37,142 nucleotides of DNA from the sequence record SRR22947727_1523; one strand, 5' to 3'. Every line of letters begins with the position of its first letter. Positions within the stretch are counted from its first letter, which is position 1. Both the position numbers and the translations under genes were made by a program. The notes below the pieces were generated by a model. The model had not been told where the DNA came from, searched no databases, and worked only from the letters and a program-made list of their open reading frames with translations. Below, piece after piece: positions 1 through 37,142 of this stretch.

Positions 1-1
1 G

Positions 2-118
2 GATATTACCGAAGAGCTGGTGAACTTGATCACAGCGCAACGAAACTTCCAAGCCTCGTCAAAAGCGATTGAAACCTCTACCCAGCTGACACAGGCGATC
101 ATAAATATTCGCTCGTAA
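2..118 (+). CDS. flgE: Flagellar hook protein FlgE, C-terminal fragment (truncated by window start)
   Basis: Frame 2 reads DITEELVNLITAQRNFQASSKAIETSTQLTQAIINIRS*, the conserved hook C-terminal helix. It lies directly upstream of flgF. Not in the ORF track. Confidence 0.9.
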   Translation, partial: DITEELVNLITAQRNFQASSKAIETSTQLTQAIINIRS

Positions 119-147
119 GGCTAAGGCGGGCATAGCAGGGGTCTGAT

Positions 148-912
148 ATGGATCGGATGATATATACAGCGTTGAATTCTCTTTCGAATTCACGCTTTGA
201 CCAAAGGGTAAACGCGCAAAACCTGGCAAATTTAAACGTGCCAGGTTTCAAAAAAGACCTCTCAACTGTGCGCGCAAGTACCTTTTTGGCCAATATGGAC
301 CAATATCAAAGCCGATATTTCGCTCAGGCCAGCCAAGAAACGCTCTTTTCGTCGCAGAACGGCGCAATCCAACGCACGGATGAGCGGATGGATTTTGCCA
401 TTCGTGATGAAGGATACTTTTTTATCGAGCCCAAAAATGGTGCCGATATCGCGTTATCCAGGCGCGGTGATTTCGCCATAACCGCAGATCGGTTTTTGAC
501 CGATGGCGCCGGAAATTTCATGCTTGATAATAATATGAATAAGATCAATGTGCCGCAAAATCGTGATTTGATCATTGATGAGTCGGGCGTTGTTTTGATT
601 GAGCCGCTTGATGCACCGGACGGAACGCGGCAACAAATCGCGATCTTAGGGACGACATTGGCTGAAGACGCGCAATTGGTGAAATCAATAGACGGCTATA
701 TTCGGCCCTATAATAAAAATGAAATGCCGGTTGCGGATCAGCGCGCCGAAGTGGCCCAAGGTTTTTTGGAAGGCAGCAACGCCACTGCTTTAGACGCGCT
801 TTTGGCCAATATTGAAGGCCAGCGATATTTTGAGCTGAACGTCAAATTTATCAAAGAAGCTAAAAACCTAGACGAAGCAACCACGCGCATCATGCGCCTT
901 CCAGGTACTTAA
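148..912 (+). CDS. flgF: Flagellar basal-body proximal rod protein FlgF
   Basis: MDRMIYTA start, NLANLNVPGFK rod motif, DFAIRDEGYF, QGFLEGSN; position between flgE and flgG. Confidence 0.92.
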   Translation: MDRMIYTALNSLSNSRFDQRVNAQNLANLNVPGFKKDLSTVRASTFLANMDQYQSRYFAQASQETLFSSQNGAIQRTDERMDFAIRDEGYFFIEPKNGADIALSRRGDFAITADRFLTDGAGNFMLDNNMNKINVPQNRDLIIDESGVVLIEPLDAPDGTRQQIAILGTTLAEDAQLVKSIDGYIRPYNKNEMPVADQRAEVAQGFLEGSNATALDALLANIEGQRYFELNVKFIKEAKNLDEATTRIMRLPGT

Positions 913-1014
913 GGAAGCCCTTTTGAAGTGTAAGCTTGCGGTTTAGAGCCGCCTATGGTTGTTTGGCAGTCGGCGCTTTGGTTAATTCCAGTAAACGCCG
1001 CCCGTTTCAAATTT

Positions 1015-1030
1015 TGGCACATCATTTGCA
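1015..1030 (+). promoter_or_regulatory. sigma54 (RpoN) -24/-12 promoter of the flgG operon
   Basis: TGGCAC-ATCAT-TTGCA, an exact match to TGGCAC-N5-TTGCW with GG (1016-17) and GC (1028-29) at canonical spacing, about 30 nt before the flgG ATG. Confidence 0.85.
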
Positions 1031-1058
1031 TTACTAGTTGCAAAAGAGAGGTGCCAAA

Positions 1059-1847
1059 ATGTCTTCTTCAGCAATGTATGTCGCGAAAACCGGTTTGACC
1101 GCGCAGCAAACACGAATGCAAGTGATCTCAAACAATCTGGCCAATGTGAATACTGTTGGTTTTAAAAGTGACCGCGTAAATTTTGAAAGCTTGCTTTATC
1201 AAATATCACGTTCAGGCGGTGATCAAACCTCTGAAGATACAGCGCTGACATCTTCTTTGGCGCTTGGTACAGGTGTGCGTGCGGTCAGTACAGAGAAAAA
1301 ATTCTCTCAGGGCAGTATGATTACTACAGATAACGCCTTGGATGTAGCCGTTGATGGTGATGGGTTCTTTCAAGTTCTTATGCCTGATGGAAATATTGGA
1401 TATACGCGCAATGGTACTTTTTCACGAAACGCAGATGGTCTGATGACCACATCCAGTGGCTATGTGCTTCAACCTCAAATCACCATCCCTTCGGGATCAT
1501 CACAAATTAATATTTCGCAAGACGGACTGGTCACCGCGCTGCTCTCTGGTGAGGCGGCGCCCAGCGAATTGGGCCAAATTACTTTGGCAGGTTTTGCAAA
1601 CCCACGCGGGTTGAAAGCTTTGGGTGAAAATTTCTTGGTTGAAACGGCCGCCAGCGGCGCGCCAGCAATCGGAGTTCCCTTCACGGAAGGTCGCGGTAAA
1701 TTGGTTCAGGGCTCTTTGGAGAGTTCGAATGTGAACGTTGTGCAGCAATTGGTCGAGATGATTGAAACGCAGCGCGCCTATGAGGTGAGTTCGAAATCGA
1801 TCACCGCTGCGGATGAGATGATGAAATACATCTCTAACAACCTGTAG
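1059..1847 (+). CDS. flgG: Flagellar distal rod protein FlgG
   Basis: ISNNLANVNTVGFK, FESLLYQ plus FlgG-specific segment, GYTRNG, LESSNVNVVQQLVEMIETQRAYE. ATG 1059 follows a GAGAGG RBS and is preferred over TTG 1038. Confidence 0.96.
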   Translation: MSSSAMYVAKTGLTAQQTRMQVISNNLANVNTVGFKSDRVNFESLLYQISRSGGDQTSEDTALTSSLALGTGVRAVSTEKKFSQGSMITTDNALDVAVDGDGFFQVLMPDGNIGYTRNGTFSRNADGLMTTSSGYVLQPQITIPSGSSQINISQDGLVTALLSGEAAPSELGQITLAGFANPRGLKALGENFLVETAASGAPAIGVPFTEGRGKLVQGSLESSNVNVVQQLVEMIETQRAYEVSSKSITAADEMMKYISNNL

Positions 1848-1858
1848 GTTGACATAAA

Positions 1859-2518
1859 ATGCGCAACATCACTCTTTTTTCCATTCTGTTTTGTATCGGC
1901 TTATCGGCATGTTCTACCTATGTTGAAGAATTGGCCAGCGATGAGTTCGCACCGGTTTTTCCAGAAGAAACCGAAACGGCACAGGTAGCCGATGGGGCGA
2001 TTTTTGATGGTAATGCGCAGGGCTTATTCGCTTCAGAACGAAAAGCGTCAAAAGTGGGCGATATCCTTACCATTTCGTTGAATGAAAGCTTTCAGGCCAC
2101 TAAATCGCAATCTGCAACGAGTGGCAAAGATGACAGCTTCGGTGTCACATTGCCAAAAGGCGTATTTCCCAATGCGTCATCAACGGATTACGGTTTGGGC
2201 ACGACGCAGGCCTTTACAGGCTCTGGATCGGCCTCTCAATCCAATGCTGTAACGGGATTGGTATCGGCCTCGGTCGTGCGCTTGTACCAAAATGGAAATC
2301 TGGAAATTTTGGGTCAGAAGAAGCTGACGCTGAATAATGGCGATGAGTATGTGCGCGTTAAAGGGATCGTGCGCCCGCAAGATATTGGTAACGGAAATAT
2401 CGTAAACTCTAATCGCCTTGCCAATGCCGAAATAACCTATATTGGCGCCGGCGAATTGGCGGACACGTCTAAAAAGGGCTGGCTGTCGAAGGTCTTCAGC
2501 GTCGTTTCACCAATTTAA
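1859..2518 (+). CDS. flgH: Flagellar L-ring lipoprotein FlgH
   Basis: Lipobox LSAC; A..VGDILTI; NGNLEILGQK..LNNGDEYVRVKGIVRPQDI; C-terminal GWL..F...SP. Confidence 0.95.
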   Translation: MRNITLFSILFCIGLSACSTYVEELASDEFAPVFPEETETAQVADGAIFDGNAQGLFASERKASKVGDILTISLNESFQATKSQSATSGKDDSFGVTLPKGVFPNASSTDYGLGTTQAFTGSGSASQSNAVTGLVSASVVRLYQNGNLEILGQKKLTLNNGDEYVRVKGIVRPQDIGNGNIVNSNRLANAEITYIGAGELADTSKKGWLSKVFSVVSPI

Positions 2519-2530
2519 GTAGGATAAACA

Positions 2531-3655
2531 ATGAGACTTTTGTTAAATTTTGCATTCTGCTTTTGGCTTTTAGGGCTGGCTAGCCTAGCCCATGCGGATC
2601 GGATAAAAGATTTGGCTAGTTTGGCTGGGGTGCGCAATAACCAATTGGTTGGATATGGCTTGGTTGTCGGTTTATCAGGAACGGGCGATGCCAATTTGGG
2701 GATTACCTTGCAATCTATGCAGGCCATGCTGTCGCGTTTTGGCATGTCAACGGACACTTCTGGTTTGTCCGGGGCCAACGCAGCGGCGGTGATGGTAACA
2801 GCAGATTTGGCTCCGTTTATCAAACCTGGACAAACGCTTGACGTAACCGTGTCGGCGCTGGGCGCATCAGAATCCTTGCGTGGTGGAACGCTTTTGATGA
2901 CACCGCTTTTGGGTGCAGACGGGCAAACATACGCGATTGCGCAGGGAAATCTGGCTGTCGGGGGGTTGGGCGTTGCTGCCGCTGATGGATCATCATTAAC
3001 CGTTAATATTCCAACAGTTGGGCGCGTTCCTCAGGGGGCGACTGTTGAAAAAATGGTCGAGACACCTTTCTTGGAAAACGAGTTTTTAATCTTAAACCTT
3101 CACCGCAGTGATTTTTCAACCGCCAGCGCGGTGTCACGCGCGGTTGATGATATTTTTGGGCAGGGAACTTCTGTTCCGATTGATGGCTCTTCCATTCGCG
3201 TGCAAGCGCCAGCGGATCCAACGCAGCGTGTATCCTTTGTCAGCCTGCTGGAAAATGTTGAAGTGGAACCTGCCACACCACCCGCGCAGGTGATTGTGAA
3301 TTCGCGGACGGGCACAATCATCATCAATGGAAATGTGCGAGTAACGCCGGCCGCTATCACTCATGGCAGCTTGACCGTGCGCGTGACCGAAGATCCAAAC
3401 GTGCAAACACAGACGAATGTGGTTGCCAATGATGCAGGCGTTGTGGCCACGCCGGCCGCGCCCGTGGTAACCCCGGACAGCGCCGTGGATGCAGAAGAGA
3501 AATTGGCCAAAGCCTTTGTGTTTGATCCGGGCATTCAGCTGACAGATATCGTCGATGCAATAAATGCTGTGGGCGCAACGCCGTCTGATTTGGTGGCCAT
3601 ATTGGAAGCGTTGAAGGTTTCTGGCGCACTGCGCGCGCAGTTGATTATAATTTAG
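2531..3655 (+). CDS. flgI: Flagellar P-ring protein FlgI
   Basis: Signal peptide, then [57 protein letters not shown]. Confidence 0.97.
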
Positions 3656-3663
3656 GAAATACT

Positions 3664-3957
3664 ATGGCTGATGAAGTAAAGGCATTCTTTTCGCACAGCG
3701 CCAGGGCAGAGCCTTCGGCGCTTGAGCGCATTGATCGCAGAGCCTCTTTGGAAGAGGTTGCGCAACAATTTGAAGCGATTTTTGTCAATGAGCTGATGAA
3801 ATCGAGCCGAGCTGCGAAGTTATCAGATGATATTCTAAGCAATTCTGGAACGAAGCCGTTCTTAGATATGATGGATCAAGAGTTCTCGCAAACAATCTCA
3901 AAACGTAACAGCCTTGGAATTGCAGAGGCGCTTGTTCAACAATTCGAACGCAAATAA
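3664..3957 (+). CDS. flgJ: Single-domain FlgJ rod-capping protein (no muramidase domain)
   Basis: 97 aa; LEEVAQQFEAIFVNELMKSSR..F.DMMDQEFSQ..S...LGIAEALVQQF rod-binding domain; between flgI and flgK. Confidence 0.88.
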   Translation: MADEVKAFFSHSARAEPSALERIDRRASLEEVAQQFEAIFVNELMKSSRAAKLSDDILSNSGTKPFLDMMDQEFSQTISKRNSLGIAEALVQQFERK

Positions 3958-3971
3958 CGGGGTAGAGTTGG

Positions 3972-6900
3972 TTGGCAAGCTTATTTGACATAGGCAAATC
4001 GGCGGTTCAAGCGCAACGGCAAGCGCTGAATGTGACCGGTCAAAACATCGCGAATGTGAATACCGAAGGGTATCGCAAGCGTGGTGCTGATTTGACTGAG
4101 GTTTCAGGCAGTCAAAGCGGGCTTACCTCGATCACCTCTCAAATTGGTTTGGGTGTCAACTTGGGTGAGGTTCGCCGCGCCTATAATGTTTTCTTAGCTT
4201 CAAGTTCAAATTCATCGGAAAGCCGGTTCCAATCGTCACAAACCTTTGTGGAGTCTATGGAACGGTTGGAAAATGCCATTTTGCCTGGTGAGGGTGATTT
4301 ATCCTCACAAATTACTGAATTTTTCCGCACCTTATCGGATGTTGAGGCAAACCCAGGCGACTTGGCGCCCCGCGCTGCGGCCATTGAGCAAGGCAACGGC
4401 TTGGCTAACGCCTTTAACGTAACAGCATTTGTTTTAAGGGATTTAGAAACTCAGATTTCTGGAACGATTGATCAAGAAGTGAACGAGGTGAACCGGCTTG
4501 TAGAATCTTTGGGGTCTGTGAATGGAAAATTACGGTCCTCAAATTTAGGTGGTTCACCGCCGAATGCCTTGATGGATGAACGCGATCGCCTCATCTCAGA
4601 AATTTCTCAAAAGGCACGGATAACTGTCAATTATAGCCCACGTTTTGATGTCAATATAAGATTAGGAGAGCATTCTACTGGGCCGGTACTTTTAGATGGA
4701 GAAACCGCTTATAAAATCCAGCCAATACAAGGCGATGAGAATGGCGTAAGTTATAAGATTGGTAGTTCACGGGTTGTGAAAACGCTTGACGATGGCGGAC
4801 TAAAAGGTTTGTCGACAGCGTTATCCGTAATTCAAGATACGCATTCTCAAGTTGATGCTCTTGCTCATCGCTTGGTTGCAGAGCTTAATACGGCCCATGG
4901 CAATGGTATTGATTATGACGGTGACTTTGGGCGCTCGATGTTTACAGCGCGGCAGTTTGACGTGGTGCCTGATCAGAATAACAGCCAAGACCTTGACATT
5001 AGCGTGCTGACGGTACCCGGACAAGTTGACTTCGTTGAAAATGCCACGTTTCGTTTTAATGAGCGTTCGGGCTCTTGGACTGCTTATAGTCAAAACAATG
5101 ATGTGATGGGAACCGGGCGCACGCAAATTGATTTAGATGGCTTGATTGTTAAGGTTGGGAACCCAGCTCAGGATGGTGATAGTTTTTCGCTTACAAAAGT
5201 AGATGGTGAAGCGGACCGACTATCCTTTTTATTAACGGACGGACGACAAATCGCAGCGGCATCAAATTTTATTATAACACCAAATAGCGCAAATGCGGGC
5301 GCAGCCATAATGTCCAGCTCAGCGATTGAAATGGAAACCCCACCGCTTGCCTCGCTTACGGATGTGACGAATAACTCTCTTTCCCCTGTTTCTTACTCAG
5401 AATTTTTAAATGGCGGTGCTGTCGCCTATATACCCGCCGGGATAAAAAATTTAGAGCTGGCATCGTTTGGGCAAGACCCGTCTTTGACTTTGAATTTTAA
5501 CGAATTAAGAGAATTAAACAGTTTTTCGTTTGTTCTCAGCGGCAATAGTTATGAAGCGTTAATCACAGATGACTTGCGTGAAAATTTGCGCGATAAGGCA
5601 CATCTGGCGGACTATCTGAATAAAGGCTTCTTAACTTTCACGACACCGAATGAGGTAGGTATAGCATTAGAGGATGTGAATTCGGTAAGCCTGCGGGATC
5701 TGGGTTTATTTGCCTCAGGGTTTGAGGGTGGTTTAAAGCTTACCGGAAACACGGCCTTTACCTCAGGTCAGGTCAAAGTTGAAGTTGAGGGTCAAATCAG
5801 CGAAACAAATGCGGTTGTTAAAGCTGCTGAAACGGCTTCAGGCTTCCGTGTGTTCACCCGTGAAGGGCGCCAGGTAGCCGGGGTCCCATTGTCAATCAGT
5901 GAGGCCCATATTTTTCTTACTGAAACCAACGGTTTTACTTCAGAAGCTGAATATCGTGCGGATTACTTAAACCCAACAGGTGGGATCGGGTATCGTGGTT
6001 CCGAGATCATCAACCTGCTGCCGGGTGGCTACTCAACGGTTGAAAGCACAGCCAGTATTCTGACTGGTGGATCCGTAGGGTCATTGATCCAACAGGGTAC
6101 AATTTTCAATCCAATTTCCGCGCAAACGTTAACGTTTGAAACTACCACTGTTAGCGCGTCCGGCTTAGGAACTGACACAGCAGACGGGGTAGTGAATGTC
6201 GATATTGCCGTGAATTCCGGCGTCAACATGAAAACCATCGCTGAGGATATCAATACTAAACTAAAACCTTTTGGGTTTGTCGCAGAAGCGAAAACCTACG
6301 CCTCTTTGCAGCTCGATGATAGCGCTTCTATCTCTGGAGATGTCTCTTTTGAACTTTCGTCTGGAAATTCAAGCCCGGTTTCAATTTCTGGTATTTTCGG
6401 AGAATCAAATTTGTCTCCTTTGGTGGCTAAAATTAACCAACGAAGCGAACAAACGGGTATCACCGCTGAAGTTTCGGAGGATGGTTCTCGCATAGTACTG
6501 GTGCAATCAGATGGGCTGGATATTTCTATTACAAATCCGGAGGGCGAACTGTTAACCGTGAACTCGCTTGACCAGAACTTTTCTGAACTTTCAAGTGAAA
6601 CTGTTTTAAACGAGGATACTAAAATCATTGGGTCGTTAAGCTTGCGCTCGCCGCGCGCTTTCAAGGTGACATCAAGCCTTGATGCTGCTGTGACTGCCAA
6701 CTCGCAAACGCTTTCGAAAGAAGAGGGAGGTGTTCGGGTTGATTTAACTGCAGGGGGGTCGGTCAGCGATATATCGATTGAAGTTTCCCCCGATATTCTA
6801 ATGCCGCAAGTCAGTCCAGATGGGTTGCGCTTAGCAGCCTCCAACACAAACTTTACATTATCTGCCCATTTAAACGGATCGGAAACTGCAACTGAATTCT

Positions 6901-8552
6901 CTGTAAATACAAACGCATTGATCGACGTTTCACTCGCCTCTATTTCCGAAACTTTAGTATCTGATTTAAGATCTAAGGCTGGTCTGCCATCTTTAACCGG
7001 GGCGACTTTATCCACATTGCCCAGTGAGGGAAGCCAAGTGTCTGTTTTGGTCGGGGCGTCTCAATATGATGTTCAGTATGTCGCTGGAGAGTTCGTGGTG
7101 AACGGACCGGAGGCGGGGCGGGTGTTTGCTGAAATTCAAACCGGTGATGACGGGAATGATCACTTTTCTATTAACGTTGCAGACGGGGTTCTAAATGGCA
7201 CCAGTTTGCAATTGCTTGATGGTGGCGATTTAACCGAGTTCGGATTGTCAGTAACAGACATTACGGCTGTCAGCAGTATCAAGGGGCGTTCATTTGATGA
7301 TTTTACTTTGGTTAGTTCGGCCAAACTAAACGGCTCGACCAGCTCTTCGCTTACCTTAAGTTCAGTTAATGATACCCTGACATTTTCCGGGGAAAGCTGG
7401 AGTAACAGTCAAGAAATTACGGTTACCTTAGAGGGTGTTACTGAGACTATAACAATTGCATCTGACAGTTATGCAAATACGAATGCTGGTGTTGCATCTC
7501 AGGTTAAAGCAGAATTGGACGCGTTGATTTCAGCTGGCACTCTTAGCAACATAACGATTACTGATAATGGTGCTGGCGTTTTAAGCTTCGCAAAGACTTT
7601 TGAGGCAACAGTGGGTACGACAGTGTCATCCTTTTCTGTCAGCCATGATCAATCAAGTGCTTCTGGCATTAAGATCTCGTCTAGTAATTCCAAAGTTACG
7701 CCCACAATTTCTGCTAATGGGTCTTCTTATACCATCGATCTTGACTTGGCTTATTATGCTAGCAACGGAGCGAAGCAAGGCCCATTGCGTATCACGCCCA
7801 GCGATGCGGCTGAGGCCTTTGGTTTCGGCGCGGCGGATTTTTCTGTAGAACTAACTGAAACAGGGCTTAAAACGGTTTCGATAAACGGCAATCCATCTGG
7901 TATAACGCTCGAGGTAGAAAATTTGCCGGGGCAAGTTTTATCGATGAGCGGATTACCAAATGAGGATTTTATCGTTTTACTCGAGTCCGAAGGCGCCAAG
8001 CGGCTGGCCTCAAGCTTTGAGATGAGCACCGAAGAAGATGCAAAAGCGCAAAAAGACTACCGGGTTAAAGTGGTGGATGCCGACGAAGGGCGCGTTGAGT
8101 TAATTGATGCCGAAACGGGAACGTCAATGGCAACCCGTTTCAGCAATGGTGTCGTCGAGTTTGAAGCCGATAATTACCGATTTGAATTGGCCGGCTTTGG
8201 ATCGACTGATGATCATTTTGATATCGCGTTGAACCGATCGAATGCTGGGGATGCGCGTAATATGATTGCGATGATTGCGCTAAGCAGATCCACGGCTGAG
8301 CGCAGTAGTTTTCAAGATGATTTCCGACAGATTGCTTTGGCTGTCGGATCTCAGCTTGAATCTGGACGTTTACTGAATATCTCGGCCAGCGCGATCCGCG
8401 ATGCGGCTATTGCAACCGAAGATGAATTGGCGGGCGTCAATCTGGATGAAGAAGCCGGAAAACTTATGGAGCAGCAGCAGGCCTATAAGGCAGCGGCCCA
8501 AATTCTGCAAACTGCGCGCGATCTATTTGATACGATTATTAGCATAATGTGA
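3972..8552 (+). CDS. flgK: Hook-associated protein 1 FlgK, very large (1526 aa)
   Basis: N-terminal LNVTGQNIANVNTEGYRK, LMDERDRLI, C-terminal AGVNLDEEAGKLMEQQQAYKAAAQIL; long non-conserved centre; TTG start. Confidence 0.93.
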   Translation: MASLFDIGKSAVQAQRQALNVTGQNIANVNTEGYRKRGADLTEVSGSQSGLTSITSQIGLGVNLGEVRRAYNVFLASSSNSSESRFQSSQTFVESMERLENAILPGEGDLSSQITEFFRTLSDVEANPGDLAPRAAAIEQGNGLANAFNVTAFVLRDLETQISGTIDQEVNEVNRLVESLGSVNGKLRSSNLGGSPPNALMDERDRLISEISQKARITVNYSPRFDVNIRLGEHSTGPVLLDGETAYKIQPIQGDENGVSYKIGSSRVVKTLDDGGLKGLSTALSVIQDTHSQVDALAHRLVAELNTAHGNGIDYDGDFGRSMFTARQFDVVPDQNNSQDLDISVLTVPGQVDFVENATFRFNERSGSWTAYSQNNDVMGTGRTQIDLDGLIVKVGNPAQDGDSFSLTKVDGEADRLSFLLTDGRQIAAASNFIITPNSANAGAAIMSSSAIEMETPPLASLTDVTNNSLSPVSYSEFLNGGAVAYIPAGIKNLELASFGQDPSLTLNFNELRELNSFSFVLSGNSYEALITDDLRENLRDKAHLADYLNKGFLTFTTPNEVGIALEDVNSVSLRDLGLFASGFEGGLKLTGNTAFTSGQVKVEVEGQISETNAVVKAAETASGFRVFTREGRQVAGVPLSISEAHIFLTETNGFTSEAEYRADYLNPTGGIGYRGSEIINLLPGGYSTVESTASILTGGSVGSLIQQGTIFNPISAQTLTFETTTVSASGLGTDTADGVVNVDIAVNSGVNMKTIAEDINTKLKPFGFVAEAKTYASLQLDDSASISGDVSFELSSGNSSPVSISGIFGESNLSPLVAKINQRSEQTGITAEVSEDGSRIVLVQSDGLDISITNPEGELLTVNSLDQNFSELSSETVLNEDTKIIGSLSLRSPRAFKVTSSLDAAVTANSQTLSKEEGGVRVDLTAGGSVSDISIEVSPDILMPQVSPDGLRLAASNTNFTLSAHLNGSETATEFSVNTNALIDVSLASISETLVSDLRSKAGLPSLTGATLSTLPSEGSQVSVLVGASQYDVQYVAGEFVVNGPEAGRVFAEIQTGDDGNDHFSINVADGVLNGTSLQLLDGGDLTEFGLSVTDITAVSSIKGRSFDDFTLVSSAKLNGSTSSSLTLSSVNDTLTFSGESWSNSQEITVTLEGVTETITIASDSYANTNAGVASQVKAELDALISAGTLSNITITDNGAGVLSFAKTFEATVGTTVSSFSVSHDQSSASGIKISSSNSKVTPTISANGSSYTIDLDLAYYASNGAKQGPLRITPSDAAEAFGFGAADFSVELTETGLKTVSINGNPSGITLEVENLPGQVLSMSGLPNEDFIVLLESEGAKRLASSFEMSTEEDAKAQKDYRVKVVDADEGRVELIDAETGTSMATRFSNGVVEFEADNYRFELAGFGSTDDHFDIALNRSNAGDARNMIAMIALSRSTAERSSFQDDFRQIALAVGSQLESGRLLNISASAIRDAAIATEDELAGVNLDEEAGKLMEQQQAYKAAAQILQTARDLFDTIISIM

Positions 8553-8559
8553 GGGTAAT

Positions 8560-10248
8560 ATGACGATTTCGAGTAAACTATTCGCCACGCAAATGCTGGA
8601 TCAATTCAAAGTTATTGAAAATAGATTGCAGTCGCTGAATACGCAAATTTCAACCGGAACACGGATTGCAAAATCTTCTGATGCACCGATTGATGCTGTG
8701 ACGTTGACAGCGCGGAGTGAATTGAAATCGAGGATTGAGCAATATCAGTCAAATGTTGATAAGGTAAATGAACGTTTGGGTTTGGCGGATGCCACATTGG
8801 AAACAATGGCTAATTTGGCTACCCGGATGAATGAAAAGTTTATTGCAACTAATACCGCTACCGTAACCGATGCTGAGCGTCAGGCTGTCAGGATAGAAGT
8901 GTTAACATTTAAAGACAGTTTATTGGGATTGGCGAACTCAATAGATAATAATGGCGATGCGCTTTACGGTGGATTTTCAACAGAGGATTCGCCTTTTGTG
9001 CAAAATGAAGAAGGCCAGACGCGCTATCGCGGCGATGGTGGTGACCACACATTGCAAGTGTCGGAAAGCGTTAAACTGCCGACTAGTTTGAACGGCAGCT
9101 CTTTGTTCATGGAAGTGAAGGATGGAACCGGCACCAAAAGCAGCTTTGACATCTTAGATAGTTTTGCAAATGCATTGCTAACAGACAGCCAGTTTGAACA
9201 ATCTTACTCGGCAAATTCTGCAGATACCGCGCAATCTATCTCCTATGATCTGACAAACAGCTCTATGGTTGTTATGTTTGATTTTGACACGGGAGAGTCT
9301 CAGCAAAATCTTACTGCTTCAACGGGAATTCAGCCAGGTGAATTTACGTTTACGATTAATGACACGCCGACAACGATCACGATTACGGATGGCGGTAATG
9401 ATACGTTGCAGGGGTTGATTGATGAGATAAACGCGATCAGCAATGTTACTGCCAATTTGGTTCAAAAAGATAGTGGTTTAACGTTGCAAATAACTGCAAC
9501 AGCCGGTGCAGAAAATGCTTTTTCAATCTCTAGCAGCGATGCAGAATTAGCCGTTTTGCAGACCGGCGTGCCTGCGAGCAGCAGCACCAGCGCGCAATTA
9601 ACGGTTGTCTCGGAAGCCGCAGATGCCGTCTCTGGTGCGATGAATTTACGCATCAATGCCTCTCGTGAACCTCAGAACTGGTCGATGGTTCTGACCGGGC
9701 CTGAGGGCAGTGCCACGGTAAGCGCAGACATAAACTCTGACTCTTTTATCGCGCTTGTCGATGCGATAAATGCAAGCGCAACCGGATTGACAGCAACGGA
9801 TAACGGCGATGGCACCCTCAGTGTGTCCAAAACTGATCCATCTTCCGATGCGGATGTTGTTTTGGAAGATATTTCCATTGAAGGTTATAATTTGGCACAA
9901 AAAGAACCGCGTTATTATATCGATGTTCTGAATGAGGATAATGAGGTTGCTCTTAAATTAAGCGATCAAAGCCAAGCCTTGTCGCGCCAAGGTACAGCCA
10001 TTCAAGCCTTGCTTGAGCATTTTGCTTTATCACGAACCATTGTGGGCGCAAGGATCAACAATGCCGATGCGCAAAATACCGTGTTGCAGGATCGCAGTAT
10101 TTCAATTCAAACAGAAATTTCTGATCTCCGCGATGCGGATATTGAAACGCTGATCACGGAGCTGCAAACTATCATGGTTACCCGCGATGCTGCGCGGCAA
10201 ACCTATTCAACGATTAATTCGCAATCGCTATTTGATTTTCTAAAATAA
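8560..10248 (+). CDS. flgL: Hook-associated protein 3 FlgL with extra inserted domain
   Basis: Flagellin-like termini: QISTGTRI.KSSDAP, LANS.DNNG..LYGG, VGARIN, ISDLRDAD, SLFDFLK. Confidence 0.92.
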   Translation: MTISSKLFATQMLDQFKVIENRLQSLNTQISTGTRIAKSSDAPIDAVTLTARSELKSRIEQYQSNVDKVNERLGLADATLETMANLATRMNEKFIATNTATVTDAERQAVRIEVLTFKDSLLGLANSIDNNGDALYGGFSTEDSPFVQNEEGQTRYRGDGGDHTLQVSESVKLPTSLNGSSLFMEVKDGTGTKSSFDILDSFANALLTDSQFEQSYSANSADTAQSISYDLTNSSMVVMFDFDTGESQQNLTASTGIQPGEFTFTINDTPTTITITDGGNDTLQGLIDEINAISNVTANLVQKDSGLTLQITATAGAENAFSISSSDAELAVLQTGVPASSSTSAQLTVVSEAADAVSGAMNLRINASREPQNWSMVLTGPEGSATVSADINSDSFIALVDAINASATGLTATDNGDGTLSVSKTDPSSDADVVLEDISIEGYNLAQKEPRYYIDVLNEDNEVALKLSDQSQALSRQGTAIQALLEHFALSRTIVGARINNADAQNTVLQDRSISIQTEISDLRDADIETLITELQTIMVTRDAARQTYSTINSQSLFDFLK

Positions 10249-10264
10249 GATAGATTTGAAAACT

Positions 10265-10280
10265 TGGTCCAGTAATTGCA
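10265..10280 (+). promoter_or_regulatory. Putative internal sigma54 promoter for the lytic transglycosylase gene
   Basis: TGGTCC-AGTAA-TTGCA; invariant GG (10266-67) and GC (10278-79) correctly spaced, just upstream of RBS AAGGAG (10293-98). Confidence 0.5.
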
Positions 10281-10303
10281 ACTCTTTTGCGAAAGGAGCT
10301 GCA

Positions 10304-11071
10304 ATGTTGAAGTTGATCCGCGCAGGCTGCGTAGGCCTACTATTGTTTTTCATGCCCCAATCGCTTTATGCAGCGGTTGACGACAGTTCTATTTGTGATG
10401 AAAGCATCGCGCGTGCGGCGCAAGAGAGCACGGTTCCTCGGGCTGTGCTGATGAAAATTGCGCGCCTAGAGTCAGGCCGCAAGGTCAATAAAAAATTTGT
10501 GAGCTGGCCATGGACTTTAAACAATAGCGGCAAAGGGTATTTTCTCAGTAGCGAAGCAGACGCTTTAGACTTGCTTACAAAATTATCAAATTCCGGTAAG
10601 ACGAATGTGGATGTGGGCTGCATGCAATTAAATATTAAATGGCATGCGAAATATTTTAGCAATTTTTCAGAAATGTTAAGCCCGGAGCATAACACTCTTT
10701 ATGCCGCCAAATATTTAGAGCAGCTCTATAAAGAAACTGGGTCTTGGATGAAGGCCGTGAAATATTACCATTCGCGTAATCCAAAATATAACGAGCGTTA
10801 TTATGCGAAGTTTTCGAAACTTCCTAATTTTGATACCATTGCGATGATCCGCACAAAGCCTTCGCGGCGCCCTATGCTTATCCCACCCCCAGCGCCGGAA
10901 CGCGCGCCCGAGATGCCCAGAGTATTTAGCACCGCGCGGGCAAAGTCAGTTTTGTTTTGGACAGCGCCGCAAGGCACTATACTGCTGACAGCTCAGCTTG
11001 ATTTATCGCAACCTGCTTTCACCGATCTCAGACAGTTCAAAGGCAAGCCTTTGTTGGAGCCCGGTCAATAG
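10304..11071 (+). CDS. sltF: Flagellar lytic transglycosylase (SLT domain, SltF-like)
   Basis: Signal peptide; IARLESG (catalytic Glu), WPWTLN, NVDVGCMQLN, YYHSRNP; Pro-rich C-terminal tail; located after flgL in a cluster whose FlgJ lacks a muramidase. ATG 10304 follows AAGGAG. Confidence 0.8.
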   Translation: MLKLIRAGCVGLLLFFMPQSLYAAVDDSSICDESIARAAQESTVPRAVLMKIARLESGRKVNKKFVSWPWTLNNSGKGYFLSSEADALDLLTKLSNSGKTNVDVGCMQLNIKWHAKYFSNFSEMLSPEHNTLYAAKYLEQLYKETGSWMKAVKYYHSRNPKYNERYYAKFSKLPNFDTIAMIRTKPSRRPMLIPPPAPERAPEMPRVFSTARAKSVLFWTAPQGTILLTAQLDLSQPAFTDLRQFKGKPLLEPGQ

Positions 11072-11116
11072 AGATTGATCTGCATCAAAAGGGCTGATTT
11101 TTCACATCGATCACTT

Positions 11117-11132
11117 TGGCATGAAATATGCA
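11117..11132 (+). promoter_or_regulatory. sigma54 -24/-12 promoter
   Basis: TGGCAT-GAAAT-ATGCA; GG 11118-19 and GC 11130-31; about 30 nt upstream of ATG 11164, the same geometry as the flgG promoter. Confidence 0.75.
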
Positions 11133-11163
11133 AACTACTAATTAGAAATTAAAAGGTTGTGTC

Positions 11164-11928
11164 ATGCTGAATATCATAAAATCTGCGTTAAGCGTTTCGA
11201 GCCATAAATTGAACGTGGTCTCAAACAATATCGCAAATACGGGGTCTACCGGCTTTAAGCGCAGCGAAGCGACCTTCCGTGATGTTTATTTGGCCAGCGC
11301 GGGTGCGTCCGGCCCGAATGTTGGCCAAGGGTCGATGGTGGCGGTAAATCGCGTGGCCCATAACCCTGCTGAATTGAAACAAACCGGTGTTTCAACGGAT
11401 ATGGCGGTAAATGGCCATGGCATGTTCATGCTTGGCTCGGTTGAGGGCACCGACGAGGTGACGTTCACGCGCAACGGTTCTTTCCAGATTAACGAGGCGG
11501 GTTTGTTATCTGCCAATGATGGAAGCCCCGTGCTGACCAGAAACCTTGATCAGATTTCCGTTCCCTTTCAAAACAATGGAATTCCGCTTTCTGGATTGGA
11601 AATTAACCCAGAAGGTGATGTGCTCGCAACATATGGGGTTGGAATGCCACTGAATCTAGGGCGCATCGGACTGGCAAATTTTGATAATCCAGCGGCCATG
11701 CGCCAGCTTGGCAATGGGCGGTATTTGGCGACAGAAGAGGCCAGTTTATTTGGCGCGTTCGACCCCAAGAATGGTGGGGTGGGCAGCGTGATTTCAGGCC
11801 ATTTGGAAGTGTCAAATGTTGATATCACTAATGAGCTTGTCGGATTGATCAATGCGCAGCAAGCCTTCACAGCCGCGTCAAAAGCATTGCAGGCCGATAG
11901 TGATATGGTGTCTCGCTTCACGCGTTAA
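11164..11928 (+). CDS. Extra FlgE/F/G-family hook-basal body protein (short FlgE-like paralog)
   Basis: VVSNNIANTGSTGFKRS, DMAVNGHGMF, FTRNGSF, LANFDNP, GHLEVSNVDITNELVGLINAQQAF; 254 aa. Confidence 0.85.
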   Translation: MLNIIKSALSVSSHKLNVVSNNIANTGSTGFKRSEATFRDVYLASAGASGPNVGQGSMVAVNRVAHNPAELKQTGVSTDMAVNGHGMFMLGSVEGTDEVTFTRNGSFQINEAGLLSANDGSPVLTRNLDQISVPFQNNGIPLSGLEINPEGDVLATYGVGMPLNLGRIGLANFDNPAAMRQLGNGRYLATEEASLFGAFDPKNGGVGSVISGHLEVSNVDITNELVGLINAQQAFTAASKALQADSDMVSRFTR

Positions 11929-11991
11929 CGTAAAAATAAGACAGAGGGTAAACCTCTGAAGATAGACTAGTAAGGTGAGAGGGCAGAGTTA

Positions 11992-12741
11992 ATGTTCGAA
12001 AATATCCATATTTTTAGCGGTAAAAAAAATATCTATAAACCAACGGTATTTTCGCAGAATTTGGTTGAACATCTTGAGCAGTTTTTTGGAACTGCGCATT
12101 TGGCCCCTATGGAGATCACGCGGCGTATAGACGAACCTATTCGCAGCGCGCCTGCATTGGCCCCCTCGCAGGATAAATATAGATCCACACAAATGGAATA
12201 TAAACGCCCTGGAGCCTGTCCAAACAAAACCCTAAAACGCTATCAAGCCGTACCATCGCCAAATGCGCGTGAATTGCGCAGATTGTCAGCTAAATCGCAC
12301 TTGGGCAAACCGGGCCAATCAGATTTTGTGGTGTTTGACCATTCTGTGATGGATGCGCATCATTGTGGTCTACGATTTGGCGCAAAGGATTGCTGTGCTC
12401 TCTTATTGCAACACGAGGCCAGCGCAGCCGCTGATATTGAGGCTTTTTGCACATTGGCGCAGAATTGTGATGTGCTGCCTGATTTGGGCATTATCGTAAA
12501 TTTTGGGAATTCTGCGCATCGCGCAGCAGAAATTTATGCATCGCTCGAAACCAAGCGCGTGGGTGGGCGGAAGATCGTAACCAAATTTATCGGCTTTGCT
12601 CCAGCTTTGCAGGGTGGTTCAAAGTTTCGGTCGCTTGAGACGATGTCGCTGCAAAATATCACGTTCGAGTTATTAGATTTGAAATATAATGCAAATCCGC
12701 ATAAAGTGCCTAAAGAACTATTTGCGAGCTCTCTTCATTGA
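11992..12741 (+). CDS. Divergent FlhG/FleN (MinD-like) protein with degenerate P-loop
   Basis: IFSGKKNIYKPTVFSQNL aligns by eye with the FlhG consensus vtSGKGGVGKTnvsvNL; DFVVFD, LLLQHEASAAAD, LGIIVN and KFIGFAP follow the FlhG core pattern; directly upstream of and overlapping fliA. Confidence 0.55.
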   Translation: MFENIHIFSGKKNIYKPTVFSQNLVEHLEQFFGTAHLAPMEITRRIDEPIRSAPALAPSQDKYRSTQMEYKRPGACPNKTLKRYQAVPSPNARELRRLSAKSHLGKPGQSDFVVFDHSVMDAHHCGLRFGAKDCCALLLQHEASAAADIEAFCTLAQNCDVLPDLGIIVNFGNSAHRAAEIYASLETKRVGGRKIVTKFIGFAPALQGGSKFRSLETMSLQNITFELLDLKYNANPHKVPKELFASSLH

Positions 12742-13454
12742 AACAAACAAGCTATGAAGAAATGAAATTAGATATAAACAGCATCGTCCGTAGCCATGAG
12801 GGTCTGGTGCGGCGCATCGCGTTTAAAATGCATGCGAAAGTTTCAAGCTTTATTGAATTAGATGATTTGTTGCAATCCGGCTTGGAAGGCTTGGTTGATG
12901 CAGCGCAAAAATACACCACGGTTGAAGGTTCAAGCTTTGAAAATTATGCGAGCATCCGGATAAAAGGTTCAATGCTCGATTTAATTCGCCGGTCTGGAAA
13001 TTTGAACCGTTCGACGGTTCAGGCCAAACAGATGATCGATGGCAAACGCAACGAGTTGGCCGTTTCATTAGGGCGCACGGCTAAGGATGAAGAAGTTGCC
13101 GCGGCGCTGAACCTATCGATGGAAGAGTTTTATAGTTGGACAAAGCTGTTTGAAGCAAACGTTTCTGAAAGCCTCAGTCAGGCGTATGATGAGTATTCAA
13201 TGGTGTTTGCCGCGCCGACGATTGAACCTGAACGCCTATTAGACAGTCAAAATTTGCGCGTCGAATTGGTAAATGCCCTAAAGATGCTTTCAAAACAGCA
13301 AAGCATGGTGATGCAACTCTATTACGTAGAAGATCTTAACACGTATGAGATCGCCGCCGTTTTGGATTTATCACCGGGCCGGGTGTCTCAAATCAAATCA
13401 GAAGCGTTTAAAGCGCTGCAGTCAAAGCTTCAAAATTATTCGGATCTTCACTAA
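12738..13454 (+). CDS. fliA: Flagellar sigma factor sigma28 FliA
   Basis: LVRRIA, DDLLQSGLEGLVDAAQKY, FENYASIRIKGSMLD.IR, LYYVEDLN..EIAAVLDLSPGRVSQIKS; TTG overlaps the upstream TGA (alternative ATG 12762). Confidence 0.93.
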   Translation: MKQTSYEEMKLDINSIVRSHEGLVRRIAFKMHAKVSSFIELDDLLQSGLEGLVDAAQKYTTVEGSSFENYASIRIKGSMLDLIRRSGNLNRSTVQAKQMIDGKRNELAVSLGRTAKDEEVAAALNLSMEEFYSWTKLFEANVSESLSQAYDEYSMVFAAPTIEPERLLDSQNLRVELVNALKMLSKQQSMVMQLYYVEDLNTYEIAAVLDLSPGRVSQIKSEAFKALQSKLQNYSDLH

Positions 13455-13547
13455 ACCACCGCCGCGCCTGTGCTTAGCCTAGCTTAGGTTTGTTTGGCCC
13501 GCGCGCGCAGTCAGGCTTAGCATATTGCAGATCACTCCTTGCGCCGC

Positions 13548-14420
13548 TTAAGGGTCAATAATAGCGCCATGCACCTGCACAACCTGCGCCGCGCAAGCAT
13601 GGCCTTTTTGCAAAGCCCTCTCTTGGTTTTCACCGCTGAGCTTCGCCCCCAAATACGCGCCATTAAAGCTGTCGCCTGCGGCCGTTGTGTCCACCACGGT
13701 CGGACTGGCCGAGTAGCGGGTTGCAGAGATCCGCTCCCCCAAGGACAGGGGGCCTTTTTCTCCGCGTTTTAGTGCCCCAACGCTGCCATAAGCCGCGAAG
13801 CGTTTTTGCACGGTTTCAAAGTTTTCTTGAAACAGTTCCATTTCATCATCCAGCGAGGGTAAGGTTAGATCACTTATCTCCCAAAAGCTGTTTATCGTCT
13901 TACGTGCCTCTTGCGCATCACCCCAAAGCGCGGGGCGGTAATTGCTGTCAAAGGCAAAGAGCGCATCGCTGGTTTTTAGGAAATTAAGCAGCTCGTGACG
14001 GATATCTGGGGGCAGGATAGCCAGGGTAATTCCTGAGAGATAAAGCGCATCATAGCCATTCAAGGCTGAAAACTCTGCGCCATTGGCCGTTTGAAACAGC
14101 TCCCTTGCCGCAGATTGCGCGCGCCAATAGGTAAAGGCGCGCTCTCCGTTGGGCGAGGTTGAAATTGCATAGAGGCCCGGATGCCGCTTTTGCGATGTTT
14201 CAATTGCCTCTATGCCGATATTTTGCGCGGCGATAAAAGTTTTGATTTGGGTTGAAAAAGGATCGCTGCCAAGGCGCGTAATAAAATCAACTTGCAGCTT
14301 TGGAGCGGCTCTTTTTAAGTATATCGCTGTATTCAATGTATCGCCTGCCACGCCAATGCTTGGGGTGCTGCCGCGAAAGGACAGCTCAATCATGGCTTCA
14401 CCGATACAGGCAATTTTCAT
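13548..14420 (-). CDS. kdgK: 2-dehydro-3-deoxygluconokinase (PfkB family)
   Basis: MKIACIGEAMIEL, AGDTLNTAIYL, LYLSGITLAIL, FDSNYRPALW, VVDTTAAGDSFNGAYL. Start set at ATG 14420, which overlaps the upstream stop. Confidence 0.88.
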   Translation of the reverse strand: MKIACIGEAMIELSFRGSTPSIGVAGDTLNTAIYLKRAAPKLQVDFITRLGSDPFSTQIKTFIAAQNIGIEAIETSQKRHPGLYAISTSPNGERAFTYWRAQSAARELFQTANGAEFSALNGYDALYLSGITLAILPPDIRHELLNFLKTSDALFAFDSNYRPALWGDAQEARKTINSFWEISDLTLPSLDDEMELFQENFETVQKRFAAYGSVGALKRGEKGPLSLGERISATRYSASPTVVDTTAAGDSFNGAYLGAKLSGENQERALQKGHACAAQVVQVHGAIIDP

Positions 14421-15313
14421 TGCGTTTCCTCTTTTAATTTTGCGCGTTTCCAGATGATCAAACCCGAGATGACAACGATAGATGCGCCGGTCAAGGTCCA
14501 ACGGTCAGGGAATTCTGCGAAAACAATATAGCTTTCTATGGTGAGAAAAATCATGAAACTATAGGTATAGGGCATTAAGGTATTCGCGGGGGCCAGCCCA
14601 TGCGCGCGCGTTAATAAACCATGCCCGGCCCAAGCCCAAACCCCAAGCACGCACATCAACACCCATTCGAATAAGGAGCTTGGAGTTGCCCAGTCTAAAA
14701 AAGCTAAGGGCAGCAAGCTGAAGGTGCCCAATGCCCCCATGTAAAATTGCATGGTTTCCGCGGCAACGAGGCCAGAGAGGCGGCGGGTGATGATCGAATA
14801 AAGCGCGAGCGCCACGGCGTTATAACAAGTGAGCAAAGCCGCCCAGTGAAAGCTTTCTCCCAAAGGGCGAATGACGACGAGAACACCGCTAAAGCCTAAG
14901 ATAATCGCAAACCAGCGCCACGGGCCAACGCGCTCACCCAAGAGCGGCCAAGAGAGAAGGCAAACGATTATTGGTGCTGAAAACATAATCGCCGACACCA
15001 CCGTTAAAGACAGATAGCGCAAAACGATAAAATTCAGCGCCGTCGCGCTGACCAATAAGAAGCCTCGAAACAACACCAATCCCAAATGTGGCGTTGCAAA
15101 TCTACTCAGGCTGACGCCGCCCCAAGCGATGGTGCTTAGGCTGATAACGAAATGCGAGGCATAGCGCATAAAGGCCAGTTGAAAGGATCCAAGCCCGGCA
15201 TAGAGCAACCATTTTACCGAGGTATCCACCAAGGAAAAAAGGAAATAGGTCACCAGCATCATAAGAATGCCCAGGCTTGGATTATCCCTGTTTGCCATTG
15301 CGGTCAGCGCCAT
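14417..15313 (-). CDS. DMT/EamA-family permease
   Basis: About 10 hydrophobic helices; LLGERVGPWRW..IILGFSGVLVVIRP signature. Confidence 0.9.
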   Translation of the reverse strand: MALTAMANRDNPSLGILMMLVTYFLFSLVDTSVKWLLYAGLGSFQLAFMRYASHFVISLSTIAWGGVSLSRFATPHLGLVLFRGFLLVSATALNFIVLRYLSLTVVSAIMFSAPIIVCLLSWPLLGERVGPWRWFAIILGFSGVLVVIRPLGESFHWAALLTCYNAVALALYSIITRRLSGLVAAETMQFYMGALGTFSLLPLAFLDWATPSSLFEWVLMCVLGVWAWAGHGLLTRAHGLAPANTLMPYTYSFMIFLTIESYIVFAEFPDRWTLTGASIVVISGLIIWKRAKLKEETQ

Positions 15314-15315
15314 AG

Positions 15316-16203
15316 CTAGCGGGCGAACCGATCGGCATAGAAGTCGACCATTTGACTGACCATATGCTCGCCGCGACCTTCGGCAACGGCCGTATCCAAG
15401 GCGGAAAGGGTGCCTTGCGACATCACGCTGTCAACGCCTGCTGAGTGCGCCATTTGGGTGTAATATCCCACATCTTTGGCAGCATTCTTGATTGAAAACG
15501 CCAATTGGTTGGGATTCTTTTCGACGGCATAGGCTTTGACAAAATCCATCATACCACTGTGCAATGGGCCTGCCGACATGGCTGTATATAGTTTGTCACG
15601 ATCAAGGCCCAGCTGGTCGGCCATGGCAAAGGCTTCTGCCATGGCGTTGGCCACCGTCATCCCGAAAAAATTATTCATCAATTTGATGGAATGGCCATCC
15701 CCTAGATTTCCCAGATGGAATACATTTTCGGCAAGGTTTTTTAAGACGGGCCGCGCTCTTTCATACGCAGCGGTATCGCCCGCTGCCATAATGTTCAATT
15801 GGCCGATCAGGGCATGCTGCGGCGTACGCCCGAGAGGCGCATCTAAATAATAGCCCCCCGCCGCTGCCACCTCTTGGCCCAAGGCCCGCGTACTGGCTGG
15901 TAGTGACGTGCCAAAATCAATCACAATCGCACCTGTTTGCAGGCCAGCAATAACGCCATCCGGGCCACGCATTCTGGCTTCGACGCTGGCGCTTGTATCC
16001 ATACAGAGGAGAATGATATCGCTGGTTTGTGCAAGCGCGCATGCGGTTTCAACCTCATGGGCACCGCGCGCGATTGCGGCCTCAATATTCGGCCGAGATT
16101 TATTGGCGCAGACACTCACTTGATAATCCAAGTCTTGCAATCTGCTGACCATCGCAGATCCCATCAGGCCAAGGCCGATGAACCCAATATTTTCATTTGG
16201 CAT
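15316..16203 (-). CDS. NAD(P)-dependent beta-hydroxyacid dehydrogenase family protein (3-hydroxyisobutyrate DH / tartronate semialdehyde reductase / LtnD family)
   Basis: IGFIGLGLMG, YLDAPLG, IKLMNN catalytic Lys, FSIKNAAKD. Confidence 0.88.
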   Translation of the reverse strand: MPNENIGFIGLGLMGSAMVSRLQDLDYQVSVCANKSRPNIEAAIARGAHEVETACALAQTSDIILLCMDTSASVEARMRGPDGVIAGLQTGAIVIDFGTSLPASTRALGQEVAAAGGYYLDAPLGRTPQHALIGQLNIMAAGDTAAYERARPVLKNLAENVFHLGNLGDGHSIKLMNNFFGMTVANAMAEAFAMADQLGLDRDKLYTAMSAGPLHSGMMDFVKAYAVEKNPNQLAFSIKNAAKDVGYYTQMAHSAGVDSVMSQGTLSALDTAVAEGRGEHMVSQMVDFYADRFAR

Positions 16204-16216
16204 TTTTATTTCTTTC

Positions 16217-17104
16217 TTATTTAATCACGTCAAACGCGCGTTTTTTTAAGCCTTTTTGAATTTCATATATTGAAATTGGCACATCGGGCTGGGGTTGCGG
16301 GATGCGCACGGGAATATCTTTTAGGCGCGGGTTCAGGGTTGGGGTGCCGCAGAGCATGCGGGTGTTGTACTCTTCAATCCCATCCCAGCGCGTCATTGAT
16401 CCCATTAGGGGAAACGCGTCTGCAGCCATCATTTCGTAAAATAAGATGCGCCGGGCCCTCTCTGATGTGTTCAGCGCGGATCCATGCACCATCCGGCCAT
16501 GATGAATTGAGATGGACCCGGCTGGCCCCGTTAGAGGCACAGCATCATTGGCGTTCAAACCATTGTCTTCGGGCAGCATTGCGCCGGCAAATACACCCTC
16601 AACATGATGATCATAAACAGGCCCTTTTTGGCTGCCTGGATAGACCATCAAGGGCCCATTTTCGATTTTCATATCGTCAATTATAACCCCGATGGCCAAA
16701 ATATCGTCATTCGTATGGGGGTAAAACGCATAATCCTGGTGCCATTCCACAGCCGCGCCATATCCTGCTGATTTCATATTCAGCTTACTGGTGTGCAGGC
16801 GCAAATTCGGTCCGATCAAATCTCTTGCTGGGCCCAAAATATGATCAGACAGCATCAGTTCATGAAAAAGTGTGCTGATCAGATGCGGTAGCTTAATCCG
16901 GCGCAAACGTGGCGCGGCGCGGGTATGGCTGTCTTCAAGGTCGAGCCGGTCATTGCTGTGCTCAAGCTCAGCTGCCTCTTCTTCAAAACGGAATATTTCG
17001 GCGCGTATTTTAGTAAGCCAAACGTCGGGAATTTGATTTTCAATTACCAAATATCCGTTCTTTTCGTAAAACCTTATTTGCTGGGATGTCAGTTGCTCAG
17101 GCAT
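16217..17104 (-). CDS. PhyH-family Fe(II)/2-oxoglutarate dioxygenase (1)
   Basis: FYEKNGYLVI, EWHQD (HxD), ENGPLMVYPGS, distal His in VHGS..N and Arg in RRIL. Confidence 0.88.
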   Translation of the reverse strand: MPEQLTSQQIRFYEKNGYLVIENQIPDVWLTKIRAEIFRFEEEAAELEHSNDRLDLEDSHTRAAPRLRRIKLPHLISTLFHELMLSDHILGPARDLIGPNLRLHTSKLNMKSAGYGAAVEWHQDYAFYPHTNDDILAIGVIIDDMKIENGPLMVYPGSQKGPVYDHHVEGVFAGAMLPEDNGLNANDAVPLTGPAGSISIHHGRMVHGSALNTSERARRILFYEMMAADAFPLMGSMTRWDGIEEYNTRMLCGTPTLNPRLKDIPVRIPQPQPDVPISIYEIQKGLKKRAFDVIK

Positions 17105-17152
17105 GGTATCAGGCTCCGGTGTGATTGGCTTATTTTTTTCGCAATAGCTCGT

Positions 17153-18151
17153 TCAAATCGGTTCAATTTGTTGGGCCAAAAGGGTTTCCAATTCCAGGGT
17201 ATTTGCCAATGTTTTGGTTGCATCAAAGACCGAGATCAGCGGTTCGGCTTTGTCGGCCATCACATCCAGAAAGTGCTGCAATTGTTGCTGCAGCGGCACC
17301 GCCGTTGCAATTTTCAATTTGCGCGGTGTCGGCGTCTCTGACCAATCTGCCGCTCCGCCCCATTGGGTCATTGAGGGAAATGAAATCCCACCCTCTGTTC
17401 CCGTAATCCACAGCATATCCTGGCGGCTTGTTGCAATATTGGGGTTCTCTCCCGTGCCGGCCTCAAACCCCCATGGGCTGGGGGCGGTGTCGGCAAAACT
17501 AATGCTTGCTGTCATTCCGGTTTCGAACAAAATAGCCGCGGCGCCGCTTTCCACGCGGGCTTGATTGCGGATTTGAGAGGACCCAAAGCCGGTTATTTTG
17601 GCAATGTCGCCAAAAATAAACCGCAGCAGGTCTAAATCATGAACGATATTGATCATCACTGGACTGCCTTCGGTGCTACGCCAATTTTGTTCAAAATAAG
17701 CATCTGGTTTGCGCATTGCCCAAATCATGCTGGCCGTCACGGCGGTGCCAATTTTTTTGTCTTTAACAAGGGATTTAAGCGCTTGAACGCTGGGATGATA
17801 GCGTCGGTGATGTCCCACCAGGCTTGCGATTCCGCTTTCTTGGACCACCTGCGACAATTGTTTGGCTTGCTCTAAACTGGCGGTGACGGGCTTTTCGATA
17901 AGAATATCCCAGCCTTTGCGCGCTGCATCGATACCATTCTCGCAGTGCAAATTTGTGGGCGTGGCGATGATTACCCCATCCACGGGGGCTGTGACCTGCG
18001 ATATATCTGAAAAATAGCTGGCATTGGCGTCTCGATATAGGCTTTGGTTGGGTTCGACCACACCGACAAGGTTACACCCCGCATGGGCCTTGATCGCTTG
18101 GGCGTGCCGCGCGCCGATCAGCCCAGCACCAAGCACCAAAAGCTGCTTCAC
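17153..18151 (-). CDS. Gfo/Idh/MocA-family oxidoreductase
   Basis: VLGAGLIG..H, VIIATPT.LH, ILIEKP, VGHHRRY, HDLDL; GTG start overlaps the upstream stop. Confidence 0.9.
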   Translation of the reverse strand: MKQLLVLGAGLIGARHAQAIKAHAGCNLVGVVEPNQSLYRDANASYFSDISQVTAPVDGVIIATPTNLHCENGIDAARKGWDILIEKPVTASLEQAKQLSQVVQESGIASLVGHHRRYHPSVQALKSLVKDKKIGTAVTASMIWAMRKPDAYFEQNWRSTEGSPVMINIVHDLDLLRFIFGDIAKITGFGSSQIRNQARVESGAAAILFETGMTASISFADTAPSPWGFEAGTGENPNIATSRQDMLWITGTEGGISFPSMTQWGGAADWSETPTPRKLKIATAVPLQQQLQHFLDVMADKAEPLISVFDATKTLANTLELETLLAQQIEPI

Positions 18152-19656
18152 ATTACTGCTCCTATTTGCCAGGGAACGAATTCGAAATCGCCCAATCCCT
18201 GCTGTTCAGATTTGCTGGTTTTGCCGCTGGCGACGTCTAAAAACATCTGATAAATTTCCCGGCCCTTTTCTTCCACAGAACATCCGCCGTTTAAAATACT
18301 GCCGGCGTCGATATCCATATCCTCGGACATGCGCGCGGCCATTTCCGAATTGGTAGCGATTTTGATCGTTGGGGCTGGTTTGGAGCCAAAGGCCGATCCG
18401 CGCCCAGTCGTGAAACAGACGAGGGTGCAGCCGCCTGCTATTTGCCCCGTTACGCTGGCTGGATCATAGCCCGGGCTGTCCATAAAGGTGAATCCAGATG
18501 CAGTGATCGGCTCGGCATATTTATAAACTCCGGTAAGCGGTGTGGTGCCGCCTTTGGCGGCCGCGCCAAGCGATTTTTCCAAAATCGTTGTGAGTCCGCC
18601 TTTTTTATTTCCGGGGCTTGGGTTGTTGTCCATATTGCCCTTGTTCCGAGCGGTATAATCTTCCCACCAGCGGATCAGTTTTATCAGTTTTTCGCCGGTT
18701 TCTTGGTTCACCGCCCGCCGCGTGAGCAAATGCTCAGCCCCGTAAATTTCGGGCGTTTCTGCCAAAACGCCAGTGCCACCTTGGGCGGCGAGTAAATCGC
18801 AGGCATATCCCAAAGCGGGATTTGCCGTAATGCCGGACCATGCATCAGATCCGCCACATTGCAGCGCAACTTTCAAGGCGCCAGCAGGGCAGGGGCTGCG
18901 GGTATTTTTATTGGCGAGCGGCAGCATGGCGTGCACTTTTTCGATGCCGATTTCAACGGTGCGCTTTAAGCCGGCAACAGATTGAATATTCATTGTTTGA
19001 AACAGTGGCCCTTGTTTGAGGCCATAAGCTTCGAGCAACCAATCAAGTTGGTTCATTTCACAGCCCAATCCGACCATCAGAACCCCAGCGTGGTTCGGGT
19101 GGCGCGCATAGCCCCACATGACGCGTTGCAAGGCTTCAAAACCGTCGCCATCCCCTGCCATTCCGCAGCCGGTGCCATGAACGAACGCGGCCACACCGTC
19201 AACATTCGGGTAGTCTGCCAAGACCTCAGGGGTGAATGCGTTTGCGATCATCCGCGCTGCGGTTGCAGAACAATTTACCGAGGTGACGATGGCGATATAA
19301 TTGCGGGTGCCAATGCTGCCATTTTCGCGGCGAAAGCCCATAAAACTGTCTTGCTGCTCTGATGAAATTAAATCAACAGGCCGCAAATCGGTGCTGAACT
19401 CATACGAGGCTTCGGTGTTTCTGAAAGACACATTATGATCATGCACATGCGCGCCGGCAGAGATATCTGTTGAGGCATAGCCTATCAATTGTGCGTATTT
19501 GCGGATTTCTCCCCCAGAAGGAATCGCTGCGGTGGCAATTTTATGGCCAGAGGGAATGGGTTGAACGGTTTTGGTCGTTTCAACAATATGCCCTGCAGGC
19601 AGGCGGCCCGCGGCTGTAACAACATTATCCGCACAATCAAGCCGAATGAAATCCAT
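18148..19656 (-). CDS. UxaA/GarD-family (altronate/galactarate-type) acid-sugar dehydratase with SAF domain
   Basis: DNVV..IPSGHKIA..I.KYAQLIG SAF domain; GTRNYI..SVNCSATAA, HGTGCG, LQCGGSD..SGITANPALG, NPSPGNKKGGLTTILEKSLG, FTTGRGS. Confidence 0.92.
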   Translation of the reverse strand: MDFIRLDCADNVVTAAGRLPAGHIVETTKTVQPIPSGHKIATAAIPSGGEIRKYAQLIGYASTDISAGAHVHDHNVSFRNTEASYEFSTDLRPVDLISSEQQDSFMGFRRENGSIGTRNYIAIVTSVNCSATAARMIANAFTPEVLADYPNVDGVAAFVHGTGCGMAGDGDGFEALQRVMWGYARHPNHAGVLMVGLGCEMNQLDWLLEAYGLKQGPLFQTMNIQSVAGLKRTVEIGIEKVHAMLPLANKNTRSPCPAGALKVALQCGGSDAWSGITANPALGYACDLLAAQGGTGVLAETPEIYGAEHLLTRRAVNQETGEKLIKLIRWWEDYTARNKGNMDNNPSPGNKKGGLTTILEKSLGAAAKGGTTPLTGVYKYAEPITASGFTFMDSPGYDPASVTGQIAGGCTLVCFTTGRGSAFGSKPAPTIKIATNSEMAARMSEDMDIDAGSILNGGCSVEEKGREIYQMFLDVASGKTSKSEQQGLGDFEFVPWQIGAVM

Positions 19657-19665
19657 AATCTACCT

Positions 19666-20613
19666 TTACGCGCAAAACGGGGCATCCGACTGCCACCGAT
19701 GGATCGGGATATGCTCCCCGTTTGAAAGTTTCCTGCGGGCTGTTTCCCATAAACCGCGCCATTCTTTCCAATCCTGTAAAACGCGTTCGGGTTGGCTTTG
19801 ACTGTAAGCGATAAAATCTGGGAAATGTGATCGGCCCGTCGGTTGGCCGGTTACGTTATAGCGCAGATCGAAAGACCATCTAAAGCCATTCGTATGATTG
19901 GGCAAGGAGGCATGCGGTATAAGTGGATGTAGAATAACCAGGCTGCCCGCCTTCACTGGTAAGGCTTTGGCATCCGCCTCGTTGATCCAGCCATCGGCGA
20001 TGGCGGTTTGGGTTTTCGGGCAATGGGGAAGCATTTTTTTATGCTTGCCTGGAATAACCTTTAGGCAACCATTGTCTTGGGTGGCATCCGTGATCGCAAC
20101 CCAAACCGTTATCATATCCGTCTGATCAGCTTCCTCGAGTGCGACGCCGCGATCTTGGTGCCAATCTGTTTTGGTAATATGGGCCCTGATCTCACCCTCG
20201 GCCAAGCGCTTGCTGGGCGGTTTGATCCGCACATGCTGAATCGGATTTGACGTGATTTCAGGTCCGATCAGATCTTCAACGATTTTTAAAACCCGTTGAT
20301 GTGTGATCATAGCAAAGACAGCAGGCCCAAAATGCATGGGCGTATCGGGGAAAATTTGATCCCCTGGCAAGCTGATATCCAGAGGTTGAAACCAATCGCA
20401 GCCGGCTTCGTAAGACAGCGCCAGTTTTTGCCAGAAATCTAAGGTTTCGGGCGCAGTTTTAACGCGCCCGTCTTTGAACCATTTGTGATAGAGCCCCTCT
20501 AAGAGCTGCGCATATTCGCTTTGAATATGCGCCAACTCTTGAGAGGTTAGAACATTTGGAACAACCAGATACCCATTTTCTTTAAATGCGTTTTGTTGAT
20601 CTGGGCTCAACAT
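19666..20613 (-). CDS. PhyH-family Fe(II)/2-oxoglutarate dioxygenase (2)
   Basis: FKENGYLVV, DWHQD, ITVWVAITDATQDNGCLKVIPG, PHASLPN..FRWSFDLRY. Confidence 0.9.
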   Translation of the reverse strand: MLSPDQQNAFKENGYLVVPNVLTSQELAHIQSEYAQLLEGLYHKWFKDGRVKTAPETLDFWQKLALSYEAGCDWFQPLDISLPGDQIFPDTPMHFGPAVFAMITHQRVLKIVEDLIGPEITSNPIQHVRIKPPSKRLAEGEIRAHITKTDWHQDRGVALEEADQTDMITVWVAITDATQDNGCLKVIPGKHKKMLPHCPKTQTAIADGWINEADAKALPVKAGSLVILHPLIPHASLPNHTNGFRWSFDLRYNVTGQPTGRSHFPDFIAYSQSQPERVLQDWKEWRGLWETARRKLSNGEHIPIHRWQSDAPFCA

Positions 20614-20628
20614 ATGCCGCTGCCTTTC

Positions 20629-22293
20629 CTATAACAAAACTGAAACAATCGGTGGCCAGATCAGCAAGACTGACAAGGCTATCAGCTGGATGCCGATAAA
20701 GGGTAAAAACCCTTTGAAAATATCGGTCAGCGAAATATGCGCAGGCGCCACTGATTTGAGGTAAAATGCGGCTGGCCCAAAGGGTGGTGATAAGAAGCTA
20801 ACCTGCATATTCATACAGAATAATACACCAAACCAAGTTGCCACATGGCGCGGATTCAATTCACCAAAAATGCCAATTTCTTGAATAGGCAGGCGCAAAA
20901 CGATCGGCAAAAAGACCGGGATGATCAGCAAAACAATCCCAACCCAATCCATAAAAGCGCCCATGATCAAGAGAATGAACATCATAGAAAGAAGAACCAG
21001 CATCGTGGGCATTTCGGAGCCAACGATCAGATCTGCCACAAAACGCGGTCCACCCGCGATCGTGTAGGCCCCTGCAAGCGCTGCGGCGCCGATGGTCACC
21101 CAAATGATGGTTCCGGTTGATTTCATCGTGCGCATTAGGCTGTCCCATACCAGCTCAAAATTGGCTTCGCCGCGTAATATGGCGATGATCAAAACCGCAA
21201 TCGCGCCCATGCCTGCCGCTTCTGTTATTCCTGTAATGCCACCGTAAATTGATCCAAGAACCACGCCGATCACGACCATAGGCGCAACCAACCCTTTGCC
21301 CATTTCCCAGGCCAATGCAGAGCGCTCGCGTCCAAAGCCAAAAAACGCGATCAGCACAGAGGCAATGATATAGCCGGCAAACCATGGAAGGTAATCCGCA
21401 GTTCCTAAGAAGATGGGCTCTATGGCGTCATCCAAGGGTGCGTTTTGACCCGTTACCGTGAAGAACAAGGCCCGCAAGAATAATGCGGTTACAGCGCCAA
21501 AAAAGACAACATTCAAAAACGCGATGAACAGTTTCAATTTGTCATACCCCTGCGGCTCGCCTTCAGCAGGCTTGGGCAACGGGGCATCTTCTGGGCGGAT
21601 TTGGGTTCGAATAACGATGTAGATGATGATGAAGCTTGCCAACATGAAACCGGGTAAAAACGCTGCGGTAAACAGCGCTTTGATCGAGGTCTCTGTGATC
21701 AACCCATACATAATCAAAACGATCGAGGGGGGGATCATCGTGCCCAAAGATCCCGAGGCGCAGATTGTTCCGATTGCGAGGTTTTGATTATAGCCAAGCC
21801 GGAGCATTTGCGGCAATGCAATCAATCCCAGCAGTACCACCTCCCCACCAATAATGCCCGACATTGCGGCCATAATCACGGCCATGATCGAGGTCACGAT
21901 TGCAATGCCGCCACGGGTTCCGTTCAGCCAAACATTCAAAGAGCTATACATATCTTTGGCAATGCCCGAACGTTCCAATAGCGAGGCCATGAAGATGAAC
22001 AGGGGTACCGAAATCAAAACATAGCTGGTCATAACGCCGTAAATTTTTTGCTGCAGGATATTCAGGGCTCCCGCCCCCGGCCTCCCGGTAAGCGTACATC
22101 GTACGCCGGGATTTGCCTCAGTATACCAGTCAGGGCACCCGAAGCTGAGCGGATTCGACAAAAGGGCAGGTTCAAACTTCATAACCAAAACCAAAACGGC
22201 TAAAATAGCCGAGGCCAAGCCCAGAGGCATGCCAATGGCCAGTAAAATAAACAGGCCTATTAACAAGACCAGAGAAATAGTTCCGATATCCAT
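20629..22293 (-). CDS. dctM: TRAP transporter large permease DctM
   Basis: SVPLFIFMA..LERSG, MAAMSG, ASGSLGTMIPPSIVLIMYG, TEAA, SFLSPPFG. Confidence 0.93.
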   Translation of the reverse strand: MDIGTISLVLLIGLFILLAIGMPLGLASAILAVLVLVMKFEPALLSNPLSFGCPDWYTEANPGVRCTLTGRPGAGALNILQQKIYGVMTSYVLISVPLFIFMASLLERSGIAKDMYSSLNVWLNGTRGGIAIVTSIMAVIMAAMSGIIGGEVVLLGLIALPQMLRLGYNQNLAIGTICASGSLGTMIPPSIVLIMYGLITETSIKALFTAAFLPGFMLASFIIIYIVIRTQIRPEDAPLPKPAEGEPQGYDKLKLFIAFLNVVFFGAVTALFLRALFFTVTGQNAPLDDAIEPIFLGTADYLPWFAGYIIASVLIAFFGFGRERSALAWEMGKGLVAPMVVIGVVLGSIYGGITGITEAAGMGAIAVLIIAILRGEANFELVWDSLMRTMKSTGTIIWVTIGAAALAGAYTIAGGPRFVADLIVGSEMPTMLVLLSMMFILLIMGAFMDWVGIVLLIIPVFLPIVLRLPIQEIGIFGELNPRHVATWFGVLFCMNMQVSFLSPPFGPAAFYLKSVAPAHISLTDIFKGFLPFIGIQLIALSVLLIWPPIVSVLL

Positions 22294-23135
22294 CAGGTTG
22301 ATCCCACGTTGCGTTTCAGTGTTTCAATTTCATCTTCTATATCGTCTGTTGCTGAATGCTTTATTGGTTCAAGCTTCCAGTCAGAAAACAGGTTAAACAC
22401 AGATTGCAATGCCACTAAAGACACCATGACCAAAATAAATGGCTTTAAGGTTGCGGGTATCGGAGGGTCAAAGGCGGTGCCAAATGTTTCCCAGCTATAA
22501 AACTTTTTGAAAGATTCCCCGTACCCACCGTAACATAAAAAGAAAGCAAAAATAACGATGAGACTGGTTGATATCGTGTCGCAGACACGCTGTAGAGCGC
22601 GCGGTAAAACGTCGTAAAGCAAGAAAATTCTGATATGGCTGCGCTGCTGCATCGCGTAAAGCCCTGCGCATAAAAACACAAAGCTGGCCACCCATAATGA
22701 CAGCTCATTGGCCCATAATGTAGGCGCTTCCACCACGTAGCGCATGAACACTTCGTAGATCATCACACTGGTCAGCACGACGATTTGCACCATCGTGATG
22801 CGACCAATGAAAACAGCGATCCGATCCACAGGGCGCCAATGTTCGAATTCCATGCGCGCCCGTTCAACCGTGAAGAAGCCAAAAACCAGCAAAATAGGAA
22901 GCGCAATCAGCGTGAGCCAATCTACAATATCGGCGAACCCGCCAAATAAACCCGGCAGGTTCGGCGTCACATCATTGCGGATCATTTGAGCAGAGAGCTG
23001 GTCAAACAGCGATTTATCTTCTGGTGTGAAAAAATCCAGGATGAAATAGGGGAAGTGCCAGCATTGCCAGGCAAAACAAATGATAAAGGCGGCTGGTATA
23101 TACCATTCCTTGTGGTTAACCGTGGTTACCTGCAT
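22293..23135 (-). CDS. dctQ: TRAP transporter small permease DctQ with N-terminal extension
   Basis: YEVFMRY...PTLWANELS, HIRIFLLYD, WETFGTAFDPP; immediately upstream of dctM. Confidence 0.88.
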   Translation of the reverse strand: MQVTTVNHKEWYIPAAFIICFAWQCWHFPYFILDFFTPEDKSLFDQLSAQMIRNDVTPNLPGLFGGFADIVDWLTLIALPILLVFGFFTVERARMEFEHWRPVDRIAVFIGRITMVQIVVLTSVMIYEVFMRYVVEAPTLWANELSLWVASFVFLCAGLYAMQQRSHIRIFLLYDVLPRALQRVCDTISTSLIVIFAFFLCYGGYGESFKKFYSWETFGTAFDPPIPATLKPFILVMVSLVALQSVFNLFSDWKLEPIKHSATDDIEDEIETLKRNVGST

Positions 23136-23175
23136 GCGTTTTCTCCCCTCGCGCCTCTTGGTGAGGCTACGTTAA

Positions 23176-24339
23176 TTATAGTGCAAAGTATTGCAAAAAG
23201 TCTCTGTCTGGTGTGATCCCAAGGCCTGGGCCCTCTGGTAGCGCAATATAGCCATTGGTTCGGGCAACTTGCGCTTGAATTTCTAACGGCGTTTCCAACA
23301 ATTCATCGCGGAATTTATTATCTGTTGTGTCAAATTCCAACATTGGCTCCCAAGGGTTCATCCCGCCGGGCAAATCAGGCATGGACGCGAGTAAGTGCAT
23401 ATTGGTTGCAACCGCAACCGCCGAACCCCAGACATGATTGACCACCGGCGTGAAATGCGCGTGGCACAGCGCTAATACCCGCAAATATTCAGATATGCCC
23501 CCCAGGGCACAAACTTCCGGCTGGGCTATATCCAGCCCGCGCGATTCAAGCAGGCTGCGCCAGCCCCATCTGTTGAATTCGGCTTCACCGCCTGAAATGT
23601 TCACGTTTAGGCCCGCGCGCAATTCGCGATAACCTTGCAGGTCCTCCGGCGCGATCGGTTCTTCAAACCAATAGGCGTCAAGATCTTCCAAGGCGCGCCC
23701 TACTTCAAAAGCATCGCTTGTTGTATAGCAGTGATTTGCATCCACCATGAACCTAAAATCATCGCCAATGCCGCGCCGCACTGCTTCCGCCAGTTTTATA
23801 TCTGCACGGGGCCCCAACCCCACTTTCATTTTTGTTGCAACGAAGCCCATATCTTTGATCGCGCGCGCTTCTTCTTTAAAGCGGACCGTCAAATCTTCAA
23901 GTGGCTCTGGGCGCAGCATCATGCCGTATCCATAGACGGGAATGTGTTGGCGATGCGCGCCGCCGATCAGTTGATAAAGCGGTAAGTTCGCGACTTTTCC
24001 GGCAATATCCCACAGCGCGATATCAACCCCAGATAAGGCCTGCATCGGCATGCCCTTTTGTCCGTGGTCGCGCATCAGATTATATGTTTTGTGCCACAAG
24101 ACATCCCGATCAAGCGGAGAGTGGCCTAAGATGATGGGTTGAATCACATCTTGCACGATGGTGCGGTTCGCAAGCGCAATATTGCCCGGGCCAAAGCATT
24201 CCCCCCAACCCGTAAGACCTTCGTCGGTTTCGACTTCGATCAGATGCGCGGTGCGTTTGTTATAAAACTGTTGAGAATAGCCCAGCGTCTGCGGCATGTC
24301 ATATTGCAGAATATGGCTGGTGATTTTGGTTATTTCCAT
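23176..24339 (-). CDS. Mandelate racemase/MLE enolase-superfamily enzyme, galactarolactone cycloisomerase (Gci)-like
   Basis: GWGECFGP, RDHGQKG..ALSGVDIALWDI.GK, KMK, DANH, WFEEP, GGE, HVWG, NPWEPMLEFD; resembles Agrobacterium Gci from memory. ATG 24339 preferred over TTG 24351. Confidence 0.75.
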   Translation of the reverse strand: MEITKITSHILQYDMPQTLGYSQQFYNKRTAHLIEVETDEGLTGWGECFGPGNIALANRTIVQDVIQPIILGHSPLDRDVLWHKTYNLMRDHGQKGMPMQALSGVDIALWDIAGKVANLPLYQLIGGAHRQHIPVYGYGMMLRPEPLEDLTVRFKEEARAIKDMGFVATKMKVGLGPRADIKLAEAVRRGIGDDFRFMVDANHCYTTSDAFEVGRALEDLDAYWFEEPIAPEDLQGYRELRAGLNVNISGGEAEFNRWGWRSLLESRGLDIAQPEVCALGGISEYLRVLALCHAHFTPVVNHVWGSAVAVATNMHLLASMPDLPGGMNPWEPMLEFDTTDNKFRDELLETPLEIQAQVARTNGYIALPEGPGLGITPDRDFLQYFAL

Positions 24340-24390
24340 TGGGAAGCCCAACTCACCTTTTTTCTTATTTTTTAGGTTTCGGCCTGTTCG

Positions 24391-24420
24391 GATAGCGGGG
24401 CCCCGCAGGGCCCCGTTACC
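24391..24420 (-). terminator. GC-rich stem-loop downstream of dctP (mRNA stabiliser or weak terminator)
   Basis: Minus strand GGTAACGGGGCCC-TGCG-GGGCCCCGCTATC: 8-bp perfect GC stem plus extension, about 24 nt after the dctP stop; no U-tract. Confidence 0.6.
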
Positions 24421-24443
24421 GGTTAATTATCTGTCATGAAGAC

Positions 24444-25454
24444 TTAGTCTACCAGACCCAGCTCTTTCAGATATGTCACGTGGCTCGCAAGCAGAGCTTT
24501 CGCTTCTGGAGTAGTTGCGAAATCGCTCCATGCGGCTTGTGCCGCGGCGCGGAAGCTGGCCCGGTCTGCAGGAGACCAGTCATGCAAGGTTACACCTTCA
24601 CCGCGCAGTTTGGAGGCTGCTGCAGTCATGCCTTTACCCACCTGCATTGAGGTTTGGAAAGCCAGTGACTCCATCGCAACATTCATGATGCGGCGGTGCG
24701 CTTCGGGCATGCCATCCCAAACGGCTTTGTTACAGGCCAAGTGGTCAGATGGCATTGAGTGGAAGCCAGGATAGTTTGTGTGCTTCACGATGTCATACAG
24801 GCCCAAGCTAACGTTTGTGGCGATGTTTGATGCATCCGCTCCATCAATGATACCAGTTTCCAAAGCGGTGAAGATTTCGGTGAAATCCATCACGATGGGT
24901 GAGGCGCCAAGATTGTCAAAAATCATAGTGGCCATGCCTGGAGGTGACCGGAATTTCCAGTTTTTGAAATCTTCTGCGTTACGGATTGGTTTTGAAGAGG
25001 ACAGGCTTTCCATGCCTGGGATCCACCAGCCGATGAACTGCATGTCATATTTGTTGTAAAGCTCTTGTGCTGCCTCGTAACCACCACCGTTATAGAGCCA
25101 GCTATACTGATCCCATGGTGAGTCGTATCCGCCCATGATGTCGCCAACGAATTGGAATGCAGGGTTCTTACCTGTTTGGTAAGCACCACCTGTCATGTCG
25201 CAATCTAAAACACCTGTGGCTGCGGCGTCGAATGTTTCCACAGAAGACACCACTGAAGATGAATAGTACATCTCGATCGAGATCTCACCGCCAGACATTG
25301 TTTGCACATTGTCGATAAATTGCGCCGCAAGCTTACCGTTAGGGCTTTCTTCAGAGAAATGCGTTTGAATGCGCAGGTTGGTTGCTGCGGATGCAGTTGT
25401 TGCAGCCATGGCTGCGATACCGGCAGCATAGGCTACCTTTTTTATTAGTTTCAT
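24444..25454 (-). CDS. dctP: TRAP transporter substrate-binding protein DctP
   Basis: Signal peptide; MSGGEISIE, WKFRSP (carboxylate-binding Arg), EIFTALETGIIDG; RBS GGGAGG. Confidence 0.92.
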   Translation of the reverse strand: MKLIKKVAYAAGIAAMAATTASAATNLRIQTHFSEESPNGKLAAQFIDNVQTMSGGEISIEMYYSSSVVSSVETFDAAATGVLDCDMTGGAYQTGKNPAFQFVGDIMGGYDSPWDQYSWLYNGGGYEAAQELYNKYDMQFIGWWIPGMESLSSSKPIRNAEDFKNWKFRSPPGMATMIFDNLGASPIVMDFTEIFTALETGIIDGADASNIATNVSLGLYDIVKHTNYPGFHSMPSDHLACNKAVWDGMPEAHRRIMNVAMESLAFQTSMQVGKGMTAAASKLRGEGVTLHDWSPADRASFRAAAQAAWSDFATTPEAKALLASHVTYLKELGLVD

Positions 25455-25569
25455 GATGCCCTCCCAGACATTTATGGCCGAATTATCCAGAGCCGAAGGT
25501 GCTCTGGCCTTGAGTCAACACAAGAAAGCCTAGAGGGCTTAATCTGTTTCTTCAAGTTTTTATTTAATT

Positions 25570-25587
25570 TCTTGAAAATTTCGTGAT
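25570..25587. promoter_or_regulatory. Candidate operator in the divergent dctP/gntR promoter
   Basis: TCTTGAAAATTTTCGTGA with perfect core palindrome GAAAATTTTC (25574-25583) in an AT-rich intergenic region. Confidence 0.35.
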
Positions 25588-25641
25588 TTTGATAAAATAA
25601 TAATATTATACCATGATTAGAACACAGTAAGAGAGCCTGGC

Positions 25642-26310
25642 ATGGATGATGAAAGCGATATTTACGAAGGCCTACGTCTGCGGGTAACCTCAGGTGGGTT
25701 GACGCCGAATACGAAATTAAAACCCAGCGTTTTGCGCCATGATTATAATTGTTCGGCCAGCACCATTCGAGAGGCTTTATTCAGATTATCCACCGTTGGC
25801 TTGGTGTCTTTTCAAGAGCAGCGTGGCTTTCGCGTTCCAATTCCAACCGATCAAGCGCAACATGAGCTAACGCATCTGCGTATTTTGCTTGAATGCGAGG
25901 GGGCTTGTTTGTCGATTCGTCAGGGCGGTATTGATTGGGAATCTCGGCTGACGGCGGCGCATCATAAATTATCGCATATCGAAAAAAGAGTGCGTGGAAG
26001 CGCTGACCATATGCCGCTTTTCATTCTTTGGGCAAAAGCCGAGCAAGCGTTTCATGAGACTCTCATTTCAGATTGCGGATCAGATGTGCTCAAAGCCACG
26101 CACGCGATGATCTATCAGCGATTTCGTCAGCAAGTTTTTAATTCAGATAAGAAATTTGTCTTCGTGGTCGAAAATATTGAGCAGCATCAGGGAATTTTAG
26201 ATGCCGCTCTGATGCGAGATGAGGCGTTGATCCGGTCTCGTATTTATAGTCACTTAGAAAGAAACTTGGTGTTTGACATGCCGCCCGAGCTGCCCAAGCT
26301 TCCATATTAA
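25642..26310 (+). CDS. GntR-family regulator (FadR subfamily, FCD domain)
   Basis: wHTH S.STIREAL.RL...GLV...QRGFRV; LR.LLE; FH..L; EQHQGILDA; divergent from the TRAP operon. Confidence 0.92.
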   Translation: MDDESDIYEGLRLRVTSGGLTPNTKLKPSVLRHDYNCSASTIREALFRLSTVGLVSFQEQRGFRVPIPTDQAQHELTHLRILLECEGACLSIRQGGIDWESRLTAAHHKLSHIEKRVRGSADHMPLFILWAKAEQAFHETLISDCGSDVLKATHAMIYQRFRQQVFNSDKKFVFVVENIEQHQGILDAALMRDEALIRSRIYSHLERNLVFDMPPELPKLPY

Positions 26311-26322
26311 CAAGCTTCCATT

Positions 26323-27318
26323 TTAATCAGTGCTGGCTTTGCTGGCGTTGGGCAAATCATCCTGGATATAGGTCGCGATGATCTCATCAAAACTCGCTTC
26401 TGCTTGAAAGCCCAGCGCACGCGCACGTTTTGCGGTAAAATTTCGAGGCCAGGAGGAAACGATATTAGTGATCGTGTCATCAGGTTGCCGCTCAATCAAT
26501 TTAATGACCGATTGACCTGCAGCGCGGCGCAGCGCCTCTATTTGCTCTTCCACTGTGCAACTTACGCCTGGCAGGTTGAGCGCGCGCCGATTTTCCAAAA
26601 GCCCGCTGTCTAACGTTGCGGCATGCCGTAAAAACCCGGCTGCTGCGCGCGGAGAAGCGTGCCAATGACGCACGCTTTCATCCACGGGTAAAATTGCTTT
26701 TTGGCCATTTAAAGGCTCGCGTATGATCCCTGAAAAAAACGATGAGGCGGCCAGATTGGCTTTGCCTGGGCGCACGCATATCGTTGGTAAGCGCAAGGAT
26801 ATCCCGTCTACAAACCCTTTTCTGCTAAAATCTGACAGCAGCAATTCACAGGAAGCTTTTTGAGCTCCATAGCTGGTTTGAGGGGCGCTTAAAAACGTAT
26901 CGTCAATCTGTTCCGGAAACGGGCCGCCAAACACTGCAATCGAGGAGGTGAAAATAATTTTTGGAACAAAGGCTTGGTTGGACTCGATGTGAAGCGCCTT
27001 CAGCGCTTCTAGATAATGCCACATTGTGAACATATTGACCTGCCAGCCAGCCTCGAAATTGCTTTCAGCTTCGCCCGAAACGATCGACGCCAGATGAAAG
27101 ACGATATTGGGGCGCAATCGGGCAAGCATGGTAATATTTTGCGCATCGGTTAAAGAGCCGGTTATACAGCGCAGACGCCCGTCTTGCTTGAGGGGGAAGG
27201 CCATATCAAACAACGTAATGTCCAGCGCCTTATGGCCGGGCAAGCCACTGGCCAAAAGGTGATTTGCCAGCTTTTGCCCTACCATACCGCCGCCACCAAG
27301 GATCAAGATTTTTGTCAT
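26323..27318 (-). CDS. Extended SDR, D-erythronate dehydrogenase (DenD)-like
   Basis: GGGGMVGQKL, FHLASIVSGEAE.NF..G..VN, FTSSIAVFG, SYGAQK, RLPTICVRPGKANLAASSFFSGIIREPL. Confidence 0.8.
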   Translation of the reverse strand: MTKILILGGGGMVGQKLANHLLASGLPGHKALDITLFDMAFPLKQDGRLRCITGSLTDAQNITMLARLRPNIVFHLASIVSGEAESNFEAGWQVNMFTMWHYLEALKALHIESNQAFVPKIIFTSSIAVFGGPFPEQIDDTFLSAPQTSYGAQKASCELLLSDFSRKGFVDGISLRLPTICVRPGKANLAASSFFSGIIREPLNGQKAILPVDESVRHWHASPRAAAGFLRHAATLDSGLLENRRALNLPGVSCTVEEQIEALRRAAGQSVIKLIERQPDDTITNIVSSWPRNFTAKRARALGFQAEASFDEIIATYIQDDLPNASKASTD

Positions 27319-28202
27319 GGCTTGTTTTGTCCATGCTCGAGCAATTCCAAATACAGGCCAGAATGGTCCGTATCTGCACCACCCATATGCTCAACCAAAT
27401 GTTCAAAGCGATCTCGGATATGCTGCGTGACGGGTAAGGTCACGCCAAGCTGCGCGGCTTCATTCAGCCCGTTATTCAGATCTTTGAGGTGAAATTTAGC
27501 AGGCCCGCCCGGCACAAAATTGCCCGTTGTCATACGCTCTCCATGTTGTTGAAGAATAACGCTATCGGCAAAGCCACCCTGCAAGGCTGCGCGCACCGCT
27601 GCCGGATCGGCCCCGCCGCGCTCGAGCAGCAGCATGGCTTCGGCAACCGCGCCGATTGTAACGGCAACAATGGCCTGGTTCGCCAGTTTTGCCAATTGTC
27701 CAGCGCCCGAGGGCCCCACATGGGTTGGCCGGCCCATACCGGCCAGAACATCTTGAACTTGAGAAAAATCTTCTGCAGCCCCCCCAACCATAATCGCAAG
27801 ACTGCCGGCCTCGGCCCCTTTGGTGCCGCCTGAAACTGGCGCGTCTAAATGTCGGATGTTAACAGCGCGCAAATGCGCCGCTTGGGCGCGCGCTTCTTCT
27901 GGTTTCGTGCTGGACATATCCACCCAGACTGCGTCGGGTTTGAGCGCTTTTTGCAAAGTCGCATCGTCCAAGATCAAAGCCACGGTCGGGCCGTCTGACA
28001 CCATTGAAATGATTATATCTGCATTTTTAACTGCCTCTGCGGCGCTTGTCGCTACATGCACACCAAAGCCAGATAGCCCAATCGCTTTTTCAGCAGATCT
28101 GTTCCAAGCGCTCAGGCTGATACCATTGGCAGATAAGTTCCTAGCCATTGGGAACCCCATAAGACCTGTTCCTAGAAATGCGACCTTTGATATTTCCGAC
28201 AT
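27315..28202 (-). CDS. NAD(P)-dependent beta-hydroxyacid dehydrogenase family protein (tartronate semialdehyde reductase-like)
   Basis: FLGTGLMGFPMA, LDAPVSGG, AKLANQ, GGFADS.IL..HG.RM, LKDL. Confidence 0.88.
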   Translation of the reverse strand: MSEISKVAFLGTGLMGFPMARNLSANGISLSAWNRSAEKAIGLSGFGVHVATSAAEAVKNADIIISMVSDGPTVALILDDATLQKALKPDAVWVDMSSTKPEEARAQAAHLRAVNIRHLDAPVSGGTKGAEAGSLAIMVGGAAEDFSQVQDVLAGMGRPTHVGPSGAGQLAKLANQAIVAVTIGAVAEAMLLLERGGADPAAVRAALQGGFADSVILQQHGERMTTGNFVPGGPAKFHLKDLNNGLNEAAQLGVTLPVTQHIRDRFEHLVEHMGGADTDHSGLYLELLEHGQNKP

Positions 28203-28393
28203 TGCATCCTCATTTTGTTCTTTCTACCGTCACAATAGAGATGAAATTTCGGATGTCACTCAGGATTTGTAGGTTGTTGTGGCCGCGTTCCGTAACTGTT
28301 GAGTGTTCGTGCATCTGATGTTAGTCACAGCGAAGCGAAGGTTGCGTTGCCCAAAAAATATTGGGTTTTAGCACGGGCAATGGGGGAAAGTTT

Positions 28394-29140
28394 ATGGCTG
28401 GTAACAGGTTGAAAAATAAACGCGTTTTGGTGACGGCGGCGGGTCAAGGGATCGGCCGAGCGGCGGCTTTGGCGATGGCGGCTGAGGGCGCTGAGGTGTT
28501 CGCCACGGACATAAACCACGAAGGTTTGGCGCAGTTGAAATCTGAGGCGACCGGCCGATTAAAGGCGTTTGAATTAGATGTCCGCTCAGAGGCCTCTGTG
28601 GCGGCGGGCGTTGAAGTGGCGCAGCCCGATGTGTTGTTCAATTGTGCTGGTTTTGTGCATAATGGCACGGTGTTAGAGGCCAGCGATGAAGATTGGGAAT
28701 TCGCTTTTGATCTGAATGTGCGCTCGATGTTGCGGACCGTGCGGGCGGCTTTACCGGGTATGTTAGAGCGCGGATCGGGCTCTATTATCAATATGTCTTC
28801 AGCCTGTTCTTCGGTTATCGGAGCGCCAAACCGGTTTGTCTATGGCACCACGAAAGCGGCGGTTCTGGGCCTCACAAAATCGGTTGCAATCGATTACATT
28901 ACCAAAGGGATCCGCTGCAACGCGATCTGCCCGGGTACGGTGGAAAGCCCGAGCTTGCATGATCGCTTGCATGCCACTGGCGATTACGAGGCGGCAATGA
29001 AAGCCTTTATTGCGCGCCAACCGATGGGACGGATTGCAAAAGCAGAAGAAATTGCGGCGCTGGTGGTGTATCTTGCCAGCGATGAAAGTGCCTTTACCAC
29101 AGGGCAAGCCCATATCATTGATGGCGGATGGTCAGGATAA
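28394..29140 (+). CDS. SDR, 2-keto-3-deoxy-L-fuconate dehydrogenase/BDH2-like
   Basis: [57 protein letters not shown] 28394. Confidence 0.8.
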
Positions 29141-29144
29141 ACTT

Positions 29145-30938
29145 ATGAAAAAAATTCAAATTGAAGACTTAAGATCACGTAAATGGTTCATGAATGCGGA
29201 TAACCGCGAAATGACAGCGCTTTATTTAGAGCGGTATTTGAATTATGGCCTGACGCGAAAAGAACTGCAATCGGGCAAACCTATCATTGGGATCGCCCAA
29301 ACGGGCAGCGATCTCAGCCCGTGCAACCGCCACCACCTCGAGCTTACCAAGCGCGTGCGCGACGGAATCATCGCGGCCGGCGGCACACCGATTGAAATTC
29401 CTGTTCACCCGATTCAAGAAACCGGCAAGCGTCCAACCGCGATGTTAGACCGCAATTTGGCCTATCTATCGCTTGTGGAAACCTTATTTGGCTATCCGCT
29501 TGATGGCGTGGTGCTGAATATTGGCTGCGATAAAACCACCCCTGCGCTGCTCATGGCGGCCGCGACGGTGAATATCCCGGCCATCGCGCTTTCGGTTGGG
29601 CCGATGTTAAATGGCTGGTTCAACGGCGAGCGGACCGGTTCGGGCACCATCGTTTGGAAGGCACGCGAGATGTTGGCCTCGGGCGACATTGATGATGATG
29701 GTTTTATGGAGCTGGTTTCCAGCGCCGCACCTTCGGTTGGCTACTGCAATACGATGGGCACCGCCACTACGATGAATTCTTTGGCCGAAGCGTTGGGCAT
29801 GCAATTGCCCGGCTCTGCAGCGATTCCGGCGCCTTACCGCGAACGCGGACAAATCAGTTATGAAACCGGTTTACGGATCGTCGATATGGTGTGGGAAGAC
29901 CTACGGCCAAGCGATGTGATGACGCGTGAGGCCTTTGAAAATGCGATCGTAATCAATTCTGCGATTGGCGGCTCTACCAATGCGCCGATCCATTTGAACG
30001 CGATTGCGCGCCATCTTGGCGTGCCATTGAACAATGATGATTGGCAGAGCATTGGCCATGAGATTCCGCTTTTGGTGAATTTGCAGCCCGCGGGGGAGTA
30101 TCTGGGTGAAGATTATCAAAGGGCGGGCGGCGTCCCAGCGGTTGTTGGAGAGTTGCTCGAAGCTGATTTGTTGCCGCATCCCAAAGCGCTCACCGTCAAT
30201 GGCGCGTCCATGGGCGATAATTGCTCCGACCGGCGCAGCGAAAACCAAGATGTGATCAAACCCGTGAGCGCGCCCATCAAAGCGCAAGCCGGGTTTATTA
30301 ATTTAACGGGGAACTTGTTTGACAGCGCGATCATGAAAACTTCGGTGATCAGTGACAATTTTCGGCAAAGCTATCTGTCAAACCCCGAGGACCCAGATGC
30401 GTTTGAAGGCCGGGCTATTGTGTTTGATGGGCCCGAGGAGTTTCACCATCGCATTGATGATCCTGCGGAAAATATTGATGAGACCTGTATTCTTTTCATG
30501 CGTGGTACGGGGCCGATTGGATATCCGGGGGGCGCCGAAGTGGTCAATATGCGCCCGCCTGCTTATTTGTTGAAAAAAGGCGTTGAGGCGCTGCCCTGTA
30601 TTGGCGATGGCCGTCAATCGGGCACATCAGGAAGTCCTTCAATTTTAAATGCCTCGCCAGAAGCGGCGGCCGGCGGCGGGCTGGCGCTATTGAAAACCGG
30701 CGATCGCGTCCGCATTGATCTTAAAAAATGTTCGGCGGATATGCTGGTACCTTTGGACGAGTTGGCAGAGCGCGCCCGCGCCTTTGAGGCCGAAGGCTAT
30801 CCCTACCCAGAGAATCATTCGCCCTGGCAAGAGCTGTTCCGCGAAAAGGTAGGCAGCTTTGACGAAGGTATGATTTTGAAAGATGCCGATAATTACAGAG
30901 ATATTGCGCGCAAATATGTGCCGCGCGACAACCATTAG
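29145..30938 (+). CDS. IlvD/Edd-family sugar-acid dehydratase (xylonate dehydratase XylD-like subgroup)
   Basis: [46 protein letters not shown]; the start is ATG 29145, since the track's 29010 start overlaps the SDR gene. Confidence 0.9.
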
Positions 30939-30948
30939 GAGAAAGAGA

Positions 30949-31797
30949 ATGAAGCTTGTTCGTTATGGGGCCATCGGTGCGGAAAAACCCGGTTTGATCG
31001 ATCAAAATGGGGATCTTAGAGATCTGTCATCGCATGTTGATGACATTGCCGGGGCCGCGCTGCAAGATGCAGAGATGGAAAAATTACGCGCGCTCGACCC
31101 GAACAACCTGCCATTGGTTGATGGCAGCCCGCGCTTGGGCGCATGCGTTGGAAGCATTGGAAAATTTCTGTGTATCGGTTTGAATTATTCTGATCACGCG
31201 GCTGAAACTGGCGCCGCAATTCCCGAACATCCAATTTTATTTGCCAAAGCCACCTCTGCTGTTGTGGGCCCGAACGATGATGTGTCGATGCCGCGCGGAT
31301 CAACCCATACAGATTGGGAAGTCGAGCTGGGCGTGGTGATTGGTAAAACGGCCAAATATGTCTCGCAAGAAGAGGCGCTTGATTATGTGGCTGGCTATTG
31401 CGTTATCAATGATGTGTCTGAGCGCCATTTTCAAACCTCGCTTACGGGGCAATGGACGAAGGGGAAATCCTGCGACACATTCGGGCCAACCGGCCCGTGG
31501 TTGGTCACTCGTGACGAAATTGCAGATCCACAAAATCTAGCGATGAGCTTGGATGTGAACGGCACGCGTATGCAAACCGGCAACACCAACACAATGATTT
31601 TTTCCGTAGCGGAGATAATTGAACATCTTTCTGGGTTGATGTCTTTGCACCCAGGTGATGTGATAAGCACCGGAACGCCCCCTGGCGTTGGGATGGGGAT
31701 CAAGCCGCAGCCGATCTATCTCAAGCGCGGTGATGTGATGGAGCTGGCGATTGAAGGCCTTGGATCGCAGCGTCAGAGTGTTAAGGAAGACGCATGA
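30949..31797 (+). CDS. Fumarylacetoacetate hydrolase-family protein (2,4-diketo-acid hydrolase-like)
   Basis: MKLVRYG..G.EKPG, CIGLNYSDHA.E, DWEVELGVVIG, NDVSER, GKSCDTFGP, GDVISTGTP; RBS AGGAG before ATG 30949. Confidence 0.9.
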   Translation: MKLVRYGAIGAEKPGLIDQNGDLRDLSSHVDDIAGAALQDAEMEKLRALDPNNLPLVDGSPRLGACVGSIGKFLCIGLNYSDHAAETGAAIPEHPILFAKATSAVVGPNDDVSMPRGSTHTDWEVELGVVIGKTAKYVSQEEALDYVAGYCVINDVSERHFQTSLTGQWTKGKSCDTFGPTGPWLVTRDEIADPQNLAMSLDVNGTRMQTGNTNTMIFSVAEIIEHLSGLMSLHPGDVISTGTPPGVGMGIKPQPIYLKRGDVMELAIEGLGSQRQSVKEDA

Positions 31798-32750
31798 GCA
31801 TGCCGGATCTTTTGCTGATCGGCGGCGTAACGGAAGAAATGCTGCATCGCCTTTCTAAGAAATTTACCATCCACGCATTGGCGGATATCGCAGATCCAAT
31901 CGCCTGGTTGGCAGAGCATGGTGATAAAATTTCTTACGTCGCCACGAATGGTCATGATGGGATTTTGCCCGCCTATATGAAGGCGATGCCCAATTTGAAA
32001 GTGATCAGCTGCTACGGGGTGGGCTATGATGCGATCGACACCGCCGCCGCTGCCGCACGCGGCATTCATGTCACGCATACGCCGAATGTGTTGAACGCTG
32101 AAGTGGCGAGCACAGCGCTTTTGCTGATGCTTGCATGCTATCGAAACTTCTTGGCAGAAGACGCGCATGTGCGGTCGGGTGCGTGGGAGCGCGAGGGCAA
32201 TGCGCCCTTGTCGCGCTCTGCAGATAATCAAATTGTTGGTATTTTGGGCATGGGTCGGATTGGGCAGGCCATTGCCCAGAAACTCGCTCCGTTTAACGCT
32301 AAAATTCTTTATCATTCGCGTAGCGCAAAGCCGGTTGAATACATCTATTGTGATAGTCTTATCGAGATGGCGCGCCAAAGCGATGTGGTGATTTGTATCA
32401 CTCCAGGCGGGCCCGCGACGCGGCATCTTGTCAACGCAGACGTGTTGAATGCTCTAGGTCCTAACGGCACTTTGATCAATGTGAGCCGTGGGTCGGTTGT
32501 GGATGAAGAGGCTCTGATTGCAGCCTTGCAAGACGGGCGCCTTGGCTGGGCCGGGCTAGATGTATTTGAGCAAGAGCCGAAAGTGCCCGAAACTTTGCGG
32601 GCGCTGTCAAATGTGGCTTTGTTGCCGCATGTGGGGAGCGCCACTGTGGAAACCCGCGCGGCGATGGGAAATCTCACGGTTGATAATATACTCAATCACC
32701 TCGCCTCGGGCAGCGTGATCAGCCCAGTGCCGGAATGCGCGCATCTGTAA
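31794..32750 (+). CDS. D-2-hydroxyacid dehydrogenase (hydroxypyruvate/2-ketoacid reductase-like)
   Basis: GVGYDAID, THTPNVL, GMGRIG, INVSRGSVVDE, LDVFEQEP, PHVGSAT. Confidence 0.92.
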   Translation: MSMPDLLLIGGVTEEMLHRLSKKFTIHALADIADPIAWLAEHGDKISYVATNGHDGILPAYMKAMPNLKVISCYGVGYDAIDTAAAAARGIHVTHTPNVLNAEVASTALLLMLACYRNFLAEDAHVRSGAWEREGNAPLSRSADNQIVGILGMGRIGQAIAQKLAPFNAKILYHSRSAKPVEYIYCDSLIEMARQSDVVICITPGGPATRHLVNADVLNALGPNGTLINVSRGSVVDEEALIAALQDGRLGWAGLDVFEQEPKVPETLRALSNVALLPHVGSATVETRAAMGNLTVDNILNHLASGSVISPVPECAHL

Positions 32751-32762
32751 GGTGATCGCAGC

Positions 32763-33869
32763 GTGAGGGAGAATACCCAGATCGTTGATTTAGAGGCGGC
32801 GCTTTTTGAGGTGCCGCTCGATGAGGTGTTAGTGGATGCCAAACATGGGGCGCATAGCCATTTTCAGTTAATCTGCGTCACCATCTGTTTGGCAGATGGG
32901 CGCCGCGCCACCGGTTATACCTATACGGGCGGGCGCGGAGGCCATGCGATTCTTGCGCTGATTCGAAACGATTTAGCGCCATTTTTAGTTGGGCGCTGCA
33001 GCACGGATATCGAAAGCTTGTATGAGCAAATGCTGTGGCATATGCATTATGTCGGGCGCGGGGGCATCGTAAGCTTTGCAATTTCTGCTGTTGATATCGC
33101 GCTTTGGGATTTGCGCTGCAAAGCAGCGGGTTTGCCGCTATGGCGGATGGCAGGCGGCGCAGGCAACCGTTGCAAAGCCTATGCAGGCGGGATTGATCTG
33201 GCCTTTCCACTGCCAAAATTATGCGGTCATATTAAGGCTTATTTGGCGGCTGGTTTTAACGCGGTAAAAATCAAAGTGGGACAACCCAATCTTGAGGAAG
33301 ATGTTGCGCGGATCCGCGCGGTGCGCGCGTTAATCGGGCCCGACATTCACTTCATGATTGACGCCAATTATGCGCTGAATGTGGCGCAGGCGATTGCGCT
33401 TGCCAAGGCGGTGCGCGATCAAAATATTTTGTGGTTTGAAGAGCCGATTATACCTGAGAATTTTGCAGGCTATGCGGAAATTTTCAAGGCGACCGGCATC
33501 GCGGTTGCGCAGGGTGAAAACTTGCATACGCATGAAGAGTTTCAAATGGCGTTGGCGCAAAGCCGGTTGGGCTTTGTTCAGCCTGATGCGTCAAATTGTG
33601 GGGGCATCACGGGCTGGCTGCGCGTGGCGGCTGAGAGCGCGCGCTTTGGCGTGCCGATTTGCAGTCATGGGATGCAAGAATTACACGTGTCTTTGGTGAG
33701 CGGCCAAGCCCATGGCGGATGGCTTGAAGTGCATAGTTTTCCGATTGACCGATACACCAATCAGCCCCTGCAACTTGAACAGCATATGGCAATGGCGCCG
33801 GATGCGCCGGGTATTGGGGTCGAGTTTGATTGGGAGCGGCTGCAGCCGTTTCGGCTGCAGCTGTCATAA
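32763..33869 (+). CDS. Enolase-superfamily enzyme, 3,6-anhydro-L-galactonate cycloisomerase (ACI)-like
   Basis: [70 protein letters not shown] and [10 protein letters not shown] match, from memory, the Vibrio EJY3-type ACI; GTG start. Confidence 0.75.
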
Positions 33870-33872
33870 GGT

Positions 33873-34640
33873 TTACAGCGAGGCGGTGATTCCACCGTCG
33901 ACGTAAAGCGTGTGGCCATTCACAAAACTAGACGCGTCAGAGGCCAAAAAGATGCAAGCCCCCACCAATTCTTCCACCTGCCCCCAACGCCCTGCGGGGG
34001 TTCGATTGGTCAGCCAAGCGCTGAATTCGGGATCGGCCACCAAAGCGGCATTTAAAGGCGTGTCAAAATAGCCCGGCGCAATCGCATTGCATTGTAGCCC
34101 GTGTTTGGCCCAATCGGTCGCCATGCCTTTCGTCAAATTGGTCACGGCGCCTTTGGTGGCCGTATAAGGTGCAATGCCGGGACGGGCCAAGGCCGATTGC
34201 ACGCTGGCAATGTTGATGATCTTTCCCCGTTCGCGCCCGATCATATGGCGGGCGACGGCTTGGCCCACGTGAAAGACCGACGCGATATTAGTTTGCAGCA
34301 ATTGTTCAAATGCCTCGGGTGGAAAATCTTGCAACGCGGTGCGATGCTGCATTCCGGCATTGTTAACCAGGATATCAATCGCGCCAGACGCGCTTTCAAA
34401 CCCGTCAACCGCCTCGCGTACGGCGGTATGATCCGTGGCATCAAACGCCAGTTGATGGGTTTTTGTACCGTCGGCCTCCAACGCTTTCGCTGCGCTGGCC
34501 AGTTTTTCGGCGTTGCGCCCGTTTAAGACGATTTGAACGCCCGCTGCCGCCAGACCTTTTGCCAGAGCAAAGCCGATGCCTTGGCTTGATCCCGTGATTA
34601 AGGCGCGCTTCCCATTAAGATTGAACAATCCAGGTGACAT
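33873..34640 (-). CDS. idnO: Gluconate 5-dehydrogenase (SDR, IdnO/Gno-like)
   Basis: LF.L.GKRALITGSSQGIG, NNAGMQHR, SVQSALARPGIAPYTATK, RTPAGRWG, FVNGH.LYVDGG. Confidence 0.82.
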   Translation of the reverse strand: MSPGLFNLNGKRALITGSSQGIGFALAKGLAAAGVQIVLNGRNAEKLASAAKALEADGTKTHQLAFDATDHTAVREAVDGFESASGAIDILVNNAGMQHRTALQDFPPEAFEQLLQTNIASVFHVGQAVARHMIGRERGKIINIASVQSALARPGIAPYTATKGAVTNLTKGMATDWAKHGLQCNAIAPGYFDTPLNAALVADPEFSAWLTNRTPAGRWGQVEELVGACIFLASDASSFVNGHTLYVDGGITASL

Positions 34641-34737
34641 TCGGTTTCTCCTTTTTGGGCCAGGGATTATTGGGCTTGGCCGCGATGGATCTTATCGCTA
34701 TCTTTAAGCAGCTTGTACAGCAGGGAAAGCCACTTAC

Positions 34738-35766
34738 ATGAAAGCTTTGGTCATTCACGGCGCGAAAGACTTGCGTTTGGAAACGCGCGACGCAGAGGCG
34801 CCGGGGCCCGGGCAGGTGGCGGTCGCTTTGAAAGCGGGGGGCATTTGTGGGTCCGACCTGCATTATTACAATCACGGTGGGTTTGGGCCGATCAAACTTC
34901 GTGAGCCAATGGTTCTGGGGCATGAAGTTGCAGGTGAAATCGTTGAGCTTGGCCCCGATGTCGAGGGGCTGCGGGTTGGGCAATTAGTGGCTATTTCGCC
35001 ATCAAGGCCTTGTTATAATTGCCTTTATTGTAGGGGCGGACAGTTAAATCATTGTTTAAACATGCGATTTTACGGTAGTGCGATGCCGTTTCCGCATATT
35101 CAGGGGGCTTTTCAGGAATATCTGGTGGCAGAGGCGGAGCAATGCGTTGTGGCGGATGGATTAACGGCGGGTGAAGCCGCGATGGCTGAGCCGCTGGCCG
35201 TGTCGTTGCATGCGATCAAGCAAGCTGGCAATTTGTTAGGGGCCCGCGTGTTGGTCACGGGCAGCGGTCCGATTGGTGCTCTGACCATTTTGGCTGTACG
35301 GCGCGCCGGCGCTGCAGAGATAATCGCCACTGACCTTTCGGATTACACGCTTGCGAAAGCAAAAGCTGTTGGGGCGGATCAAACGTATAATATCCTGACA
35401 CAGCCACAGGCTTTGGCCCCTTACAGCGTTGATAAAGGGCAGGTTGATGTGCATTTTGAATGCTCTGGGGCAGCCGCTGCGCTGGCGAGCGGCATCTCAG
35501 CTTTACGACCCGCTGGGCAATTGATACAGCTTGGCTTGGGCGGCGATATCAACGTGCCAATGCAAGCGCTGACCGCCAAAGAAATTTCTTTGAAGGGCTC
35601 TTTTAGGTTTCACTTTGAGTTTAAGGCAGCAGTGTCTTTGATGCAAAAAGGCTTGATTAACGTTTCCGATTTGATCACGCAAAACGTGCCGCTGCATGAG
35701 GCAGTTGCAGGATTTGAAATGGCATCGGATCGGGGATCCGCGCTGAAAGTGCAGATTGCGTTTTAA
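34738..35766 (+). CDS. idnD: L-idonate 5-dehydrogenase (Zn-dependent MDR)
   Basis: GGICGSDLHYY.HG, LGHE, PC..C.YC......C, MRFYGSAMPFPHIQGAF, EPLAV.LHA, GSFRF; divergent from idnO. Confidence 0.82.
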   Translation: MKALVIHGAKDLRLETRDAEAPGPGQVAVALKAGGICGSDLHYYNHGGFGPIKLREPMVLGHEVAGEIVELGPDVEGLRVGQLVAISPSRPCYNCLYCRGGQLNHCLNMRFYGSAMPFPHIQGAFQEYLVAEAEQCVVADGLTAGEAAMAEPLAVSLHAIKQAGNLLGARVLVTGSGPIGALTILAVRRAGAAEIIATDLSDYTLAKAKAVGADQTYNILTQPQALAPYSVDKGQVDVHFECSGAAAALASGISALRPAGQLIQLGLGGDINVPMQALTAKEISLKGSFRFHFEFKAAVSLMQKGLINVSDLITQNVPLHEAVAGFEMASDRGSALKVQIAF

Positions 35767-35960
35767 GGGTTTGGAAAGCGGATGCTCTTTCTGGGTTAAC
35801 ATACGGCCTGATCAGGCTTGAAAAAAGCTGTTTCAACGGCGTGCCCAGTGGCTTGATCTTGATATTATATTATATATTTGCGGAGAAGGCGTTGACCTCA
35901 GGGGGGGATGCTTTTACTGCCATATTAAGTGGATAAAAAGTTGAATGGTGTGACTTTGAG

Positions 35961-36902
35961 ATGAGCGAAGAGCTACAAGATAATGAGATCGATCTGCGCG
36001 AATTATTCGCCGCGCTTTGGGATGGAAAACTCCTTATTTTCATCATGACGTGTGCCGTTTTTTTATTCTCATCGGCATATTTGCATGTGGCTGAGCGGAG
36101 CTATACCGTGTCGGTCACCTTGCGCCCAACCGAAGAGCAAAGTTCGGGTGGCGGCAATTTGGGCGGGCTTGGCGGGCTTGCGTCGCTGGCGGGGGTTCAA
36201 CTGCCCAGCGGCGGCGCCACTGAATTCATTACGTTTCAGGCGATGCTCAAGTCTCAAGAAGTCGCTTCACGTCTTTTTGCCGATGAAAACTTAATACAGC
36301 GGCTTTTCGCAGGTGAATGGGATGAGAGCCGTAAAAGCTTTTTACAGCCCATTCCCTCAACTTTGGGAAATGTCACACGTTTGCTCAAGTCTCTTTTAAC
36401 CGGAGAGGGGCAAGGCGCCTATATTGCGCCCAACGCGGCGCGCTTGGCCAAAACACTAGCCGAACATCTATCCGTCTCTGAAGATAAGACCAGCGGCATG
36501 CTTAAATTGAGCATGGAAAGCGCTAAGCCAAAATTGGCAAGCGATCTGATGTTGGCGCTCATTCGCGAAACTGATGGGTTCCTTAAAGAGCGTTTCGTGA
36601 TTTCCGGGTCAGACGCGCTGCAGTTCTATCAGCAGAAAATTTCTAAGGCGCGCTCGCGCGAACACCGCGAAGCATTGGCGAAACTGATCGCCACTGAGGA
36701 GCAAAAATTAATGCTGGCCACGCGAGAAGGGCCTTTTGTGGTTGAAATTATGATGGGGCCGGATCAAACATTGCGGCCCACATCGCCCAAAAGCAGCTTG
36801 GTCTTGGCGCTGGGTTTGGTGTTGGGGCTGTTTTTAGGGGCCGCTGTTGTTTTGATGCGCAAAGCCTCTGGCGGCAATGAAAAGAAAGTATCACAGTCAT
36901 GA
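35961..36902 (+). CDS. wzz: Polysaccharide co-polymerase / chain-length determinant (Wzz family)
   Basis: EIDLRELF..LW, TM1, GGLGGLASLAG linker, C-terminal P..P.SPK followed by LG..LG.FLG TM2. Confidence 0.85.
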   Translation: MSEELQDNEIDLRELFAALWDGKLLIFIMTCAVFLFSSAYLHVAERSYTVSVTLRPTEEQSSGGGNLGGLGGLASLAGVQLPSGGATEFITFQAMLKSQEVASRLFADENLIQRLFAGEWDESRKSFLQPIPSTLGNVTRLLKSLLTGEGQGAYIAPNAARLAKTLAEHLSVSEDKTSGMLKLSMESAKPKLASDLMLALIRETDGFLKERFVISGSDALQFYQQKISKARSREHREALAKLIATEEQKLMLATREGPFVVEIMMGPDQTLRPTSPKSSLVLALGLVLGLFLGAAVVLMRKASGGNEKKVSQS

Positions 36903-37142
36903 TGTCCTTGGTTCGCAGCCTCATATTAATTGTTCTCTTTGCAACGAATAGCGCGGCGCAAACCTCGCCGCTTGAGCAGTTGCTACAACAGCAATCGCAG
37001 GGGCTGCCATTTAGCACCGATATGCAAAGCCTAGAGGATATGTTTTCGGGGCAGGGTTATGACATTAACCCAGAAAATGCTGCGCGCACGGCCAAACAGC
37101 CGGTAATCCCGAATGAGCAAAATGTTAAACTGCTGGACAGGC
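36899..37142 (+). CDS. Secreted protein, N-terminal fragment (possibly Wza/KpsD-like polysaccharide export protein)
   Basis: ATGA overlap with the wzz stop; reads MMSLVRSLILIVLFATNSAAQTSPLEQLLQQQSQG... open to the window end, with a signal peptide. Function inferred only from context. Confidence 0.6.
   Translation, partial: MMSLVRSLILIVLFATNSAAQTSPLEQLLQQQSQGLPFSTDMQSLEDMFSGQGYDINPENAARTAKQPVIPNEQNVKLLDR

Follow-up and report, generated by a model that had tools for sequence, protein, structure and literature searches.

Oxygenases that unmask a substrate are known from the TauD/TfdA family, whose members act on taurine (TauD), alkyl sulfate esters (AtsK), the ether of 2,4-D (TfdA) and sulfoquinovose (sulfoquinovose dioxygenase). 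These catabolic enzymes, which are encoded beside a binding-protein-dependent transporter, hydroxylate the heteroatom-bearing carbon, so that an aldehyde is formed and the group is lost. In kanamycin biosynthesis, the KanJ/KanK pair combines a PhyH-family dioxygenase, which converts a sugar C-NH2 to a ketone, with an NADPH reductase that acts after it. The 6-O-methyl-D-galactose demethylase of porphyran degraders is a P450, i.e. a haem enzyme with redox partners that acts on a neutral sugar, while the agar route of Vibrio sp. EJY3 comprises an AHG dehydrogenase and a 3,6-anhydro-L-galactonate cycloisomerase. Neither an oxygenase nor a TRAP transporter figures in the available portions of the accounts of this Vibrio route and of the Zobellia DauA-D route for the D-enantiomer (PMC5698469, PMC11219438). 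L-galactonate routes, as outlined in the accessible part of PMC5507952, consist of a TRAP system, a Zn-ADH (LgoD), UxaB/F and UxaA.

The locus described here lies in a window of 37,142 nucleotides (record SRR22947727_1523), which is the whole stretch of DNA that was analysed (Table 1). The original prediction had placed two divergent dioxygenases with an intact motif inside a dctP-to-kdgK operon, and a tightly packed string of minus-strand genes was indeed seen, in the order DctP, enolase-type cycloisomerase, DctQ, DctM, PhyH_B, UxaA-like, GFO, PhyH_A, HIBADH, EamA and KdgK-like. Successive intergenic gaps measure 92, 40, -1, 15, 9, -4, 48, 13 and 2 bp and the last gene pair overlaps; the gaps on each side of PhyH_B are thus no more than 15 bp, and PhyH_A is 13 bp from HIBADH1. 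Because its listed TTG start falls 85 nt inside EamA, the KdgK-like gene probably begins later. As had been proposed, the two oxygenases bracket the UxaA/GarD-family dehydratase and the Gfo/Idh/MocA gene. The positions of EamA after HIBADH1 and of the divergent GntR/FCD regulator are conserved among loci.

Table 1. Annotated features of the window, with the operon genes first, in transcriptional order
Feature	Position	Strand	Basis
DctP, TRAP solute-binding protein, first gene of the operon	24444..25454	-	Pfam DctP, E 3.6e-46
Enolase1, enolase-superfamily cycloisomerase/dehydratase, between dctP and dctQ	23176..24351	-	Pfam MR_MLE
DctQ, TRAP membrane subunit, 280 aa	22293..23135	-	Pfam DctQ
DctM, TRAP membrane subunit, 554 aa	20629..22293	-	Pfam DctM
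PhyH_B, Fe(II)/2OG oxygenase, 315 aa	19666..20613	-	Pfam PhyH, motif, fold match
UxaA/GarD-family sugar-acid dehydratase, third subfamily	18148..19656	-	Pfam SAF, GD_AH_second and GD_AH_C
GFO, Gfo/Idh/MocA oxidoreductase, variable operon member	17153..18151	-	Profile matches and locus comparison
PhyH_A, Fe(II)/2OG oxygenase, 295 aa	16217..17104	-	Pfam PhyH, motif, fold match
HIBADH1, HIBADH-family beta-hydroxyacid/semialdehyde reductase	15316..16203	-	Pfam NAD_binding_2 and NAD_binding_11
EamA/DMT-family membrane transporter	14417..15313	-	Pfam EamA
PfkB kinase, KdgK-like, last gene	13548..14501	-	NF052444 2-dehydro-3-deoxygluconokinase
GntR/FCD regulator, divergent	25642..26310	+	Pfam GntR and FCD
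Likely 3,6-anhydro-L-galactonate cycloisomerase	32763..33869	+	Match to 5xd7
KduD/gluconate-5-dehydrogenase-like SDR	33873..34640	-	NCBIfam annotation
L-idonate-5-dehydrogenase-like Zn-ADH	34738..35766	+	NCBIfam annotation

The predicted coordinates of both dioxygenases proved exact, and the two proteins share 25% identity (E 3e-08). Both exceed the Pfam PF05721 PhyH gathering score (22 bits) by a wide margin (PhyH_A, 118.4 bits, E 6.8e-34; PhyH_B, 101 bits, E 1.5e-28), and no other Pfam match was found for either. Their translations contain the HxD...H...R motif as W121-H122-Q123-D124, H207 and R218 in PhyH_A and as W151-H152-Q153-D154, H234 and R245 in PhyH_B, with a spacing of 11 residues between the distal His and the Arg in each; these residues do not vary across 52 aligned relatives of PhyH_A and 21 of PhyH_B. 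The AlphaFold2 models are confident (pLDDT 92.0 for PhyH_A and 87.5 for PhyH_B) and resemble PDB entries with a PhyH-type fold. Judged by motif and predicted fold, both are intact, putatively competent 2OG-dependent PhyH-family oxygenases. Ectoine hydroxylase, named beforehand as an identity that would overturn the prediction, was rejected (78.9 bits against a model cut-off of 336.5); neither protein matched any other curated equivalog, and a literature search on these enzymes found no paper.

In the preferred reading, to which we assign a probability of roughly 45%, the oxygenases unblock a C-H-bearing, blocked carbon of an L-galacto hexonate, and the aldehyde formed is then reduced by HIBADH. 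The operon core (TRAP system, UxaA-like dehydratase, HIBADH reductase, EamA and KdgK), together with the cycloisomerase/Zn-ADH/SDR module, would convert algal L-galacto-configured hexonates to KDG and on to KDPG, with 3,6-anhydro-L-galactonate, L-galactonate and their relatives as candidate substrates. PhyH_A and PhyH_B would serve as accessory entry enzymes, each hydroxylating a C-H on the carbon with the blocking group, most likely C6, where the block could be an ether (the 3,6-anhydro bridge or a methyl ether), a sulfate ester or a sulfonate. Once hydroxylated, the carbon would turn into an aldehyde, either expelling the group or opening the ring, and this collapse would yield a hexuronate or a compound of the 4-deoxy-5-keto-uronate type. 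The HIBADH enzyme would reduce the aldehyde to the free hexonate or a KDG-type acid, leaving the final steps to the dehydratase, the C5-epimerising oxidoreductase pair and KdgK. The PhyH_B step may come straight after import, ahead of the dehydratase, and the PhyH_A step just ahead of the reductase.

The mechanism proposed would be that of the TauD/TfdA enzymes, with the same catabolic role and an adjacent binding-protein-dependent transporter; however, those enzymes belong to another Pfam family, and the candidate substrates of PhyH_A and PhyH_B are six-carbon sugar acids. Likened by description, KanJ/KanK may parallel PhyH_A-HIBADH1 and PhyH_B-HIBADH1 in their two-gene logic, namely an oxygenase with a reductase that restores a hydroxyl, but they are biosynthetic, use an aminoglycoside substrate and draw their reductase from another family. 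The P450 demethylase would offer a parallel as another intracellular, oxidative removal of a red-algal sugar decoration; unlike it, PhyH_A and PhyH_B are non-haem Fe/2OG enzymes, reductase-coupled and encoded in a TRAP (acid) operon. The tight PhyH-HIBADH pairing argues for carbonyl-forming oxidation over simple O-methyl hydroxylation. Furthermore, the accessible part of PMC7874173 documents HIBADH-type enzymes that reduce DEH, a uronate-type aldehyde, to KDG.

The suggestion that the substrate derives from red-algal galactans gains support from homology. The likely cycloisomerase in the window matches the Vibrio enzyme 5xd7 (E 1.2e-151, 508 bits, residues 5-364), of which it is a likely orthologue, and Enolase1 within the operon is DauB/Gci-like, as in the Zobellia route, its best PDB matches being 5olc (E 4.1e-86) and 4ggb/4hpn (E 3.8e-85). 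According to the available portion of PMC5698469, these are DauB (3,6-anhydro-D-galactonate cycloisomerase) and a D-galactaro-1,4-lactone cycloisomerase. Enolase1 is found near just seven of 62 PhyH_A loci. Agar-degrader routes, like that of the window, lead to a 2-keto-3-deoxy-hexonate and finish with a PfkB kinase; the 37-kb window contained no gene for an AHG dehydrogenase, an agarase or a carrageenase. Other loci lend the same suggestion further support: the cycloisomerase/SDR/Zn-ADH triad recurs in L107, L109 and L061, in the latter two on the same strand as the TRAP genes, and in L101 it is the cycloisomerase alone that shares their strand; in all three of L061, L101 and L109 the cycloisomerase is contiguous and co-operonic with the TRAP genes. 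On the other side, the predicted cycloisomerases of the window would open the anhydro ring without oxygen, which would make oxidative opening redundant for a plain anhydro acid, and genes for handling sulfite, sulfate or formaldehyde are not conserved among the annotated loci.

The operon has a UxaA-family dehydratase and a KdgK-like kinase in common with the Ashwell pathway (UxaC, UxaB, UxaA, KdgK), and the window an LgoD-like Zn-ADH in common with the L-galactonate route (LgoD, UxaB/F, UxaA), but neither route includes an oxygenase. The dehydratase shares just 36% identity with E. coli UxaA and 37% with GarD and reaches 373 bits against TIGR03248 (cut-off 731), while the kinase scores 254.4 bits against NF052444 (cut-off 400). 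UxaC adjoins the operon in three other genera (L012, L107 and L043), accompanied by a mannitol-dehydrogenase-family gene in two of them and by UxuA in the remaining one, which adds to the L-galacto context; in the nearest genome it lies ~1.5 Mb away from the operon.

Among solved proteins, PhyH_A comes closest in both fold and sequence to GriE (leucine 5-hydroxylase), proline hydroxylase H11 and EctD (E about 1e-19, TM 0.64-0.70, 20-27% identity), which share its iron and 2OG ligands but are of low identity and come from amino-acid and osmolyte metabolism rather than sugar-acid catabolism. That these relatives (~25% identity) hydroxylate free amino acids counts against oxidative unblocking. 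GriE, the best structural match, reportedly hydroxylates a methyl group, and this likeness fits equally well with unblocking and with plain C-H hydroxylation of a 6-deoxy acid. In the latter case, which we regard as unlikely though worth weighing, the terminal methyl of L-fuconate, 2-keto-3-deoxy-L-fuconate or another such acid would be hydroxylated with no leaving group, and the resulting L-galactonate or 2-keto-3-deoxy-L-galactonate would pass to the UxaA-like dehydratase, the C5-epimerising oxidoreductases and KdgK. The window indeed contains an FAH hydrolase close to 2,4-didehydro-3-deoxy-L-rhamnonate hydrolase (436.5 bits, cut-off 500), and its combination with an SDR and an IlvD-type dehydratase is typical of 6-deoxy-hexonate/pentonate routes; yet an oxygen-independent diketo-hydrolase route for 6-deoxy acids thereby appears to be encoded next door. 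Such hydroxylation would also leave the tightly coupled HIBADH reductase without a role, and the solved structures related to the two enolase-type proteins include no FucD-type L-fuconate dehydratase. In its favour, the accessible part of PMC5507952 describes a dual L-fuconate/L-galactonate TRAP system as well as loci for these two acids that contain lgoD, uxaA and uxaB, and enzymes with this kind of chemistry take L-fuconate, L-galactonate, D-arabinonate and D-altronate alike (PMC13406643, in the portion available).

The reductase resembles several characterised families from a distance: its top NCBIfam model is tartronate semialdehyde reductase (154.7 bits, cut-off 397), it shares 29% identity with E. 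coli GarR, and it scores 133.6 bits, under the cut-off, against the sulfolactaldehyde reductase model. The last likeness favours an oxygenolytic desulfonation, in which the TRAP system would import 6-deoxy-6-sulfogluconate or a related, sulfoquinovose-derived sulfonate; dehydration and C6 hydroxylation would release sulfite and DEH, HIBADH1 would reduce DEH to KDG as the substrate of KdgK, and EamA would export the sulfite. A precedent exists in a TauD-type enzyme that cleaves sulfoquinovose by Fe/2OG chemistry, although both oxygenases here are PhyH-type. The gene order PhyH_A-HIBADH1-EamA-KdgK suits this logic of an oxygenase followed by an aldehyde reductase, as do the DEH reductases mentioned above, and in L030 a close PhyH_A orthologue adjoins an ABC transporter with an NMT1/TauA-type binding protein. 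Nevertheless, we consider desulfonation improbable: sulfoquinovosidase, sulfite dehydrogenase and a TauE-type exporter are not conserved in the annotated loci, and the recurrent neighbours are the anhydrogalactonate cycloisomerase and hexuronate genes instead of sulfoglycolysis.

The operon is widespread in marine Roseobacter, and its association with the oxygenases recurs in many Rhodobacteraceae and other Proteobacteria. The expected co-conservation is upheld, though not strictly: among 37 well-flanked PhyH_A loci, TRAP genes are present in 22, UxaA in 20, HIBADH1 in 19 and PhyH_B in 14, while 13 have none of the operon genes nearby. The gene next to PhyH_B on the upstream side is DctM in 33 of 49 loci, and that on the downstream side is UxaA in 31 of 44; PhyH_A is directly upstream of the HIBADH gene wherever it is within the operon. 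Variants exist with both oxygenases, with PhyH_B only (L107, L109, L135, L147 and others), with PhyH_A only (L028, L032, L045 and others) and with neither (L106). PhyH_A and PhyH_B are optional, modular add-ons to the operon, and this pattern is consistent with accessory unmasking enzymes; since either can occur alone, their substrates or decorations probably differ. The oxygenase-free variant retains HIBADH1, which implies a role for the reductase independent of the oxygenases and counts against the preferred reading.

The pairing of oxygenase and reductase extends beyond the full operon. Minimal operons consist of TRAP-PhyH_B-HIBADH1(-EamA) (L156, L163, L171 and L172) or TRAP-PhyH_A-HIBADH1 (L060), a PhyH_A paralogue (44% identity) adjoins another HIBADH gene in L016, and PhyH_A and a HIBADH gene form a divergent pair in L037. 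The association recurs in distant lineages, where PhyH_A-like genes (49% identity) accompany a second PhyH and a TRAP system; in L090 and L091 a lactonase lies between them. Minimal operons with TRAP, one PhyH and HIBADH1 next to the cycloisomerase (L156, L101) would suit an oxidative epimerisation: a carbinol C-H, such as that at C5 of 2-keto-3-deoxy-L-galactonate, would be oxidised by an oxygenase to a ketone and reduced by HIBADH1 or GFO to the other epimer (KDG), as an irreversible, O2-driven stand-in for the NAD-dependent Zn-ADH/SDR pair. The epimerase SnoN is among the structural neighbours of PhyH_B. However, this pair is also present in the window and in L107, L109 and L061, which would make such a step redundant, and the usual substrates of HIBADH enzymes are aldehydes, not ketones; we hold this to be the least probable of the explanations considered.

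DctP has 4pe3 as its best solved relative (E 8.8e-59), followed by 2zzv (named only as an 'ABC transporter, solute-binding protein'), the lactate-binding 7e9y and the ketoacid-binding 7ug8. The DctQ and DctM subunits are of unusual length. The ligands of the named solved relatives of DctP are small 2-hydroxy and 2-oxo acids; this speaks against oxidative unblocking and for a non-sugar substrate, such as an amino-acid-like osmolyte or another small carboxylate entering by the same TRAP system, in which case the operon would be a mosaic of two pathways. This fits with the use of leucine, proline and ectoine by the nearest characterised relatives of PhyH_A, with the 13 free-standing PhyH_A loci, and with a neighbouring D-erythronate dehydrogenase and other small-acid genes, which show the island to handle several acids. 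We nonetheless judge it highly improbable. The DctM-PhyH_B-UxaA and PhyH_A-HIBADH1 orders are fixed across genera, the oxygenases stay among sugar-acid genes in the operon variants, the annotated loci share no conserved aminotransferase, deaminase or CoA ligase, and the ectoine hydroxylase model is far under its cut-off. Moreover, HIBADH1 was found elsewhere in the genome in three of the five free-standing cases checked, and inside a TRAP cluster in two of those three.

Finally, absence of co-transcription had been named as grounds for rejecting the link between oxygenases and operon. Contigs from four RNA-labelled metatranscriptome runs in three studies cover the operon and span the PhyH_B/UxaA, PhyH_B/DctM, PhyH_A/HIBADH1 and GFO/UxaA junctions, and so bridge junctions of both dioxygenase genes; being assemblies, these contigs may include carried-over DNA and fall short of proving a single transcript. 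Both oxygenases belong to a TRAP-fed sugar-acid operon that is expressed in seawater communities. Taken with the preferred reading, this points to an oxidative "unblocking" of an algal sugar acid, which would be an undescribed step.

Pfam analysis places both oxygenases of the operon in the PhyH family (PF05721), with scores of 118.4 bits for PhyH_A and 101 bits for PhyH_B against a gathering score of 22 bits, and with a mutual identity of only 25%. Each protein carries a W-H-Q-D motif and the iron-binding triad HxD...H (H122/D124/H207 in PhyH_A, H152/D154/H234 in PhyH_B), which is unchanged in alignments of 52 PhyH_A relatives and 21 PhyH_B relatives. Also invariant across these relatives is an arginine located 11 residues past the distal histidine (R218 and R245, respectively) which, by the position rule from human PhyH, we take to be the binder of the 2OG C5 carboxylate. 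The AlphaFold2 models are confident (pLDDT 92.0 for PhyH_A and 87.5 for PhyH_B), and Foldseek matched both to the double-stranded beta-helix fold of GriE, PHYHD1, PhyH, EctD and SyrB2 (E 1e-19 to 1e-13). The nearest structures are GriE, a proline hydroxylase, PHYHD1 and EctD for PhyH_A, and SyrB2, PHYHD1, ThoJ and PhyH for PhyH_B. On each of these sequence and fold features both proteins belong to the PhyH family, and oxygenase activity is predicted. The original prediction, that two divergent dioxygenases with intact motifs bracket the UxaA-family and Gfo/Idh/MocA genes, was correct in every point that could be checked.

No curated NCBIfam equivalog cut-off is reached by either protein. The scores for the ectoine hydroxylase EctD (TIGR02408) were 78.9 bits (PhyH_A) and 30.2 bits (PhyH_B) versus 336.5 required, and PhyH_B was rejected as a SyrB2-type Fe/2OG halogenase (TIGR01762; 51.6 versus 226.3 bits), as a methylphosphonate/phosphonate hydroxylase (NF052437; 44.8 versus 500) and as a sporadic carbohydrate cluster 2OG-Fe(II) oxygenase (TIGR04324; 23.7 versus 150). 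In SyrB2-type halogenases the carboxylate ligand is replaced by Ala or Gly (HxA/G); PhyH_B retains this ligand, Asp154, and therefore appears to be built as a hydroxylase, not a halogenase. TauD/TfdA membership was likewise dismissed, PhyH being the sole Pfam family for both proteins at E <= 0.001. The source names of the PhyH_B relatives are generic, and so are the nearest ESM Atlas entries for PhyH_A and PhyH_B. Among the PhyH_B relatives, C183 is invariant, C198 and C314 occur in at least 90%, and the C-terminal tail reads S-D-A-P-x-C-A; these features have no counterpart in PhyH_A.

Predicted features of the window discussed in the text
Feature	Coordinates	Strand	Remark
FlgK hook-associated protein	3972-8552		1526 aa
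Operon of eleven closely spaced genes	25454 to 13548	-	ORFs, Pfam and NCBIfam
DctM and DctQ	20629-23135	-	554 aa and 280 aa
PhyH_B	19666-20613	-	fifth gene, between DctM and the UxaA/GarD-family dehydratase
UxaA-like dehydratase	18148-19656	-	
GFO	17153-18151	-	
PhyH_A	16217-17104	-	eighth gene, between GFO and HIBADH1
HIBADH1	15316-16203	-	
KdgK-like PfkB kinase		-	last gene, after the EamA transporter; predicted PfkB kinase of KDG-kinase type, NF052444 cut-off not reached (254.4 bits versus 400)
GntR/FCD regulator	25642-26310		divergent from operon
DenD-like gene and second HIBADH gene	26323-28202		
SDR, IlvD-type dehydratase, FAH hydrolase and 2-hydroxyacid dehydrogenase	28361-32750		
Likely 3,6-anhydro-L-galactonate cycloisomerase	32763-33869	+	first member of the triad below
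Triad of cycloisomerase, KduD/gluconate-5-dehydrogenase-like SDR and L-idonate-5-dehydrogenase-like Zn-ADH	32763-35766		

From first to last, the operon encodes DctP, the enolase-superfamily protein Enolase1, DctQ, DctM, PhyH_B, the UxaA/GarD-family dehydratase, the Gfo/Idh/MocA oxidoreductase GFO, PhyH_A, the HIBADH-family reductase HIBADH1, the EamA transporter and the KdgK-like PfkB kinase. The intergenic gaps measure 15 and 9 bp at PhyH_B, and 48 and 13 bp at PhyH_A. A promoter and terminator scan was uninformative (14 versus 15.0 and 26 versus 17.6 in shuffled sequence) and left the transcription unit undefined. The operon stretch was found in many marine metatranscriptomes from several studies, and contigs of four RNA-labelled runs (three studies), when aligned to 13400-25700, covered 29 to 30 of 30 bins. 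Contig pieces span the junctions UxaA/PhyH_B (18463-19737 and 18794-20784), PhyH_B/DctM (19739-20820 and 20184-23168), HIBADH1/PhyH_A (15454-16522, 15865-16324 and 16178-16717) and GFO/UxaA (17667-18588). Among 32 of the 242 contig pieces none spans the GFO/PhyH_A junction, which does not indicate a break there. Since contigs from such runs may hold DNA and cannot prove a single transcript, they are consistent with co-transcription of the oxygenase genes with the operon, and are not proof of it. Contig depth, which cannot rank genes, was far higher at dctP than elsewhere in two of the RNA-labelled runs (X2 and X8). The DctM and DctQ proteins are much longer than their Pfam models; residues 11-547 of DctM correspond to profile positions 1-411, hence an insertion.

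The closest loci belong to Roseobacter-group bacteria; Litoreibacter meonggei DSM 29466 and strain HTCC2083 are among the carriers, and Roseobacter litoralis is one source of PhyH_B relatives. Full-length PhyH_A orthologues (62-99% identity) are present in six of 41 related genomes, with one further copy in three pieces, while PhyH_B occurs in nine; twelve contain a UxaA-like dehydratase with an identity of no less than 69%. The split PhyH_A copy, which lies in three frames (75-81% identity) without TRAP genes in a 63% complete genome (G015:C11:33418-34304; loci L008/L020), looks like a decaying one. Of 601 confirmed PhyH_A loci the best 80 were used; 62 of them carry PhyH_A at 57% identity or above, and 37 of these are flanked by 8 kb or more on either side. 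At neighbour identity thresholds of our own choosing, these 37 loci contained TRAP genes in 22 cases, UxaA in 20, HIBADH1 in 19 and PhyH_B in 14, and 13 had none of the four nearby. Free-standing PhyH_A orthologues share no common neighbour in the 119 of 136 candidate ORFs scanned at 11 loci. In three of five such genomes checked a HIBADH1 orthologue lies elsewhere in the genome, in two of these within a TRAP cluster: that of Labrenzia sp. DG1229 reads cycloisomerase-DctPQM-PhyH_B-GFO-like-HIBADH1-EamA, and the second DctPQM-UxaA-HIBADH1-EamA.

For PhyH_B, 404 metagenome loci were confirmed; the best 80 formed the sample, from which eight copies at 97% identity or above were removed. DctM lies directly upstream in 33 of the 49 loci with enough flank; directly downstream, UxaA is found in 31 of 44 loci and HIBADH1 in three. 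ORF picking is unreliable in high-GC loci. The expectation that the oxygenases be co-transcribed and co-conserved with the operon is thus borne out in part, by the junction-spanning contigs and the regular DctM-PhyH_B and PhyH_B-UxaA adjacencies, with the free-standing PhyH_A loci speaking against it.

The operon exists in several versions. A locus with neither oxygenase reads DctM-UxaA-GFO-HIBADH1-x-KdgK (L106; genome 70% complete), nine carry PhyH_B alone (L107, L109, L135, L147, L148, L170, L176, L177 and L183), six PhyH_A alone (L028, L032, L045, L046, L058 and L063), and versions with both also occur. The oxygenases are therefore optional additions, and the core consists of TRAP, the dehydratase, HIBADH1, EamA and KdgK. 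Minimal operons consist of TRAP-PhyH_B-HIBADH1(-EamA) in L156, L163, L171 and L172 or TRAP-PhyH_A-HIBADH1 in L060, and in L016 a PhyH_A paralogue (44% identical) adjoins a HIBADH gene. The HIBADH reductase is the most constant enzymatic partner of the oxygenases. At 29% identity, HIBADH1 was ruled out as a GarR orthologue. In distant lineages, MAGs of Burkholderiales and Rhodospirillaceae possess a PhyH_A-like gene (49% identity) alongside TRAP genes and another, divergent PhyH. At L090, L091, L096 and L088 this other PhyH is of a third type that shares about 30% identity with PhyH_A and with PhyH_B alike; L090 and L091 have an SMP-30 lactonase between their two PhyH genes, and HpcH aldolases and a FAH domain are found near the PhyH/TRAP genes in L096.

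As to the sugar acids handled by the core, the dehydratase is 36% identical to E. coli UxaA and 37% to GarD, and, being equidistant from both, is probably a plain orthologue of neither. Enolase1 matches two PDB entries equally, 5olc and 4ggb, which are described in part of PMC5698469 as Zobellia DauB, a 3,6-anhydro-D-galactonate cycloisomerase, and Agrobacterium galactarolactone cycloisomerase. Some 12 kb away, the putative 3,6-anhydro-L-galactonate cycloisomerase gives a full-length match to the Vibrio enzyme 5xd7 (E 1.2e-151, 508 bits, residues 5-364). Its triad recurs in L107, L109 and L061, on one strand with TRAP genes in the latter two, and in Labrenzia dctP comes immediately after the cycloisomerase gene. 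At L107:19-954 the cycloisomerase module has a gene for a formylglycine-generating (sulfatase-maturing) enzyme beside it, and the nearest genome, G001, has only three sulfatase-family matches. Among the 32 window ORFs scanned there is no AHG dehydrogenase of the aldehyde dehydrogenase family, agarase, carrageenase or any glycoside hydrolase, and the only obvious uptake systems are TRAP, which takes acids, and EamA.

UxaC adjoins the operon in three other genera, together with a mannitol-dehydrogenase-family gene (L012, L107) or UxuA (L043); in G001 it lies far from the operon, and UxaC and UxaB are absent from the window. A section of PMC5507952 reconstructs L-galactonate catabolism with TRAP, LgoD (Zn-ADH), UxaB/F and UxaA, and cites a TRAP system with dual L-fuconate/L-galactonate specificity, while an excerpt of PMC13406643 gives L-fuconate, L-galactonate, D-arabinonate and D-altronate as FucD substrates. 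By stereochemical reasoning, L-galactonate, L-fuconate, D-altronate and 3,6-anhydro-L-galactonate have the same C2-C4 configuration. We infer that the island breaks down algal L-galacto-type hexonates to KDG. C5 epimerisation would fall to the Zn-ADH/SDR pair, and the agar literature contains a route that matches such a step. The conserved triad, beside KdgK, is a candidate for turning L-KDGal into KDG, a step called unresolved in a passage of a 2024 review (PMC11219438). Oxidative epimerisation as the role of the PhyH enzymes themselves is very doubtful.

Further gene sets surround the operon. The DenD-like gene scores 366.7 bits for D-erythronate dehydrogenase, over the cut-off of 325, and adjoins a second HIBADH gene resembling tartronate-semialdehyde/L-threonate dehydrogenases; this pair is kept beside the GntR gene in many loci, and no tetronate kinase, isomerase or decarboxylase for it was found in the window. 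The FAH hydrolase scores 436.5 bits for 2,4-didehydro-3-deoxy-L-rhamnonate hydrolase versus a cut-off of 500, and the four-gene set to which it belongs resembles a route of the diketo-hydrolase kind, acting on pentonates or 6-deoxy-hexonates. Directly next to the operon lie a flagellar cluster and a FliA-type sigma factor; FlgK is very long, with a Flagellin_IN motif mid-protein, and a flagellin-N-domain protein of 562 aa comes after it.

As a rule, HIBADH enzymes work on carboxylates, taking aldehydes ('semialdehydes') to primary alcohols and back. The oxygenases are dispensable for the core, wired to TRAP and most tightly to HIBADH; together with HIBADH chemistry, this leads to the simplest scheme, in which hydroxylation yields an aldehyde that is then reduced. 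The Fe(IV)-oxo species would hydroxylate a carbon carrying a heteroatom substituent, the hydroxylated carbon would break down to an aldehyde as the substituent is lost or a ring is opened, and HIBADH1 would reduce this aldehyde. HIBADH-type reductases converting the uronate-type aldehyde DEH to KDG are recorded in a portion of PMC7874173. On a hexonate the natural site would be C6, where the block may be a 3,6-anhydro ether, a 6-sulfate ester, a 6-sulfonate or a 6-O-methyl ether. A keto-deoxy acid substrate would give 4-deoxy-5-keto-uronate, and upon reduction L-KDGal or KDG. We tentatively assign this class of reading, oxygenase unblocking followed by HIBADH1 reduction, a probability of roughly 0.45; each single type of block is, at best, a long shot.

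This also applies to the anhydro bridge: oxidative opening of the 3,6-anhydro ring by PhyH_A, PhyH_B or both is distinctly unlikely. In this reading, 3,6-anhydro-galactonate hydroxylated at C6 would be the furanose lactol of galacturonate. Hydroxylation of 3,6-anhydro-L-galactonate at C6 would thereby furnish D-galacturonate, and its reduction L-galactonate. If so, the signature sugar of agar and carrageenan would become a hexuronate in one O2-dependent step, and red-algal galactan catabolism would be joined to the hexuronate/L-galactonate pathway via HIBADH, UxaA-like and KdgK. A closely related alternative is the oxidative removal of 6-sulfate from galactonate-6-sulfate, i.e., a sulfatase-free desulfation.

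Several observations argue against unblocking. The window itself encodes predicted cycloisomerases for O2-independent opening of the anhydro ring, HIBADH1 is kept in the oxygenase-free variant, and the loci annotated hold no conserved sulfite, sulfate or formaldehyde gene. Desulfonation of sulfoquinovose-derived acids, for which a sulfonate would be the group removed, is improbable. The best structural relative of PhyH_A is a methyl-group hydroxylase, which favours the plain hydroxylation of 6-deoxy acids, such as L-fuconate to L-galactonate; this remains unlikely, if less strikingly so. A sulfolactate-type reading, in which the oxygenase forms tartronate semialdehyde for a GarR-like reductase, was discarded because the conserved neighbours are six-carbon sugar-acid genes, and an unrelated small-carboxylate or amino-acid-like substrate is quite improbable. 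The proposal that the oxygenases unmask a modified sugar acid is, overall, partly supported: operon membership, optional presence and algal context speak for it, and what the enzymes do is something we infer.

The proposed unblocking resembles the action of the unmasking oxygenases TauD, AtsK and TfdA, although PhyH_A and PhyH_B do not share membership of that family. KanJ and KanK form an oxygenase-reductase pair, and PhyH plus HIBADH1 would work in a similar way. No oxygenase takes part in the classical routes for hexuronates, L-galactonate, anhydrogalactose and aldarates. We know of no 2OG oxygenase in any described sugar-acid pathway. Full-text searches, covering the main text of freely accessible articles, turned up nothing on these enzymes and no article that connects PhyH/2OG oxygenases to sugar acids, TRAP, anhydrogalactonate, sulfolactate or Roseobacter; PDB 4PE3 came up only in unrelated papers. 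The enzyme family and style of chemistry are known; the pathway role and substrate are undescribed.

Roseobacters are among the most abundant marine consumers of algal carbon, and the operon is common in them, with 4080 relatives of PhyH_B matching at E <= 1e-10. Two enzymes of undescribed chemistry sit in a marine operon that is abundant, expressed and conserved. If oxygenase and reductase together strip a block from an algal sugar acid, whether the anhydro bridge, a sulfate, a sulfonate or a methyl ether, this would represent a new enzymatic solution for decorated marine polysaccharide monomers and bring them within reach of organisms that have few sulfatases and lack agarases; it would, if true, also add a new type of reaction to those of the PhyH family.

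Follow-up and report, generated by a model that had tools for sequence, protein, structure and literature searches.

What becomes of the product of 3,6-anhydro-L-galactonate cycloisomerase (ACI) when the enzyme is encoded at the end of an operon for an SDR and an FAH-family hydrolase? The question is raised by a stretch of DNA from a marine roseobacter-type bacterium (SRR22947727_1523, 37,142 nucleotides, one strand, 5′ to 3′; hereafter the window), in which positions 28394–33869 hold a + strand operon of five genes encoding, in order, SDR1, an IlvD/EDD-family dehydratase, an FAH hydrolase, a D-2-hydroxyacid dehydrogenase (DH) and ACI. Open reading frames and Pfam domains agree with the gene set and close packing that a sequence-only reading of this DNA had described: successive intergenic distances, with start codons taken from the sequence, are 4, 10, −4 (a 4-base overlap) and 12 bases, and contigs from RNA libraries of three studies bridge the junctions (one piece, for example, corresponds to 30321–33375), which is weak evidence of expression. 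Our best reading, a prediction with about an even chance of being right, is that the operon takes anhydro-L-galactonate through 2-keto-3-deoxy-L-galactonate (L-KDGal) and a diketo acid to pyruvate and L-glycerate. No such oxidation and splitting of the ACI product has been described for agar sugars.

The last gene (32763..33869, +) encodes an MR_MLE_C-domain protein (E 1e-54) that matches the Vibrio 3,6-anhydro-α-L-galactonate cycloisomerase structure (PDB 5xd7) over residues 5–364 with 508 bits (E 1.2e-151); the second-ranked family, L-talarate/galactarate dehydratase (2pp0), is far weaker at 178 bits. Residues K169, K171, D200, E226, E252 and H302 are identical in all ten aligned orthologues, and the protein has the histidine that was exchanged to make the 5xd9 mutant. 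The structural match and the conserved catalytic positions bear out the sequence-only reading, which had named the gene an agar-pathway ACI from its motifs. In a tree of 99 sequences the protein, rather than clustering elsewhere, falls inside the ACI clade, with clade-mates that include ACIs of loci carrying agar-PUL genes from Zobellia uliginosa, Pseudotamlana agarivorans and Cellulophaga. The same reading had held the enzyme to be unexpected in a roseobacter-like organism; on the contrary, ACI is present in 33 of the 201 Rhodobacteraceae genera sampled.

ACI would open the ether ring of 3,6-anhydro-L-galactonate to give L-KDGal, and SDR1 (28394..29140, +; adh_short_C2, E 5e-59) would then oxidize L-KDGal at C4 to 2,4-diketo-3-deoxy-L-galactonate. 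SDR1 is of the L-2-keto-3-deoxyfuconate (L-KDF) 4-dehydrogenase type, and its top PDB matches are 2ag5 and 8xwk, 8y11 and 8y4j (E 2e-82), the last three identified as structures of H. huttiense L-KDFDH (PMC11199699). L-KDGal is the second-best substrate of this published Herbaspirillum homologue, whose kcat/Km falls from 7900 min−1 mM−1 with L-KDF through 1480 with L-KDGal and 641 with D-KDP to 75 with KDG (PMC11199699, Table 1). Among SDR1 positions aligned to L-KDFDH ligand residues, the arginines are kept in 37 of 37 orthologues and the C-terminal Trp in 36 of 37; SDR1 retains the Trp in contact with the C6 methyl group of L-KDF and thus shows no apparent adaptation to a 6-hydroxyl. The FAH-family 2,4-diketo-3-deoxy-acid hydrolase (30949..31797, +; FAA_hydrolase, E 1e-73) would cleave the C3–C4 bond to release pyruvate and L-glycerate. 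It matches L-2,4-diketo-3-deoxyrhamnonate hydrolase (PDB 8gsr) at E 1.7e-100 and scores 436.5 bits, under the cut-off of 500, against the 2,4-didehydro-3-deoxy-L-rhamnonate hydrolase family NF053535. A homologous dehydrogenase and hydrolase pair leads from D-KDP to glycolate and from L-KDF to lactate, according to PMC6336799. The IlvD/EDD-family sugar-acid dehydratase (29145..30938, +; ILVD_EDD_N, E 4e-101), with 1014 bits to NCBIfam PRK13017 (cut-off 684), 973 bits to PDB 7m3k and 772 bits to 5oyn, may deliver a second substrate to SDR1 and FAH, derived from a D-xylonate/D-gluconate-type sugar acid (pentonate or hexonate).

The remaining operon gene (31794..32750, +; 2-Hacid_dh_C, E 1e-51) encodes a D-isomer-specific 2-hydroxyacid dehydrogenase of the glyoxylate/hydroxypyruvate reductase type, with PDB matches to 4lsw and to the NADPH-dependent glyoxylate/hydroxypyruvate reductases 5v72/5j23 (E 1e-74); it reaches no NCBIfam equivalog cut-off. 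The earlier suggestion that this enzyme handles the C3 product via hydroxypyruvate survives in part: hydroxypyruvate reduction is its likelier role, but an enzyme that is D-specific by family cannot itself oxidize L-glycerate. L-glycerate may be converted to D-glycerate through hydroxypyruvate or tartronate semialdehyde, with the operon dehydrogenase as the reductase and one of two neighbouring dehydrogenases as the putative oxidizing partner. The first is a TSR (tartronate-semialdehyde reductase)/L-threonate-dehydrogenase-like β-hydroxyacid dehydrogenase (27315..28202, −; TIGR01505, 239.6 bits, under the cut-off of 340.75) transcribed divergently from the operon, and the second is a D-erythronate-dehydrogenase-like (DenD-like) NAD-dependent dehydrogenase (26323..27318, −; NF043036, 366.7 bits, over the cut-off of 325) that is a conserved neighbour of the SDR1-IlvD-FAH-DH module. 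A DenD-like or TSR-like gene adjoins the operon in 19 of 23 operon-type loci, and likewise adjoins modules that are free of ACI. A glycerate kinase encoded elsewhere would complete the route, and a MOFRL-type glycerate kinase is present in the proxy genome G001.

Further genes upstream bear on how a substrate might enter the cell. One encodes a GntR/FCD-family regulator (25642..26310, +; Pfam GntR and FCD domains), of which most operon-type loci have a homologue adjoining either the operon or the TRAP genes. The TRAP transporter itself (DctP 24444–25454, DctQ 22293–23135 and DctM 20629–22293, all −; Pfam DctP, DctQ and DctM) suggests that the substrate is taken up as an acid, and 3,6-anhydro-L-galactonate would probably be imported by this system. 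Between DctP and DctQ lies Eno2 (23176–24351, −), an enolase-family gene of cycloisomerase type. A UxaA/GarD-family dehydratase (18148..19656, −; Pfam GD_AH_C; TIGR03248, 373 bits, under the cut-off of 731) might also supply 2-keto-3-deoxy acids; its superfamily includes H. huttiense D-arabinonate dehydratase, an enzyme used to prepare L-KDF and L-KDGal (PMC6336799 and PMC11199699). The island also holds two PhyH dioxygenases.

These surroundings allow that the Rhodobacteraceae-clade ACI-like enzyme uses another substrate, either L-galactonate (as a dehydratase) or another anhydro or lactone acid imported by the TRAP system, in an operon unrelated to agar sugars. The UxaA-type dehydratase, the PhyH dioxygenases and the second cycloisomerase-type enolase are consistent with this, as is the failure to find an orthologue of the ACI-linked aldehyde dehydrogenase (3,6-anhydro-L-galactose (AHG) dehydrogenase) in any of five operon-type genomes (best match 39–41% identity) or a GH117-like gene with the query used. 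Across 100 ACI loci, moreover, a homologue of the aldehyde dehydrogenase occurs in 24 and a DctP orthologue (at least 55% identity) in 29, and the two occur together in none. We judge this explanation rather improbable in the face of the 508-bit match to Vibrio ACI and the conserved catalytic positions. The operon-type ACI clade is nested in the tree among ACIs from canonical clusters, and its stem branch of 0.13 is not long. SCO3480, which shares just 42% identity with Vibrio ACI, is a characterized ACI (PMC9706016), and dehydration of L-galactonate would, from its chemistry, still yield L-KDGal and leave the downstream logic the same.

Linkage of ACI to SDR and FAH genes, whose rarity in relatives would have told against the sequence-only reading, recurs. 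The survey took in 102 distinct ACI loci, and 26 of these have an SDR1/FAH operon with ACI; each of the 26 belongs to a Rhodobacteraceae-type genome or an unclassified marine MAG. Three loci (L066, L073 and L079) carry a dehydratase-free SDR1-FAH-DH-ACI operon that is contiguous and tightly spaced, and ACI is there the sole operon enzyme able to make a keto-deoxy acid. A canonical Zn-ADH and KduD pair occurs in 42 other ACI loci, including Bacteroidota loci with agar-PUL genes; one ACI locus has both arrangements. In L130 ACI adjoins the canonical pair with the oxidative module right alongside. ACI and the FAH orthologue are about 2 Mb apart in L057, the closest relative that bears a name. Genome G071 has ACI, with FAH not found at E ≤ 1e-90 and canonical Zn-ADH not found, so L-KDGal must have yet a further fate.

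The SDR1-IlvD-FAH-DH module also occurs without ACI. Accompanied by its DenD-like, TSR-like, GntR and TRAP neighbours, it is present in ACI-negative genomes (L137, L138, L139, L143 and L148) and, away from the canonical ACI cluster, in genomes that have one (L144, L146 and L156). ACI is thus a feeder added to a pre-existing funnel, and its adjacency could reflect a shared regulator or transporter and not shared flux. A tree that unites the 23 operon-type ACI rows in one clade is not rejected (AU p 0.94), so the 26 loci may stem from one event and need not be independent. A single origin, and the confinement of the arrangement to Rhodobacteraceae-type genomes and unclassified marine MAGs, would fit a functionally meaningless linkage in which ACI inserted once at the end of an older operon and was then inherited. 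We give this only a slim chance, as the arrangement persists in many genera and down to about 62–64% ACI identity, tight spacing survives loss of the dehydratase gene and the operon-type genomes searched lack the canonical partner gene.

That partner, the canonical L-KDGal 5-dehydrogenase-type Zn-ADH, adjoins ACI in 10 Rhodobacteraceae genomes, with homologues likewise in Bacteroidota loci with agar-PUL genes. At E ≤ 1e-90 it was found in none of nine operon-type genomes of the Rhodobacteraceae sample, and the best match was at 30–35% identity in all five checked. Directly downstream of the operon lie two genes absent from the sequence-only reading that could perform C5 inversion: the IdnO/KduD-like SDR2 (33873..34640, −; PRK07523, 479 bits, cut-off 413; gluconate 5-dehydrogenase 317 bits, KduD 237 bits) and an L-idonate-5-dehydrogenase-like (IdnD-like) Zn-ADH (34738..35766, +; NF007375, 350.9 bits, under the cut-off of 469). 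ACI might then be merely co-located, with L-KDGal inverted by this pair to KDG and passed to a KdgK-like PfkB kinase and KDPG aldolase in a version of the canonical route built from non-orthologous enzymes, and SDR1-IlvD-FAH-DH serving another sugar acid such as D-xylonate. From its structure, L-KDGal has the C4–C6 configuration of L-idonate, and IdnD/IdnO chemistry therefore equals the canonical C5 inversion. The window encodes a 2-dehydro-3-deoxygluconokinase-like kinase (13548..14501, −; NF052444, 254 bits, under the cut-off of 400), G001 has two KDPG-aldolase-family genes, and the pair adjoins ACI in six loci (L037, L038, L058, L071, L073 and L106) and lies rearranged nearby in L155; occurrence of the oxidative module alone fits as well. 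We nevertheless consider this unlikely. The pair stands outside the operon, with SDR2 convergent with ACI and the Zn-ADH divergent from SDR2, and is absent from 19 of the 24 operon-type loci listed. Its top family matches are L-idonate and gluconate 5-dehydrogenases, and identity to the canonical ACI-linked enzymes is just 27–31% for the Zn-ADH and 38–40% for SDR2. L106 carries both this pair and the canonical one, indicating that the former is not simply a replacement.

Oxidative cleavage of L-KDGal, the reading we prefer, sets the window apart from known systems at distinct points. The canonical AHG pathway of Vibrio sp. EJY3, Pseudoalteromonas atlantica T6c and Flavobacteriia agar PULs (steps as given in PMC5943477 and PMC10163077) has the cycloisomerase step (EC 5.5.1.25) in common with the window. 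By contrast, AHG-dehydrogenase and L-KDGal 5-dehydrogenase-type Zn-ADH orthologues were not found in the operon-type genomes searched, ACI ends an SDR/FAH operon, and a TRAP (acid) transporter stands in place of ABC or SusCD systems. The Dau pathway for carrageenan 3,6-anhydro-D-galactose in Zobellia galactanivorans likewise uses an enolase-superfamily cycloisomerase on an anhydro-galactonate, but the DauB product is phosphorylated and then cleaved by an aldolase; Eno2 is equally near DauB (5olc, 292.6 bits) and galactarolactone cycloisomerase (4ggb, 289.3 bits). Fungal D-galacturonate catabolism also breaks L-KDGal down non-phosphorylatively to pyruvate and a C3 unit (reviewed in PMC11219438), through aldol cleavage to L-glyceraldehyde, whereas the proposed route would oxidize and then hydrolyse to L-glycerate. 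Non-phosphorylative L-KDF/D-KDP-type routes follow the same logic, in which a dehydratase, an SDR 4-dehydrogenase and an FAH-family hydrolase lead to pyruvate and a short hydroxy acid, and SDR1 and FAH are close homologues of solved enzymes from L-KDF/L-rhamnonate-type routes (8xwk and 8gsr). Unlike in those routes, the keto-deoxy acid here would arise by ether-ring opening of an anhydro sugar acid and not by dehydration, the predicted second product is L-glycerate and not L-lactate or glycolate, and a hydroxypyruvate-reductase-type gene is a fixed member of the operon.

Five plus-strand genes follow one another with tight spacing at 28394–33869, just as a sequence-only reading had described. 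They encode a short-chain dehydrogenase (SDR1; 28394–29140), an IlvD/EDD dehydratase (ATG at 29145, end at 30938), an FAH-family hydrolase (30949–31797), a D-isomer-specific 2-hydroxyacid dehydrogenase (DH; 31794–32750) and, as the last gene, an enolase-superfamily protein (32763–33869). Read from the sequence, the first two genes are 4 bases apart and the second and third 10, the third and fourth overlap by 4 bases, and 12 bases separate the fourth from the last; the natural reading is a single operon. The enolase-superfamily protein carries MR_MLE_N and MR_MLE_C domains and matches the Vibrio 3,6-anhydro-α-L-galactonate cycloisomerase (ACI) structure 5xd7 over residues 5–364 (E = 1.2e-151, 508 bits); the runner-up family, L-talarate/galactarate dehydratase, scores 178 bits. 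All 10 aligned orthologues share K169, K171, D200, E226, E252 and H302, and a His is present at the position that differs between 5xd7 and its mutant 5xd9. As in the enolase superfamily generally, the KxK lysines K169 and K171, the three acidic metal ligands and the His presumably have catalytic roles. The match and the conserved catalytic positions bear out the predicted ACI identity, which had previously been proposed from a motif set. ACI function is retained by a protein with no more than 42% identity to the Vibrio enzyme (PMC9706016).

By sequence relationship, a keto-deoxy acid producer, a 4-dehydrogenase and a hydrolase, the Route III non-phosphorylative set, all appear to be encoded in this one operon. 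SDR1 matches structures 8xwk, 8y11 and 8y4j (E = 2e-82) of L-2-keto-3-deoxyfuconate (L-KDF) 4-dehydrogenase, assigned in PMC11199699 to the Herbaspirillum huttiense enzyme L-KDFDH. That report describes a 4(S)-hydroxyl-specific enzyme that binds the α-furanosyl hemiketal through Arg148, Arg192 and Arg214, touches the C6 methyl of L-KDF with Trp252, and has kcat/Km values (min-1 mM-1) of 7900 for L-KDF, 1480 for 2-keto-3-deoxy-L-galactonate (L-KDGal), 641 for the keto-deoxy pentonate D-KDP, 75 for KDG and 37 for L-KDP. NAD+-dependent oxidation of 4(S)-hydroxy-2-keto-3-deoxy acids is demonstrated there for the H. huttiense homologue only (PMC11199699). Using the residue names of PMC11199699 mapped onto the window protein by alignment to 8xwk, the Arg and C-terminal Trp ligand positions of this type 1 (SDR) dehydrogenase appear to be kept in SDR1. 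SDR1 orthologues, whether ACI-linked or not, retain the ligand Arg in 37 of 37 cases and the Trp in 36 of 37; with the Trp still in place, they give no sign of adaptation to a 6-hydroxyl. The FAH protein matches L-2,4-diketo-3-deoxyrhamnonate hydrolase 8gsr (E = 1.7e-100) and scores 436.5 bits against NCBIfam NF053535, which has a cut-off of 500. A homologous dehydrogenase–hydrolase pair converts D-KDP to glycolate and L-KDF to lactate (PMC6336799). Because the C5 hydroxyl of L-KDGal lies on the L side, C3–C4 cleavage must release L-glycerate, the counterpart of the L-lactate obtained from L-KDF. DH is nearest to the NADPH-dependent glyoxylate/hydroxypyruvate reductases 5v72 and 5j23. The dehydratase exceeds its curated subfamily score (NCBIfam PRK13017; 1014 bits, cut-off 684), and its nearest structures are 7m3k, a deposited 'galactonate dehydratase' (973 bits), and 5oyn (772 bits), which we take to be Caulobacter D-xylonate dehydratase.

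The canonical agar route inverts C5 of L-KDGal with a Zn-dependent alcohol dehydrogenase (Zn-ADH) and a KduD-type SDR (PMC5943477, PMC10163077). Bacteroidota loci, for example in Zobellia uliginosa, Kriegella, Pricia and Cellulophaga, encode homologues of one or both members of this pair together with an aldehyde dehydrogenase upstream of ACI, and in Pseudotamlana agarivorans the pair and aldehyde dehydrogenase genes lie 4–8 kb from ACI. The Zobellia locus, which also has a GH43-like gene, a sulfatase and a GH2 gene, matches the arrangement tabulated for Aquimarina ERC-38 (PMC10163077), and we therefore treat the pair of locus L053 as the canonical one. We surveyed 201 genomes, one per genus of the window's family; G001, a complete 3.6-Mb genome with an ACI 98% identical to that of the window, stood in for the genome from which the window comes. 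ACI matches at E ≤ 1e-80 occur in 41 of the 201 genomes, 33 of them at ≥58% identity, and the view that ACI is unexpected in a roseobacter-like organism gives way to one in which it is not rare, being found in 33 of 201 genera sampled. Sorting these 33 by twenty 20-kb neighbourhoods, three more and coordinate comparison placed ACI in the SDR1/FAH operon in nine (G001, G097, G005, G025, G180, G111, G190, G186 and G057) and beside a different Zn-ADH and SDR in ten (G022, G033, G080, G085, G086, G098, G108, G179, G194 and G199); the remaining 14 had neither context or contigs too short to tell. The canonical Zn-ADH, searched at E ≤ 1e-90, is present in 11 of 201 family genomes and adjoins ACI in ten; it was not found in G001 or the other eight operon-type genomes, where the best matches reach 30–35% identity (5 of 5 checked). 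FAH homologues are near-universal (177 of 201 genomes).

A wider pattern scan of species-representative genomes added the best 80 of at least 590 coding matches with 10-kb flanks, giving 103 ACI loci with the family set, or 102 distinct, as L060 and L153 are the same contig. Loci were called operon-type when an FAH of ≥70% or an SDR1 of ≥65% identity lay within 6 kb of ACI, and canonical when a Zn-ADH of ≥45% or an SDR of ≥60% identity to the L053 pair did so. The 99 intact rows of L037–L136, which include those best 80 of at least 590 matches, comprise 42 canonical and 23 operon-type loci, 21 with neither context, 12 on too short a contig and one with both; L125 and L116 score as neither yet have canonical genes 6–7 kb from ACI, and L047 and L077, in which a 59%-identical FAH paralogue adjoins ACI, are excluded from the operon type. 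With L061, L154 and L155, linkage to SDR1/FAH recurs at 26 of 102 distinct ACI loci (again with the best 80 of at least 590 matches), so the neighbourhood proposed from the window is conserved. Within this same set of family loci and the best 80 of at least 590 matches, all operon-type loci belong to Rhodobacteraceae-type genomes or unclassified marine metagenome-assembled genomes (MAGs), the genera including Roseobacter, Planktomarina, Planktotalea, Boseongicola, Tateyamaria, Aliishimia and relatives. L065, for example, comes from the cultivable Roseobacter cerasinus AI77. Three operon-type loci (L066, L073 and L079) have no dehydratase, with SDR1, FAH, DH and ACI contiguous, leaving ACI as the sole possible source of keto-deoxy acid in those operons.

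In a maximum-likelihood tree built quickly from 99 ACI sequences, the window protein groups with ACIs of agar-utilisation clusters, in agreement with its proposed identity. One clade of 26 holds 21 of the 23 operon-type rows (SH-aLRT 100) and is nested among canonical-context Rhodobacteraceae ACIs on a stem of ordinary length (0.13). L052 and L054 are the operon-type rows outside it, which implies a minimum of three context changes in this topology. A single clade of all 23 is not rejected by an AU test (p = 0.94), the constrained tree being 72 log-likelihood units better; we therefore treat the 26 operon-type loci as possibly one event and make no claim of independent origins or repeated assembly. 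The arrangement is retained over ACI divergence to about 62–64% identity. The ACI match of L061 (10001–11089; an operon-type MAG labelled Roseobacter sp.) contains one in-frame stop, which could reflect a pseudogene or an assembly error, and was left out of the tree for that reason.

The SDR1–IlvD–FAH–DH module also exists without ACI. It occurs with DenD-like, TSR-like, GntR, TRAP and UxaA neighbours in ACI-negative genomes (L137, L138, L139, L143 and L148) and at a second locus of canonical-type genomes (L144, L146 and L156); at L130, ACI and the canonical pair directly adjoin it. Occurrence without ACI indicates that the module is older and self-sufficient: ACI is joined to its 3′ end in a single lineage, from which the canonical partner is missing. 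In a third context (L041, L087 and L112), ACI stands with DctPQM, L041 and L087 also have a PfkB kinase, and both the canonical pair and the SDR1/FAH module are missing nearby. Genome G071, which has ACI with TRAP genes and a PfkB kinase, yielded neither an FAH at E ≤ 1e-90 nor the canonical Zn-ADH; from this gene content, at least one more fate of L-KDGal must exist.

Upstream of the operon, on the minus strand, lie a tartronate-semialdehyde-reductase-like gene (TSR-like; 27315–28202) and a D-erythronate-dehydrogenase-like gene (DenD-like; 26323–27318), relatives of which stand beside 19 of 23 operon-type loci in the set that includes the best 80 of at least 590 matches. Past DenD comes a plus-strand GntR regulator and then a TRAP transporter operon, which contains a second enolase-family gene (Eno2; 23176–24351, minus strand) between dctP and dctQ. 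Scores of 292.6 and 289.3 bits for DauB and galactarolactone cycloisomerase permit no assignment of Eno2; were it DauB-type, D-anhydrogalactonate as well as the L form would be processed by the island. The TRAP membrane components (20629–23135, minus strand) are unusually long: DctM has 554 aa against a 413-position Pfam profile, and DctQ has 280 aa with its domain beginning only at residue 122. Beyond the TRAP operon, on the minus strand, are two PhyH-family dioxygenases (16217–17104 and 19666–20613), a GFO-family oxidoreductase (17153–18151) and a UxaA/GarD-type dehydratase (18148–19656), followed by a further beta-hydroxyacid dehydrogenase, an EamA transporter and a KdgK-like kinase. The PhyH pair, GFO and UxaA/GarD genes also accompany TRAP genes in L045, L047, L077, L083, L116, L130 and L147. 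D-arabinonate dehydratase, a UxaA/GarD superfamily member (PMC6336799), was later used for preparing L-KDF and L-KDGal. Flagellar genes fill 1–13454; among them, a FlgK-type hook-associated protein (3972–8552, plus strand) is very long, at 1526 aa with a flagellin-IN motif mid-protein; the next protein, of 562 aa, has a flagellin N-terminal domain.

Transporter content divides the ACI loci. Across the 100 loci L037–L136, which include the best 80 of at least 590 matches, an aldehyde-dehydrogenase homologue occurs at 24, a TRAP binding protein at 29 and both together at none, and six canonical roseobacter loci in this same set combine the aldehyde dehydrogenase with an ABC-type sugar-binding-protein homologue, alongside an ATPase and two permease genes in L053. 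TRAP systems normally transport carboxylates. Most simply, the neutral sugar would be imported at ABC-type loci and the acid at TRAP-type loci; because TRAP genes flank ACI-free modules too, this is a division that we infer. These transporter differences point to abundant free-living roseobacters as scavengers of anhydro-sugar acids that do not themselves degrade agar, which bears on how red-algal carbon is shared among marine bacteria.

These observations can be assembled into a route. 3,6-Anhydro-L-galactonate would enter as the acid through the TRAP transporter, with no need of a 3,6-anhydro-L-galactose (AHG) dehydrogenase, which would amount to cross-feeding on an oxidised anhydro sugar. 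ACI would open it, and the resulting L-KDGal would be cleaved oxidatively to pyruvate and L-glycerate. DH belongs to a D-specific family and so cannot oxidise L-glycerate; conjecturally, one of the two divergently transcribed TSR-like and DenD-like dehydrogenases might do so, and DH might then reduce hydroxypyruvate to D-glycerate. G001 encodes a MOFRL-type glycerate kinase. We advance the joint reading tentatively, judging it somewhat likelier to fail than to hold: pelagic roseobacters would possess an undescribed red-algal sugar branch of TRAP acid uptake, ACI, oxidative L-KDGal cleavage and L- to D-glycerate conversion by dehydrogenases of opposite stereospecificity. If true, it would answer for one lineage the question of what bacteria do with L-KDGal. 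In four runs filed as metatranscriptomes (three seawater studies), contigs about 98% identical to the window bridge the operon's gene junctions (for example 28388–30350, 30384–32232 and 30321–33375), a weak hint of a polycistronic transcript given possible DNA carry-over and a contig depth that cannot rank genes. Across 25400–36000, promoter-like sites number 10 (mean 9.5 in shuffled sequence) and terminator-like sites 8 (15 in shuffled sequence), no excess of either, and a search of the three intergenic regions for a shared operator gave no inverted repeats.

Two further genes, which the sequence-only reading did not mention, matter here because the canonical route inverts C5 with a Zn-ADH and a KduD-type SDR: SDR2 (33873–34640), convergent with ACI and closest to the families PRK07523 and gluconate 5-dehydrogenase, and, downstream of it, an L-idonate-5-dehydrogenase-like Zn-ADH (34738–35766). 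This IdnD/IdnO-like pair could invert C5 of L-KDGal in place of oxidative cleavage. L-KDGal shares the C4–C6 configuration of L-idonate, which suits such enzymes, and the route could be completed by the KdgK-like kinase of the window and KDPG-aldolase genes in G001. The pair nevertheless sits outside the operon and is missing from 19 of 24 operon-type loci listed (including the best 80 of at least 590 matches), and at L106 it adjoins a complete canonical cluster and thus coexists with the canonical pair. IdnO-like SDR and IdnD-like Zn-ADH genes recur near ACI or the SDR1 module in several genera (L038, L058, L071, L073, L106, L144 and L155); this recurrence and the L106 arrangement link the pair to this metabolism as something other than a simple replacement of the canonical one.

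Every enzyme of the operon belongs to a known family, and what is new is the wiring. According to a 2024 review, more work is needed on how bacteria catabolise L-KDGal (PMC11219438), and the literature consulted held no bacterial route for L-KDGal other than C5 inversion to KDG. Full-text searches, covering few subscription journals, returned no relevant report joining an anhydro cycloisomerase to FAH, L-glycerate or a TRAP transporter, only PMC11199699 for an L-KDGal 4-dehydrogenase, and nothing judged related for anhydro-L-galactose in Rhodobacteraceae. A Zobellia uliginosa query (L127:4263–5270) for a GH117-like glycosidase, run with no positive control and of little weight for that reason, matched none of the five roseobacter genomes searched.

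The operon stands apart from the canonical L-AHG cluster, which encodes an AHG dehydrogenase with ACI; the window has no Aldedh gene, and five of five operon-type genomes searched gave no orthologue of the aldehyde dehydrogenase linked to ACI, the best matches being 39–41% identical. This gap would fit an ACI-like enzyme that might act on another substrate, a reading that the sequence evidence does not favour over anhydrogalactonate opening. The adjacent dehydrogenases differ as well, the window's Zn-ADH being 27–31% and SDR2 38–40% identical to the canonical pair and IdnD/IdnO-like in type. Oxidative cleavage of L-KDGal would yield L-glycerate, an unusual intermediate, and would indicate that ready-made enzyme sets exist for taking an agar-derived sugar to pyruvate; as a phosphate-independent route, it would add a second solution beside the C5 inversion of agar degraders.
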